Assembly: GCA_002478275.1 (NCBI GenBank)
Contig: DLMY01000050.1
Location: 1 to 56,107, forward strand
DNA from: Actinobacteria bacterium UBA7524
GTDB lineage: Bacteria; Actinomycetota; Coriobacteriia; Anaerosomatales; UBA912
Direction of reading: 5' to 3'
Length of the DNA: 56,107 nucleotides
Shown here piece by piece: positions 1 to 56,107 of the stretch. The notes beneath the pieces were generated by a model, which saw nothing but the letters and a program-made list of their open reading frames with translations, was not told the DNA's origin and searched no databases. Position 1 is the stretch's first letter, and the number at the start of each line of letters is the position of its first letter. The translations under genes were made by a program, and so were the position numbers.

Positions 1-65
1 GTGGAGGAGGGTTCTCCGGCGGCGGAGGCGGCGGAGGCGGCGGCGGAGGCGGAGGAGCAGGTTAG
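1..65 (+). CDS. 3' end of a gene with a Gly-rich C-terminus (GGGFSGGGGGGGGGGGGAG*), typical of DUF2207/TPM-type membrane proteins; partial
   Basis: Run of GGN codons ending in TAG at 63-65. Confidence 0.55.
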   Translation, partial: GGGFSGGGGGGGGGGGGGAG

Positions 66-192
66 TGACCTGCGGCTATCTGGTTGATTTGCCAGTCGTA
101 TCAGGCATTATGTTTCGAGGAGTGTATGCCGACACGTTAAGGTATGGACCGCAAGCGGCACACGCGGACGCTCGCGGCTACGCCAAGGGGGT

Positions 193-738
193 TTGGCTGT
201 GATAAGACGCGGGATGAAGGTAGCCATACTGTCGGCCGCAGCGGCGATGCTGCCGCCCGCGTACGCGTTCGCTTCGACCAACGGCGTTGATGCAGAACCC
301 ACCTGGGTACCCTTGGTGATCGGAGGCCTTAGCCTTATCGCTGCGGCCGTGCTGCTCATCGATGCGGTGCTGCTCAAGAGGGTGGCGTTCGGCGGCGCTA
401 TCGCCGAACACATCAGCTACATGATTCTGGCTGCGGTCTGTCTGGCGGCTTCCGTGCTGGTCGACTGGGTCGTCAAGACCGCGCTGCCCGATATCAGTGC
501 ACCTCAGGCAGGATATGCATCCGATGGGCTCGTGCTGTTGGCGATGGTGCTGCTCGCCACGTACTTCTGGCGTGTGCGCACGACGCTCACCGGTTACTTG
601 AAGGAGGCGGCTGCTTACGCGTCCGGCGCCGATCTGTTCGGTGACGTCACGGATCCCGAGCCTTCGGAGCCTGACCCAACCTCTGCGAATCCCGATGCCG
701 TGAGCCACAACCGTCGCAGGACGGATGACGGTGCCTAA
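193..738 (+). CDS. Hypothetical membrane protein
   Basis: AAGGGGG before TTG; signal-like N-terminus and about 3 hydrophobic helices; overlaps next ORF. Confidence 0.7.
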   Translation: MAVIRRGMKVAILSAAAAMLPPAYAFASTNGVDAEPTWVPLVIGGLSLIAAAVLLIDAVLLKRVAFGGAIAEHISYMILAAVCLAASVLVDWVVKTALPDISAPQAGYASDGLVLLAMVLLATYFWRVRTTLTGYLKEAAAYASGADLFGDVTDPEPSEPDPTSANPDAVSHNRRRTDDGA

Positions 739-961
739 CGTCCTCGCACAGAGGATCGAGGAGACGCTCCGCCCCGTGATCGGGACGGTGCTCGCCACCG
801 TGTCCGTGGACGTCGAAGCCAAGCGCATCGGCAAGACCGTCGATACGCTGGAGCGGCGCGATCTGCCGGCAGTCGCCGACAACCTGGTCAGTGCCCTGCG
901 TCTGGTGGTGGGGCAGGACCTCGCCGAAGCGGCGGCATCCAAAGTGCGCGATCTGGCCTAG
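725..961 (+). CDS. Small hypothetical helical protein (78 aa)
   Basis: Coupled to upstream ORF; amphipathic, protein-like composition. Confidence 0.65.
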   Translation: MTVPNVLAQRIEETLRPVIGTVLATVSVDVEAKRIGKTVDTLERRDLPAVADNLVSALRLVVGQDLAEAAASKVRDLA

Positions 962-3366
962 GGACGAAGCGGCCGGGCGAAGCATCCGACCGGGCGGTCG
1001 ATCAGACGCGGCATGCTCAGTACCCATTGGATCGAGGCTTCTGCGTCATGCCAGAAACGCCCGATATGAGCGGCAGCGGCCTCGACGGCATCACTGAGTT
1101 CGGGCGCCGGACGCTCGAACAGGTGCACGAGTACCGTCGGCCCGGGCACGTCCGTTGTGTCCCACACACCCGCGATGCGCCCGTCGACCAGTACGACAGC
1201 GGGCATGTTGCGCGATGCGTCGAAGACGTACGGCGCATGCTCGTCGGCGACGAGTCTCCCGCGGCTCGCATAGCCCATCGTCAGCGCATCGAGTGCCGGC
1301 ACCAGTGTCACGTGGGGCCTCTCGCTCAGACTCGCCGAGGCAAGATCGTCGATGTCGGCGGAGTGCAGCAGGTACGTCCGGTCGTCGTCGGCGAGCCTCA
1401 CTTCTACAAGCTCGCCTTCGAGCTGCTCGAACGCCCGGCGCACCCGGGGCTTGCCCACGCCGATCCACCACGAGACGTCCTGGTCGGTCACGGGGCCGAA
1501 ACCGCGCACATACGCGCGGACGAGCGTGCGCACCGCGTCGTCCTCGCGCACGGAGTCGAGACGGATATCGGGCAGGGCCTGCGCCAGCGGGACGTAACTC
1601 GTCATGTGGTTCGTCCAGTCGCCTACAGGCCTGTCGCGCAGCAACAGCCCTTCAGCGCACATGAGGTTGACGGTCGCCGCGATGTCGACCGTCGCGGCAC
1701 TGCCCAGCCGTTCGCGGAGTTGTGCTGAGGTCAGGGGTTCCTCGGCCAGTAGGGAGAGTATGGTCGGGACGAGGCGCTCGTAGTCGGAGGCGCTGATGCC
1801 ACGGAACTCCGCGTGGCGTCGCGCGTAGCGGATCACGCCGGTGCCTGTGGCGGCGGCCACGACCGGGAGCATCTCGCGACGCACGACGAACACGGCTCCT
1901 CGCATGCAGCGATAGCGCACGAGCGATCGGCGGGTGTAGAGCGCGCGGTCGAGGCGGTCTTTCGTCACGCCGGGCAGGCGGGCGGCCAGTGAGACGTAGG
2001 GCGTGGTCTGGCTCTGCGCGTGCAGTCCGACGAGGTCGGAGACGATCGACTCGATGTTCGCGCCCTCCCAGCGGTTCGCGAGGTGCTGGCGGGTGAGGAC
2101 GTGCGCGGCCGCCCGGGTCGCGGGATAGGCGCGGGAGCTGGCGGGCGCCGAGACCGGGCAGGCGACCGGCTCGCGAGGAGCGAGCAGCCCTCTGCGGGGC
2201 GGGACGGGCGTGCCGGTACCGCCGAGTGAGCCGGGTAGTTTGGTCACGTCGACTTCGGCTATCTGCTCCGCGAGATCGGCGAAGCGGACCAGGGTCGCGA
2301 AGACGCGCGCGGTGGCGAACGGTGACGGCGAGGTCTTGCGGCCGAAGCTGAACTGCGCGAAGTCGCGGTACGTGCGCCGGGGTGTGACGCGGCCGTCGGA
2401 ATCGACGTTGTAGGCAACGAGACACGCGGCGAGCTCCGCGATCGAGAGGCGGTCCTCGGGCCGGGCGGCGGGTCCGCGCCACAGGTGCGGGTAGCGGCCG
2501 ATCGTTTCGAGCACCCACAGCACGTCGTACCAGAAGTTCGGCCACTTCACGCTCTTGAAGTCGTATCCGTGGCCGAAAGCGTACGGGCGTTCCTCGGCAC
2601 GGCGGCGCCAGACCTCGAGCGGCGTGCGCGCGGCCTCGAGCACGTGCGGTGGACGCTCCTCGGGCGGAAGATGCGAGAACGCGCGAAGCCCCTCAAGCGT
2701 GACCTGCGGGCAGACGTCGGCCTTGCGCCCCGGTCCGCGCCACATGCCCGGCTTCTCGGGGACGCACTGCCACGCACGGCCTTGGGGCGTTGGCGCGAGA
2801 TCGGCGCCCATGCGCTCGAGCGCCAGTGCGAAGCGCGCATCCGAGCAGCGGGAGAAGCGGCACAGCACGTCGGCGATGACGTTCGTGTCGCACAGCATCG
2901 AGCCCCATTGCGGTTTCGGCCGCCCCGGAGACGTGCCGAACGCCTGGAAGCGCCCAGAGCGGTCCTGGTGCTCGAGCATCGCGTCGAGGAGCTGCTCGAC
3001 GCGCGGGAAGTCACCTGCGCCCACGCCCATGTCGGCGAGCAGGTTCAGCCGGTTTGGCAGGTAGGCCGGGCTGTGGTGGCCGGAGGCCTCCTCGGCGGTC
3101 TCGTCCCATGCGGGCAGGCTCTCTACGAGCCCTCGCACGTCCGCATCCGCGACGACCGCTGCCCGCGCGGCCACGACCTCGGGCGAATCGGCCTCCTGCT
3201 TGAGCACCAGCGTGCGCATCACCCACTCGGCGTAGGGCTCGCCCGAGGTGAGCGCCCATTCGACCGCCTCATTCGCCGAGGAGACCCCGATGATCTCGCC
3301 GATCCCGGCGACACCGTCAAGCGGTGTCACGGTCTCCTCGGGGACCTGGGGGATCGCTTCGGTCAC
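958..3366 (-). CDS. Fusion of an N-terminal alpha/alpha (prenyltransferase-like) domain and a C-terminal AlkZ/HTH_42-family DNA glycosylase
   Basis: GTG after AAAGGA; C-half has GLHAQ..TPYVSLAAR, MRGAVF, RAYVRGFGPVT.QD..WW.G, VLVDGRIAGVW; N-half has WPNFWYDVLWVL. Confidence 0.75.
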   Translation of the reverse strand: MTEAIPQVPEETVTPLDGVAGIGEIIGVSSANEAVEWALTSGEPYAEWVMRTLVLKQEADSPEVVAARAAVVADADVRGLVESLPAWDETAEEASGHHSPAYLPNRLNLLADMGVGAGDFPRVEQLLDAMLEHQDRSGRFQAFGTSPGRPKPQWGSMLCDTNVIADVLCRFSRCSDARFALALERMGADLAPTPQGRAWQCVPEKPGMWRGPGRKADVCPQVTLEGLRAFSHLPPEERPPHVLEAARTPLEVWRRRAEERPYAFGHGYDFKSVKWPNFWYDVLWVLETIGRYPHLWRGPAARPEDRLSIAELAACLVAYNVDSDGRVTPRRTYRDFAQFSFGRKTSPSPFATARVFATLVRFADLAEQIAEVDVTKLPGSLGGTGTPVPPRRGLLAPREPVACPVSAPASSRAYPATRAAAHVLTRQHLANRWEGANIESIVSDLVGLHAQSQTTPYVSLAARLPGVTKDRLDRALYTRRSLVRYRCMRGAVFVVRREMLPVVAAATGTGVIRYARRHAEFRGISASDYERLVPTILSLLAEEPLTSAQLRERLGSAATVDIAATVNLMCAEGLLLRDRPVGDWTNHMTSYVPLAQALPDIRLDSVREDDAVRTLVRAYVRGFGPVTDQDVSWWIGVGKPRVRRAFEQLEGELVEVRLADDDRTYLLHSADIDDLASASLSERPHVTLVPALDALTMGYASRGRLVADEHAPYVFDASRNMPAVVLVDGRIAGVWDTTDVPGPTVLVHLFERPAPELSDAVEAAAAHIGRFWHDAEASIQWVLSMPRLIDRPVGCFARPLRP

Positions 3367-3412
3367 GGTCGGTCCTTTCGAACGCGCGCGTTGCCGCCGG
3401 TGCTTGAGGCGA

Positions 3413-3431
3413 CTATACTCGCCTTTGCGCT
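3413..3431 (+). promoter_or_regulatory. Putative tRNA promoter (-10 TATACT plus GC-rich discriminator)
   Basis: CTATACTCGCCTTTGCGCT, identical to 11050-11068 upstream of the tRNA-Ser(CGA) remnant. Confidence 0.6.
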
Positions 3432-3465
3432 TGCGAGGCCATACCGCCTCGCGCGGTGCGCTCGC

Positions 3466-3558
3466 GGAGAGCTGACCGAGTGGCTGAAGGTGCACGACTG
3501 GAAATCGTGTGTGCGGTTTGAAACCGTACCCAGGGTTCGAATCCCTGGCTCTCCGCCA
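3466..3558 (+). tRNA. tRNA-Ser(GGA)
   Basis: GGAGAGC/GCTCTCC acceptor stem, anticodon loop CT-GGA-AA, long variable arm, GGTTCGAATCC, encoded CCA. Confidence 0.97.
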
Positions 3559-3568
3559 GACGAAATGC

Positions 3569-3600
3569 GAAGGGACGTCCCGGGTCGGGGCGTCCCTTTC
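3569..3600. terminator. Hairpin terminator between the tRNA and the convergent GAF gene
   Basis: GAAGGGACGTCCCG / CGGGGCGTCCCTTTC inverted repeat. Confidence 0.7.
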
Positions 3601-3608
3601 CGATAGTC

Positions 3609-4220
3609 CTACCAGCTCAGCGAGATCAGCCAGGCGCCGATGGCGACGAACGTCACGGCGAAGATCGCGGTGTAGACCCAGAACTCGACCAGGCTTGCGC
3701 GCAAGCGCTCGTAGAGTCTCGCGTTGTCGAGCGCGATAGCGATCTGGTTGCCGAGCGCTACCACGACCTCAAGGTCGTCGGCGTCGAACTCACCGGACCG
3801 CTTGTTGAGGACCTCGAGCACTCCGAGGGGCCGGTCCTTGCACGCGAGCGGCACGCAGATCATCGAGCGCGTCACGAACCCGGTCTTCTCGTCGAGATCG
3901 CCGAAGAAGCGGTCATCGGCGCGGACGTCGTTGACGATCAGTGGTGTACAGGTCTGCAGCGCGCGTCCCGCGATCCCCTGACCCGGGACCATGCGTACAC
4001 GCTTGAGTTCACCCGTCCCGTCGCCCAGCGCCACCTCGAAGTACAGCCTGCCCGCGCGTCCGTCGAGACGAAGCAGGCTCGCGCGCTCGGCGTCGACGAG
4101 TCGGGTAGCCGCCTCGACCGCCAGGCGTCGGATCTCGGCGGGGTCTCTGGAGGAGACGATCAGTCTCGAGAGCTCCACCAGCTCGTGGAGCTGGGCTTCT
4201 TTGGCGCGCTGCTCGACCAT
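3609..4220 (-). CDS. GAF-domain protein with C-terminal membrane helix
   Basis: GQGIAG..., TRSMICVPL, GVLEVLNKRSGEF...DLE, ALDNARLYE. Confidence 0.85.
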   Translation of the reverse strand: MVEQRAKEAQLHELVELSRLIVSSRDPAEIRRLAVEAATRLVDAERASLLRLDGRAGRLYFEVALGDGTGELKRVRMVPGQGIAGRALQTCTPLIVNDVRADDRFFGDLDEKTGFVTRSMICVPLACKDRPLGVLEVLNKRSGEFDADDLEVVVALGNQIAIALDNARLYERLRASLVEFWVYTAIFAVTFVAIGAWLISLSW

Positions 4221-4666
4221 CACAGCCTCCCGCTTCCGCCCCGCGGCCTGAGCGACCTGGCCAGCCGCAGGAAGGTCGAGAGCAGTCGCATCCCGACGCT
4301 CGCACCGAACAGCAGCATGCCCCAGCCCAGGTAGTTCGGACCTCCGCTGCCGCCCGCAAGGTCGCTGAAATCGACGACGAAGGTGTCTCCGCCTTCGAGC
4401 GTCACCGTCGCACTCTGCGATCCCAGCGACACGCGCTCCACCTGCTTCACCAGCTCGCCCGGGCCGGTTCCCTGCGTGGTCACCGTGGTTGCTGCTGGGG
4501 GCTGTTCCTCTGCGGCCGCGATCTCCTGAGCAATCGGCATGAGCACGAGGGCGAGGGCGAGGGCGAGGGTAGACACCAGGAGCGTCGTCCACGGAGTGAC
4601 GGAAGCGACCCGGGCGGGCCTCACCTGAACCGAGCGTCGCGATGCGTCTGTCAGATGTCCGTCCAT
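4220..4666 (-). CDS. Hypothetical two-helix membrane protein
   Basis: Two hydrophobic segments; stop overlaps GAF start. Confidence 0.65.
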   Translation of the reverse strand: MDGHLTDASRRSVQVRPARVASVTPWTTLLVSTLALALALVLMPIAQEIAAAEEQPPAATTVTTQGTGPGELVKQVERVSLGSQSATVTLEGGDTFVVDFSDLAGGSGGPNYLGWGMLLFGASVGMRLLSTFLRLARSLRPRGGSGRL

Positions 4667-4821
4667 GTCGGGTGTATCGGCTCTTTGCGCCAGGAGGGTC
4701 ACAGGAATGTGATGAATCGCACAACGGCGGAGGTTGTGGCTTGTGCCCGGCGATGCGCCTCGGGCACACTGGCAGGTAGACTGCGTCCCCCGAGCCGGTC
4801 ACGGTAGCGAGGAGAGTCGCC

Positions 4822-5631
4822 ATGCCAACCCGTCTGATGGCCTTCGTCCTGACCCTGGTCCTGCTGTTCGCCCTCGGTCCGGCCGCTGCGTTCGCCACGA
4901 CCTACGTCGTCGATGACGCGCGCATCCTGCCCTCTGAGGTCGAAGACCGCATCGAGGCCCTTTCCGAGCGCCTTGAGCAGGCCACACCGGGCGCCGAGGT
5001 GGTCGTGATCACCGTGCCGTCGCTGGACGGTCAGGATATCGAGCGTGTCGCCGAGCGGCGTTTCGAGCAACTCGGCATCGGCGCGAAGGACGAGGACAAC
5101 GGCGTGCTCCTGCTCGTGGCGCCCAACGAGCGCAAGGTTCGCATCGAGGTCGGCTACGGCTTGGAGCACGTGCTGCGCGACTCGAAAGCAGCCGACATCA
5201 TCGACGAGGAGATCCTGCCTTACTTCCGCGAGGACGACTACCCCGCCGGCATCGAGGCGGGTCACGCGCGCATCGTCCGCATAGTCGCCGAGGAGTACGG
5301 TGTCACCGTCGCGGGTTCCTCGCCACAAGTGGGCGCGTCGGAGAGCACGTCGACCGCGGGTGGCGGCGGTGGCGCGTGGAAGACCTGGCTGTGCTGCATC
5401 CCCCTGTTCCTGCTGATCGGGATCGCCATGTTCGTCTCCTCGGTCCGTCGCAAGATCGCGGGGCTGTTCGGAGGGGGCGGCAAGGAGTCCGGCGCTGCTC
5501 GACCGGTCGCTCCTGTTTCGACAGGCTCAAGCCAGCAGACGCAGACGCTTCAGGATTCGCGGGGGCGGAATCCGAAAGACGGCTTCGGCGGCGGCAACTC
5601 GGGCGGCGGAGGCGCTAGCGGGAGCTGGTAG
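4822..5631 (+). CDS. TPM-domain (YgcG-like) protein
   Basis: Signal peptide; DNGVLLLVAPNERKVRIEVGYGLE; Gly-rich end GGGNSGGGGASGSW. Confidence 0.9.
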   Translation: MPTRLMAFVLTLVLLFALGPAAAFATTYVVDDARILPSEVEDRIEALSERLEQATPGAEVVVITVPSLDGQDIERVAERRFEQLGIGAKDEDNGVLLLVAPNERKVRIEVGYGLEHVLRDSKAADIIDEEILPYFREDDYPAGIEAGHARIVRIVAEEYGVTVAGSSPQVGASESTSTAGGGGGAWKTWLCCIPLFLLIGIAMFVSSVRRKIAGLFGGGGKESGAARPVAPVSTGSSQQTQTLQDSRGRNPKDGFGGGNSGGGGASGSW

Positions 5632-6262
5632 ACTCTCCATCCTGCTTGCGAGAACGCTGTACCGTCTTCTTCCACTCGATGCTCTCGATGCGTGGTCGTG
5701 GCACCGGTGATTCTGCGGCGTGACCGATTGCGAGCAGTGTCATGATCTCGATTTGGTGTGGGAGATCGTAGTGGTCAGCAAGCTGTTCGAAGTCGGCATG
5801 GTGGACCCAGCATGTCCCGAGGCCGAGGTGTGTCGCCTGAAGATCCATATGCGCGACCGAGATCGCGCAGTTCATGAGCGCAACCTCTCGGCCGATCTTG
5901 AGCTCGAATGGCGTACCCGCTCCCGAGACAAGGGCCTTGGTGTTCATGGGCTCGAGCGCTCCGCACTCGTTGAGTTCGGCGACGCGTTCGCCTATCCGCT
6001 TGTCAGACTCCAGATCGGCCATGCACACGAGCACGCAGGGCGCAGTGACACACGCGCCGACACCGTAGGCTGCCGATCTGACCACTTCGAGGTCTTGCGG
6101 TGTGGTGGCGACGATCACCCTGGTGGGCTGCAGGTTGACCGCCGATGGCGCCCGGCGTCCTGCCTCGAGTATCGACTCGACCTGCTCGACGGTAACGGGC
6201 TCTGAGGTGAACGCGCGTATCGAGCGGCGCGCGCCCGCCGCCTTGAAGAGGTCGGTGCTCAC
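5615..6262 (-). CDS. Nitroreductase family protein
   Basis: RRSIRAF, APSAVNLQP, LGLGTCW. Confidence 0.9.
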   Translation of the reverse strand: MSTDLFKAAGARRSIRAFTSEPVTVEQVESILEAGRRAPSAVNLQPTRVIVATTPQDLEVVRSAAYGVGACVTAPCVLVCMADLESDKRIGERVAELNECGALEPMNTKALVSGAGTPFELKIGREVALMNCAISVAHMDLQATHLGLGTCWVHHADFEQLADHYDLPHQIEIMTLLAIGHAAESPVPRPRIESIEWKKTVQRSRKQDGESTSSR

Positions 6263-6645
6263 TGTGCGTCCCTTTCTGCGGTGTCCTGCTCCAGGACCTC
6301 AATCACTTGAGCGATGCCCAGATACGTGCCTTGCGTGTCGAACAGGCCCCGGTAGTGGATGCGGTACCGACGATCTCCAATCTCCATCTGCTTAGTGGGA
6401 GCGCAGTGCCCTTCGCGGATCCTGCTTACAAGCGCGTTCATGCTCGCGGCGTAAGGACCGGTGTGCGTTTCCTTCAGCGTCATGCCCGCGTAGAGGGTGG
6501 GACGTCCGGCTGTGTCGATGAACTCCTCGGCACGCTTGTTCCATGAGTGGACGCGGTTCTCTGAGTCGACAAGTATCACTCCGACTGGCATTACATCGAG
6601 CAGCGCGTGGAGAAGTGCATTCCCAGAATAGTCTTGCATGCGCAC
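6259..6645 (-). CDS. Stand-alone PAS-domain protein
   Basis: LLDVMPVGVILVDSENRVHSWNKRAE...LFDTQGTYLG. Confidence 0.8.
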   Translation of the reverse strand: MRMQDYSGNALLHALLDVMPVGVILVDSENRVHSWNKRAEEFIDTAGRPTLYAGMTLKETHTGPYAASMNALVSRIREGHCAPTKQMEIGDRRYRIHYRGLFDTQGTYLGIAQVIEVLEQDTAERDAQ

Positions 6646-6749
6646 CTCGGTTCGGTATCCAGGCTCTGTCCGGAGTCGGCTCTCGCAGTATTGTACCCAT
6701 CCGGTGGCCTATCATTGGGGGTGTGACGTGTTCGAAGGGGGTGTCCTGA

Positions 6750-7511
6750 TTGACCCAGCGGCTGGCCAGACGTCAGGCACTACGCAGGGTGTTGCTCCTG
6801 CTGTCGTTCATCGCGTTTCCTGTGACGATGAATTACCTCTCGCCATACCTGATCGTCGACGGAGCGTTTCAGGGCATCGTGACCGGCAGCACGTTGGCCT
6901 TCGCCGCGATGTTCGCGATTTCACTCGTGTTGGGCCGCGCGTGGTGTGGCTGGGCGTGTCCGGCTGCTGGACTTCAGGAGCCGTTGCTGCGCGTCAACGA
7001 CAGGAGAGTCGGCCGTCGTGCCGGGCTCGTCAAGTGGGCTATCTGGTTGCCCTGGCTCGCGCTCATCGTGTTCGGCTTCGTGCGCGCCGGAGGCGTCGCC
7101 GCCATAGAACCGCTGTACGGCACGGTCAACGGCATCTCGGTTGCCGGCGACGCGGATCGCCCGATAATCTTCGCGTACGTCATCTACTTTGCCGTCGTGC
7201 TCGTGTTCTTCCTGCTCGCGCTTGCGGTGGGAAGACGGGGAGGGTGCCACACGATCTGCTGGATGGCGCCGTTCATGATCTCGGGGCGCACAGTGCGCAA
7301 TACCGTTCGTTGGCCAGCGCTGCGGCTTGCAGCGGATACTGCTGCGTGTACTTCTTGCGGCGCGTGCACGCGCGGGTGCCCGATGAGCATCGATGTGGAG
7401 GCGCTGGTGGCTTCGGGAGATATGGAGCACGCCGAATGCGTCTTGTGTGCAACATGCGCTGACGGGTGCCCTGCAAGCGCGATAAGATTGACGTTCGCTT
7501 CAGGTGGATGA
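6750..7511 (+). CDS. Membrane 4Fe-4S binding protein (NapH/YccM-like)
   Basis: GRAWCGWACP, CHTICWMAP, CTSCGACTRGCP, CVLCATCADGCP; several TM helices. Confidence 0.88.
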   Translation: MTQRLARRQALRRVLLLLSFIAFPVTMNYLSPYLIVDGAFQGIVTGSTLAFAAMFAISLVLGRAWCGWACPAAGLQEPLLRVNDRRVGRRAGLVKWAIWLPWLALIVFGFVRAGGVAAIEPLYGTVNGISVAGDADRPIIFAYVIYFAVVLVFFLLALAVGRRGGCHTICWMAPFMISGRTVRNTVRWPALRLAADTAACTSCGACTRGCPMSIDVEALVASGDMEHAECVLCATCADGCPASAIRLTFASGG

Positions 7512-7574
7512 CCGATGACGGAGGCTGCTGCGGGTTCGTCGTGGCGCGTCGAGGGGAAGGGACCAGTGATTACT

Positions 7575-8009
7575 ATGATGCGGATTCGTTGGGTCTTCAT
7601 GGCGGCGGCATGTCTGGCGCTGCTCGGGCTTCTGGGCTGCGGGATGCCGAGCTCGTGGTCGGTTTCGCCCGTTGCGTGGGGCGAGGAGGCGGATGGGGGA
7701 GTCATCGTCACGATCTCGGACGGGGAGGAGACAGTCGAGGTCGGTGATGACAAGGAGAACGTGCCGGTGCTCGCACATGTCTACTTCTTCTCCGAGGAAG
7801 ACGATGACGATATCGGTGGCGAATCCCGGGTGGTGGCGACGACGGCCGCGCTCACGGATCGGACCGCCTGTACGTTCAACGGTGAGGACATGGAGGCGTC
7901 AGGATTCGTGAACCTGCTGATGGAAGCGCAGGAAAGCGGCGGTTCTCACAAGATCAAGATCGTCTACCAGGGTGATGCAGCCACAGAGATAGCCCTTGAC
8001 GAGCGATAG
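7575..8009 (+). CDS. Hypothetical lipoprotein
   Basis: Signal peptide with lipobox LLGC; acidic mature region; start uncertain. Confidence 0.6.
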   Translation: MMRIRWVFMAAACLALLGLLGCGMPSSWSVSPVAWGEEADGGVIVTISDGEETVEVGDDKENVPVLAHVYFFSEEDDDDIGGESRVVATTAALTDRTACTFNGEDMEASGFVNLLMEAQESGGSHKIKIVYQGDAATEIALDER

Positions 8010-8112
8010 GGCGGCGGTACGCCTGTGGGCACGCGGGGATGATTTCGGCGGGCGGACGAGCGGCGACCCATCGATGCGGGTATAGACTTGTGGGTCCTTG
8101 GGGGCCCACGGG

Positions 8113-8190
8113 CGTAGGAAGCGATGAGACGCCGGGCCGAAACACGGTCACCTCATGACCCGGCGCGGAGCTAACGGTGAGACCGGCCTT
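8113..8190 (+). ncRNA. Cyclic di-GMP-II-type riboswitch
   Basis: GGAAGC.ATGA, stem CGCCGGG/CCCGGCG, CGGTCACCT ... GGAGCTAACGGTGAGACC with TCAC/GTGA pseudoknot complementarity. Confidence 0.85.
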
Positions 8191-8209
8191 GCGGCCGGTC
8201 TTCTCTGTT
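8181..8209 (+). terminator. Riboswitch expression-platform terminator
   Basis: GACCGGCC-TTGC-GGCCGGTC followed by TTCTCTGTT; overlaps the aptamer 3' end. Confidence 0.75.
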
Positions 8210-8232
8210 GTTCTTGTGGGGAGGTGTGGACG

Positions 8233-8529
8233 ATGAGGGTTGTAGCGCTGGTGGTCGTGTTCGCGGTGCTCGGAGCGAGTGTCGCTCTTGCGGCCGTTGA
8301 CCCTTATGCGATGTACTCACCGGACGCGATGTACGCGTACGGTACGGTGAGCGGCCAGGTGTCGCCCGATCGAGTTCTCGCGTGTCGTTCGATCGAGGGC
8401 ATCGCGCGTGCGGCTGAGTACCTACCGTACACGGCGGATGCGAGTTATGCGCCCTGGTGCGTGTGCGAACAGATATCGCCGGACCGTGTCTTGGCCGTGC
8501 GTGCGGCGTGCGGGATGTGCACGTTCTGA
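8233..8529 (+). CDS. Small secreted protein with internal repeat (98 aa)
   Basis: GGAGGT RBS, signal peptide, QVSPDRVLA/QISPDRVLA repeat, five Cys. Confidence 0.7.
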   Translation: MRVVALVVVFAVLGASVALAAVDPYAMYSPDAMYAYGTVSGQVSPDRVLACRSIEGIARAAEYLPYTADASYAPWCVCEQISPDRVLAVRAACGMCTF

Positions 8530-8573
8530 GGGCGAGGTTCAGAACGAAGCGCCCCGCCGTCCCGCATCCAGCT

Positions 8574-10850
8574 TCACTGGATCGCCTGGGCAGCCGCGGT
8601 CATCACCGCATCGGTCACCACAACGGGTCCGCCCATGATCGATACTCTGTAGGTTGCGACCTTGTTCGCGGAGAGGATGTCACCACTGACCGCAGGTAGC
8701 GTCGCGGTCCTGGTGAGCAGCAAGGGACTGCCCCACGCGCCCGATGCCGCTCCGCCTGCCAGTGCGTCCGGGAAGTTCAGACCTGTAGCCAGCCCGGGCT
8801 CGTGCCAATGGAGTTCGGGCGAGATGTCCTCGCCAGTGGACTTGGCTGCGACTGCTCTTGCGGTGGCGTAGCGGTCCGCACCGGCGAGACGCACGGGAGT
8901 GCCGATCCCTGTGATCGAGTCGATGGCCTGGGCGACATCGGGTGAGACCACGTCCGGCCCGCCGACGATGAATACGCCCGAGGTGGCGCCAGCCTGGATG
9001 GCGTCAGCTGTGGTCTGCGGCAAAGTCGTGGTCTTGGCGAGGAGAACCGGGACACCGCTTGCATAGGCCCAGGGGGACGCCGCGAGAGCGTCTGGGAAGT
9101 TCAGGCCTGTTGCCACGAACACCCGGTTAGAATAGCGCGACCCCATCACGTACTTGACCTCACCTGCCACGGCTGCGGCGGTCTTGTAGCGATCAGCGCC
9201 GGCGACGCGTATCACGTTCATGCCGTTGGTTTCCAGGGTGGTCACGACGGTGTTTGATACGACGCTCTCGCCACCAACGACATAGACGCCGTTGACGCCA
9301 AGGAACAACAGGGTGTCGAGTACGTCTTGCGGCACGCTGTTGGTGTCTACCAGCAGGAGGGGACCCTCGACCGCGCCAGCGAGAGCGGATGCCGAGAGCG
9401 CATCGGGGAAATTGCGGCCGGTTGCGATCACCGCGCTGCTCGTCGAGGCCTCGGGAAGCGTTTTACTCCAGATATCGCACGCGGTCTCGTAGCGATTCCC
9501 ACCAGAAAGCCTGCGCACGACACCATCGTAGAGTTCGTAGCAGCCGATATCCGGCACGGCGCCCGAGATGTCGTCACCGTCGATCGGCCGCGGTCGGCCG
9601 TCGAGGTCGTGGTCGAGGTAACCCGGACTCGTCGTAGCCGTGTCGACGCAGGGGGATTCCCGTTCGACCCGATAGTCGGGGTTTTCGTCCGTGTCCGCTC
9701 TCAGGAAGAGAGGATCGATATCAGTGACCTCAGGATCAGCGATGAAGGCGTCGTCTGAGATGACGTTGTCGTAGGTCATCGTCGAGTTTGAGATGCCGGC
9801 AGGTGTGTTGGAGTAGACAACGCTGTCTACCAGGCTCGCCGTGCCTGAAACCGTTCGCACGAGCGTTGTCATCGCGGCGCCGTTGGGCGGAGAACAGAAG
9901 TTGTCGGCCATCGTGCAGTTGCGGATCGTGACCGCACCAGTGCCGTGCAGGACACCCGAAGTGCCGCTGGTCGTCGAGCTGTTTCCGGCGACGAGGTTGT
10001 TGATGAAGGAACCGTCACACTCGTAGAAGTAGAATCCGCCGCCCGTGCCACCTACAGCCGTACCTGCATGATTGAACGTGATCTCGTTGTCCTCGACATA
10101 GATCTCGTCGCCACGGCTCAGGTAGACACCGCCTCCCTCCGCCGTATCGCTGATAGCCCGGTTTCCGGTGATGACGGACCCGCGCAGTACTATCGTTCCG
10201 GCCCACAGGAGGCCTATGCCGCCGCCGGAACCGTGCGCCACGTTGTCCTCGATCCGACAGTCGAGAACCATGAACTGGGGTCCCTTGTTGCCTGGTCCGT
10301 TGAAACAGATGCCGCCGCCCAGTCCGTTGTCGATTGTCTCGTTGTCGTGTATCCAGCAGTCCCTGATCACGATGCTGTCGTCCGCGACATTCGAGAACAC
10401 GTAGATGCCGCTCCCCCAGTGCGGGACGACATCATCACTGCCGCCTCCGCTGATCTCAAGTCCGCAGATCTCGGTCAGCGAGGGATTCGTCACGAAGATG
10501 ACTGAGTCAACTCCGTTACCTCGCACTTTGGGCCTTCCGGGGCCGACTCCCAAGATGTCGATATTGCCCGAGATGGACAGGGGGAAGCTCTCTCCGGCTG
10601 CGGTGTCGTAGATTCCAGGCAGCACCTTGACGGCGTCGCCGCTGACCGCATGCGTGAGCGCTTCGGTGATCGTGCGGAACGGAGCGGTCTTGGCGCCGGT
10701 GCCGGTCGCGTCGTTGCCGGTGGGAGCAACCCACCACGTTGAGGTCGCGCCGCCAGCGGGTGCTGCAGGCAACAATGCCGTGACCAGGGTGAGCGCGAGC
10801 CCGCTCGTAAGTAGCCTGCGGGAAATCCGAAGACGAGAATGAGCAGACAT
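8574..10850 (-). CDS. Secreted beta-helix (pectin-lyase-like/DUF1565) protein with C-terminal cell wall binding repeat 2 (CWB2) domains
   Basis: Signal peptide; GNDATGTGAKTAPFRTITEAL; GGG-I/V repeats; three ATGxNFPDAL...PxLL motifs. Confidence 0.85.
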   Translation of the reverse strand: MSAHSRLRISRRLLTSGLALTLVTALLPAAPAGGATSTWWVAPTGNDATGTGAKTAPFRTITEALTHAVSGDAVKVLPGIYDTAAGESFPLSISGNIDILGVGPGRPKVRGNGVDSVIFVTNPSLTEICGLEISGGGSDDVVPHWGSGIYVFSNVADDSIVIRDCWIHDNETIDNGLGGGICFNGPGNKGPQFMVLDCRIEDNVAHGSGGGIGLLWAGTIVLRGSVITGNRAISDTAEGGGVYLSRGDEIYVEDNEITFNHAGTAVGGTGGGFYFYECDGSFINNLVAGNSSTTSGTSGVLHGTGAVTIRNCTMADNFCSPPNGAAMTTLVRTVSGTASLVDSVVYSNTPAGISNSTMTYDNVISDDAFIADPEVTDIDPLFLRADTDENPDYRVERESPCVDTATTSPGYLDHDLDGRPRPIDGDDISGAVPDIGCYELYDGVVRRLSGGNRYETACDIWSKTLPEASTSSAVIATGRNFPDALSASALAGAVEGPLLLVDTNSVPQDVLDTLLFLGVNGVYVVGGESVVSNTVVTTLETNGMNVIRVAGADRYKTAAAVAGEVKYVMGSRYSNRVFVATGLNFPDALAASPWAYASGVPVLLAKTTTLPQTTADAIQAGATSGVFIVGGPDVVSPDVAQAIDSITGIGTPVRLAGADRYATARAVAAKSTGEDISPELHWHEPGLATGLNFPDALAGGAASGAWGSPLLLTRTATLPAVSGDILSANKVATYRVSIMGGPVVVTDAVMTAAAQAIQ

Positions 10851-11071
10851 GAGTGCCCCCCTCTTGCGTGCGCCAGTTCGTCCGGCGCCTTGTGAATCAG
10901 TACCCTGTTCCCGAGGTGGCATGACTGCCGCTTGCCGATTCGTAGTCCTTGCCTCGCGCTCGCCCTCGAGTACTCAAGATGGTGCGAGGGAAGTAAGGGG
11001 TCGACCGGGTTGGGGCGACCGGGATTGTTGTCCGAGTCAGGCGCCCTCGCTATACTCGCCTTTGCGCTCGA

Positions 11072-11139
11072 AGCCGCCTGTGTGCGGCTCGCGCCACCGC
11101 GGAGAGGTGGCAGAGTGGTTGAATGCGGCGGTCTCGAAA
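11072..11139 (+). repeat. Left att repeat (tRNA leader plus 5' half to end of anticodon loop)
   Basis: AGCCGCCTGTGTGCGG...GCGGTCTCGAAA identical to 25319-25386. Confidence 0.95.
11101..11139 (+). pseudogene. Truncated 5' half of tRNA-Ser(CGA)
   Basis: Matches 25348-25386 then diverges right after the anticodon loop; no T arm follows. Confidence 0.9.
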
Positions 11140-11216
11140 GCCTCGGAACCGCAGGTCACAGGCATAGTTTGCCCCAGATAGAATCTTGAGCGGCCCCTAC
11201 TAGGGAGGGGCCGTCT

Positions 11217-11277
11217 TGGTGTCCGGAGTGGTGTCCGTGGTGTCGCCGGAGGTCACGTCGGACACATCGGTCACGTC
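11217..11277. repeat. Short repeat cluster inside left end: 3x TGGTGTC then 3x 9-mer GGWCACRTC
   Basis: TGGTGTC at 11217, 11229, 11238; GGTCACGTC GGACACATC GGTCACGTC at 11251-11277. Confidence 0.8.
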
Positions 11278-12362
11278 CCTGACGAGGCGATCCACTTCGC
11301 CACGGTATCCGGCCTCGTGGCTCGGTACCCCTCTTCTTCGGCGAGCGCTGCCGTGATCATCGCCGCGGTCCGCGTAGGGTCCTCGAAGTGCAGTTCGACG
11401 GCGCGCTTGCGACGTTGCTCGTAGGCCAACTGCTTGCACGCCTGGTCGCAGTAGCGTCGGTTGCCCCGTGCGACCCCGCTGTGGCGCACCCGCCAACGCC
11501 CGCACCTGTGACAACGCAGGAAGCCTGGCACCGCACCCTGGGCCTGGGCGAGTTGGTACCACATTAGCCGCCAGAGGCTGTCAGGGATCACTTGCAGCGA
11601 GTACCGCTTCTTCTCGTCGTCCACTGTGACGGCGTGGCTCAGGCCGTTCGCTAAGAAGACGTTGGTGATCTCGGCGAGGAGCGCCTGGCGGTACTCCTTG
11701 GTGTAGGCGTTCCCCTTGCGTGAGGGAAGTCGCAGAGTACTCTCACTTGCGTCGAGCGAGGCAGGAGTATGCAACAGGGCAAACGACGTCGTGGGCTTCG
11801 CGCCGAGCTTCCGGTCGAGCCACTGGGTCGTCCATGAGAGTGCCTGCTTCTTGCGCGCAAGGTCAGTATCTGAGTCTGCCTGCCACAGGCGCACGGCAAG
11901 GTGCATGAAATCCGCTGCGGCCCTCCAAGATGCAAGGGACTCGCCCTGGGTGTAGCACAGACCCTCCATGTTCCACACCTGAACGGACGGCAGACTCTCC
12001 TCTAGGCCGAGAAGGCCGTACGTCGCAGCGAAGGTAGCGCAGGCGCGCTCGAACTCGGCCCCGTTCTTGGTGGCCAGCTCCGCGAAGTTGAGGAACAGAG
12101 CGCCGTGCTCGATATCGAGGGGATCGTACCGCGCCGCGGACATGAGGTCGTCGATGCACTGATAGATCTCTCGGTGGACGGGGCTGCCACCTTTCGGATA
12201 GCGGCCTCCGCCAACGACTGCGTATTCCGGCCAACCCAGCATCCAGACCCGTTCTGCGAGGGCATCAGAGGGGTCGAGATCGGCGAAACCAACGCATGCC
12301 GGAGCCCTCTCCCAGCTGAATGCGACAAGCAGATCGGGTTTCGCCTCGTAGTCCTCGAGCAT
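11271..12362 (-). CDS. Hypothetical protein with CGNR-type zinc finger; putative element regulator
   Basis: CHRCGRW...NRRYCDQACKQLAYEQRRK; ATG after AGAAAG; divergent from the primase. Confidence 0.7.
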   Translation of the reverse strand: MLEDYEAKPDLLVAFSWERAPACVGFADLDPSDALAERVWMLGWPEYAVVGGGRYPKGGSPVHREIYQCIDDLMSAARYDPLDIEHGALFLNFAELATKNGAEFERACATFAATYGLLGLEESLPSVQVWNMEGLCYTQGESLASWRAAADFMHLAVRLWQADSDTDLARKKQALSWTTQWLDRKLGAKPTTSFALLHTPASLDASESTLRLPSRKGNAYTKEYRQALLAEITNVFLANGLSHAVTVDDEKKRYSLQVIPDSLWRLMWYQLAQAQGAVPGFLRCHRCGRWRVRHSGVARGNRRYCDQACKQLAYEQRRKRAVELHFEDPTRTAAMITAALAEEEGYRATRPDTVAKWIASSGT

Positions 12363-12484
12363 CTTTCTGAGTCCGTTTCGTGCGGGACGTACGATTTCTC
12401 GACGATAGCGTACTACGCAAACGCGGTCCCCTGCACCTAGCGAGATCGCACGAGGTGGTCTCACGGGCAAGGAAGGGGGCCGAA

Positions 12485-14845
12485 ATGGCCAACGACAAGG
12501 TGGGGGATTCCTCCCCGATCCCCGCAGAACTCCGCCAGCGCAAGCAGTGGGTCTGCGCGAAAGACAAGGTGCCAAAGCGTCCGGATGCCCCGACGCGCAA
12601 CGCCAGCACCACGGACCCCGCGACCTGGGGCACCTACGAGCAAGCGCGAGCAGCGGTCGAGGCGGGCAAGGCAGAAGAGGCGGGCTTCGTCTTTGCTGGA
12701 GACGATCCGTACGTGGGCATCGACCTGGATCACTGTCGCGATCCCGAGACTGGCGAGATCGAGGTATGGGCCCGGGAGATCATCGAACGGCTGGACTCGT
12801 TCTCGCAGCCGTCAGTCTCGGGGACTGGCGTGCACGTCTTCGTGCGCGGGGTCGTGGCGAGTGCGTACAAGAAGGGTAACGTCGAGGTTTACGACCGCGG
12901 GCGTTACTTCGTGACGCCCGAGACGCACCTGGACGGCACGCCCACGAGCATCCGCGACGTCGGCGACGTTTTGACCCTGCTCGATGACCTGCTGCCGCGG
13001 AAGGCCAAGCCAACTAGGGTGAAGACTCCTACACCGGATGCCGACATCAGCCTCCGGGCAAGCGACGAAGACGTCGTGCGTGCGCTGTCGCGGGGCTCGA
13101 ACGCGTCGAAATTCAAGGCGCTCTACGACGGTCGGTGGGAGCGTGCGGGAGATTACCCCTCGAAGTCCGAGGCCGACTGCGCGCTTGTGTCCATACTCGC
13201 CGAGAAGTGTTCCTCGCCAGCCCAGATCGACCGCATCTTCCGGTCATCAGGGCTCATGGATGCTAAGTGGGACGAGGTCCACTACGGTGACGGCGAGACG
13301 TACGGTCAGCACACCATCCGCTACGTCCTCGAGTCCCGGCATGCGAGCCAAGATGGTGCGCTGGGCACCATGACGGAGCAGATCTTGGCGATGCTCGAGG
13401 GACTCGAGCTGTTCTGCGATCCGAGTGGGGAGGCGTATGTCGCGGTCGAGATCAACGAGCGCAGCGAGGTGCATCGCATCGAGTCCACCCCGTTCGAGCG
13501 TCTTCTCGGAGAACTCTCGTACCGCTCGTATGGCAAGGCGCCGTCGGCTGAGGTGACCAATGCCGTCGTTGCGACGCTCGCCGCCCGTGCGCGATACGAG
13601 GGCAGTGTGGAAGAGGTCTTCGTTCGCGTCGGCAGGGCTCCTGGCAAGGTCTATGTCGATCTCGGCGATTCCACGCGACGCGTCGTCGAAATCGATGAGG
13701 AAGGCTGGCGGATCCTCGATGCCAGTCCGATTCGCTTCAGGCGTCGGGCCGGCATGCTGGCGCTTCCCACACCCGAGCATGATGGCTCGCTGGGCTGGTT
13801 GCGCGCCTGCCTGAATGTTCCGGAGGACGGCGCTTGGGCCCTCGTGCTGGGCTTGCTCGTGGGCGCGCTGCACCCCGAGGGTCCGTATCCTGTAGGAATC
13901 CTCCACGGCGAACAGGGGAGTGCGAAGTCAACCGCGGCCAGACTGATACGAGCGCTTGTGGACCCGGCATCGCCGCCTCTGCGCGGCACCCCCGGGTCCG
14001 TGGATGACCTCGTCATCGGTGCGTCGAGTTCATGGATGCTCGCCTTCGACAATCTCTCTGGTATCTCAGGCGTCTACTCCGACGTGATCTGCCAACTCTC
14101 CACGGGAGGCGGCTACGCGAAGCGCAGGCTCTACCGCGACGACGACGAGATCCTGTTTGACCTGAAGCGGCCCGTGCTCATCAACGGAATCAACGACCTG
14201 GCCAAGCGTGAGGATCTCGCGTCGCGGGCCCTGATCATCCGCATGCCACACATCCCCCGCTCCGAGAGGCGCCGGGAGGCCGTGATCATGGCGGAGTTCG
14301 AGGCGATGTACCCCAAGGTCCTTGGGGCGCTCTATGACGCCGTCTCGTGTGCACTCGGCCGAGTCTCCGAAGTCGAACTCAACGGTCATCCTCGCATGGC
14401 TGACTTCGCCGCGTGGATCGTGGCGGCGGAACCGGCGCTGCCCCTGGAGGATGGTGAGTTCCTGCGGGCCTACGAGCACAACCAGGAAGAGGTGGTGATG
14501 ACCGCGCTTGAAAGTGATGCGGTTGCAGTCGGCATCATCAACCTCGCCTACAGCCAACCGGGATGGCAGGGCACTATGAGCGAGATGCTGCACATCCTTA
14601 ACCGGGACATCGGCGAGGACCATCGGCGCGACCGGTGGTGGCCGAAGAACGCACGTGCGCTGAGCGACCGCGTCAGCCGGTTGGCGAGCTTCCTCTCTTC
14701 GGCGGGTGTCACGGTTGAGCATGCGAGGGACAACGAACGGAACCGGCGCAAGATCATCGTCCTACACGTCGATGACACCGTCCCCCGGGTGCACCTGGAC
14801 GAAGGCTACTTCGACTCCTTCATCCTCCAGAAGAGAGACTCCTGA
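12485..14845 (+). CDS. NrS-1-like primase-polymerase fused to a P-loop ATPase/helicase
   Basis: ASTTDPATWGTY, GIDLDHC, SVSGTGVHVF, EVYDRGRYF; helical-bundle motif SEAD..L...QIDRIFRSSGL..KWD; Walker A GEQGSAKS, FDN. Confidence 0.85.
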   Translation: MANDKVGDSSPIPAELRQRKQWVCAKDKVPKRPDAPTRNASTTDPATWGTYEQARAAVEAGKAEEAGFVFAGDDPYVGIDLDHCRDPETGEIEVWAREIIERLDSFSQPSVSGTGVHVFVRGVVASAYKKGNVEVYDRGRYFVTPETHLDGTPTSIRDVGDVLTLLDDLLPRKAKPTRVKTPTPDADISLRASDEDVVRALSRGSNASKFKALYDGRWERAGDYPSKSEADCALVSILAEKCSSPAQIDRIFRSSGLMDAKWDEVHYGDGETYGQHTIRYVLESRHASQDGALGTMTEQILAMLEGLELFCDPSGEAYVAVEINERSEVHRIESTPFERLLGELSYRSYGKAPSAEVTNAVVATLAARARYEGSVEEVFVRVGRAPGKVYVDLGDSTRRVVEIDEEGWRILDASPIRFRRRAGMLALPTPEHDGSLGWLRACLNVPEDGAWALVLGLLVGALHPEGPYPVGILHGEQGSAKSTAARLIRALVDPASPPLRGTPGSVDDLVIGASSSWMLAFDNLSGISGVYSDVICQLSTGGGYAKRRLYRDDDEILFDLKRPVLINGINDLAKREDLASRALIIRMPHIPRSERRREAVIMAEFEAMYPKVLGALYDAVSCALGRVSEVELNGHPRMADFAAWIVAAEPALPLEDGEFLRAYEHNQEEVVMTALESDAVAVGIINLAYSQPGWQGTMSEMLHILNRDIGEDHRRDRWWPKNARALSDRVSRLASFLSSAGVTVEHARDNERNRRKIIVLHVDDTVPRVHLDEGYFDSFILQKRDS

Positions 14846-14864
14846 GCGGATGCGCACCGCAGAT

Positions 14865-14925
14865 GATGTGTCCGACGTGACCGGAGAGCCTGTCACAACG
14901 ACGGAAGGGTCACGTCGGACACATC
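14865..14925. repeat. Perfect 18-bp inverted repeat after the primase gene; candidate replication origin
   Basis: GATGTGTCCGACGTGACC (14865-14882), 25-bp spacer, GGTCACGTCGGACACATC (14908-14925). Confidence 0.85.
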
Positions 14926-15048
14926 GGACGCGTGTCGGTCGGCGCGGATGCGTGCCTGGATGTCAGAGGCAGGGCAGAAGATGCACGATATGGAGGATGA
15001 CTACGATCCATTCCGACTGTTTGCAGAGCGAGGCGAGGGGGTGTCCCG

Positions 15049-15468
15049 TTGGTTCCAGGTAGAGCAGATCTCCTCGCGGTCGCCGCGTTCGCACCCCGCT
15101 TCGACGCCCCTGACTTCGTCGTGGGCTGGGATGTGCCGGGCTCCGTTGGTGAGGACGGCGTGGTCTCGATCGGTTGGTGGGAGCACTCACCCGCCGTATC
15201 CGAGTGGGCGCAGGCGCTATACGATCACCACATCATCGACCCGGAGTGCGACTATATGGGTGAGGCGAACCGGGAGTTGGGGCGGCAGGCGTTCGAGGCC
15301 CCTGAGTTGATTGGGACTCTCGAACTGCCCGCGCTTCGGATGTTGATGACAGCAATCGCACGCTCCGACCGCTTCGACTGGGGGAGCGGCCTATACGAAG
15401 AGGCGTTCGAGAAGGGGATCGCCCAGGCAGCCACAAGGCGGCTGGGAGAACTAGCCCTTGGCGGGTAA
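15049..15468 (+). CDS. DUF6508-like hypothetical protein
   Basis: LMTAIARSDRF...G..EEAFEKG....TRRL motif; start uncertain. Confidence 0.65.
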   Translation: MVPGRADLLAVAAFAPRFDAPDFVVGWDVPGSVGEDGVVSIGWWEHSPAVSEWAQALYDHHIIDPECDYMGEANRELGRQAFEAPELIGTLELPALRMLMTAIARSDRFDWGSGLYEEAFEKGIAQAATRRLGELALGG

Positions 15469-15477
15469 GGAGCATGG

Positions 15478-16167
15478 ATGAATGAAGAAGCACGCACGCA
15501 TCTTGAGCGGTATCGCAGCGAGTGGAGCGCGGTTGATGACACGCTCTACGCTCTTTGCGCTGGAGACAATCGGCCACACACATCTCGTCCTGTTGTCTTC
15601 GCGAAGGTGATCCTAATTGCAAGGGCCTACTCAACTCAGATTGAAAGGGGAATTCCTCTCGCGCCCGAGGACCGCATGGGATCGGGTTCGGCAATCACCC
15701 TCCTCGCCGACTGGATGTGCAAGAGCCAACAGCGGGTGGACGCACTCATAGCCCCTCTCCCGGCTGCCGATGCGGCGCCGTCCGCTGAGAACCTGCAGGT
15801 CTCTTGCAGCGCTGTACACGGACTGGTCAAGTTGCTCGTCGAAGGGCTCCTGTTGGAGCAGAGAGACAAGGTCGAGCAATCCGGGCGAAGGCGACCAAGG
15901 AACTACTCGCCCGTCTCCTTCGCGTCGAAGTACCTCCACTTCCACGCCCCCTGCGTACCGGTGTATGACTCCTACGCGGTGAACCATGCAAAGGACCTGC
16001 GTAAGCGTACGGAGTATGCAGACCTGGTGCTTGAGTGTCCGACTCTCACAGCCGACTACGCACGCTACTGCCGCGCATTGTGGGCTGCATCACGAACGAC
16101 TGGTTACGAGGATCTGACCGTCAAAGAGCTCGACGCAATCCTTCTGTCGACCAAGTGGTCTTCGTAG
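15478..16167 (+). CDS. Hypothetical protein, possible HhH-GPD/OGG-fold glycosylase-like
   Basis: AAGGAG RBS; SFASKYLHF..P..PVYDS and KELD motifs. Confidence 0.65.
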   Translation: MNEEARTHLERYRSEWSAVDDTLYALCAGDNRPHTSRPVVFAKVILIARAYSTQIERGIPLAPEDRMGSGSAITLLADWMCKSQQRVDALIAPLPAADAAPSAENLQVSCSAVHGLVKLLVEGLLLEQRDKVEQSGRRRPRNYSPVSFASKYLHFHAPCVPVYDSYAVNHAKDLRKRTEYADLVLECPTLTADYARYCRALWAASRTTGYEDLTVKELDAILLSTKWSS

Positions 16168-16218
16168 CCCGGATGTCACCAGTGCAAGGTTGCCCAGTGT
16201 TGCACTTGAACTCGAGCG

Positions 16219-17430
16219 TCACGCGTCGCGGTTCCCGCCGAACTTCGACTGCACGATGAACGGCAGCGCCACGGCGACCACAGCCACGACTCCCTTGACG
16301 GTCTTGGTGCCTACCTCCACACCTGCCGTCTTCAACTGTCCAGGGTCGTTGAGCGCGTCCATCCAGCGTGTTGGCACCATTGACCCTCGCTCGTCCTCGA
16401 TTCCCAGTGGAGCATGGAACTCACTGACGATCTCGGCGGTGGAGTTGAACGAGTCAACGACCGACCGCGCGGCAGGGAGATGCAGCAACACATTCGAGTT
16501 CGCAATCGCTCCTGCTCGCCTCATACGATCGATCAAGTGGCCGGTCGTCATAGCGATGTCCTTGCGACGCTCTCGTTGAGCCTCAAACAGGGCACGACGG
16601 TGCCCGCCAACGTCACCCGGAGCAGTCTCAAGCACGTGCTCAATCTCGAGCACCGCAAACTCATCTTGGAGCTGAAAACAACGGGCCAGAACGGCGAGCC
16701 AGACGCTCACTTCCCGCTCAACGTCGTCGGCCGCCTTGGCAAGTTGACCGACCTTCTTCTTGCGGTCCATCTTGTCGGCGAGGGCGCGAAGGCTCCGTAG
16801 GGCCAGCGCTTGTACCTCGAACAGCGTGCCCGACTCCGAATCAACCTTGCCCCAAGCGGTCTCTATGTTCCCGCCGTGCTCACGAATGGCCATGGCTTCC
16901 TTAATCGCGAGTGCAGCCCGATCCATCTTCGCCAAGACCTTGTCTCGCTCATTGCGCCGGGCATCGTCGAGCTTCTCGTCAATCCTGAGAAGCAGTGCTT
17001 TGAGCTCGTCTGCCTCGGACTGTTTGGCGAGCTGCATCATCAGCCCGCCAACGCCTGACAGAAGTACTGGATTGGTCCCGAGCGATCCTGCCCCGCTCTC
17101 AATCTGGATCCATTTCTCGATGGACCCTCGCGTTCCGATCATCGCGTGGCTGACACCGGGGGTCTTCGTCGGCGTCAGGCCAAACTGACGGACGCGCTCC
17201 GCGGACTCCCTTGTCAGCTTCACGTATCGCCCGGAGTTCTCAGCGACATCAGACGCCACGTGAGCGACCTCAGACCCGATTTCGAGCGCTCGCCCAATCT
17301 GCAAGTCCGTCGACGCTGACAAGAGGCCAATCGAGTCGAGGAACCGCTCGACAGCACCGGGCGCGCCAATAACCGCCAAGCCATCGTCGTCGCCAACCAG
17401 TTGGATCTCGTCAGAAGTCCGGTCCGTCAT
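16219..17430 (-). CDS. Hypothetical coiled-coil protein with C-terminal hydrophobic helix
   Basis: Long ORF directly downstream of mrr; GGGGG before ATG. Confidence 0.75.
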   Translation of the reverse strand: MTDRTSDEIQLVGDDDGLAVIGAPGAVERFLDSIGLLSASTDLQIGRALEIGSEVAHVASDVAENSGRYVKLTRESAERVRQFGLTPTKTPGVSHAMIGTRGSIEKWIQIESGAGSLGTNPVLLSGVGGLMMQLAKQSEADELKALLLRIDEKLDDARRNERDKVLAKMDRAALAIKEAMAIREHGGNIETAWGKVDSESGTLFEVQALALRSLRALADKMDRKKKVGQLAKAADDVEREVSVWLAVLARCFQLQDEFAVLEIEHVLETAPGDVGGHRRALFEAQRERRKDIAMTTGHLIDRMRRAGAIANSNVLLHLPAARSVVDSFNSTAEIVSEFHAPLGIEDERGSMVPTRWMDALNDPGQLKTAGVEVGTKTVKGVVAVVAVALPFIVQSKFGGNRDA

Positions 17431-17475
17431 CGGTGCTCGCCCCCCTACGCCGTTGCCGAATGAACGATCCCCCAT

Positions 17476-18507
17476 TTAGTCCTCATCCATCTTGGGCGCT
17501 GGGACGTAAACGCTGCGCAAAGGCAGAACGCCCTTATACTTCGAGTCGAAGGCTTCGTAGTACTCAAGCACTAGATCCACGAGTTCCGCGCCATCCACCA
17601 GCTGCAGGTTGTGCTTGTTCTGCGCGAAGTCCCTTGCCTGCTTGGTGTACTCGCCTAGCGTGACCAGGAGCCCAAACTCCTTGTTGTCAACGTTGCCGTA
17701 CAGGGCTTGGACGTCGGGCGCGCCCACTTTGCCCTCCGTACTCTTCACCTGGATCTTGACGATCGGGCCCTCGAACCCGAGGGAGTCCTTGCTCGCAGTA
17801 ATGTCGATACCGCCGTCAGGGCCAGGAGGTGCCACTTTCGTGCGGTACCCCATCGTGCGCATCAGGTGGGCTACGAATCCGGCGAAGGGGTGACCTTTCA
17901 GTTCTGTTGCGAGCGTCTTGAGGATGAAGTCCCGCGTTGTCTGCTCGATTTCCTCGACCACCAGCGCCACAGTGGGGTCTTCGTCAACCGGCGCCACCGG
18001 AGCAGCCCCCTCCAGAGCCGACAGGAACTCGTCGGCGTAGTTCTTGACCTGGAACAGGGTGAGCGCGGAGCCGATCTCGTACAGCGCTCCCTGAGAGAAG
18101 TGGGTGCGCGGCAGCGACTTCAACCATTTCACGGGGCGAACGCTGGCATAGGGATCGTCGGCTGTACCAGCGTACTTGTCGGCCATCTCAGGACGGAAGG
18201 CATACGGCCCTGTCACCTTGCCGATGTGGACCTCTCGATCTACCTGAGAGGGGTAGATGAACAGGTCGCCTTCCTCGACCTCGTGAGCGAAGCGGTACAG
18301 CACGCCCGCATATACCGGCACGGCACCCGCCTTGGTTGTCGGATACGCGGCAAGTACGGCGGCCTTGTACGCTTCCCGGTCAGCGCCGATCTTTGACAGG
18401 TCTCCGACGTCCGCCCAGCCTATGGCGACGACGTTCTCCTTCTTGAACTCGGCGTCCCCCTCGGCGTACTTGCCGGCATGAATTCCCCAGACCGTGACAT
18501 CCCCCAT
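17476..18507 (-). CDS. Mrr-family (type IV) restriction endonuclease
   Basis: PDGGIDI...QVKS catalytic motif; GLLVTLG.YT..A..FA; LQLVDG.ELV.L. Confidence 0.88.
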   Translation of the reverse strand: MGDVTVWGIHAGKYAEGDAEFKKENVVAIGWADVGDLSKIGADREAYKAAVLAAYPTTKAGAVPVYAGVLYRFAHEVEEGDLFIYPSQVDREVHIGKVTGPYAFRPEMADKYAGTADDPYASVRPVKWLKSLPRTHFSQGALYEIGSALTLFQVKNYADEFLSALEGAAPVAPVDEDPTVALVVEEIEQTTRDFILKTLATELKGHPFAGFVAHLMRTMGYRTKVAPPGPDGGIDITASKDSLGFEGPIVKIQVKSTEGKVGAPDVQALYGNVDNKEFGLLVTLGEYTKQARDFAQNKHNLQLVDGAELVDLVLEYYEAFDSKYKGVLPLRSVYVPAPKMDED

Positions 18508-18838
18508 GGCCGCCCTCTCTCGAAGTGATCCGACACGAGGTTAGCACTCGGCCACGACAAGTCTTCGTGCGTCTTGGCGGCCCCGGTATGCCAACGGCCA
18601 CCATCCTCGCCACCAATTCTAACGCTGCGAGCGTGGCTTCGTGCTCAAGTGCGGCGGTTCTCGGAAGCGCCAACGTTTCCCCCGGGATCCGCTGCCCACT
18701 CAATCCAGACAGGCTTGCTAGGGATTGGCTCGTCGAGTCGATAGCGAACAGTCCTACGCCTCGGTGTCCGCGAAACCGGTATGTCTGGTCCTCGCCGGAA
18801 GCAGAATCCTGGTGTCCCAGAAACCGAAGGAGGAGCCA

Positions 18839-19966
18839 GTGAGCGGATACATCGAGAAGCGTGGTCCAGATACCTTCCGATTGGTTGTCGATCTGCCCCG
18901 CGAGTCGTCGGGCAAGCGAGAACGCAAGACCAGGACCTTCCACGGCAGCCTGCGAGACGCCAAGAAGGCACTCGCTTCGTTTGCAGTAGAGGTGTCTCGC
19001 AAGACTGCAACCGACGGCGGCGAAATCACGTTCCGCGAGTTCGTCGAGACCGAGTACCTACCGGCTGCCAGAAACCAGGTCGGAGCAAAGACGTACGAGC
19101 GTTACGTGCAGGTCCTCACCCGCGACGTCCTGCCGCACCTCGGAGGCAAAGCGCTCGAAGACGTGGTCCGACGTGACGTCCAGGCCGTGATCAACGCCGC
19201 TGTCTCCAGGGGCAGGGCGGACAGTCGCGGCAAGGCTCTCTCGCCGAGAACGGTAGTGCACATCTTCCGTGTCACCCATCGCGTGTTCGTGTATGCCATG
19301 CGTGTTGGGCGACTTGACCGCAACCCTGCACAGTACATTGACCTACCGCGGATCGAGGTGCAGGAGCCCGTCGTGCCCGACGTCGACGACATACCGCGTC
19401 TGCTCGCGGTCTTCGCTGGGACGAAGTTCCACCTTCCGGTCTTGCTCGCGGTCACCACGGGCATGCGCCGAGGCGAGGTACTGGGCCTCCAGTGGAGGGA
19501 TGTCGACTTCGATGCAGGACTGCTCACTGTGGCCCGTTCCCTCGGAGCAACGGGAGAAGGTGCCTTCTTGAAGGAGCCGAAGACAAGGCGATCTCGTCGG
19601 ACGATGACCTTGCCTGCAGTGACGCTCGAGGCTCTGCGACGGACCCGGGAGACACTCGGCGAACCCGAGCCCGAGGACTTCGTGGTCCGAGGCCATCGCG
19701 GCGGGTACTGGCACCCCAACCAGTTCTCGTCGGAGTACGCCAGGGCGTTGAAGGAGACCGGGTTCACGTACCGCTTTCACGATCTTCGCCATGCACACGC
19801 ATCCCAGCTGCTTGCCCTGGGGACACCGGTACCGGTGGTGTCGGCACGCTTGGGGTATTGCGATGCGGCGACCACACTGCGCGTTTACGCGCACGTGCTG
19901 CCCGGGCAGGACGGTGCGGCGGTGGAGGCGCTCGACGGGGCGCTTGCGGAGGTGGGGCTAGGATAG
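18839..19966 (+). CDS. Tyrosine integrase
   Basis: GTG after AGGAGGAG; TGMRRGEVLGL.W.DVD, PKT, FHDLRH, RLGY...TTLRVYAH. Confidence 0.93.
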   Translation: MSGYIEKRGPDTFRLVVDLPRESSGKRERKTRTFHGSLRDAKKALASFAVEVSRKTATDGGEITFREFVETEYLPAARNQVGAKTYERYVQVLTRDVLPHLGGKALEDVVRRDVQAVINAAVSRGRADSRGKALSPRTVVHIFRVTHRVFVYAMRVGRLDRNPAQYIDLPRIEVQEPVVPDVDDIPRLLAVFAGTKFHLPVLLAVTTGMRRGEVLGLQWRDVDFDAGLLTVARSLGATGEGAFLKEPKTRRSRRTMTLPAVTLEALRRTRETLGEPEPEDFVVRGHRGGYWHPNQFSSEYARALKETGFTYRFHDLRHAHASQLLALGTPVPVVSARLGYCDAATTLRVYAHVLPGQDGAAVEALDGALAEVGLG

Positions 19967-20094
19967 GCACGCGTCCCTAGCCGCGTCGCGCAGGGGCGGC
20001 TACAAGATGTTGTCAGTGCATCGCAGTATCGTCTCACTAGCATCGATGGCCGGTATAGCCCCAGGCGTATACCGGCCTTGGCTGTTAGGATGTA

Positions 20095-20922
20095 GTGGTG
20101 ACGATACTCGCCAAGACACAGACCCCCAGACCCTTCCTGAAATGGGCTGGCGGCAAGACCCAACTCCTTTCGGAACTGCTTCCGCGGACGCCCGAGGAGT
20201 TCGGCGTGTATTTCGAGCCCTTTGTCGGGGGCGGCGCACTCTTCTTCAGCCTTCAGCCGGATCGAGCAGTGCTGGCGGATGCCAACGCGGAGTTGATCAA
20301 CTGCTATCAAGTTGTCCAAACGTCAGTGGAAGACCTCATCGAGGATCTCATGCTTCACGAGAACGACGAGGCCTACTACTACGCTCTACGGGCCGCTGAT
20401 CCCTCGGCTTTGAGTCCGGTCAGCAGGGCTTCCCGCTTCATCTACTTGAACCGCACGTGCTTCAACGGGCTGTATCGCGTGAATTCCCAAGGCCAGTTCA
20501 ACACTCCATTCGGTCGATACAGGAACCCTCGAATTTGTGACCCAGTGACTCTCCGTGCGGCCAGCGAGGCGCTTCAGAATACTGCGCTGGTTGTTGGCGA
20601 TTACGGGGGCGCGTTGCAGGAGGCCAGAAAGGGCGATTTCGTCTACCTCGATCCCCCATACGTGCCGGTCTCCAAGTACTCGGATTTCAAGCGTTACACC
20701 AGAGAGCAGTTCAGAGAGTCGGATCAGCGAGAACTGGCTCAGGAGTTTCGCCGCCTTACCGAGATCGGCTGCCACGTGATGCTGAGCAACAGTTGGCATC
20801 CCTTGGTGAAGGAGTTGTACGAGGGGTTTCAGATCGATCTCGTGGAAGCCCGGCGGCTCGTCAACTGCGATGCTTCCAAGCGAGGTCCCGTCGCCGAAGC
20901 GATCGTGCGGAACTATGGGTGA
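20095..20922 (+). CDS. Dam-like D12-class N6-adenine methyltransferase (M1)
   Basis: FLKWAGGK, YFEPFVGGG, YLNRTCFNGLYRVN, YLDPPY. Confidence 0.93.
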   Translation: MVTILAKTQTPRPFLKWAGGKTQLLSELLPRTPEEFGVYFEPFVGGGALFFSLQPDRAVLADANAELINCYQVVQTSVEDLIEDLMLHENDEAYYYALRAADPSALSPVSRASRFIYLNRTCFNGLYRVNSQGQFNTPFGRYRNPRICDPVTLRAASEALQNTALVVGDYGGALQEARKGDFVYLDPPYVPVSKYSDFKRYTREQFRESDQRELAQEFRRLTEIGCHVMLSNSWHPLVKELYEGFQIDLVEARRLVNCDASKRGPVAEAIVRNYG

Positions 20923-21982
20923 CTCATTGCCGCTCCGGCCAGTGGATCAAGCGCTACGTCAGATGGGCCGCTTCCCTGCGTCGCGTTTCATGGGAAGCAA
21001 AAGGCGCATCTTGAATTTCCTGCATGACGCGTTCATGCAGATCGAGTTCGGTACTGCGCTGGATGCGTTCTCGGGGGGAGGCTCCGTCTCCTACCTGCTG
21101 AAGAGCATGGGCAAAGCAGTCGACTCTAACGACTACCTGGCCTATGCACAGGTGGTCGCAATGGCAACCGTCGAGAACAAGTACGCGGTTCTCGACGAGG
21201 CAGATATTGAGATGTTGGCTAGCCCGTCCCGTCAGGCGCCCACCTTCATTCAGGACACCTTCAACGGTCTCTTCTTCACACCTGAAGACAACGCGTTCTT
21301 GGACCTGGTCTCAGGAAACATCGACAGACTGGCCGATCCCCACAAGCGGGCGATCGCCCGTGCCGCTCTATGCCGTGCCGCACTGAAGAAGCAGCCGAGG
21401 GGTGTCTTCACGGTGGTCGGTCACCGGTATGACGATGGAAGGGCCGACCTCAGCCGCTCGATGAGAGAGCAGTTCGTCCGTTCAGTCTTGGACTACAACG
21501 AGGCCGTCTTCGACAATGGGCGCTCGTGCCGAGCAGCCCAGGGCGACATCATGCAGCGCCTGGAGGCCAACTACGATCTCGTCTATCTCGATCCTCCCTA
21601 CTACTCTCCGCACTCCGACAACGACTACCTCAGGCGCTACCACTTCGTTGAGGGGCTCGCGACGTACTGGACCGCGGCTCCGATCATCGAGACCTCCAAG
21701 ACCAAGCGTCTAGAGCGGCGTCCCACGCCTTTCGCGGCGCGGAAGTCGATCTATGGGGCCCTGGACACGCTGTTTGAGAGGTTCAGCACCAGCACTCTAG
21801 CCGTCTCGTATTCGTCGAACTCGATTCCCACTCGGGAGGAGCTAAGCGAGATGCTGCAGAGACACAGTCGGAAGGTAGAGGTCTTCGACGTAGACCTCAC
21901 CTACAGTTTCGGGACTCATTCTCACAAGGTGGGTGACAACCGCAACGCAGTCAGCGAGTTCCTTTTCGTGGGACGACCATGA
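20915..21982 (+). CDS. Second D12-class N6-adenine methyltransferase (M2)
   Basis: RFMGSK, DAFSGGGSVS, YLDPPY, YHFVEGL; overlaps M1 stop. Confidence 0.9.
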   Translation: MGDSLPLRPVDQALRQMGRFPASRFMGSKRRILNFLHDAFMQIEFGTALDAFSGGGSVSYLLKSMGKAVDSNDYLAYAQVVAMATVENKYAVLDEADIEMLASPSRQAPTFIQDTFNGLFFTPEDNAFLDLVSGNIDRLADPHKRAIARAALCRAALKKQPRGVFTVVGHRYDDGRADLSRSMREQFVRSVLDYNEAVFDNGRSCRAAQGDIMQRLEANYDLVYLDPPYYSPHSDNDYLRRYHFVEGLATYWTAAPIIETSKTKRLERRPTPFAARKSIYGALDTLFERFSTSTLAVSYSSNSIPTREELSEMLQRHSRKVEVFDVDLTYSFGTHSHKVGDNRNAVSEFLFVGRP

Positions 21983-23865
21983 AGACGTGGAATATCGGCA
22001 ATACGACGGTACGCAACCCTTCACGCATCAGGGATGGCCTCGCTGTCCTGAGCGCCGGCTTCGCTGGTTGCCAGTGGACCGCAGAGGCGGAAGAGGAGTT
22101 CTTCGGCGCATTGGTTGAGGCGGGCGTCTACGTGCTCAGCGGAGCGCCTCTCGCTGGTACTTCTGCTGGTCAGGGTGGACGCAAGTGGGCGTCCGCCTTC
22201 AATCAACTCGGATTCGCACGAGCGTGGCGTCGCACCGGCGCAGTTGAGATCACTCCCGTGGGCCAAGCCCTGCTGGGGGCGGAGAGTGAAGACGAGATCA
22301 ATGAGGTCTTCCTTCGCCAACTCCTGAAGTACCACCTGCCGTCCGCAATTGAGCATGACGGGAAGTTCGCAGGGTTTGACATCGCGCCCTTCTGGCTGTT
22401 CTTGCGCATCATGGCCGCTCTTGCCCAGAGCAACGAGCGAGGTCTCTCTAAGGAAGAGATTGGCCTGTTCATCGTCACGACTATCAGAGATGGAGACGAT
22501 GACCGCGTGCTCGAAGAGATCCGCGCATACAGGGCGGAGCGCGATGCGTTGGTCGGAAGGGTGGCCAAGGGCCGATACGACGGGCTTCGCCGTCGGCAGA
22601 AAGTGGAGAGCCTCTACGCCGCAGAGGCCAAGGCGAAATACGGCGCGCTCGAACGGGCACGCGACACCGCTCTCTCGACCCCCGAAGGGATCGACTCACC
22701 AGAAGTCCTGTCGCTGCTTGACCTGGTGATCGCAACAGGCAAGGGATCCAGGACTCAGCGAGCCCTCCGACTGCGTGCAGCGCTCCTAGATGGCCTACGA
22801 GGGGGTGCTTCACAAGACGATCTGTGGCAACTGGCTAGCGACACCTGGGCGACGACCAAAGGGCGCAGCCTGTTCGACTATGCCGATACCGCCGTACGCT
22901 ACTTCGCCCTAAGTGGGCTGTTCAGTATCGCGGGATCGAGGGTCGTTCTTCGTGAGAACTCGCTCGCCTTCGCCGAACAACTCCTTGCCCAGGGGGAGTC
23001 TCCCTACGACGAGCAGCACTACCTCGAGGAGTTCTACGACCCCTCATTGCCGATCTTGCCGAGTGATGATGTCTCGTTCTTGCTCGCCCAATACCGCTCG
23101 ATGCGAGGACGACTGGGAGTCAGTAAGAGCGAGGACGATGGACTTGAGGCGCGGGAACTGAAGCGGCGGCTCAGCGAACTGCGGTCCCAACTAGCGGAGC
23201 GCCAGGAGAATGACTTCTACCTTCGGCAGGCGGAGAGCCTGCCTGATATCGAGCGGTTCTTCGAAGAAATTGAAGACGGCAGTCTACTGGGGGGCTCCGC
23301 GTATAGGCCCGCGTTCTACGAGTGGAACATCTGGCGCTGCTTCCTCGCAGTCAACGAGATAACCTGCCCGATCTCGGAGACTAGGGGCTTCAAGATCGAT
23401 GAGGAGATCTACCCAGTTCACCATGCTGCGGGCGGCCAACCAGACATGATGTTTCGATATCGCCACGGCGTACTTGTCGTCGAAGCGACTCTCTCTACTG
23501 GCGAGAATCAGTGGGCTCAAGAGCAGGAGCCGGTGCAGCGGCACGTCAAGTCCGTAATGGTTTCGAACCCGGATGTTCACGTGGTCGGCATCTTCGTTGC
23601 TCCTAAGATTGACATGAACACGGCCATCAACTTCCGCAGGGCCATGGGCTGGTTTGGGGATGCGGGGGAGAGGCGTCTTGACATCATTCCGGTAACGACA
23701 GATCAACTCCGGGGTCTCATGCGGCGATTCGAGCACGAAGGCTTCCGTTCAGACCAGATGTTCAATCTCTTTCTCCGCATGCTCGATTTGCGGGACGAAG
23801 TGGACACTGCTGCGGCCTGGCTGCAGGCCATCGACCAAGCGATTCGGGCGGAAGTCATCGTATAG
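21979..23865 (+). CDS. AlwI-family type IIS restriction endonuclease
   Basis: W..GNTTVRNP.R, DYADT..RYF..SGL, EWNIWR, HAAGGQPD...VEATL, EPV.RH, FVAP; ATGA overlap with M2. Confidence 0.88.
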   Translation: MKTWNIGNTTVRNPSRIRDGLAVLSAGFAGCQWTAEAEEEFFGALVEAGVYVLSGAPLAGTSAGQGGRKWASAFNQLGFARAWRRTGAVEITPVGQALLGAESEDEINEVFLRQLLKYHLPSAIEHDGKFAGFDIAPFWLFLRIMAALAQSNERGLSKEEIGLFIVTTIRDGDDDRVLEEIRAYRAERDALVGRVAKGRYDGLRRRQKVESLYAAEAKAKYGALERARDTALSTPEGIDSPEVLSLLDLVIATGKGSRTQRALRLRAALLDGLRGGASQDDLWQLASDTWATTKGRSLFDYADTAVRYFALSGLFSIAGSRVVLRENSLAFAEQLLAQGESPYDEQHYLEEFYDPSLPILPSDDVSFLLAQYRSMRGRLGVSKSEDDGLEARELKRRLSELRSQLAERQENDFYLRQAESLPDIERFFEEIEDGSLLGGSAYRPAFYEWNIWRCFLAVNEITCPISETRGFKIDEEIYPVHHAAGGQPDMMFRYRHGVLVVEATLSTGENQWAQEQEPVQRHVKSVMVSNPDVHVVGIFVAPKIDMNTAINFRRAMGWFGDAGERRLDIIPVTTDQLRGLMRRFEHEGFRSDQMFNLFLRMLDLRDEVDTAAAWLQAIDQAIRAEVIV

Positions 23866-23913
23866 AGCGAATCTCGTGATCAGAAAAAAAATCACCAAAA
23901 AGAGAAAGATCTC

Positions 23914-23941
23914 TTGACTTTTCCATTCCACGGGATAGTAT
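23914..23941 (+). promoter_or_regulatory. Sigma70-like promoter with A-rich upstream tract, for the DGQHR gene
   Basis: TTGACT-16 nt-TAGTAT preceded by A-tracts at 23882-23907. Confidence 0.6.
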
Positions 23942-24044
23942 TCAGTCAGAAGCGCTTCCCAGATGACCGGAGTCTCGAGCCACAAACCGCTGCGACGGCA
24001 GCACTAAACCGGCGAGAGACCCAACAGACAGAAGGAGTAGAGCA

Positions 24045-25163
24045 ATGCCTAGTACTGAAGATGTACGTCATGTCGCCTCAATCGACGCCATTGCGACAGG
24101 CCAAGATGATGTCCGACTGTTCGTCGGCGCAGCAAAGGCCAAGGATCTGATCCGCGTCACGACCGTGGACGAATACAAGCCCAACCTGGACCCGAACGAT
24201 CCTGATCAGGGCTACCAGCGTCCGCCGGAGCGGAGCAGGATCACTCGGATCGGTAAGTACCTCATTAGTGGAGAGGGTGGGGGTCTCTTCCCGACAGCCG
24301 TTCTGCTCGCTGCGAGGTCTCCGCTCGCATATGACCGTCGCGAAGGCACCGTGGAAGTGTCCTCCGATGACCCGCTACAGATCGTGGACGGTCAGCATCG
24401 GCTCGCGGGCCTCAAGTATGCGATCGACGAGAAGGGTGCAGCCCACCTTGGTGAGTACAGCATCCCCGTTGTGATCATGGAGACGCCCGATCGCATCACT
24501 GAGATGAACCAGTTCCTTATCGTCAACGGTACCGCCAAGCAAGTCCGGACTGACCTTGTGAACATGATTCTCACGGCCACGTACGCGGACGTTGACCGAG
24601 GCGATATCCCGAAGCGCGACCTCTGGAAGATCGTTGTAGCCAACGTGGTCGATCGCCTGGCAAAGGATCCTGAATCGCCGTGGTACGAACTGATCGCCCT
24701 CCCAGGTGAGGTTAGCCGAGGTGGAGCGATGCCGATCCGGGCCACATCGTTCATCACCAGTCTGCGGCCCGTGTACCTGTGGCTGAAGGAGGCAAGCGGT
24801 ATCCTCGACCAGCGGTGCAGTTCTACGGATGACGAAATCGACTACATGTACGAGATCGTGAGCGCCTACTGGCGTGCAGTTGCAGACGTGGTGCCGGCTG
24901 CCTTCGAGGATCCCTCGCAGTACGTGATCCAGAAGACGCCGGGTGTCTTCTCGCTGCACATGCTCCTCCGCCACCTCCTCGGAGACATGTACCGCGGTCG
25001 CAGGTCGTTTGATCGTGAGACCTTCGCGGAGTTCCTCTCTGAGAGTCCCGAGGTGACGGACCCAGGCTTCTGGAGCCGGTCCGAGCAGAGGGCGTCTGTG
25101 TTCGGGTCGATGAAGGGATTCCAGGACCTCTACGACATCCTCAAGGAACCCTACGCCCAGTAG
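24045..25163 (+). CDS. DGQHR-domain (DndB-like) protein
   Basis: GYQR, FPTAVLL, IVDGQHRLAGL, QFLIVN; AAGGAG RBS. Confidence 0.88.
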   Translation: MPSTEDVRHVASIDAIATGQDDVRLFVGAAKAKDLIRVTTVDEYKPNLDPNDPDQGYQRPPERSRITRIGKYLISGEGGGLFPTAVLLAARSPLAYDRREGTVEVSSDDPLQIVDGQHRLAGLKYAIDEKGAAHLGEYSIPVVIMETPDRITEMNQFLIVNGTAKQVRTDLVNMILTATYADVDRGDIPKRDLWKIVVANVVDRLAKDPESPWYELIALPGEVSRGGAMPIRATSFITSLRPVYLWLKEASGILDQRCSSTDDEIDYMYEIVSAYWRAVADVVPAAFEDPSQYVIQKTPGVFSLHMLLRHLLGDMYRGRRSFDRETFAEFLSESPEVTDPGFWSRSEQRASVFGSMKGFQDLYDILKEPYAQ

Positions 25164-25182
25164 TCCCAGTTATCGTCGAGAG

Positions 25183-25218
25183 AAAGGGAGGGAGTCCTTC
25201 GGGGCTCCCTTTCCTCTT
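25183..25218 (+). terminator. Intrinsic terminator of the DGQHR gene
   Basis: GGGAGTCC-TTCG-GGGCTCCC followed by TTTCCTCTT. Confidence 0.75.
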
Positions 25219-25230
25219 GGGGCTATCGGT

Positions 25231-25267
25231 GGGTGTCAACTTGGTGTCCGACGTGTCCGACCTGACC
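25231..25267. repeat. Short repeat cluster inside right end
   Basis: GGGTGTC 25231, TGGTGTC 25242; GACGTGTCC GACCTGACC at 25250-25267, inverted relative to 11251-11277. Confidence 0.7.
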
Positions 25268-25318
25268 GTTTCAGTTGTTCCGGGCCTGTGCAGCCGATAT
25301 ACTCGCACGTGCGCTTCG

Positions 25319-25386
25319 AGCCGCCTGTGTGCGGCTCGCGCCACCGCGGAGAGGTGGCAGAGTGGTTGAATGCGGCGGTCTCGAAA
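25319..25386 (+). repeat. Right att repeat (element-supplied tRNA leader plus 5' half)
   Basis: Identical to 11072-11139. Confidence 0.95.
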
Positions 25387-25440
25387 ACCGTTAGGCGGGT
25401 TACCCCCGTCTCGAGGGTTCGAATCCCTCCCTCTCCGCCA
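25348..25440 (+). tRNA. tRNA-Ser(CGA)
   Basis: GGAGAGG/CCTCTCC stem, loop CT-CGA-AA, long variable arm, GGTTCGAATCC, CCA. Confidence 0.97.
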
Positions 25441-25514
25441 TATGCGAACGTGACGACGCCCGTCTTCCGAGGAGGGGAGGCGGGCGTCTGCGCGGACATC
25501 CCGGCGTTCTCGAT

Positions 25515-25562
25515 GTGATAAAAACCTCGGACAATGTTCACAAAGTCCGAGGACTCTATCAC
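25515..25562. promoter_or_regulatory. Inverted repeat, candidate AbiEi operator
   Basis: GTGATA-n4-CCTCGGAC-n12-GTCCGAGG-n4-TATCAC just before abiEi. Confidence 0.6.
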
Positions 25563-25571
25563 AATGTGCGT

Positions 25572-26189
25572 ATGAAACGAACACCATCAGAGAATGCTGT
25601 GCGCGCCGCGGTCGCTGAGTTCAGATCCGCAGGGGGCACGCTTCGCACGCGCGAGGCGGCGGAGCGCGGAATTCACTACTCAACGCTCTATGGTATGCGT
25701 GACGCGGGGTTCCTCGAGCAACTCTCAAGAGGGGTCTACCGTCTGACGGAGCTCCAAGCGCCCAGCAAGTACGACGTCGTGGCGGTAGCCGAGCGAGTCC
25801 CGGATGCGGTTCTCTGCCTTGTCAGTGCACTCGACCTTCATGAGATCGGCACCCAGATACCCTCGGCGGTGAACATCGCGGTGGGCAAGAAGGACTGGCA
25901 CCCGCAGTTCGACTACCCGCCCGTCCGCGTCTACCGGATGTCCGAAAAGGCGCTCACCGCAGGCGTTGAGGAGCACTCGATAGACGGAACGACCGTGAGG
26001 GCGTTCAGCCCCGCGAAGACAGTCGCCGACTGCTTCAAGTTCAGAAACAAGATCGGACTCGACGTTGCCCTTGAGGCACTCCGAGAGGCGTTGCGCAGTC
26101 GAAAGGCTACGCGCGACGAGATCATGAAGTACGCCGAGGTCGATCGTGTATCCAAGGTCGTGCGTCCCTACCTCGAGGCGATGGAATGA
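25572..26189 (+). CDS. abiEi: Type IV toxin-antitoxin antitoxin, AbiEi family
   Basis: wHTH LEQLSRGVYRL; CLVSAL..H; SPAKTVADCFKFRNKIGLDVALEAL. Confidence 0.9.
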   Translation: MKRTPSENAVRAAVAEFRSAGGTLRTREAAERGIHYSTLYGMRDAGFLEQLSRGVYRLTELQAPSKYDVVAVAERVPDAVLCLVSALDLHEIGTQIPSAVNIAVGKKDWHPQFDYPPVRVYRMSEKALTAGVEEHSIDGTTVRAFSPAKTVADCFKFRNKIGLDVALEALREALRSRKATRDEIMKYAEVDRVSKVVRPYLEAME

Positions 26190-27097
26190 GCGAGCGCGAA
26201 CTGAAGAACATCCCTGCGTCTGTTCGTGCGCGTCTGCTGAACGAAGCCAGGGCGAGCGGGAACTCCTACGACCAGGTGCTTCAGTACTTCGCAATCGAGC
26301 GGTTCTTGTACCGGCTGTCGAAGACCGAGTGGAGCGAGCGGCTGATCGTCAAGGGCGCGATCATGCTTCGCGCCTGGGGCACGCCGCTCGGCCGGCCCAC
26401 CCGCGACATCGACTTCCTAGGCAGAATCGACAACTCGCCTCAAGCCGTCGGCCAAGCGATTCGGGAGTGTCTGACTGTCGAGTACCTGGGAGACGGGCTG
26501 GTGTTCGAACCGAACGTCGAGGTCAGCGAGATCAACGTGGCGGACCAGTATCCGGGAGTGCGCGTCGTGGTGGGGGGGAGTCTCGACGGCGGCACGTTCA
26601 AGCTGCAGCTCGACATCGGGATAGACGATGCAGTCGTGCCGGATCCGGCATGGGTCGAGTATCCGACGCTTCTCGACCTGGATGCACCGAGAGTCCTGGC
26701 TTACCAGCCCCTGACCGCCGTGGCCGAGAAGTCAGAGACGATCGTCGCGCGGGGTCTTACGAATAGCAGGCTGCGGGACTACTACGACCTTTGGTTCCTG
26801 TCGACGTTGCGATCATACGACGGCGTGGAAGTAGCTGCCGCGCTAGAGGCGACCTTCCGCCATCGGGGCACGATCTTGCCTGCGGAGGTCCCACCCGGAC
26901 TCTCGGACGCTTTCCATGGCATCGTTGCGAGACAGGCCGGGTGGCGCACGTTCCTGTCGAACGGCGGCATCGAAGCCCCATCGAATCTTTCCGATGTATG
27001 CGACGCGATCATCCTCTTCATCATGCCGCCTGCCGCCGCAGCAGCAGCTGGGCAGGCCTTTGAGCGAACCTGGGAGCCGACCAGAGGGTGGGTATGA
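26186..27097 (+). CDS. abiEii: AbiEii/AbiGii nucleotidyltransferase toxin
   Basis: ERFLYRLS, KGA, RPTRDIDF, AEK, NSRLRDYYD; ATGA overlap. Confidence 0.9.
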   Translation: MSERELKNIPASVRARLLNEARASGNSYDQVLQYFAIERFLYRLSKTEWSERLIVKGAIMLRAWGTPLGRPTRDIDFLGRIDNSPQAVGQAIRECLTVEYLGDGLVFEPNVEVSEINVADQYPGVRVVVGGSLDGGTFKLQLDIGIDDAVVPDPAWVEYPTLLDLDAPRVLAYQPLTAVAEKSETIVARGLTNSRLRDYYDLWFLSTLRSYDGVEVAAALEATFRHRGTILPAEVPPGLSDAFHGIVARQAGWRTFLSNGGIEAPSNLSDVCDAIILFIMPPAAAAAAGQAFERTWEPTRGWV

Positions 27098-27182
27098 CGT
27101 ACCGAGGGAGTCCCCGGCGCGGCGGCTCGCAGTAGCTCCCGCCGCTCAGGCCGAGTGGCGGCCCATGGGTGACCCGCTACCC

Positions 27183-27524
<342 letters not shown>

Positions 27525-27566
27525 TCAGCATCCTTCCTTGTGTCGCGCAGGTTTCTCGCGCGTTTC

Positions 27567-28790
27567 CTATAGCTCGTACCCGGACTCGGCATGTTCGGAC
27601 AGGTCGCAGCCGGTCTCCTCGGCATCTTCGTCGATGCGCAGGCCGATGACGAGGTCGATCAGCTTGAGGATGATGAAGCTGGCGACGAACGAGAACACGA
27701 TGGTCAAGACGATGCCGATCACCTGCTCGAGGATGAGGCCGCCGCGGCCGAGATCGGCGAGCGTCTCCGTGAGGTCGGCGTTGACGAGCGTGCTCGCGAA
27801 CACACCGGTCAGAATCGCGCCGAAGGTGCCGCCCACGCCGTGGATGCCCACGACGTCGAGTGCGTCATCGTAGTGGAACTTCTCTTTGAAGGTGACGCCG
27901 ATGAAGCAGCCTGCGCCTACGACGAATCCGATCGCGATGCCTGCCATCGGGGTCACGAATCCCGCGGCTGGCGTGATGCCCACAAGGCCGGCGACCGCAC
28001 CGGAGGCCGCGCCGAGTGTGGTGGGCTTGCCGCGCTTGATCCACTCGACAGCGAGCCAGCCGAGCATGCCGGAGGCGGCCGCGAGGTGAGTGGCGAGAAA
28101 CGCGGTGCCGGCGAGCTCGTTGGCTGCGAGCGCGGAGCCGGCGTTGAAGCCGAACCAGCCGAACCAGAGCATGCCCGCTCCGAGCACGGTCATCGGCATG
28201 TTGTGCGGCGTGAACGCGGTCGTGCCGTAGCCCTTGCGCCGTCCGAGCGCGATCGCGCCGGCGAGCGCTGCAGCAGCAGAGGCGATGTGCACGACGGTAC
28301 CGCCTGCGAAGTCGAGGGCGCCTCTCTGCTGTAGGAAGCCGCCGCCCCAGACCATGTGCGCCATGGGTGCGTAGACGATGATCGACCACAGCGTGATGAA
28401 GATCGCGTACGCGGAAAACTTCATGCGCTCGGCGAAGGCGCCCGAGATCAGCGCCGCCGTGATGACGGCGAACATGCCCTGGAACGCGATGAAGACAGGC
28501 AATGGGATCGTGCCAGACATCTCACCGAGGGTGCCTGCGAGTCCGGCGTACTCGAAGCTTCCCATGAACGCGCCGAGCGCCCAGTCGGTCGAACCGAACG
28601 CTATCGTGTAGCCCACGAGCGCCCAGACGACCGAGATGATGCCCATCGCGAAGAACGAGTGCATGATCGTCGAGAGCACGTTCTTCGAGCGCACCAGGCC
28701 CCCGTAGAACAGCGCGAGCCCTGGCACCATGAACAGCACGAGCGCCGAGGACATCAGTATGAACGCGGTATCTCCGTAGTCGATTCCCAT
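27567..28790 (-). CDS. amtB: Ammonium transporter
   Basis: PGLALFYGGLVR, DFAGGTVVH, WFGWFGFNAGS, DDALDVVGIHG. Confidence 0.97.
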   Translation of the reverse strand: MGIDYGDTAFILMSSALVLFMVPGLALFYGGLVRSKNVLSTIMHSFFAMGIISVVWALVGYTIAFGSTDWALGAFMGSFEYAGLAGTLGEMSGTIPLPVFIAFQGMFAVITAALISGAFAERMKFSAYAIFITLWSIIVYAPMAHMVWGGGFLQQRGALDFAGGTVVHIASAAAALAGAIALGRRKGYGTTAFTPHNMPMTVLGAGMLWFGWFGFNAGSALAANELAGTAFLATHLAAASGMLGWLAVEWIKRGKPTTLGAASGAVAGLVGITPAAGFVTPMAGIAIGFVVGAGCFIGVTFKEKFHYDDALDVVGIHGVGGTFGAILTGVFASTLVNADLTETLADLGRGGLILEQVIGIVLTIVFSFVASFIILKLIDLVIGLRIDEDAEETGCDLSEHAESGYEL

Positions 28791-28861
28791 CTGCCTCTCC
28801 GTTTCCGCTCCCTTCGCAAAGACCCCGGATCGCCGAGGAGCCCGTGCGACATTGCCTGCGT

Positions 28862-28902
28862 GTTTCGTAGAGGTTACGGGCCGCGTGTTTCGGTCGTGTT
28901 TC
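28862..28902 (-). promoter_or_regulatory. GlnR-type box upstream of amtB
   Basis: Minus strand GAAAC-n6-GAAAC-n9-GTAAC-n6-GAAAC; matches the actinobacterial GTnAC-n6-GAAAC consensus. Confidence 0.7.
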
Positions 28903-28943
28903 TGACTGGCTTGAGGTGCGAATTCGCGGGACGCCGCTCGTGA

Positions 28944-28976
28944 AACAGGAGCCGGACGGTGTGTCCGGCTCCTGTT
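28944..28976. terminator. Perfect 14-bp hairpin terminator
   Basis: AACAGGAGCCGGAC / GTCCGGCTCCTGTT. Confidence 0.8.
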
Positions 28977-29032
28977 GTTTCAGGGACGGGCCACTCGCTG
29001 CCGAGCGAGGTTTCCTCGGCCAGTGAAAGGTT

Positions 29033-29989
29033 CTAGTTGGTTGGCACGATCTTGAGAGTGTCAGTGCCAGAGAAGGCACCACCGGCCCAGAAGAAGCCAG
29101 TGACCGTGCCCATGGTCTGACCGGGGAGGTATGTGCCGTCGACGTCTTCGATATGGACGATCAGGTCGTCGTATCCGTCGAAGTTGTAGTCCTCGATCGA
29201 GGCTTGAGCGGTCATGCTCTTGCCCTTGAACCGCACTGCCATGCCGTCCAGGGCTACCGTCGCGGGATTGATGGTCGTCACGTCGAACGTGGCCGAGCCC
29301 AGGATCGCCACAGGGATGACGCCTTTGCCGTTGTTGTTGACGGCGTTCGGATCGCTCATGGGCCTGATGTCTACCGTTACCTGGGCGATGTACTCGTCGA
29401 GCGAGAAATCGTCCAGGCAGTAGTCGTTGCCGCTGGCGGCCAGTGTCGGCGAAACGAGCTTCAGTGTCGCGGTCGTGGCGCTTCCGGCGGTCCAGTGGTA
29501 GTCGTACTGGACCCATTGGCCGACCGCTCCGTCTGCGACATATGTGTCCACTTTGACGTCATTGATATAGAGATCCAGCGTCGGAGGCGCTTCACCGATG
29601 CTCTTGGCACCCCAGAACGAGAATGAATACACGCGTCCCGGTAGCACGTTCACTGTCGGGGCGGTCCATACGACCTTGTTCGGCGTGGTCGAGCCGTTGA
29701 CGATCATCATATTGCCCACGGCCGGGTCGTCGGGTGTGGTGTGGTCTCCGTGAGGTCCGTACACCCAGTGCGCGTGGTAGTCGTACGGGTCCTTGCCCAG
29801 AGCGTACGTTCCCTCACCCCACAGGGTGGAGTGCCCGGTCGCGGCCACATACGTGTACTCCGAACTGAACCCGACGCCGTTGCCGAGTTCGAAGTCGCCG
29901 TTGGTCAGCAATTCGACCGCGAAGGCCTGTGTGCTTATTGCGAGTATCAGTACTACTGCGAGTATGAAGACGAGCGATAGTCTCTTCAT
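29033..29989 (-). CDS. Secreted two-domain beta-rich protein (carbohydrate-binding-like N domain)
   Basis: Signal peptide; LLTNGDFE...YSFSFW...LDDFSL; C domain VIPVAILGS...DYNFDGYDDL. Confidence 0.8.
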   Translation of the reverse strand: MKRLSLVFILAVVLILAISTQAFAVELLTNGDFELGNGVGFSSEYTYVAATGHSTLWGEGTYALGKDPYDYHAHWVYGPHGDHTTPDDPAVGNMMIVNGSTTPNKVVWTAPTVNVLPGRVYSFSFWGAKSIGEAPPTLDLYINDVKVDTYVADGAVGQWVQYDYHWTAGSATTATLKLVSPTLAASGNDYCLDDFSLDEYIAQVTVDIRPMSDPNAVNNNGKGVIPVAILGSATFDVTTINPATVALDGMAVRFKGKSMTAQASIEDYNFDGYDDLIVHIEDVDGTYLPGQTMGTVTGFFWAGGAFSGTDTLKIVPTN

Positions 29990-30092
29990 CGTTCAGCATC
30001 CGTTTCTCTCGAACGAGCAGTACACCGGGACGGTCGAGAACGGAGAGTCACCTCACTTCACCAGCCCCTGCGGCACCCATCCGGCCGCACGA

Positions 30093-30122
30093 ATAAAGAC
30101 CGACCCCGGTTCGAGGTCGGTC
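30093..30122 (-). terminator. Riboswitch expression-platform terminator
   Basis: Minus strand GACCGACCTCG-AAC-CGGGGTCGGTC-TTTAT. Confidence 0.75.
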
Positions 30123-30188
30123 TCACCATTGGCTCCCTGCCGACTCAGGTGACCGTATGTTCGTGTCGGCAGATCGATACCCCCCGTG
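30110..30188 (-). ncRNA. Cyclic di-GMP-II-type riboswitch
   Basis: Minus strand stem CTGCCGAC/GTCGGCAG, CGGTCACCT ... GGAGCCAATGGTGAGACC; same core as 8113-8190. Confidence 0.8.
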
Positions 30189-30460
30189 GCGACAACTCGG
30201 CGCGTGGCGCCGGTTGTTCACCGACTGAGATGTTACCCAAACCCCCGGCCGGATTCACTAGCCGAGTCGACCTCGTATCGCGCACGCGACTTGAGCCGTC
30301 TGTGGGCGTGGTAATCGGGCACACGCGCACGACTGTCGGCATGCCGTGGGGCGGTTCTGTGCATTGTGTGTGCGTGCGGGTCAAGGCATGCATGGTGCTA
30401 CCGGGAGGGGATCGCCGCTATGCCGGCGTACCGGCCGTCTCCTTTTGGAGGTGTTTAGAA

Positions 30461-33313
30461 TTGCATAGGATCAGAATCGCCATCGTGATCGTGGCGACGG
30501 CGCTCGCGTGGGGTGCCCTGTCGGGTGCGGCCTACGCGAGGACCGTCTACACGGGCGTGTGCACATCGTGCCACAGAGGGGTCGATGTGCCCGTCAGCGC
30601 CTCGCTGGTTTCGAACTCAGGTTCGGCCAGCACCTTCTCGTACAGTGCTCCGACGGCGGATGCAGTCGCGGTGTTCGCGGGTTCCGTCAAGCAGGTGGGC
30701 ATGACCGGTGCGACAGGCCAGTTCACCGTTGCCAACGGGCAGATATACACCCTCTACGCGGTCGCGGGCCCGGGCACGAACACCGGCATCGGGCAGACAA
30801 CGGTCACCGCTGTGAATCCGCCGCCCACTTCTGAACCACCAGCCCCGGTGGACGAACGCTTCACGTACATCGCCGGGAACAACCGCTTCGACACCGCTAT
30901 CCAGGCATCCAGGCACACGTTTCCCACCGGTGCTCCGGCCGTGGTGATCGCCACGGGCCGCAACTGGCCAGATGCGCTTGGAGGAGGCGCACTCGCTGCG
31001 GCCGTCGGAGGCCCCGTCCTGCTCACGGAGCCGGCAGCGCTGCCCTCGTCGGTGTCTGATGAGATAGTCCGGCTCGGAGCCAGGAAGGCCTATGTACTCG
31101 GCGGTACCTCGGCAGTCAGTACCGGGGTCGAGCTGTCGCTTGCCGGGCTCCTCGGCAGTTCGAACGTGACAAGGATCGCCGGCCGTTCGAGATATCAGAC
31201 CGCCGAGGAGATCGCACGTGCGGTGACCCAGCGCACTGCAGGGGCGCCGGAGTTCACAGGAGGCGCATTCCTGGCGACAGGCGTCAACTTCCCCGATGCG
31301 CTTGCCGCGACGCCGCTCTCCGTCGCGACTCGCAGGCCGATCTTCCTGGTCGGGCCGCAGGGATTGGCTCCGTCAACGTGGGACGCCATGCAGAGTTGCG
31401 GTGTCGATGAAGTGGTCGTGCTTGGCGGTACCGCCGCCGTCTCGACCGCCGTTGAGAACGAACTTGCCGGTAGATTCGGTGCGTCAGAGGTGCACCGGCT
31501 TGCCGGCGCGAACCGATATGCTACCGCGGTGGATGTCGCGACGTACGGCGTGAGTCGCTTCGGTCTGTCATGGGACGGCCTTGCCATCGCGACAGGCACC
31601 GGGTTTCCCGATGCGCTTGCCGGTGGTGTCATGCAAGGCCTTGCCGACTCCGTGATGCTGCTGACCACCGGTACCGAGCTACACAGTGCTACCAGAGCCT
31701 GTATCGAGACGCACAGAGCAGCGATCGACAATGTGAGCTTCCTTGGCGGCATGAGTGCCGTGAGCGAGGCTGTGCGCTCGCAGGTAGGCGCCGCGCTCGG
31801 CTCCGGTACGCCAGACCCGGATCCGGATGCGGACCCAGACCCGGACATAGAGCCGGAGCCCGATCCCAATGCACCACATGCCGCGTTGCGCTGGTCGAAC
31901 TACCCTGCAAACTGCCTGAGTTGTCACCCCGGCGAGTTCGGTGATGCCTACCAGGGCGTGCATTACCAGTGGCAGGGGCAGGCGCCTGAGAACGTCAACC
32001 AGCCCGGCATCTTGCAGGGCAAACTGACGAACGCCATCAACAGCTACTGTGTCAGTGTGGGCGACAACTGGCAGATCTGCGGCAAGTGTCACGCAGGCCG
32101 AGGTGCGGTTCCGGTCTGGACGCAGACGCCCACCAGAGAGCAACTGCTCAATGTGGACTGCCTTGTCTGTCACAACGACGATTACTCGAAGGTCCGCACG
32201 CGTCTTGCCGACGGGTCGCTCGGGCCGAGCACGACCGACACGGCCCTTCTTGATTCATATGTGCGGACCATCAAGGCCCCCACCCGGGCCAGCTGCCTGT
32301 CGTGCCACGCGTACGCGGGCGGTGGTGACGCCGTCAAGCGTGGTGACCTGTCGTGGGCGACCGCGAACACGACTGACCGCAACTACGACGTGCACATGGC
32401 GACCACGGGCGGCGACCTGTCGTGCCAGTCGTGTCACGCTTGGTCCAAACACAAGGTCACCGGTCGTGGATCCGACCTGCGAGTCACCGACAATCCGGGC
32501 GAGGTGACCTGTTCGACGTCTACCTGTCATCCGGGTGACAACGTGGCCGGGCACTCCTCGGCCGTTCAGAAGCATGTTGCGCGCGTCGCGTGTCAGACAT
32601 GTCACATCCCGGCGTACGGGCGCAACGCTGCGGATTCGGCCGCGACCGAGGCCACCGAGATCGACCGCAACTGGCTGGTCACGAATGTCTCGGGGGCGAA
32701 GCCGTGGCATCCCGGCAGCACCAAGGCGAACAACGTCACGCCTGCTTACAGGTGGTGGAACGGTACGAACGACAACATGCTGCTCCGCGATGCGAATCTG
32801 ACGCTGGGGACGGACGGGACATATGCGACCTCCAAGCCCGTGGGCACGGTGAATGGGAGCGGTACCAAGCTCTATCCGTTCAAGTACAAGACCGCCACGC
32901 AGCCGATGCGTGCAGCTAACCGCATGCTTGTGGGGATCGATACGCTTGACTACATGATCGGGTCCGGTAACCCGTACACGGCGACCGGCATCGGACTCAC
33001 GAAGATGGGATTCGCCTCGACCGACGCGGTCGACTGGGTCAAGACGAGCACGTACCAAGCGCTCAATCACTCGGTCCCGCCGGCGACCGATGCGCTGCAG
33101 TGTGCGGATTGCCACGGCTCGACGACGCGTATGAATCTCAAGGCGGACCTGGGATACGCACTCAAGGGCCCGGAGTCCACGGTGTGCGTCCAGTGCCACA
33201 ACGCTAAGAGCCCGATGACTTTCGCCGCTGTGCACTCCAGGCATGCCCGCTACGAATGCTCGTTCTGCCACACTTTCTCGCGGCCTGAACGGGGGTTGCG
33301 TACGACCCCATAG
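30461..33313 (+). CDS. CWB2-containing multiheme cytochrome c (OTR-like core; 10 CxxCH plus 1 Cx4CH)
   Basis: TTG after GGAGGT; signal peptide; CTSCH, three ATGxxF/WPDAL repeats, PD linker, then CLSCH, CGKCH, CLVCH, CLSCH, CQSCH, CSTSTCH, CQTCH, CADCH, CVQCH, CSFCH. Confidence 0.88.
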   Translation: MHRIRIAIVIVATALAWGALSGAAYARTVYTGVCTSCHRGVDVPVSASLVSNSGSASTFSYSAPTADAVAVFAGSVKQVGMTGATGQFTVANGQIYTLYAVAGPGTNTGIGQTTVTAVNPPPTSEPPAPVDERFTYIAGNNRFDTAIQASRHTFPTGAPAVVIATGRNWPDALGGGALAAAVGGPVLLTEPAALPSSVSDEIVRLGARKAYVLGGTSAVSTGVELSLAGLLGSSNVTRIAGRSRYQTAEEIARAVTQRTAGAPEFTGGAFLATGVNFPDALAATPLSVATRRPIFLVGPQGLAPSTWDAMQSCGVDEVVVLGGTAAVSTAVENELAGRFGASEVHRLAGANRYATAVDVATYGVSRFGLSWDGLAIATGTGFPDALAGGVMQGLADSVMLLTTGTELHSATRACIETHRAAIDNVSFLGGMSAVSEAVRSQVGAALGSGTPDPDPDADPDPDIEPEPDPNAPHAALRWSNYPANCLSCHPGEFGDAYQGVHYQWQGQAPENVNQPGILQGKLTNAINSYCVSVGDNWQICGKCHAGRGAVPVWTQTPTREQLLNVDCLVCHNDDYSKVRTRLADGSLGPSTTDTALLDSYVRTIKAPTRASCLSCHAYAGGGDAVKRGDLSWATANTTDRNYDVHMATTGGDLSCQSCHAWSKHKVTGRGSDLRVTDNPGEVTCSTSTCHPGDNVAGHSSAVQKHVARVACQTCHIPAYGRNAADSAATEATEIDRNWLVTNVSGAKPWHPGSTKANNVTPAYRWWNGTNDNMLLRDANLTLGTDGTYATSKPVGTVNGSGTKLYPFKYKTATQPMRAANRMLVGIDTLDYMIGSGNPYTATGIGLTKMGFASTDAVDWVKTSTYQALNHSVPPATDALQCADCHGSTTRMNLKADLGYALKGPESTVCVQCHNAKSPMTFAAVHSRHARYECSFCHTFSRPERGLRTTP

Positions 33314-33343
33314 TGCAGTGCAGGCATCCCTATACGCCAGTGC

Positions 33344-33373
33344 CGATGAAGGCCCGGGGACGGGCCTTCATCG
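33344..33373. terminator. Hairpin after the cytochrome gene
   Basis: CGATGAAGGCCCG / CGGGCCTTCATCG. Confidence 0.7.
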
Positions 33374-33476
33374 ATATTCGTCAACCAGTACCTGTCCGGC
33401 CTGCTGATATAATCAGCGCCAGGGCCGCCTGCGTGTCCTGCGGCGGTATCGCGAGAAGTGAACGCTCAAGTGGGAG

Positions 33477-36400
33477 GTGCCGCAGGTGACGTATTCGACG
33501 CGCGCAGTCAGGTTCGCAGATCGGTTCGTGAGGTCGCTCTTGGTGTTCGCGCTGCTGATGTTGTCGGTGCAGTTCACCGTTCCGGCTTCTGCCGAGGCGA
33601 ACCTGCGGGGCCAGATGGAGCCGCGCACGCTTGCGGTGGGCGCAGGCTACACACTCGAGATCCGCTCGGACGGTACGCTGTGGTCATGGGGGACCAGCGG
33701 CGCGGCGCTCGGGCTGGGCTCTGGCGTCAACTCCACCCGGGTGCCTCTGCAGGTGGGTGTTGACCGCGACTGGGTCCACGTCTCCGCCGGTAACTCGCGC
33801 TCGTTCGCGATCAAGGCCGACGGCACGCTGTGGGCTTGGGGAGACAACACCAACTACGCGCTCGGTCTCGGCGATTCGAGCACGCGGTACGAGCCGACGC
33901 TCGTGAACGCCGATGACGACTGGGTCGCTGTGGACAGCCAGGGCGGTAACGGCAGCACGTTTGCGCTGAAAGCGGACGGTACTCTGTGGGCCTGGGGCTA
34001 CAACGGTTACGGGGAACTCGGGCTCGGTGACACCGATACGCGTCAGACTCCCGCGCAGGTTCCGAACCACGACGACTGGGTGGCATTCTCGATGGGAAGT
34101 GCCCATCTCGTGGCCCTGAAGGCCGACGGGACCCTTTGGGCTTGGGGTCAGAATACGGATGGCCAGCTTGGACTCGGATACACATCGGTGTCGGTCGGCA
34201 CGCCTACCCAGGTGGGGACCGCTCAGGACTGGATCTCAGTCGATGCCGGCTGGTGGCACTCCATGGCGATCAAAGCCGATGGCTCACTGTACGCATGGGG
34301 TGACAACTACTCGGGGCAGCTCGGTGACGGTACGACGGGCCAGAGAACCTCTCCGGTAGAGATCGGCGACGGGTGGCGTGCGGTCTCTGCAGGCATGTCT
34401 TACACCGTCGGCATCAAGGCCGATGGCACGTTGTGGGGTTGGGGCTACAACGCGTATGGCCAGCTGGGCGACGGAACATTCGAGGGTCGGCTGATACCCA
34501 CACACACGGGCTCCGGCAATGACTGGATCGCCGTGTGTGCTGCTACTGGCGACTATCGTTCCTCGGCAGTCCGGGTCGACGGCTCGCTTCACGCTTGGGG
34601 CAGGAACACGGGCGGCGCGCTCGGTACCGAGACCATCAGTGATGTGAAGGAGCCCACTGCTGTCGGTGCGGCGTACGGCTGGTCGGCGATCGCCGAGGGG
34701 CAGACCCATTCGATCGCGGTCCGCGAGGACGGCACGATGTGGGCTGCGGGGCTGAACCGCTACGGTCGCCTGGGCCTGGGAATCGGGGACGAGTGGGCGA
34801 TCGTTCCCACGTACACGCAGGTAGGAACCGATGCGGACTGGAAGACGGTCGTCACGTTCCAGAACCACAACCTCGCCCTCAAGAGTGACGGCACGCTGTG
34901 GGCGTGGGGCGACGATGCGCAGGGTGAGCTGGGCGTGGAACTCGACGGCGGGGCGACGTACAGCATCAGCCCGGTACAGGTAGGCAGCGATGACGACTGG
35001 TCGTATGTGGCCGTCGGTGCGTACACCTCCTATGCGATCAAGGACGACGGCACGCTTTGGGCGTGGGGATGGAACCGTGACGGTCAGCTCGGTCTCGATT
35101 CAGCTGAGACGAACATCTGGTCTCCGGAGATGGTCGATTCCGATGTGCCGTGGGTGGCGGTTGACGCCTACTTCAGCTACGCGATGGGCATCAAGGCCGA
35201 CGGCACGCTCTGGGGATGGGGGGATCACGGTGGAGGCAAGATCGGGGTCCCGGACCTCTGGGACTATCCGCGCGCACCGATCCAGGTGGGCGAGGATGCG
35301 GACTGGGTGACGCTTTCATGCGGCAACAAGCACTCGCTGGCGCTCAAAGCTGACGGAACACTCTGGGGATGGGGCGACAACGGGAGTGGCCAGCTCGGTC
35401 TCGGCGAGACCGGGGCGACCATCTTCTGGGAGCCGACGCGTCTGCTGACCGACGACTGGAGTGTCGAGCACTGGTACGCGGTATCGACGAGCGACTACTC
35501 CTCGTATGCGATAGCGCTGGACGGCACGTTGTGGGCGTGTGGCGACAACGGCTACTCCGAGCTTGGAGATGGAACGACCGATCGGCGCTTCTTCCCTGTG
35601 CAGATCGGTGATGCCGTGAACTGGTCGGTGATCGCCTCGGGTGACTACGGCGGACGCGCGCTAGGGCATGACGGCTCGATGTGGGCATGGGGCTACGACG
35701 AGGCTGGCGCTCGGCGCTTCGGTGACGGCAGTGGTGCTTACGCACAGTACTACGCCCCCAAGGTGATCTTCGCTGGCGTGCGCGATGCTGGCCAGCAGCC
35801 CATCGGCGTGGCTGCCGGATACAACCACGCGCTCATGCTCAGGGGCGACGGGACGCTCTGGGGCTGGGGCTCCAACCAGTATGGTGAGGCCGGCGGGTCG
35901 GGCACGCGGTTGAGCCCGGCTCCGGTGGACGCGGCTGCCGACTGGGCCGACGTCTCTCCCGGATCGGACTTCACGCTCGCCCTTAAGGCCGACGGCACGC
36001 TGTGGAGCTGGGGCTACAACAACCAGGGGCAGCTGGGGCAGGGTGACACGATGGTTGCGCGGTCCGTGCCGACTCAGGTGGGTACGGATACCGACTGGAT
36101 CTCGGTTGCGGCCGGAACGTACAGCGGCTTCGCCCTCAAGGCCGATGGTACGCTCTGGAGCTGGGGCCTCAACACGGAGGGCCAGCTCGGACACGGGGAT
36201 TGGGAGCCGATACGACCTACGCCCACACAAGTAGGTACCGACAGTGACTGGGCAGAGGTCCTCGACGCTGCATCGCACACCTTCGCCCGCAAAGCCGACG
36301 GCACGCTCTGGGCCTGGGGCGACAACTTCTTGGGTCGGCTCGGCCTGGGTGACCAGGAAGACCGCAATGCACCCGTGCAGGTCGGCTCCTTTGACGACTG

Positions 36401-38408
36401 GGTGGCGGCAAGCGCAGGCGGCCATTCTCTCGGCGTCCGCGCGGACGGTACGCTCTGGGCGTGGGGGCGAGGCGACAATAGTCAGCTGGGTCTGGGCGAT
36501 ACAGAGAATCGTTTGGTGCCGACCCAGGTCGCCGGTTCCGGATGGACGGATGTCTCTGCGGGGTCGCTGCACTCTCTCGCGCTCAAGGCCGACGGCACGC
36601 TGTGGGCGTGGGGATCCAACAGTAGGGGTGAGCTCGGTACGGGTGACACCACGAGCCGCAGTATCCCGACGCGGGTGGGTAGCGCGTCAAGTTGGACAGG
36701 TGTCACTACGAGGGGCTTCTCTTCGCACGTCATCGATGCGGCGGGCTTGGTCTACTCGTGGGGCCTCAATGATTCGGGCCAGCTTGGTTTGGGTGACACC
36801 GGGACGTACCGCGTCCCGACGTTCGCCATCGCCGTGGGCGACGTGACCGCACCCCTGATCCTCGGAGTACGTTCGGCGACCCATCCGGTGGCCGGAGTAG
36901 CGTATCCGGCAGCTGATTTCACCGCTTCTGTCGATGTCTATGACACAGGTTCGCATGTGGTCGGCTACTCGTGGGTGGTCGATCAGCAGCCCGATACCGT
37001 GCCGGATGAGGTCGTGGACACCCGCGGTGCGGAGTCACAGATCGTGGCCGAGGACCTTGCGCCCGGCACCTGGTACTTGCACGTCCGTGCCATCGACGGC
37101 GGCGCGAACGCAAGCACGGTCTTCACGCGGTCGATCGGAGTGGCCGAGGAAACACCGCCGCCCCCCAACACCGCGCCTGTCGCGGTAGCCAACGCCTATC
37201 AGGTGCTCGAAGGCACGGCTCTCAACGTACCCGCTCCCGGTGTGCTCGCAAACGACACCGATGCCGAGAGCGACCCGCTGACCGCGCACCTGGTGCAGAA
37301 CGTCTCATCGGGAACGCTTGCCCTGAATGCGAACGGCGGGTTCATCTACACGCCTGCAAAGGGATTCGTGGGAACCGACACCTTCACGTACCGTGCCTAC
37401 GACGGCAAGGCGTACTCGAACACCGTCACGGTCTCTATCACCGTCAACGAGGCTACGGTCGTTCCCATCGAGGGCTCCAACCGCTACACGACCGCTGTAG
37501 AGGCATCGATCCGCGCCTACCCGACAGGGCTCGATCCGGCAGGAGCGCGCACCGTGGTCATCGCCACCGGTGAGAACTGGCCAGACGCTCTCGGCGGCTC
37601 CTCGCTTGCAGGCGCTCTCGACGGACCGGTGCTGCTTGTGCGCGCAGGTTCGATATCAACTCCAGTGACCGATGAGATCAAGCGCCTGAAAACCACCAAG
37701 GCGATCATCTTGGGCGGTACGGCTGCTGTGGGCGCAGACGTCGAAGCGGCGCTCAAGACGCTTCTTGGCAACACCAACGTCGAGCGCATCGCAGGTTCTG
37801 ACCGCTACAAGACCGCAGATGCGGTCGCCAAGCGCGTCATCACACTCAAGGGCGGTGCCTACGACGGCAAGGCGTTCGTGGCCACCGGAGGCAACTTCCC
37901 CGATGCTTTGGCCGCAGCCCCTCTTGCCGCTGCCAAGCACTGGCCGCTGTATCTGGCCCATCCCACGCGTGGCATCACCGCCGGTACGCAGGCAGCGATG
38001 GCAGGCGTCACCGACGTGCTCGTACTCGGCGGCACCGCTGTGGTCTCGCAGCCGGTAGAAGACTACCTCAAGACCACCTACGGTAACGCGAAGGTGCGCC
38101 GTCTTGCGGGAGCCAACCGCTACGCCACCGCGGTGGAAGTCGCCACCTACGGGGTGCAGAACGCAGGCCTTGGCTGGAACCGTGTCGGTATCGCCACAGG
38201 CGAGAACTTCCCCGACGCGCTTGCCGGAGGCGTGCTGCAAGGCAAGCAGGGTAGCGTCATGCTGCTCACCCGCTCGACCGCACTGTCCACCCCGACCCGT
38301 GATGCGCTTGTGGCCAACAAGGGCGTCATCGACAGTGTGACGTTCTTCGGAGGCGCCAACGCTGTCTCCGATGCCGTGCGCACGGAGGTCGCCAACGCGC
38401 TGAAGTAG
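33477..38408 (+). CDS. RCC1-repeat surface protein with Ig/cadherin-like domain and CWB2 repeats
   Basis: 21 xDGTLWxWG-type repeats; NTAPVA...[10 protein letters not shown]; three ATGxNF/WPDAL motifs. Confidence 0.9.
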
Positions 38409-38553
38409 GGACCCGCGAGCAGAAGATATGCCGAGCGGGACTCTCCACGGGCTTTGCACGCTTGACCCTCGGCCTTACCGGGGATACCCTCGGTGAGCCC
38501 CGCGCCGGTATGCCGTCGCGGGCTGTCGTGCTGTCTGCCGAGGAGCGCCGCTG

Positions 38554-41500
38554 ATGCCCTTGCTCGAACACATCGCTGAACGCCTCGCCGCTACCCCCGG
38601 CTTCGCGCAGATCGAGGAGCTGCTTCACCAGGGAGCGGACGCGGCGATAGCCACTCCCGGCCTGATCCGGCCGCTGGCGGTAGCCGCGCTGTTCGCACGG
38701 TCTCCTCGGCCGGTATTGGTGGTCGTCGCGGGTGAGGAGGCATCCGAGCGCTTCGCTCGTCAGTCCATCGCGCTGCTGGGCAGGGAGCGGGTGCTGCACT
38801 TCCCCGAGCGCAAGGACCCGCCCTGGTCGCAACTCGCTCCGGAGGTGGAGCTCGCAGGTCGCAGGGCGAGGGCCCTGCACGCGCTGTCGACAGGTCGCGA
38901 AGTGGTCGTGGTCACTTCGGCGCGGGCCTTGTTGCGGGCGTTGCCACCGGAGGGCAGCAGCGTCTATGTGCCACTGGTACTCGAAGCGGGTTCGACGCTG
39001 GATGTCGAGGTCGCGAGCGAGAAGCTCGTTCGCATGGGATACGAGCGCGTCGACGTTGCCACTGAGCGCGGACAGTACGCGGTGCGCGGTGGCGTGCTCG
39101 ATGTATTCCCGAGCGACGCCGCGGGGCCTGTGCGGGTCGAGTTGTTCGGCGACGAGATAGAGTCGCTTCGCCGCTACGTCCAGTCCACCGGGCAGACGAT
39201 CGGCGATGCGGGTGTGACCGAGGTCTTCTGTTGCCGTGAGGTAGCGCTTTCTGGAAGGGCCGCAGCTCGCGCTGCCCGTGCGCTTGCGGACAAGGCCCTC
39301 AAGGACCCATTCGTGACGCATCATCTCGAGCTCATCTCGCAGGGAGTGCAGTTCAACGGCATCGAACGGTACCTGCCGGTGTTCTACGAATCGCAAGGTG
39401 CGCTGACGGATTACATGGCTCCCGGAACGCTCATGGCCGTCGTAGAACCGCGTTCGCTGTTCACGGACCTGACGCGGCGCCATGACGAACTGGCCGAGTC
39501 CGCGAAAGCCGCCCACGTCCCGCTCGACGGCCTCATCCTGCCGCCCGGCAGCATAGACCTCGGGGGTCGCCAGCGGTTGACGGTGCTCTCCTCGTTGCAC
39601 ACAGGCGGCGTGGCGGATGTGGAGTTGCCCGCGCGCCGTCCGGAGGTTTCCGGGGGCGAGGAGCGCTTCATCGCCGGCGTCCGCTCACTCCTGGACGTAG
39701 GGCACGTGGTGGTGGTCTCGGTACCCGAACGCCGGGCGCGCCGCCGGATCGGTGACACGTTGGCCCAGGCAGGGCTGAGCGTCGAGGATCTGAGCGACAA
39801 GCCTCCGGCACCGGGAATCGTGTACCTGTCACCCACGGAGGTGCCTGCAGGTTTCGTCGTTCCCGCCGCACACGTGGCGGTCGTCAGTATCGATGACGTC
39901 TACCCGCGCTCCTCGGCACGCATGAAGGCCGCACGCCAGGCGGACCCGACCGAGATGACGTTCGCATTCTCTCCCGGGGACTACGTCGTACACGCCACGC
40001 ACGGTATCGGGCTGTTCGTCGAGATGCAGCGTCGCGAGGTGCTGGGTGTGGAGCGAGACTATCTGGTCCTCCAGTACGCCAAGGGCGACAAGCTCTATGT
40101 GCCGGTCGATCAGATCGACCGGGTCTCGAAGTATGTGGGCCCCGATGGCTCGGCGCCGAGAGTCACGCGTCTGAACACCGCTGATTGGTCGCGCGCGACG
40201 GGCAAGGCACGAAAGGCCGCACGCAAGCTGGCGTTCGACCTCGTGGACCTCTACGCCCGTCGTTCGGCGGTCAGCGGGCACGAGTTCGCGCCCGACACCC
40301 CGTGGCAGATCGAGATGGAGGCGATGTTCCCGTACGTAGAGACGCCCGATCAGCTTGCTGCGATCGCCGACGTGAAGGCAGACATGGAATCGGACAAGCC
40401 TATGGACCGGCTCATCTGCGGGGACGTGGGCTATGGAAAGACGGAGGTCGCCATCCGGGCGGCGTTCAAAGCGGTGCAGGACGGCAAGCAGGTCATGGTG
40501 CTCTGCCCGACAACGATCCTGGCACAGCAGCACTTCACGACGTTCTCGGAGCGCTTCGAGCCCTTCGAGGTGCGGGTAGAGGTGCTTTCGCGCTTCCGTA
40601 CCGCGTCACAACAGAAGGCTGCACTCGAAGGCTTCGCCAAGGGGACGGTGGAGATACTCATCGGCACGCACCGCCTGCTGTCGCGCGACGTGACTCCCCG
40701 CGCCCTCGGACTTGTAGTCATAGACGAGGAGCAGCGCTTCGGCGTCGAGCACAAGGAGCACCTCAAGAACCTGCGCGAGCAGGTCGACATCCTGACGCTT
40801 TCGGCAACGCCCATCCCGCGCACACTGCAGATGTCGCTTTCGGGTGTGCGCGACATGAGCGTCATCGACACACCGCCACCCAACCGCTTCCCAGTCCAGG
40901 TCCATGCGGGTATATGGGACGAGGACCTGGTCTCCTCGGCGATCAGGCGGGAACTCGAGCGCGGCGGGCAGGTCTACTACGTCAGCAACCGGGTGCGCAC
41001 CATCGACGACGCGGTGGAGCGGGTGCGTGGCGCGGCGCCGGAAGCGCGCGTCGGAGTCGCGCACGGGCAGATGAACGAGAAGCAGCTCGAGCGTGTGATG
41101 GAGGCGTTCGCGGCCAACGAGTACGACGTGCTCGTGGCGACGACGATCATCGAGAGCGGCATCGACAACCCGCACTCCAACACGCTCATCATCGAGGACT
41201 CGCAGCGCCTGGGTCTTGCGCAGCTCTACCAGCTCAAGGGGCGCGTCGGGCGCAGTCACGTCAAGGCATACGCGTACTTCCTGTTCCCCCGGACCGAGGC
41301 GCTGACCGACCAGGCGATAGAGCGGCTCACGGCCATCAGCGACAACACCGGCCTGGGCAGCGGCATCAAGGTCGCGATGCGCGATCTCGAGATCCGCGGC
41401 GCAGGTTCGCTCCTGGGCGCCGAGCAGCACGGCAACATGAGTGCGGTGGGTTTCGACCTGTTCTCCGAGATGCTGCGCGAAGCGGTGGCCGAGGCGCGTG

Positions 41501-41952
41501 GAGAACCTGCGGTCGCGTTCCCGGAGGTCAGAGTGGACCTCCCCGGTTCGGCGTTCCTTCCCGAGGAGTACCTGCCGGATGCCGGAGAGCGCGTGCGGTA
41601 CTACCGCCGCCTCGCAGGCTCGCCGAGCGTGGAAGCGCTCGACGCCGTGGCCGCGGAGATCCGCGAGCAGTTCGGCCCTATGCCGCAACCGGCCATAGAT
41701 CTCTTCGGTGTGGCGCGTGTAAGGGCACTTGCGGGGGAGGCGGGGCTGACCAGTGTCACGCTCGTCCGTAACCGGCTCAGGTTCGCCCCTCTGGAGCCGG
41801 AAGGAGCGCTCAAAGGCGCTCTGGCGGCGCGTGGTGCGGTCACGCTCGAACGGGAGCGGGCGGTGGCGGTGCCACTGGAGTATGGAGCTTCTGTGATTGA
41901 CGCTGCTCAGGAGCTGCTCGGTGCTATACTGTCCGGAGCTGATTCCGCTTGA
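38554..41952 (+). CDS. mfd: Transcription-repair coupling factor
   Basis: GDVGYGKTEV, DEEQRFGV, SATPIPRT, QLYQLKGRVGR, MRDLEIRGAG. Confidence 0.97.
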   Translation: MPLLEHIAERLAATPGFAQIEELLHQGADAAIATPGLIRPLAVAALFARSPRPVLVVVAGEEASERFARQSIALLGRERVLHFPERKDPPWSQLAPEVELAGRRARALHALSTGREVVVVTSARALLRALPPEGSSVYVPLVLEAGSTLDVEVASEKLVRMGYERVDVATERGQYAVRGGVLDVFPSDAAGPVRVELFGDEIESLRRYVQSTGQTIGDAGVTEVFCCREVALSGRAAARAARALADKALKDPFVTHHLELISQGVQFNGIERYLPVFYESQGALTDYMAPGTLMAVVEPRSLFTDLTRRHDELAESAKAAHVPLDGLILPPGSIDLGGRQRLTVLSSLHTGGVADVELPARRPEVSGGEERFIAGVRSLLDVGHVVVVSVPERRARRRIGDTLAQAGLSVEDLSDKPPAPGIVYLSPTEVPAGFVVPAAHVAVVSIDDVYPRSSARMKAARQADPTEMTFAFSPGDYVVHATHGIGLFVEMQRREVLGVERDYLVLQYAKGDKLYVPVDQIDRVSKYVGPDGSAPRVTRLNTADWSRATGKARKAARKLAFDLVDLYARRSAVSGHEFAPDTPWQIEMEAMFPYVETPDQLAAIADVKADMESDKPMDRLICGDVGYGKTEVAIRAAFKAVQDGKQVMVLCPTTILAQQHFTTFSERFEPFEVRVEVLSRFRTASQQKAALEGFAKGTVEILIGTHRLLSRDVTPRALGLVVIDEEQRFGVEHKEHLKNLREQVDILTLSATPIPRTLQMSLSGVRDMSVIDTPPPNRFPVQVHAGIWDEDLVSSAIRRELERGGQVYYVSNRVRTIDDAVERVRGAAPEARVGVAHGQMNEKQLERVMEAFAANEYDVLVATTIIESGIDNPHSNTLIIEDSQRLGLAQLYQLKGRVGRSHVKAYAYFLFPRTEALTDQAIERLTAISDNTGLGSGIKVAMRDLEIRGAGSLLGAEQHGNMSAVGFDLFSEMLREAVAEARGEPAVAFPEVRVDLPGSAFLPEEYLPDAGERVRYYRRLAGSPSVEALDAVAAEIREQFGPMPQPAIDLFGVARVRALAGEAGLTSVTLVRNRLRFAPLEPEGALKGALAARGAVTLERERAVAVPLEYGASVIDAAQELLGAILSGADSA

Positions 41953-41967
41953 TCCCCTGGAGGTTCC

Positions 41968-42963
41968 ATGAGAGCGTTTCGCGTGCTTCTGACAGCCGTG
42001 CTGGTAGCCGGACTTTCTTTCGGTGCGGCAGGCTGCACCGATAAGGACGTCGCCGCGCGCGTGAACGGCGAGGTCATCAAGTTGTCCGAGCTCAACGCGC
42101 AGGTAGATAAGGTGATCGAGCAGTATCCGACGATGTTCGAGGGGGCCGACGGCGAGGGCCGCCTGCTCGACATGAAGCAGCGCATCCTCGACTCGCTCAT
42201 CAACTCGGCCCTGATCCGTCAGGCAGCCAAGGAGCGCGGCATCAACGTCAGCGATGCGGATGTCGACGCCAAGTTCGCTGAACTCAAGAGCGGGTTCGCC
42301 GATGACGAGCAGTTCAATGCCGCTCTGGAGCAGGCGGGCATGACGGTCGAGGAGCTGGAGAACCAGGTACGCGAGCAGCTCATCAACGAGGCGCTCATGG
42401 CCTCTCTGAGCGAGGGCGATGAGATCACCGACGAGCAGATCGCCGAGTACTACGAGGCGAACAAGAACATCTTCACCGACCAGGCAGCGGTCCATGCCGC
42501 GCACATCCTCTTCGACGAGGAGGACAAGGAGACCGCCGAGCAGGTACTCGCCGAGGTCAAAGCCGGAGGCGACTTCGCTGCGCTGGCGAAGGAGCACTCG
42601 AAGGACCCCGGAAGCGCTGCGGAGGGTGGCGACCTCGGATGGCCGACCATGCCCTTCGTCCCCGAGTTCCAGGCGGCTGCTGACGCTCTGGCCGTGGGTG
42701 AGATCTCCGAGCTCGTTCAGTCCGAGTTCGGCTGGCACATCATCAAGGTCCTCGAGAGGCGCGAGGAGAGCGTCAAGCCTCTCGAGGAGGTCGTCGACCA
42801 GGTGGAGCAGCTCATCCAGCGGCAGCGTGACACTGAAGCCTACCAGAAGTACATCGATGAGCTGCGGGAGAAGGCCGAGATCGAGATCCTCGTGCCCGAA
42901 CTGCAGGCGCCGCCCGCCGCAGACGCTGACGGTGGCGAAGGCGAGGCCGAAGAGTCCGAATAA
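41968..42963 (+). CDS. PrsA/SurA-like lipoprotein peptidyl-prolyl isomerase
   Basis: Lipobox AAGC; HIL...[31 protein letters not shown]. Confidence 0.9.
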
Positions 42964-42991
42964 GCCGCCACGGGGCGGGCGAGGGGGTCCT

Positions 42992-44425
42992 GTGGGTTCG
43001 ATAGCGATCGTGGGCGTCGGCCTGGACGAAGACGTGCCAGCGGCGACGCTGGAGAGGCTGCGCCGCTCCGCGAGCGTGGTCGTGCCCTCCACTGACGGAC
43101 CCCTCGCGTACGCGCTCTCCTCGGCAGGTATCACGTTCGTCTCCCTGGCCGATCTCGGGCTGACGGCGAATGCGCCCGTCGACCGTGTCATCGAGCACCT
43201 GACCTCGATGTCGCGGGAGGGTGACGTCGCGTACGTGACACCGGGGTACCCCTTCATGCGTCAGGGGATGCTGTCCGGATTACTCTCCCGGGTCGGCGGC
43301 GGTCTGGATGTGTTCCCGCCGCTGTCTCCATTGCAGGTCATCCTGATGGCCTTCGACATCGACTTGACGGCCGATTTGGACATCATCGACGCGCGCTCGC
43401 TGTCACCTTCCATCGAGCAGCGTCTGTCACATCTGATCGTCACCGGCGTGAGCAACCACATGCTTTCGCGCCGGGTGTCCGAGCGGCTCTCCCAGGTCTA
43501 CCCCGGCGATCACGAGGTGGTCTTGGCGTCGAGGTTGCCCGACGGCGGGTTCTCGCTTTCGATGGTCACGGTCACGGGACTTGTGGATGCGCCGCTCGGG
43601 GATGAGACCGCAGTGTACGTCGGGCCCTCGCGCATCACGCTGCCGTGCGGCTTTGATGAACTGGTACGCCTGATCGATATCCTGCGTTCTCCGGACGGTT
43701 GTCCCTGGGACCGGGCGCAGGACCACGTCAGTCTGCGCCGGCACATGCTTGAAGAAGCGTATGAGGCGGTAGCGGCGATCGAGTCAGGAGACCCGGTGGC
43801 ATTGGCCGGGGAGCTCGGTGACGTCTTGCTGCAGGTCGTTCTCCACGCACAGATCGCCGCCGAGCACGACACCTTCACCATCGAGGACGTGGTCGCGGGC
43901 ATAACCGAGAAGATCCGCAGACGCCATCCGCACGTGTTCGGCTGTGAGGAAGCGGACACGCCTGAGGCCGTCACCAGGCTGTGGGACGCCGTCAAGCGCG
44001 ATGAGGGTTCGGACAGCACCGGGCTCCTCGACGGGATACCGCATGCGCTCCCGGCGCTGATGCGGGCACAGAAGATATCGCGCCGGGTCGTCGGTGTGGG
44101 CTTCGAGTGGGATACCATCGACGCTGTGTGGGAGAAGGTCCACGAGGAGATCGACGAGATCAAGGCTGCCGACCCCGGCTCGGATGAGGCTGCGGGCGAG
44201 ATCGGTGATCTTCTGTTCACCATCGTCAATCTTGCTCGCAAGCAAGGTATCGATGCCGAGGAGGCGCTCAGGACCACGTGCGACAAGTTCACCGCGCGCT
44301 GGCGTCATATGGAGGCGGCGGCGCTTGAGGCGGGCACGGACATCGCCGGTCTGGGTATCGAACACCTGGAGCGGATGTGGGGGGACGCGAAAGAGAGTGA
44401 GTCGCAAGGCCGCGGGCCTTCGTAG
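42992..44425 (+). CDS. mazG: Tetrapyrrole-methylase-like domain fused to MazG NTP pyrophosphohydrolase
   Basis: LRSPDGCPWDRAQ, EEAYE, ELGDVLLQV, RRHPHVF, EIGDLLF. Confidence 0.92.
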   Translation: MGSIAIVGVGLDEDVPAATLERLRRSASVVVPSTDGPLAYALSSAGITFVSLADLGLTANAPVDRVIEHLTSMSREGDVAYVTPGYPFMRQGMLSGLLSRVGGGLDVFPPLSPLQVILMAFDIDLTADLDIIDARSLSPSIEQRLSHLIVTGVSNHMLSRRVSERLSQVYPGDHEVVLASRLPDGGFSLSMVTVTGLVDAPLGDETAVYVGPSRITLPCGFDELVRLIDILRSPDGCPWDRAQDHVSLRRHMLEEAYEAVAAIESGDPVALAGELGDVLLQVVLHAQIAAEHDTFTIEDVVAGITEKIRRRHPHVFGCEEADTPEAVTRLWDAVKRDEGSDSTGLLDGIPHALPALMRAQKISRRVVGVGFEWDTIDAVWEKVHEEIDEIKAADPGSDEAAGEIGDLLFTIVNLARKQGIDAEEALRTTCDKFTARWRHMEAAALEAGTDIAGLGIEHLERMWGDAKESESQGRGPS

Positions 44426-45760
<1,335 letters not shown>

Positions 45761-45763
45761 TCG

Positions 45764-46657
45764 ATGTCCGGAAGTGTCGGGGACAGCACTTCCCTTTACG
45801 GGGTGCCGCTCGACAGAGCGCTTGCTCAGCGCGAGCGGCATGCCGATGACTTCGACATCGACTTCGGCGAGGAGCGTGTCTTTCCCGGACTCGTGGAGTT
45901 CCTTCTCGATGAAGTGACGCCTGAAGCGAGTGTGCTTGAGGTGGGCGCGGCTTCCGGGCTGCTGACCAGGCCACTGCTCGAACGTGCCGGTCGAGTGACG
46001 GCTCTGGAGCCAAGTGCGGGGCTACTGCGCCGTTTGCTTTCCAGCAGCGTCGCCGATTCTCCGAAGCTGCTCATCCGCCAGGGGATGGTCGAGGACCTCT
46101 CGCCGGACAAGACGTTCGACGTCGCCGTGGTGACGTTCACTCCCAGAAGAGGCGTGGGATTGTCCCGTCTGCTCGTCGAGCTGGGCTTGAGGGTCAAGGA
46201 CAAGATCGTCTTGCTGCTCGACGATGATAACTCCATGGACTGGGCTTATCTTGCGCGAGCCGCTGCCGTACAGGGATTCGACGTCAGCCTCAGGATACTG
46301 TCGAGTAGCGTCGGCCAGCTTGAGAACCGCAGGCGCGCGGTCTTGTTGGTGGTGAACGTCTCGGGGTGGGAGCCTGCTGACCGGCTCCTTGACTCGTGGG
46401 CACTCGACGCGAGCGAGGTCCGCGTCCCGTATCCGACGCCGCGCGGCGAGGCCACCAGGCTCGTGCGCTACTTCCTCGCAGGCGGAGACCGTGCGATGAG
46501 AGTATCGATCGACCAGAGGGGAGAGGAACGCCTGTACGGCAACTTACGTACCGCGGTCCACCGGCTCGCTCGCGAGAACGTGACGGTGCGTCGTTCGACC
46601 GATGGTATCCAGATCGTCAGGCTACCGAAGGGTACCGAGGGCGATACTGTGGAATAG
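45764..46657 (+). CDS. Class I SAM-dependent methyltransferase-like protein
   Basis: VLEVGAASG, ALEPS, FDVAV. Confidence 0.75.
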   Translation: MSGSVGDSTSLYGVPLDRALAQRERHADDFDIDFGEERVFPGLVEFLLDEVTPEASVLEVGAASGLLTRPLLERAGRVTALEPSAGLLRRLLSSSVADSPKLLIRQGMVEDLSPDKTFDVAVVTFTPRRGVGLSRLLVELGLRVKDKIVLLLDDDNSMDWAYLARAAAVQGFDVSLRILSSSVGQLENRRRAVLLVVNVSGWEPADRLLDSWALDASEVRVPYPTPRGEATRLVRYFLAGGDRAMRVSIDQRGEERLYGNLRTAVHRLARENVTVRRSTDGIQIVRLPKGTEGDTVE

Positions 46658-46685
46658 ACCACTCGTGTGACATCCACCTGCCGAG

Positions 46686-48152
46686 GTGATACGAGTGCGC
46701 AGAACGAAGATCATCGCGACCATCGGTCCGGCCAGCGACGGCGGCGAGCGGCTTGATGGATTGGTGGCTGCAGGAATCGACGTGGCACGACTGAATTCGT
46801 CGCATTCCGGCATCACTGACCTCACGGACCGGATCGCCGGGATCCGGGCTGCGGCGGACAGGGCCGGACGCAACGTTGCGGTCATGCTCGATCTCGCCGG
46901 TCCCAAGGTGCGGGTCGGTACTGTCGAGCCGGGCATCGAGCTTGAACCGGGCCAGACGTTCTCGCTCGAGGCTGGGGAGTGTGTCGGAGACGCCACCAAG
47001 GCGTTCGTCAACTACGCATCGCTGGCAGATGACGTGTCCCCCGGCGACCGGATCCTGCTCGACGACGGCCGCATCGAATTGCGGGTCGAGTCGGCGGATG
47101 CCGGGGTGGTCCGGACGAAAGTCGTGGCGGGCGGTGCCCTGCTCAGCCGCAAGGGGGTCAACGTACCCGGCGTGAGCCTGGGAGTCGGCGCGATCACGGA
47201 CTACGACCGTGAGGTGCTCGCTTGGGGGATCCGAGCCGGCGTCGATTACATCGCACAGTCGTTCGTGCGCAGTGCAGACGATATCCGCGCGCTCAGGGAG
47301 CTCATGGGGGATTCTGCCGTGCCGATCGTGGCCAAGATCGAGAAACACGAAGCCATCGCTCACGTGGATGACATCGTCGCCCACGCCGACGCCGTGATGG
47401 TCGCTCGTGGAGACCTTGGAGTCGAGACCTCGTCCGAAGACGTACCTGTCATGCAGCGCAGGATCGTCTCCGCGTGCAGGAAGACGGGCACACCGGTGAT
47501 CGTGGCCACGCAGATGCTCGAATCGATGGTGACCTCACCTACTCCGACCAGGGCGGAGGCCTCTGATGTGGCGAACGCCATCTTCGAGGGGGCCGACGCG
47601 ATCATGCTCTCGGCTGAGACGGCGGTGGGGGAGTATCCTTTGCAGGCGGTCGCGACCATGGACCGGATCGCGCGCACCGCAGAGACGGCCGTCGCTGATG
47701 ACTCCTCGCGCGGGGCTGCACACGCACCCTCCTTTGCGATCCACTTGCCTGTCCAGGGCAGGTCTCACTCGGGGATATCCGCTGTGACTCACGCGGTGAG
47801 TTCGGCGGTCTGTGAGCTGGCCGACGGACTCGAGGTGGCGGCGATCGTGACCGCGACACAGTCCGGCGCGACCGCACGCGCTGTTGCGCGACACCGTCCC
47901 GCGACTCCGGTCATCGCCATCACTCCCTACCCTGAAGTGGCCAGGAACCTCGCGCTCGTCTGGGGCGTCACTGCGCTGATAGTGGCACTCGCCGAGGAGA
48001 CCGATGACATGCTTCGGGCCGTCGAGAGTGCGGTGACCGAAGCGGGACTCGTGGAGCCCGGGCAGCATTTCGCAGTGACCGCCGGCATCGCATCGCGAGT
48101 CAGCGGGGCCACCGACTTCATCCTCGTCCGGGAAGCAGGGTCCGGCTCCTAA
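46686..48152 (+). CDS. pyk: Pyruvate kinase
   Basis: RRTKIIATIGPAS, AKIE, MVARGDLGVE, ATQMLESM, PTRAEASDVANA. Confidence 0.97.
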   Translation: MIRVRRTKIIATIGPASDGGERLDGLVAAGIDVARLNSSHSGITDLTDRIAGIRAAADRAGRNVAVMLDLAGPKVRVGTVEPGIELEPGQTFSLEAGECVGDATKAFVNYASLADDVSPGDRILLDDGRIELRVESADAGVVRTKVVAGGALLSRKGVNVPGVSLGVGAITDYDREVLAWGIRAGVDYIAQSFVRSADDIRALRELMGDSAVPIVAKIEKHEAIAHVDDIVAHADAVMVARGDLGVETSSEDVPVMQRRIVSACRKTGTPVIVATQMLESMVTSPTPTRAEASDVANAIFEGADAIMLSAETAVGEYPLQAVATMDRIARTAETAVADDSSRGAAHAPSFAIHLPVQGRSHSGISAVTHAVSSAVCELADGLEVAAIVTATQSGATARAVARHRPATPVIAITPYPEVARNLALVWGVTALIVALAEETDDMLRAVESAVTEAGLVEPGQHFAVTAGIASRVSGATDFILVREAGSGS

Positions 48153-48262
48153 GCCTCAACTTGAGGTATATGCGACACACCACATGTGAGCTGTGCTATC
48201 ATTCTGCAAAAGGGCACAGTGCCCGTCAGCTCACAGGCCTTCTCACAGGACATCGTAGACGC

Positions 48263-48823
48263 ATGACATCTCGGAAGACGTCGTACAACGGGGCCCGATC
48301 GAGCAGACGCACCTCCCCCGGGGGAGGTCGCGTCGTTGTAGCGTCCGCGCGAAAGCGTCCGTCGCATTCGTCATCGGCCGGACGCAGGACGCCGGCACGC
48401 AAGGTCGCCGCGACCGGTAAGGCCAAACCGCGCACAGCCTCTCCGTCCAGGCGCCTGCATCTCGTTCCCCTGACACTCGTGGTGATCCTGATCGCCGCCG
48501 CGTGGTCGTACTACCCTGTGGCACGAATGCACTATCAGGAACAGCGTGAGAAAGCACGGCTGGAGAGCGAACTCGCGGGACTGCGCGAGAGGAACAGCCA
48601 GCTCAGAGAGCAGGTGGATCGCCTCAAGACACCTGAGGGTGTGGAAGAGGTGGCACGGGAGAGTCTGGGCTTGGTGAAAGAGGGGGAGAACCTCTACGTG
48701 GTGCTTGATGGTGACGAGACGGCTACTGCGCCCGCTGCCGCGCCCGCTACCCCGCAGCTCTCTTTGCAACAGGCCGGCATGTGGTCACGGATGCTTGATG
48801 CGTTGTTCGGGTTCGAGGAGTGA
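48263..48823 (+). CDS. Septum formation initiator (FtsB/DivIC family)
   Basis: Basic N-tail, one TM helix, coiled coil, VEEVARESLGLVKEGE. Confidence 0.88.
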   Translation: MTSRKTSYNGARSSRRTSPGGGRVVVASARKRPSHSSSAGRRTPARKVAATGKAKPRTASPSRRLHLVPLTLVVILIAAAWSYYPVARMHYQEQREKARLESELAGLRERNSQLREQVDRLKTPEGVEEVARESLGLVKEGENLYVVLDGDETATAPAAAPATPQLSLQQAGMWSRMLDALFGFEE

Positions 48824-49365
48824 CTTCGATGGACATGCCCGAGCGGGTCGCGCGCGTGATGCCAGAGACGGATGACCCTGCCTATGTCGCGGTTCAGCTC
48901 GGGCGCACTCCGCGCGGCCGTTGGCGCGTCTCGGCAAGATGCCCATTCCGTCGCCCGCTCGTCATCGAGACCGCTCCGGTACTCGAGGACGGAACCCCGT
49001 TTCCGACACTGTACTACCTGACGTGCCCGTGGCTTGTCGCCTATGTCGATGGCCTGGAGAGTGCGTGTGCGGTCTCTGAGTGGTCAGAGAAGCTGGCGAC
49101 CAGGAGCACGTTGCGCAGCCGCATGATCTCTGCGGATGCACAGTACCGCGCCCGGAGGGAGAAGCTCGCGGGGGGTACCGACCCGACTCCCGATGTCGGG
49201 ATCGCGGGGCAGCGCAGCCCGCTTTCCACCAAGTGTCTACATGCGCACGTTGCGACGTATCTGATGGGTATCGATGACCCGGTCGGTGAAGGCGTTCTGA
49301 CGAGGATGGACTCGCGCGCCTGCCCCGACGACCTGTGCAGTCGTCTTCTCAGGGAGAGGCAATGA
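48820..49365 (+). CDS. DUF501 family protein
   Basis: QLGRTPRG, GTPFPTLYYLTCP, KCLHAH; usual position between ftsB and ppx. Confidence 0.9.
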   Translation: MTSMDMPERVARVMPETDDPAYVAVQLGRTPRGRWRVSARCPFRRPLVIETAPVLEDGTPFPTLYYLTCPWLVAYVDGLESACAVSEWSEKLATRSTLRSRMISADAQYRARREKLAGGTDPTPDVGIAGQRSPLSTKCLHAHVATYLMGIDDPVGEGVLTRMDSRACPDDLCSRLLRERQ

Positions 49366-50312
49366 GCGGTGCTCCCCGGAGGCTCGCTGCCATCGACATA
49401 GGTACGGTGACGACGCGCCTTCTCGTTGCGGATGTGACCGCTGACACGATCGCCCCTGTGGCACGCAGTACCGACATAACGCATCTCGGGCAGGGGTCGG
49501 GGCCTGACCGGACGCTCGACCCGACAGCGATGAGGCGTGTCGCGGACGTGGTGGAACGTTACTCGGAGATGATGCGGGAGTTGGGCGTGGAGGCGCATCT
49601 CGCGGTCGCTACATCTGCGGCCCGTGACGCGCATAACGCCGAGGAGTTCGTGACGTTGCTGGCAACATCCGGCGTCACTCCCGAAGTGATCAGCGGTGAC
49701 GCGGAGGCCAGGCTGACCTTTTCCGGTGTGACATGGGGGATGGGAGGCAAGAGTGTCCTTGTCGACGACATCGGTGGCGGCTCGACGGAGCTGATCTTGG
49801 GCGATTCGGACACTGACGACCTTTCGTCCGCGCAGATCATACGGGCACGCTCCGTGGACGTCGGTTCCCGCAGACTCACCGATGCATACCTGACGTCCGA
49901 TCCGCCCACACACAGCGAGCTTGAGTCCGCGCGGACCCATACGTATGAGGAGTTCCGCCGGTTCTTCGACACACTCGATGAACGTCCTTCGACTCTTGTG
50001 TCTGTGGCGGGGACCGCGACCTCGCTGGTAGCGATGCGTCTCGGGCTTGTGGAGTACGACCCGGACAAGGTCCACCTCTTCAGCCTGGGTGGGCAGGACG
50101 TTTCGGACTCACTTGAGTATCTCGCGGGAATACCGCTCGAGCAGCGACTTCAGGTGCCTGGGCTCCACCCCGGCCGTGCTCCAGTGATCGTGGCCGGCGT
50201 ATTGATACTGGAGACGGTCATGGCGCTTGCGGGTGTGGATTCGACGGTCGTGAGCGAGCACGACATACTATACGGGCTACTGCTGGATTCTTACGCGAGG
50301 CTTCAGACATGA
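49362..50312 (+). CDS. ppx: Ppx/GppA family phosphatase
   Basis: AAIDIGT, ATSAARDA, ISGDAEA, DIGGGSTE, VSEHDILYG. Confidence 0.92.
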   Translation: MSGAPRRLAAIDIGTVTTRLLVADVTADTIAPVARSTDITHLGQGSGPDRTLDPTAMRRVADVVERYSEMMRELGVEAHLAVATSAARDAHNAEEFVTLLATSGVTPEVISGDAEARLTFSGVTWGMGGKSVLVDDIGGGSTELILGDSDTDDLSSAQIIRARSVDVGSRRLTDAYLTSDPPTHSELESARTHTYEEFRRFFDTLDERPSTLVSVAGTATSLVAMRLGLVEYDPDKVHLFSLGGQDVSDSLEYLAGIPLEQRLQVPGLHPGRAPVIVAGVLILETVMALAGVDSTVVSEHDILYGLLLDSYARLQT

Positions 50313-50356
50313 GATCGCATGTCCTTGCCCCCGATCGGCAGTCAGCCGAACGTCGA

Positions 50357-50443
50357 GGCGGTGTATCCGAATTGGCACAGGAGGGGGCCTTAAAAGCCTC
50401 TGGCCGCAAGGCCGTGTGGGTTCGAATCCCACCACCGCTACCA
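50357..50443 (+). tRNA. tRNA-Leu(UAA)
   Basis: GGCGGTG/CACCGCT stem, loop CT-TAA-AA, variable arm, GGTTCGAATCC, ACCA. Confidence 0.95.
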
Positions 50444-50555
50444 GCCATTTCGGCGACGGGTCGCACAGGTCATCACCTTTGCGCACCGGCCGCTCTTTGT
50501 AATACTGGGCAGACCATCGAAGGCATGCATAACCATCGCAGGAAGGGGGTGTACC

Positions 50556-51209
50556 GTGGCAGATGATGCGACCACGCGCTTGTACCAGGCTTTCGTGAGC
50601 CAGGATGCGGGCGCTGCGATCGCGGCCATCGAGCGCGTCAAGAAGGGCGGTACCCCCCAGGAGCAGCTCTTCGACACGATCTTCGCTCCCGCCCTGTCTC
50701 TCCTCGGCGGGGCTTGGGCCATGGGGAGTATCGACGAGATCACCTTTACGCAGGCTTCGGTCGTGGCCGAGCAGATAACCAGCTTCGTCGCGCCCCCGGT
50801 CACTGCGCAGGACACCGGCGTGACGGTGATCATCGGTTCGATGCATAGGGACCATCACAGCATGGGGAAGAACATCATCGCCGCCACCCTCAAGGAGGCG
50901 GGGCATCGGGTGGTCGACATGGGTGTCGACGTGCGGCCATCAGACTTCATGGAGCGCCTCGAGGAAACGGGGGCGCGCATCGTCATCGTGTGCGCGGACA
51001 TGGTCGGGACGGCCCTTGATGTGTCCCGCGTAAGAGAGATGTTCTCCTCGGCGGGGCATGAAGAGGTCCTCATCCTGGTCGCGGGCGGACCCTTCTCGGC
51101 CGATCCGGCTCTAGCGAAGAGCGTCGGTGCCAACGGGATCATCAAAGGGGCGGAGAGTGCACTGAAGCTAGTCGGCCGCATCGCGCGCGAGAAGCTGGGA
51201 GGTGGCTGA
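50556..51209 (+). CDS. Cobalamin-binding (corrinoid) protein
   Basis: Helical cap domain; DHHSMGKNII (DxHxxG); VDMGVDV; LVAGG. Confidence 0.85.
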   Translation: MADDATTRLYQAFVSQDAGAAIAAIERVKKGGTPQEQLFDTIFAPALSLLGGAWAMGSIDEITFTQASVVAEQITSFVAPPVTAQDTGVTVIIGSMHRDHHSMGKNIIAATLKEAGHRVVDMGVDVRPSDFMERLEETGARIVIVCADMVGTALDVSRVREMFSSAGHEEVLILVAGGPFSADPALAKSVGANGIIKGAESALKLVGRIAREKLGGG

Positions 51210-51214
51210 TAGCC

Positions 51215-52378
51215 GTGGCCGACCGCTCCCAGCAGTCAGCGCTCGCGGAGGGCCTTGCACGGCAGGGTCATGTCCAACCTGCGGTCGAGGCGTGCCACGC
51301 GGCCCTGCGGATAGACGATTCCGACCCGCGTATCCACTGTCTGTTGGCGGAACTGATGCTTGCGGGCGACTTCTACGATGAGGCGATCGTCTCGGCGAGC
51401 AGGGCCATCTGGCTCGATGCCGAGTGTTCGCCCGCATATCTCGCACTAGGGCTCGCGTACGACCGGCGCGGAGGCATGTGGGACCAGTCGATCCTTGTAT
51501 GGCACGAGCTTGCTGAAGTCGAGCCGGAACTTGTCATCGCGCACGTCCAGCTTGGCGAGGCGTTCTCGGCCGCAGCCTTCGACGACGAAGCGATAGATGC
51601 GTGGCGCCGGGCTTTGGAGCTGGATCCGACCGAGGCGCGGGCGATGTACAATCTCGCCGTCGCCGCGCTCAAGAAGGAAGGGATGGCCACCGCGCTTCCC
51701 GGGTTCAGGAAAGCGGGGGAGCTCGATCCGAGCCAGGACGACCTGTTCTTCGAGCTCGCGGGGATCTATGACGACGGAAACCCGGCTCCTGATCCCGCTG
51801 ACGTGCCTGATGACCGTCAAGCCAGATTGGACGCCGCGGGAGCTTTGGCGTTCGAGGAGGACTTCTTCGCGGCCGCGGAGCTCATCCGGCTGGTCCTCGA
51901 CGAGAACGCCGACGATGCCGAGGCACTCGGCCTTGTGGCCTATCTGTACTTGAAGCAAGAGGCGGTGAACGAGGCTATGGCCTGCGCGTTGCGGGCCCTC
52001 ACCATATCGACTCGTACGCCTACCGCGGTCTACTGTCTGGGTGTTTCGTTCTCAAAGCGGCCGGGGCTCTCTCGCAACGCGGCGCGCGTGTTCTCTGCGC
52101 TTGCCAAGGCGGTGCCTCACAATGCCATGCCGCACGTGCTGTACGCGGAGTCCTTGCTGGGACTGCAGCGTTACGGTCTGGCTGCCCAGTCATATCGAAA
52201 GGCGCTTCAGCTCGACCCCGCGTGCGTGCGCGCACGCTTCGGGCTGGCCGCAGTGTTGTTGACCGAGGGTGCGTACGCTGATGCGACGTGGGAGATCCGT
52301 CGGGCCGCGTACCACGACACCCGGCGCCAGGGACTGTTCTGGCAGCTCTACGACGCCTACTCCGGGGGGAAACCGTAA
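51215..52378 (+). CDS. Tetratricopeptide repeat protein
   Basis: Repeated A..LDP...A...LG/LA motifs. Confidence 0.88.
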   Translation: MADRSQQSALAEGLARQGHVQPAVEACHAALRIDDSDPRIHCLLAELMLAGDFYDEAIVSASRAIWLDAECSPAYLALGLAYDRRGGMWDQSILVWHELAEVEPELVIAHVQLGEAFSAAAFDDEAIDAWRRALELDPTEARAMYNLAVAALKKEGMATALPGFRKAGELDPSQDDLFFELAGIYDDGNPAPDPADVPDDRQARLDAAGALAFEEDFFAAAELIRLVLDENADDAEALGLVAYLYLKQEAVNEAMACALRALTISTRTPTAVYCLGVSFSKRPGLSRNAARVFSALAKAVPHNAMPHVLYAESLLGLQRYGLAAQSYRKALQLDPACVRARFGLAAVLLTEGAYADATWEIRRAAYHDTRRQGLFWQLYDAYSGGKP

Positions 52379-54405
52379 TGCCTACCCGTCGGGGAAGCAA
52401 GGACAGGCGCGTGAGTCGCGCCACTCGCTCACAGGAGGCGCCTGTCGCCCCTAAGAAGGCTGCGCCCAAAGTCGCGACTCCGACCCCCGCTGAGCCGACC
52501 GCTGCGCCGCAACCCGGCAAGGTGCCGCGCCGGAACGTCCTGTTCCCGGTCGGCGTCAACTACTTCCCGCTCGATGCTGAGACCGACAGCTGGGACGACT
52601 GGTACGGGCGAGACGCAGCAGAGGACTTCGCGGCTCTCGCCGCCGCACGCGTGGCGATGGTACGCGTCTTCATCTCCTGGAAGGTCCTCGAGCCGCAGGT
52701 AGGCCAGTACGACGAGGATGCGATCGAACGCCTTGCCGACCTGCTGGCGGCCGCTCGTGAACACAAGTTGCAGGTCATCGTCTGCTTCTTCGCCGATGAC
52801 CGTCATGCTGAGCTCATTGACGTTCCGTGGGGTAAGAAGCGCGATCCGCGAACGGACTCGTACCTCATCTCACGTGAGGTCGCCTTGATCCAGAAGGTGG
52901 TCAACCGCTTCCGCTCCGAATCCGCGATCTTCGCCTGGGACCTCGGCAACGAGGCGTTCTTCTCGGGCTTCACGGATGTCGGAGAAATCGAGACCTGGGT
53001 CGATGCGATGCGCGATGCCATCCGGGAGGTCGATGGCGAGCGACCGATCACGATGTCGGCCGATCCGGAGACGATGTTCCGGTCCACCGGGGTAGACCCG
53101 CGCTCCGCTCTCGACCGATGCGAGTTCGCCGTGAGCCACGCCACCTCGGCATACCGGGCCTATGCGGCGGAAGGGCCACTGATGCGTGGGCCGAGTACGT
53201 ACCTCGACTCATTCCTGTTGCGATCGGCCGCGCGAGATCTCCCGGTGCTCATGGACGATATCGGCGTGTTCGCGCTGGATAACTCGCCGGCGGAAGAGGC
53301 GGCACAGGTGCGAGTCGCGCTCTTCACGGGCCTGATCAACCGGGCTGCCGGAGTCGTGTTGAAGCGCTACAAGGACCTGGACACGGAGCGGCGTGAGCCG
53401 TACTTCCGCGACCATTTCGAGGTGTTGGTCGGCGTCGCCGATGCCGAAGGGCGTCCGAAGGCATCACTCGCGGAGGTGAGCTCCTTCATCCGCGTTGCCG
53501 CTCGCATCGATCTGCGCCGCTATTCGCTGCTGCAAGAACGTGTAGCGGTCATCATCCCCGCCGAGCGCTACAACCCGTTGCCGGACCTTGCCGGCCTCTA
53601 CGATCCGCGGGCGTGTCTGCAGGCATATGTCGGAGTGAAGGAAGCGCACGTCCCTGTCTCGGTAGCACGCGAGGGCGATGAGTTCGGCGCTTACTCCGTG
53701 CTGGTGATCCCTTCGGTCTTCCGTTTGGAGGATGAGACGTGGGACCGCCTCGTCGAATACGTACAGGGTGGTGGCTCCATCGTGCTCTCGTACGGTGGGG
53801 GTGACGCCCATCCTGCGATCCGCGAGGTGTTCGGGGTGGAGTTCCTGGGGGACGGTGGCGGTCGCGAGACACTGACATGCAGGGTCGCTCAGGCCGACGT
53901 CCTGGGTGCGCTGCGTTCATTCGACGCAGACCTCGATGTACCGAACTTCGCGCTTCTGGGCAGTGGGGGCGCCACGGTTGTGGCCACGGACGCGAAGGGA
54001 AGTCCGCTCCTCACGGTCAACCAGGTCGGGCAGGGCAGGGCGGTCTACGTCGCCGCTCCTGTCGAGCGGGCGCTCGCACAGGGCGATCCCTGGGCTGCGC
54101 CCCCTGCTGTCACCGCCATGCTGCGAGAGGTCTACGGGGCCGTGGCGCGGGGTGCCGGTTGCGGTGCGCCAGTCGCGTGCGATGTGCCACACGTGGAAGT
54201 GGCGCTCTTCACCGGGGAGGATGACGACATCATGGTGCTCCTCAATCACGAACCTCTCAAGGTGACCGCGAATATGGTGTTCGACAGACAAGTCGCTTCA
54301 GTGGCCGACGTACGTGGGGGCGCACCTGTCCAGCTCGACGACACCGCCCTGAGTGTGCCGCTGGACGCCAGCGGCGCGGTGGCCCTTAGGATCATGTATT
54401 CCTGA
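52378..54405 (+). CDS. Clan GH-A glycoside hydrolase-like protein (GH5/GH42-like) with trimerisation-like domain
   Basis: GVNYFP, RVFISW...EPQ.G.YD, AWDLGNE, EYVQGGG. Confidence 0.75.
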   Translation: MPTRRGSKDRRVSRATRSQEAPVAPKKAAPKVATPTPAEPTAAPQPGKVPRRNVLFPVGVNYFPLDAETDSWDDWYGRDAAEDFAALAAARVAMVRVFISWKVLEPQVGQYDEDAIERLADLLAAAREHKLQVIVCFFADDRHAELIDVPWGKKRDPRTDSYLISREVALIQKVVNRFRSESAIFAWDLGNEAFFSGFTDVGEIETWVDAMRDAIREVDGERPITMSADPETMFRSTGVDPRSALDRCEFAVSHATSAYRAYAAEGPLMRGPSTYLDSFLLRSAARDLPVLMDDIGVFALDNSPAEEAAQVRVALFTGLINRAAGVVLKRYKDLDTERREPYFRDHFEVLVGVADAEGRPKASLAEVSSFIRVAARIDLRRYSLLQERVAVIIPAERYNPLPDLAGLYDPRACLQAYVGVKEAHVPVSVAREGDEFGAYSVLVIPSVFRLEDETWDRLVEYVQGGGSIVLSYGGGDAHPAIREVFGVEFLGDGGGRETLTCRVAQADVLGALRSFDADLDVPNFALLGSGGATVVATDAKGSPLLTVNQVGQGRAVYVAAPVERALAQGDPWAAPPAVTAMLREVYGAVARGAGCGAPVACDVPHVEVALFTGEDDDIMVLLNHEPLKVTANMVFDRQVASVADVRGGAPVQLDDTALSVPLDASGAVALRIMYS

Positions 54406-54476
54406 GTGTGTGCGGGACGAGAGGGTGGTAGACTCGTGTGCGAGTTTCCTGCTGGGTGGATTCTGGGGGTCATGAA

Positions 54477-55847
54477 GTGACGGACGACCGACCGCGCCAC
54501 ACGACCACGTTCCTTCTTGAGTCGTGGCTCGAGCTCAGTGATGTGATCGACGACCATCCTGAGGTCAAGGACCTTCTGTTCGACCCGGTCACCGGTCTGC
54601 CCACCACCCCTTTGCTCTTCCCGCGTATTCGTATGCTGCTCGAAGAACGAGGCGAGGTCTCTCTTCTTGCCATCAATATCGTGAAGTACTCCAAGATCGA
54701 GGAGATCTTCGGTTGGCGTGTGTTCGACGACGTGATGCGCGAGGCGGCCAACGCCCTCGAGTCGATAGCGGGATCGGTGATCCGCGACTCGGACATCGTC
54801 GCCGAACTCATGGTTTCCGGCAACGCGTTCGTGGTAGTGCTCTCTCCTCCGAGAGACACACTGCATATGGATCCCGACTCGCGGCAGATGATCGTGCACA
54901 AGGTCGAGAAGAGTATCCGGGAGTCCCTGGCAGAGCGTATCGAGCCGGCGATCTACAGGATGTTCGGCTGCTACGCCGGTGCCGCGACCGTCGTCATGGA
55001 TCCCAACATCCGGCTTGAGCGCCTGGTACATCGTGGACTCGATCTGGCGCTTGGCGATTCAGGTTCGAGGGAAGCGGCCGATGCGGTCGAGCGTGAGCAG
55101 CGCCTGCGCGAGATAATCGCCGAGGAGAACGTCACGACACTCGTACATCCGATCTTCGATCTGGAGGATTTCTCGGTCATCGGATACGAGGCCCTGTCGC
55201 GCGGTCCCGCAGACACGGAATTCGAGAGGCCCGACAAGCTCTTCCGTGTCGCATACGATGCCGATCTCGTGCTCAGGCTGGAACGACTGTGTCGCAAGAA
55301 GGCCCTCGAGGCGGCGACGAACCTGCCCCCGGACAAGATGCTGTTCCTCAACATCGAACCCGAGGCAGTGGCGGATCCGGAGCTACGCGAGATCATGACC
55401 TCGACCATTCTCTCGCAGTCCAGCGTCACTCCCGATCGCATCGTGCTCGAGATCACGGAGCACGCGGCCGTCGCGGACTTCGTTACCTTCCGGTCCACAC
55501 TCGAGTATCTCCGCGCGCTCGGGTTCAGTATGGCTATCGATGATGCGGGGGCAGGCTATGGGTCGATCCAGTGCCTGTCCGAGACGAACCCGGCCTGGAT
55601 GAAGATCGACATGTGTCTCATACGCGACATCGATCACGATGACATCCGAGTGCACATGGTCGACAACATCGTGAGGTATGCCGCTGGCAGAGACGTCAAG
55701 CTGGTCGCCGAGGGGATCGAGACTCGCGAGGAGCTCCTCGAACTCAAGAGGCTCGGCATCCGCTACGGTCAGGGTTTCCTGTTCGGGCAGCCCGTCGAGC
55801 CCTTCCCGGCCGACAGCGAGTTCGACTCGTTGCGCGAGTCGCTCTAG
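54477..55847 (+). CDS. Degenerate GGDEF plus EAL c-di-GMP phosphodiesterase
   Basis: DPVTGLP but SGNAF in place of GGDEF; EALSR, LEITE, IDDAGAGY, KID, AEGIE, QGF. Confidence 0.88.
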   Translation: MTDDRPRHTTTFLLESWLELSDVIDDHPEVKDLLFDPVTGLPTTPLLFPRIRMLLEERGEVSLLAINIVKYSKIEEIFGWRVFDDVMREAANALESIAGSVIRDSDIVAELMVSGNAFVVVLSPPRDTLHMDPDSRQMIVHKVEKSIRESLAERIEPAIYRMFGCYAGAATVVMDPNIRLERLVHRGLDLALGDSGSREAADAVEREQRLREIIAEENVTTLVHPIFDLEDFSVIGYEALSRGPADTEFERPDKLFRVAYDADLVLRLERLCRKKALEAATNLPPDKMLFLNIEPEAVADPELREIMTSTILSQSSVTPDRIVLEITEHAAVADFVTFRSTLEYLRALGFSMAIDDAGAGYGSIQCLSETNPAWMKIDMCLIRDIDHDDIRVHMVDNIVRYAAGRDVKLVAEGIETREELLELKRLGIRYGQGFLFGQPVEPFPADSEFDSLRESL

Positions 55848-55895
55848 ATAGTGGCGCACGGCAAATACCCTGCGACATGAGAGGAAGTCAACCCG

Positions 55896-56107
55896 ATGGA
55901 GCCCGTCAGGCTCACTCAGTTGTCCTCGAAAGCCGGTTGAGCAGCGAAGTGGGGTCCGGGAGACCTCGCCGCAGTACTCGAACGCTTCGACCCCGGCCAT
56001 GCCGAGGAACTCATGGTAGGCTTCGACACTTCCGACGACGCCGCCGTCTATAGCCTCGGCGAGGCGACGGGGCGTCTGTCCGTCCACCTCTTTACGCCCC
56101 TGGTCGA
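55896..56107 (+). CDS. selD: Selenophosphate synthetase, selenoprotein form (partial); absent from the ORF track
   Basis: MEPVRLTQLSSKAG-TGA-AAKWGPGDL...LMVGFDTSDDAAVY...FTPLV; TGA at 55938-55940. Confidence 0.92.
55949..55969 (+). promoter_or_regulatory. Bacterial SECIS-like hairpin
   Basis: GTGGGGTC-CGGGA-GACCTCGC starting 9 nt after the TGA. Confidence 0.7.

Follow-up and report, generated by a model that had tools for sequence, protein, structure and literature searches.

The window, that is the whole stretch of 56,107 nucleotides that was analysed, contains an island of 14,179 bp bounded by two direct repeats, the right-hand one of which overlaps an intact tRNA-Ser(CGA) gene. Host-type genes flank the island: to its left one for a CWB2 wall protein, to its right those for P-II and Amt. 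The features of the island and its borders are as follows, in the order of the window.

11028-11056, + strand: host-side promoter on the presumed displaced fragment (TTGTCC, 17 nt, TATACT), called by the promoter scan
11072-11139, + strand: putative attL identity block, a 68-nt exact repeat with the 29-nt leader and tRNA nt 1-39 (presumed displaced 5' fragment 11101-11139)
11140-25318, no strand: island body, 14,179 bp, bounded by the repeats
11191-11213, no strand: GC-rich hairpin about 50 nt inside the left end, 8-bp stem in the fold
11219-11265, no strand: left-arm (P') motif cluster, with a full 15-mer at 11251-11265 (- strand) and GTGTCCG cores at 11219 and 11231
11271-12575, - strand: hypothetical protein, ORF of 434 aa with the start not fixed, coding-like GC by codon position
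12380-14845, + strand: primase-polymerase, start probably downstream of 12575 (Pfam NrS-1 polymerase HBD 6.4e-14; PHROG DNA primase families 6e-58)
14865-14925, no strand: two copies of the element motif as a perfect inverted repeat of 18 nt with 25 nt between the arms, shortly after the primase stop (repeat and motif search)
15049-15468, + strand: DUF6508 protein (Pfam 2.8e-17)
16219-17475, - strand: hypothetical protein of 418 aa, coding-like GC pattern
17476-18507, - strand: Mrr-type nuclease, PADLOC candidate defence protein PDC-S02 (Pfam Mrr_cat 4.6e-28; PDLC04819 1.9e-128)
18839-19966, + strand: tyrosine integrase of 375 aa, P0001 (Pfam Phage_integrase, Phage_int_M and SAM_3; PHROG 1 integrase 4e-63)
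20095-21982, + strand: two adjacent N6-adenine methyltransferase genes, 20095-20922 and 20870-21982 (Dam family 5.6e-85)
21979-23865, + strand: AlwI-family restriction endonuclease (Pfam RE_AlwI 5.5e-71; PADLOC REase_II)
24045-25163, + strand: DGQHR-domain (DpdB/DndB-like) protein (TIGR03187 3.5e-33; PADLOC DpdB 3.9e-21)
25185-25216, + strand: 12-bp hairpin 3' of the DGQHR gene and upstream of the putative element-borne promoter (fold of 25164-25235: -35.6 kcal/mol, z -2.7)
25244-25267, + strand: right-arm (P) motif copies, two overlapping 15-mers with one mismatch each
25275-25303, + strand: putative element-borne tRNA promoter (TTGTTC and TATACT 17 nt apart, followed by the CGCACGTGCGCT box), which keeps register with the promoter at attL
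25319-25386, + strand: putative attR identity block, 68-nt exact repeat
25348-25440, + strand: intact tRNA-Ser(CGA), nt 1-39 in the repeat and nt 40-93 in right-flank sequence (ARAGORN, Rfam)

The initial annotation had described a 68-bp direct repeat made of 29 bp of leader and the tRNA 5' half up to the end of the anticodon loop, with the broken copy upstream and the intact tRNA downstream, and all of this was borne out. A script gave 11072-11139 and 25319-25386 (offset 14,247) as the longest exact direct repeat (68 nt), ARAGORN placed the tRNA on the + strand at 25348-25440 with the anticodon at position 35, and in the Rfam tRNA alignment of this segment (60 bits vs a cut-off of 29) the anticodon loop is formed by nt 33-39, so that the repeat, consisting of the leader and tRNA nt 1-39, stops at the last base of the loop. 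Beyond this base the upstream copy continues with GCCTCGG and the tRNA with ACCGTT, and the upstream copy was called as a tRNA neither by ARAGORN nor by Rfam at E<=1. At lower stringency the repeat extends over 116 nt at 84% identity (11027-11142 and 25274-25389). The 68-mer is far beyond chance, as the runner-up direct repeat in the region is merely 39 nt long at 79%. No third copy of the repeat and no internal copy of any part of the tRNA was found within the island, and blastn-short matches elsewhere did not exceed 13 nt. Tyrosine integrases that target tRNA genes normally duplicate the 3' part of the tRNA and leave the host promoter on it; here the identity block consists of the leader and the 5' part, and a repeat of the tRNA 3' half was not found in the window, save for T-arm similarity to other tRNAs. 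The GC content of the island is 0.613 vs 0.645 for the remaining window (0.627 in the left and 0.590 in the right part of the island), and the tetranucleotide distance, compared over the whole window, peaks at 20-25 kb.

With regard to the gene content, the two methyltransferase genes match positions 22-277 and 302-642 of a single PADLOC type II methyltransferase model of 643 positions. Searches of Pfam, PHROG, NCBIfam and PADLOC gave no family for the ORFs at 11271-12575 and 16219-17475; in the Atlas, the clusters nearest to the 11271-12575 product consist of Actinomycetota proteins without a name, 438-450 aa in length (score 0.96). A DNA translocase, a relaxase or other transfer genes, the hallmark of integrative conjugative elements (ICEs), were not found in the scanned island ORFs with Pfam, PHROG and NCBIfam, three larger ORFs being without any family. 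No Xis-like or excisionase family was found with Pfam among 26 ORFs of the island and flanks, and among 72,556 plasmids megablast found no match to the island.

Upstream of the leader the 19-mer CTATACTCGCCTTTGCGCT is present at 11050 and also upstream of tRNA-Ser(GGA) at 3413, with the diverged counterpart GATATACTCGCACGTGCGCT at 25297, which confirms the identity of the upstream promoter with that of tRNA-Ser(GGA), and the divergence of the downstream copy, to which the initial annotation had drawn attention. All three promoters (at 11028, at 25275 and that of tRNA-Ser(GGA)) share TTGnnn, a 17-nt spacer and TATACT; the promoter scan called the one at 11028-11056, while the other two were counted by hand from the sequence, and the site at 25275-25303 was missed by the consensus scan because its -35 agrees at 3/6 positions only. 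In the right arm the -35 and -10 hexamers with their 17-nt spacing and the promoter box are all retained in register with the host copy. Between the element and host copies the leader is identical at 29/29 and the promoter part at 35/51 positions, and identity falls from 68/68 to 35/51 exactly at 11071/25318, the foot of a hairpin in the leader. Among the loci listed from other genomes (see below), promoter identity to the copies of relatives ranges from 15 to 42/51, with the element promoter nearest to L017, L070 and L088 (40-41/51) and the host-side promoter nearest to L063 and L086 (42/51); the 11028-11056 promoter region matches the native upstream region of L063 at 93.7% over 95 nt. As the two copies are about as different as between genera and are nearest to different relatives, the element arm has the appearance of a tRNA-Ser promoter that came from a different lineage.

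Other Coriobacteriia-type genomes have the CGCACGTGCGCT box natively ahead of tRNA-Ser(CGA), and it is typical of Coriobacteriia tRNA-Ser promoters. Native occurrence of the 25298-type upstream sequence in relatives had been named at the outset as a point that would speak against an element-borne promoter, and the outcome was divided: the TATACTCGCACGTGCGCT box is native in the distant relatives L024, L069 and L017, where ordinary host genes lie upstream, whereas L063, nearest in promoter sequence among the loci listed, has an 11050-type promoter. Since the TATACTCGCACGTGCGCT box is class-wide, its native occurrence cannot discriminate. The converse assignment, with the 11050-type sequence foreign and the 25297-type native, was rejected, as the 11050-type lies next to the host flank, is the same as the host's tRNA-Ser(GGA) box and has its best match in L063. 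Everything upstream of position -29 of the sole intact tRNA is island DNA, including a complete promoter-like site, and wherever in the 68-bp block the crossover fell, the presumed working tRNA is parted from the promoter that adjoins the host genes of the left flank.

The leader hairpin, at about 11070-11087, consists of perfectly inverted 6-bp repeats separated by 6 nt. RNAalifold did not predict it unaided, but in a pair count on the supplied structure it is conserved with covariation across 33 leaders, which suggests selection at the RNA or promoter level. The terminator scan called no terminator at either end of the island, the hairpin at 11191-11213 being passed over because it is without a T run. 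Transcripts from the orphaned promoter may read through into the island, with this GC-rich hairpin lying about 50 nt inside it.

Both ends of the island were assigned to one element because they share a 15-nt motif, GTGTCCGACGTGACC, which is also present internally. The motif has six matches with at most two mismatches in the window vs 0.47 expected, a number reached in 0/100 shuffles, and five of the six are in the island: one in the left arm, two in the right arm and two as the perfect internal inverted repeat. This significance is limited to the 15-mer, as the heptamer GTGTCCG is not enriched window-wide (17 observed vs 16.7 expected).

The integrase gene, its start taken from the database protein, is uninterrupted, and its product aligns end to end with relatives of 375-377 aa and matches PF00589, PF22022 and PF14659, while the Xer and integron models of NCBIfam reach 28-51 bits vs cut-offs of 220-435. 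Integrase genes usually adjoin an att site; this one is central in the island, at distances of 7.7 kb (attL) and 5.4 kb (attR). The active site of tyrosine recombinases comprises Arg, Lys, His-x-x-Arg, His/Trp and Tyr, and in 26/26 aligned sequences R210, K248, H314, R317 and Y350 are invariant. In the box-II column, on the other hand, His is found in 25/26 sequences, as well as at the same position in the solved integrases 3nkh, 2a3v and 6emy, vs Tyr340 in the window integrase, which may therefore be impaired; since related recombinases have Trp there, the site may tolerate an aromatic residue. Six close homologues, at 59-69% identity, are on metagenome contigs and the next are at 41% or below; in the protein database the integrase's own cluster is known from the window contig alone. 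A tblastn search of 50,697 phage records with the integrase matched 2310 records, all below 60% identity (28-30% for the best 25 of the 2310), and gave no phage attP usable for comparison.

We also scanned other genomes with the 39-nt 5' half, which is common to many phyla; the scan gave at least 120 loci from many phyla, all in distant relatives, with 2-kb flanks for 80 of them. Among the matches listed (123 in 120 loci) there were 116 intact tRNAs, five cut by contig ends and two fragments. One of these fragments, in L070, has ordinary host genes upstream and is broken after the same base as the upstream copy in the window, followed by the same five nucleotides (GCCTC) and then by a gene for a caspase-domain protein. 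The 15-nt element motif was not found there, and the L070 insertion is therefore taken to be a different element. In blastn and tblastn searches with the flanks and 17 proteins, nothing beyond the tRNA and promoter was shared with the listed loci apart from one weak CWB2 match, and a true empty site was not found among them. With tblastx against L063, tRNA-Ser(GGA) was found ahead of tRNA-Ser(CGA) on one strand in both, at a distance of 1.8 kb in L063.

Taken together, we consider it quite likely that the locus holds an integrative element of about 14.2 kb in tRNA-Ser(CGA) in the reverse (5') configuration, one which supplies the promoter, the leader and the 5' half of the gene. That an integrative element replaces the tRNA 5' half and promoter had been the central claim of the initial annotation, and it is upheld by the integrase and defence genes between the repeats, the common end motif and the promoter-like site in the right arm; this structural reading is the best one because the right arm holds a complete tRNA-type promoter. 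The element would be a cryptic one of the primase-polymerase/integrase kind, with a load of restriction genes and further defence genes, in an uncultured Coriobacteriia-type actinobacterium. One arm of its attP would consist of a complete cassette for tRNA expression (the promoter, the conserved hairpin of the leader and tRNA nt 1-39) and the other of unrelated DNA, with recombination, presumably carried out by the central integrase, most likely falling within the 7-nt anticodon loop and with the anticodon stem as core sites. The host promoter, leader and 5' half would thereby have been displaced 14 kb upstream as a dead fragment (attL), and the working tRNA (attR) would be made up of the promoter, leader and 5' half of the element joined to the 3' half of the host. 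The element promoter is thus predicted to drive the working tRNA, and the orphaned host promoter may still fire. A pure anticodon-loop crossover does not by itself explain the mosaic of a fully identical leader and a diverged promoter part.

It is this mosaic which speaks for a crossover in the leader hairpin of the same island, where the identity block has its left edge; identity drops there, and in both sequence and fold the hairpin is more perfectly palindromic than the anticodon stem-loop. The promoter alone would then have been exchanged, the working tRNA and leader would be native, and the leader and 5' half at attL would be element-borne baggage. We regard such a crossover as improbable, as it leaves unexplained both why the tRNA match is perfect for 39 nt up to the last anticodon-loop base, and no further, and why the unrelated insertion in L070 has the same end base and the same five nucleotides, and covariation across the 33 leaders already accounts for the conservation of the hairpin; moreover, anticodon-centred sites are the commonest class documented in the counts of PMC4383910. 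A promoter exchanged in the leader hairpin would likewise be element-borne. It is about as improbable that at least two elements, tandem or nested, make up the island, such as one with the primase (11140-18500) and one with the integrase and restriction genes (18500-25318), in which case the two repeats would not stem from one attP. The central integrase with divergent gene blocks on either side and the difference in GC between the left and right parts would fit such a composite, but no internal copy of the repeat or of a tRNA part was found, and the 15-nt motif, which recurs in the two outer arms and next to the primase gene, links the two halves.

A different question is whether an element that had integrated as described has since become immobile, a fixed relic with its repeats kept alike by gene conversion. 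This is possible, though we hold it to be the less likely state of the island. Several features agree with it, namely Tyr340 in place of the His of 25/25 aligned relatives and three solved integrases, the central position of the integrase gene, the lack of a match to an Xis-like Pfam family among the 26 ORFs, the lower-GC restriction module between integrase and attR, which can be read as accumulated cargo, and the mosaic identity, which fits conversion; yet the repeats are perfect over 68 nt, the integrase gene is full length with its remaining catalytic residues intact, and the aromatic residue may be tolerated. Finally, the repeat could be an artefact or unrelated to integration, arising from a metagenome chimera at the tRNA segment or a segmental duplication of the promoter-proximal part. 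The Amt proteins most similar to that of the window (91% identity) belong to metagenome-type records, which points to an uncultured organism, the integrase cluster is found on the window contig alone, and tRNA segments are classic chimera joints; a chimera would nevertheless need two independent mis-joins enclosing an integrase island with matching arm motifs, and the break in the anticodon loop and its parallel in L070 fit site-specific recombination, so that we consider this explanation very improbable.

The integrative element in 5' configuration which we favour invites one further reading, which joins several of the observations and is doubtful as a whole: a small integrase clade could be specialised for the 5' half of tRNA-Ser(CGA) and carry a complete foreign promoter-leader-5' half cassette. 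With the cassette carried along, every integration would place a host gene of essential type under element-supplied control. The element would also gain a strong, growth-rate-tuned host tRNA promoter antisense to its leftmost gene, possibly sensing host physiology on its behalf, and the drop from 100% to 69% identity where the leader meets the promoter would be the trace of repeated exchange between the element and host copies.

Among known systems, the island resembles the 5'-fragment islands of the Islander collection, in which 159 of 3919 tRNA islands have a displaced 5' fragment and an anticodon-centred attP is the commonest class (2083/3919), according to Table 1 and the counts of Hudson, Lau and Williams (2015, PMC4383910). 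As in those islands, the full tDNA (25348-25440) and its cognate fragment (11101-11139) have one orientation (both +), with the fragment 14,247 nt upstream, the break is anticodon-centred, and a tyrosine integrase that is neither Xer nor integron type lies between the two. The length of 14,179 bp is within the range of 2-200 kb, and the ORFs over the fragment (10849-11181 and 10932-11189) are without a Pfam family. Set against the islands as counted in PMC4383910, the present one differs in its recognisable tRNA-type promoter-leader arm and in an integrase that is near neither end. It is a clean bacterial case of a minority use of tRNA sites (about 4%), with a borrowed promoter readable from the sequence: an element in 5' configuration must bring a promoter as well as a gene part, which also makes the island a test case for the evolution of an attP arm that has to stay functional as promoter and leader. 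It should be useful for annotating islands in uncultured Coriobacteriia, and island-finding software must allow for 5' fragments.

In gene content, the island is closest to the cryptic primase-polymerase elements as treated by Kazlauskas et al. (2018, PMC5862659), which combine an integrase and an archaeo-eukaryotic-type primase-polymerase with att direct repeats, often in tRNA genes; as in the elements described there, virion or conjugation genes were not found. The families described in that work are of the PrimPol-PV1 type, whereas the domain found here by Pfam is an NrS-1-type helix bundle. With no transfer-gene families found in the scanned ORFs, the island does not group with ICEs, including the integrative conjugative elements of actinomycetes. 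The defence cargo (restriction system, Mrr-like nuclease and DGQHR protein) rides here on an element in 5' configuration, an arrangement which, according to the relevant passages of the reviews, is rarely met in bacteria and characterises pTN3-like archaeal elements (PMC6563490, PMC8371274, PMC5495485); section 7 of PMC6563490 cites an earlier bacterial case in which the 5'-distal part of a tRNA gene takes part in recombination.

The pTN3-like/TKV4-type archaeal integrases, as characterised in Cossu et al. (2017, PMC5495485) and PMC8371274, likewise have the tRNA 5' half as attB and part the rebuilt tRNA from its original promoter. There, integration splits the integrase gene, in which attP is located, and expression of the tRNA is attributed to the integrase promoter. 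In the window, by contrast, the integrase ORF (18839-19966) is whole and lies 5.4 kb from attR, unlike the split gene of the 'suicidal' pTN3/SSV-type integrases, the promoter is a dedicated one of the tRNA type, and the host is a bacterium. The 5' arrangement is uncommon, yet it is already described in archaea and occasionally in bacteria, and the island fits within it as no new category.

The stretches 11072-11139 and 25319-25386, compared by script, are identical over 68 nt, and this repeat consists of a 29 nt leader followed by nucleotides 1-39 of tRNA-Ser(CGA). Since the Rfam alignment places the anticodon loop at nt 33-39, the final base of the repeat is the last base of that loop. ARAGORN called three tRNA genes in the window, including tRNA-Ser(CGA) at 25348-25440 (+), which scored 60 bits against a cut-off of 29 in the Rfam alignment; the displaced copy at 11101-11139, which runs into unrelated sequence beyond the repeat, was called by neither ARAGORN nor Rfam. 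A repeat search extended the similarity further to the left (116 nt at 84%, 11027-11142 vs 25274-25389), and no third copy of the 68-bp repeat was found. The initial annotation had described a 68-bp direct repeat stopping at the end of the anticodon loop, with the broken copy upstream, the intact tRNA downstream, and a 19-mer that the upstream copy, though not the diverged downstream one, has in common with the tRNA-Ser(GGA) promoter at 3413; this observation is confirmed in every detail, and the finding is real.

The repeats enclose 14,179 bp, with the following gene content:

Genes of the island and its flanks, from left to right
Left flank, outside the island: CWB2 cell-wall protein gene
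Leftmost in the island, (-) strand: ORF of 434 aa, function not assigned; codon-position GC coding-like, closest Atlas clusters made up of unnamed proteins from actinobacteria
Next: primase-polymerase with NrS-1-type helix-bundle domain
Next: DUF6508 protein
Next: two more ORFs of unknown function
Next: Mrr-type nuclease (PADLOC candidate system PDC-S02, 1.9e-128)
Next: tyrosine integrase (identical database protein of 375 aa, start 18839)
20095-21982: two N6-adenine methylases, jointly spanning one fused 643-position methylase model
Directly after: AlwI-family endonuclease
Rightmost in the island: DGQHR (DpdB/DndB-like) protein
Right flank, outside the island: AbiEi/AbiEii pair, then the P-II/Amt operon

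With a GC of 0.613 against 0.645 for the remainder of the window, the island is a little richer in AT, and nowhere in the window does tetranucleotide usage deviate more than in its restriction module. The two methylase genes share 53 nt, and their products correspond to positions 22-277 (N-terminal part) and 302-642 (C-terminal part) of the same PADLOC model; the pair is a gene that has been split or one that naturally occurs as two. The AbiEi/AbiEii toxin-antitoxin/abortive-infection pair (25515-27097) adjoins the 3' side of the tRNA, before the host P-II/Amt operon, and is flanked by no 3'-half tRNA repeat.

Six proteins related to the integrase are 59-69% identical to it, each metagenome-derived and on a contig of at most 16.5 kb; the next best match is at ≤41%, and the best 25 phage matches listed are at 28-30%. 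R210, K248, H314, R317 and Y350 are invariant among 26 aligned members of the family, while the histidine column of box II (the 'LGH' box) holds His in 25 of the 26, as it does in three solved integrases, and Tyr in the window integrase (codon 340, TAT, 19856-19858). Profile searches with Pfam, PHROG and NCBIfam found no virion, conjugation or excisionase families in the island. Given the Tyr340 substitution, the central position of the integrase gene and the lack of a detectable excisionase, the island may no longer be mobile.

A 15-nt motif, GTGTCCGACGTGACC, occurs six times at ≤2 mismatches (0.47 expected; none of 100 shuffles reached six), and five of these occurrences are inside the island:

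Copies of the 15-nt motif in the island
11251-11265: left arm, one copy, ~110 nt inside the left end
14865-14925: internal, perfect 18-nt inverted pair directly after the primase gene
25244-25267: right arm, two overlapping copies, ~55-75 nt before the right-hand repeat begins

Arm-type or operator sites of a putative element-encoded DNA-binding protein would look like these copies. The presence of the motif at both ends and inside disfavours an arrangement of two unrelated, adjacent elements, and argues that both ends are part of one element. A 16-nt near-copy of the motif is also found within the integrase gene (19166-19181).

Upstream of both copies of the repeat, in the same register, TTGnnn and TATACT are separated by 17 nt; the left promoter was called by a promoter scan, and the right one, whose -35 matches at only 3/6 positions, was not. 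We scanned genome contigs with the 39-nt 5' half of the tRNA, which gave at least 120 loci. A TAYACT box is located 30-60 nt upstream in 34 of these listed loci, all from Coriobacteriia-type or unclassified Actinomycetota MAGs, many of which share an extended box, TATACTCGC-nnnn-GCGCT. The displaced-fragment variant of this box (CTTT at the variable positions) is native in locus L063, and the island-arm variant (ACGT) is native in L024, L069 and L017, downstream of ordinary host genes (M6 peptidase, ABC-2 permease and L,D-transpeptidase, respectively). The initial annotation had named native 25298-type sequence in relatives as refuting its reading; these distant relatives literally carry it, yet, with the box being a promoter feature of the whole class, this has no discriminating value.

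The promoter part itself (-80 to -30) is more informative: the two window copies are identical at 35/51 positions, no more than is seen between different genera, and among the loci listed the island copy is closest to L017, L070 and L088 (40-41/51) and the displaced copy to L063 and L086 (42/51). From this comparison, the island arm looks like a tRNA-Ser(CGA) promoter originating in another lineage. Wherever the crossover fell in the 68-bp block, the sole intact tRNA has island DNA throughout on its 5' side beyond -29, and the promoter that adjoins the left-flank host genes is now followed by a 39-nt tRNA stump. An element that would have inserted with its own promoter and tRNA 5' half, as initially proposed, is the best-supported reading of the sequence.

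The identity stops on the last base of the anticodon loop, and the anticodon stem around it supplies an imperfect inverted repeat of the kind that core sites should have, which suggests a crossover in the loop; anticodon-centred attP sites form the largest class in the data given for the Islander survey of tRNA-gene islands (2083/3919; PMC4383910). The 123 matches to the 39-mer in the at least 120 loci listed comprised 116 intact tRNAs, five cut by contig ends and two fragments. One of these fragments, in the Actinomycetota MAG locus L070, breaks after the same base as that of the window, with the next five bases also GCCTC, and thus independently supports the anticodon loop. It has a native-type promoter and host genes upstream (MscS channel, S11 peptidase), and, downstream of the break, a caspase-domain gene with internal 64-nt repeats (L070 2001-4039); this inserted DNA lacks the 15-nt motif and is otherwise unrelated to the island, and the contig stops before an integrase or an intact tRNA is reached.

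A competing crossover site is a leader hairpin right where the identity block begins on its left side, formed by a perfect inverted repeat of 6 bp around a 6-nt spacer. Crossover there would account for the step from 35/51 (promoter) to 68/68 (leader and 5' half) within one position (11071/11072 and 25318/25319), but leaves the sharp stop at the anticodon loop in two genomes unaccounted for. A single crossover in the anticodon loop does not account for the identity mosaic at the left edge, for which gene conversion between the repeats and an earlier homologous exchange are possibilities. The hairpin is kept in 33 Coriobacteriia-type leaders (79% of cells paired vs 67.5% in shuffles; 20 cells with double changes vs 7.3, 0/500 shuffles), and was not predicted by RNAalifold alone. 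It is present at 11070-11087 and 25317-25334 and also in L017, L024, L035, L063, L069 and others, and by eye the leader end (GCCACC) is complementary to tRNA nt 7-12.

Other loci also carry partial copies of this tRNA. In the gammaproteobacterial MAG locus L111 (oriented 301-578), a 5' fragment broken in the T arm starts 185 nt upstream of the start of the intact copy, and is possibly what is left of a 5'-type insertion at a different sublocation. In L069, the 3' part of the tRNA and the sequence downstream of it recur 1.5 kb beyond the intact tRNA (3505-3629; 82% identity with window 25378-25506 over 129 nt), and this copy resembles a small island or scar of the conventional 3' type in that gene. 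The 39-nt 5' half is identical in genomes labelled cyanobacteria, Rubrobacteria, Planctomycetia, Bacteroidota, gammaproteobacteria and others among the at least 120 loci; the full tRNA is identical, among the loci listed, in L036 (Anaerosomatales MAG), L050 (Coriobacteriia MAG) and L100 (uncultured Actinomycetes MAG). The nearest Amt proteins are 91% identical to that of the window, and the named matches, at 63-78%, come mainly from MAGs of Coriobacteriia or Actinomycetota. L063 and the window share the order tRNA-Ser(GGA), tRNA-Ser(CGA) on the same strand, with a spacing of 1.8 kb in L063 (stored 1947-2039 and 3837-3930) vs 7.5 kb in the window (3466-3558 to the displaced fragment at 11101), and no similar genes between the two tRNAs.

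A literature search that targeted the configuration, not the clade, found no publication on this island or integrase clade. Section 7 of PMC6563490 cites one bacterial and several archaeal cases of recombination at the tRNA 5' part, and Table 1 of the Islander survey gives a 5' fragment in 159 islands vs a 3' fragment in 3760 (PMC4383910). As stated in a review of archaeal tyrosine recombinases, bacterial recombinant tRNA genes retain their original promoter with very few exceptions (PMC8371274), and pTN3-like integrases target the 5' half, the tRNA then being expressed from the integrase promoter, an arrangement described as seldom met in bacteria (PMC8371274; PMC5495485). The island belongs to a known, uncommon class and is not a new kind of system: it agrees with the Islander class, as set out in that survey, on every point tested, and differs from the archaeal pTN3-like type, as these sources portray it, in that its integrase gene is unsplit and lies far off and its tRNA-type promoter is a dedicated one.
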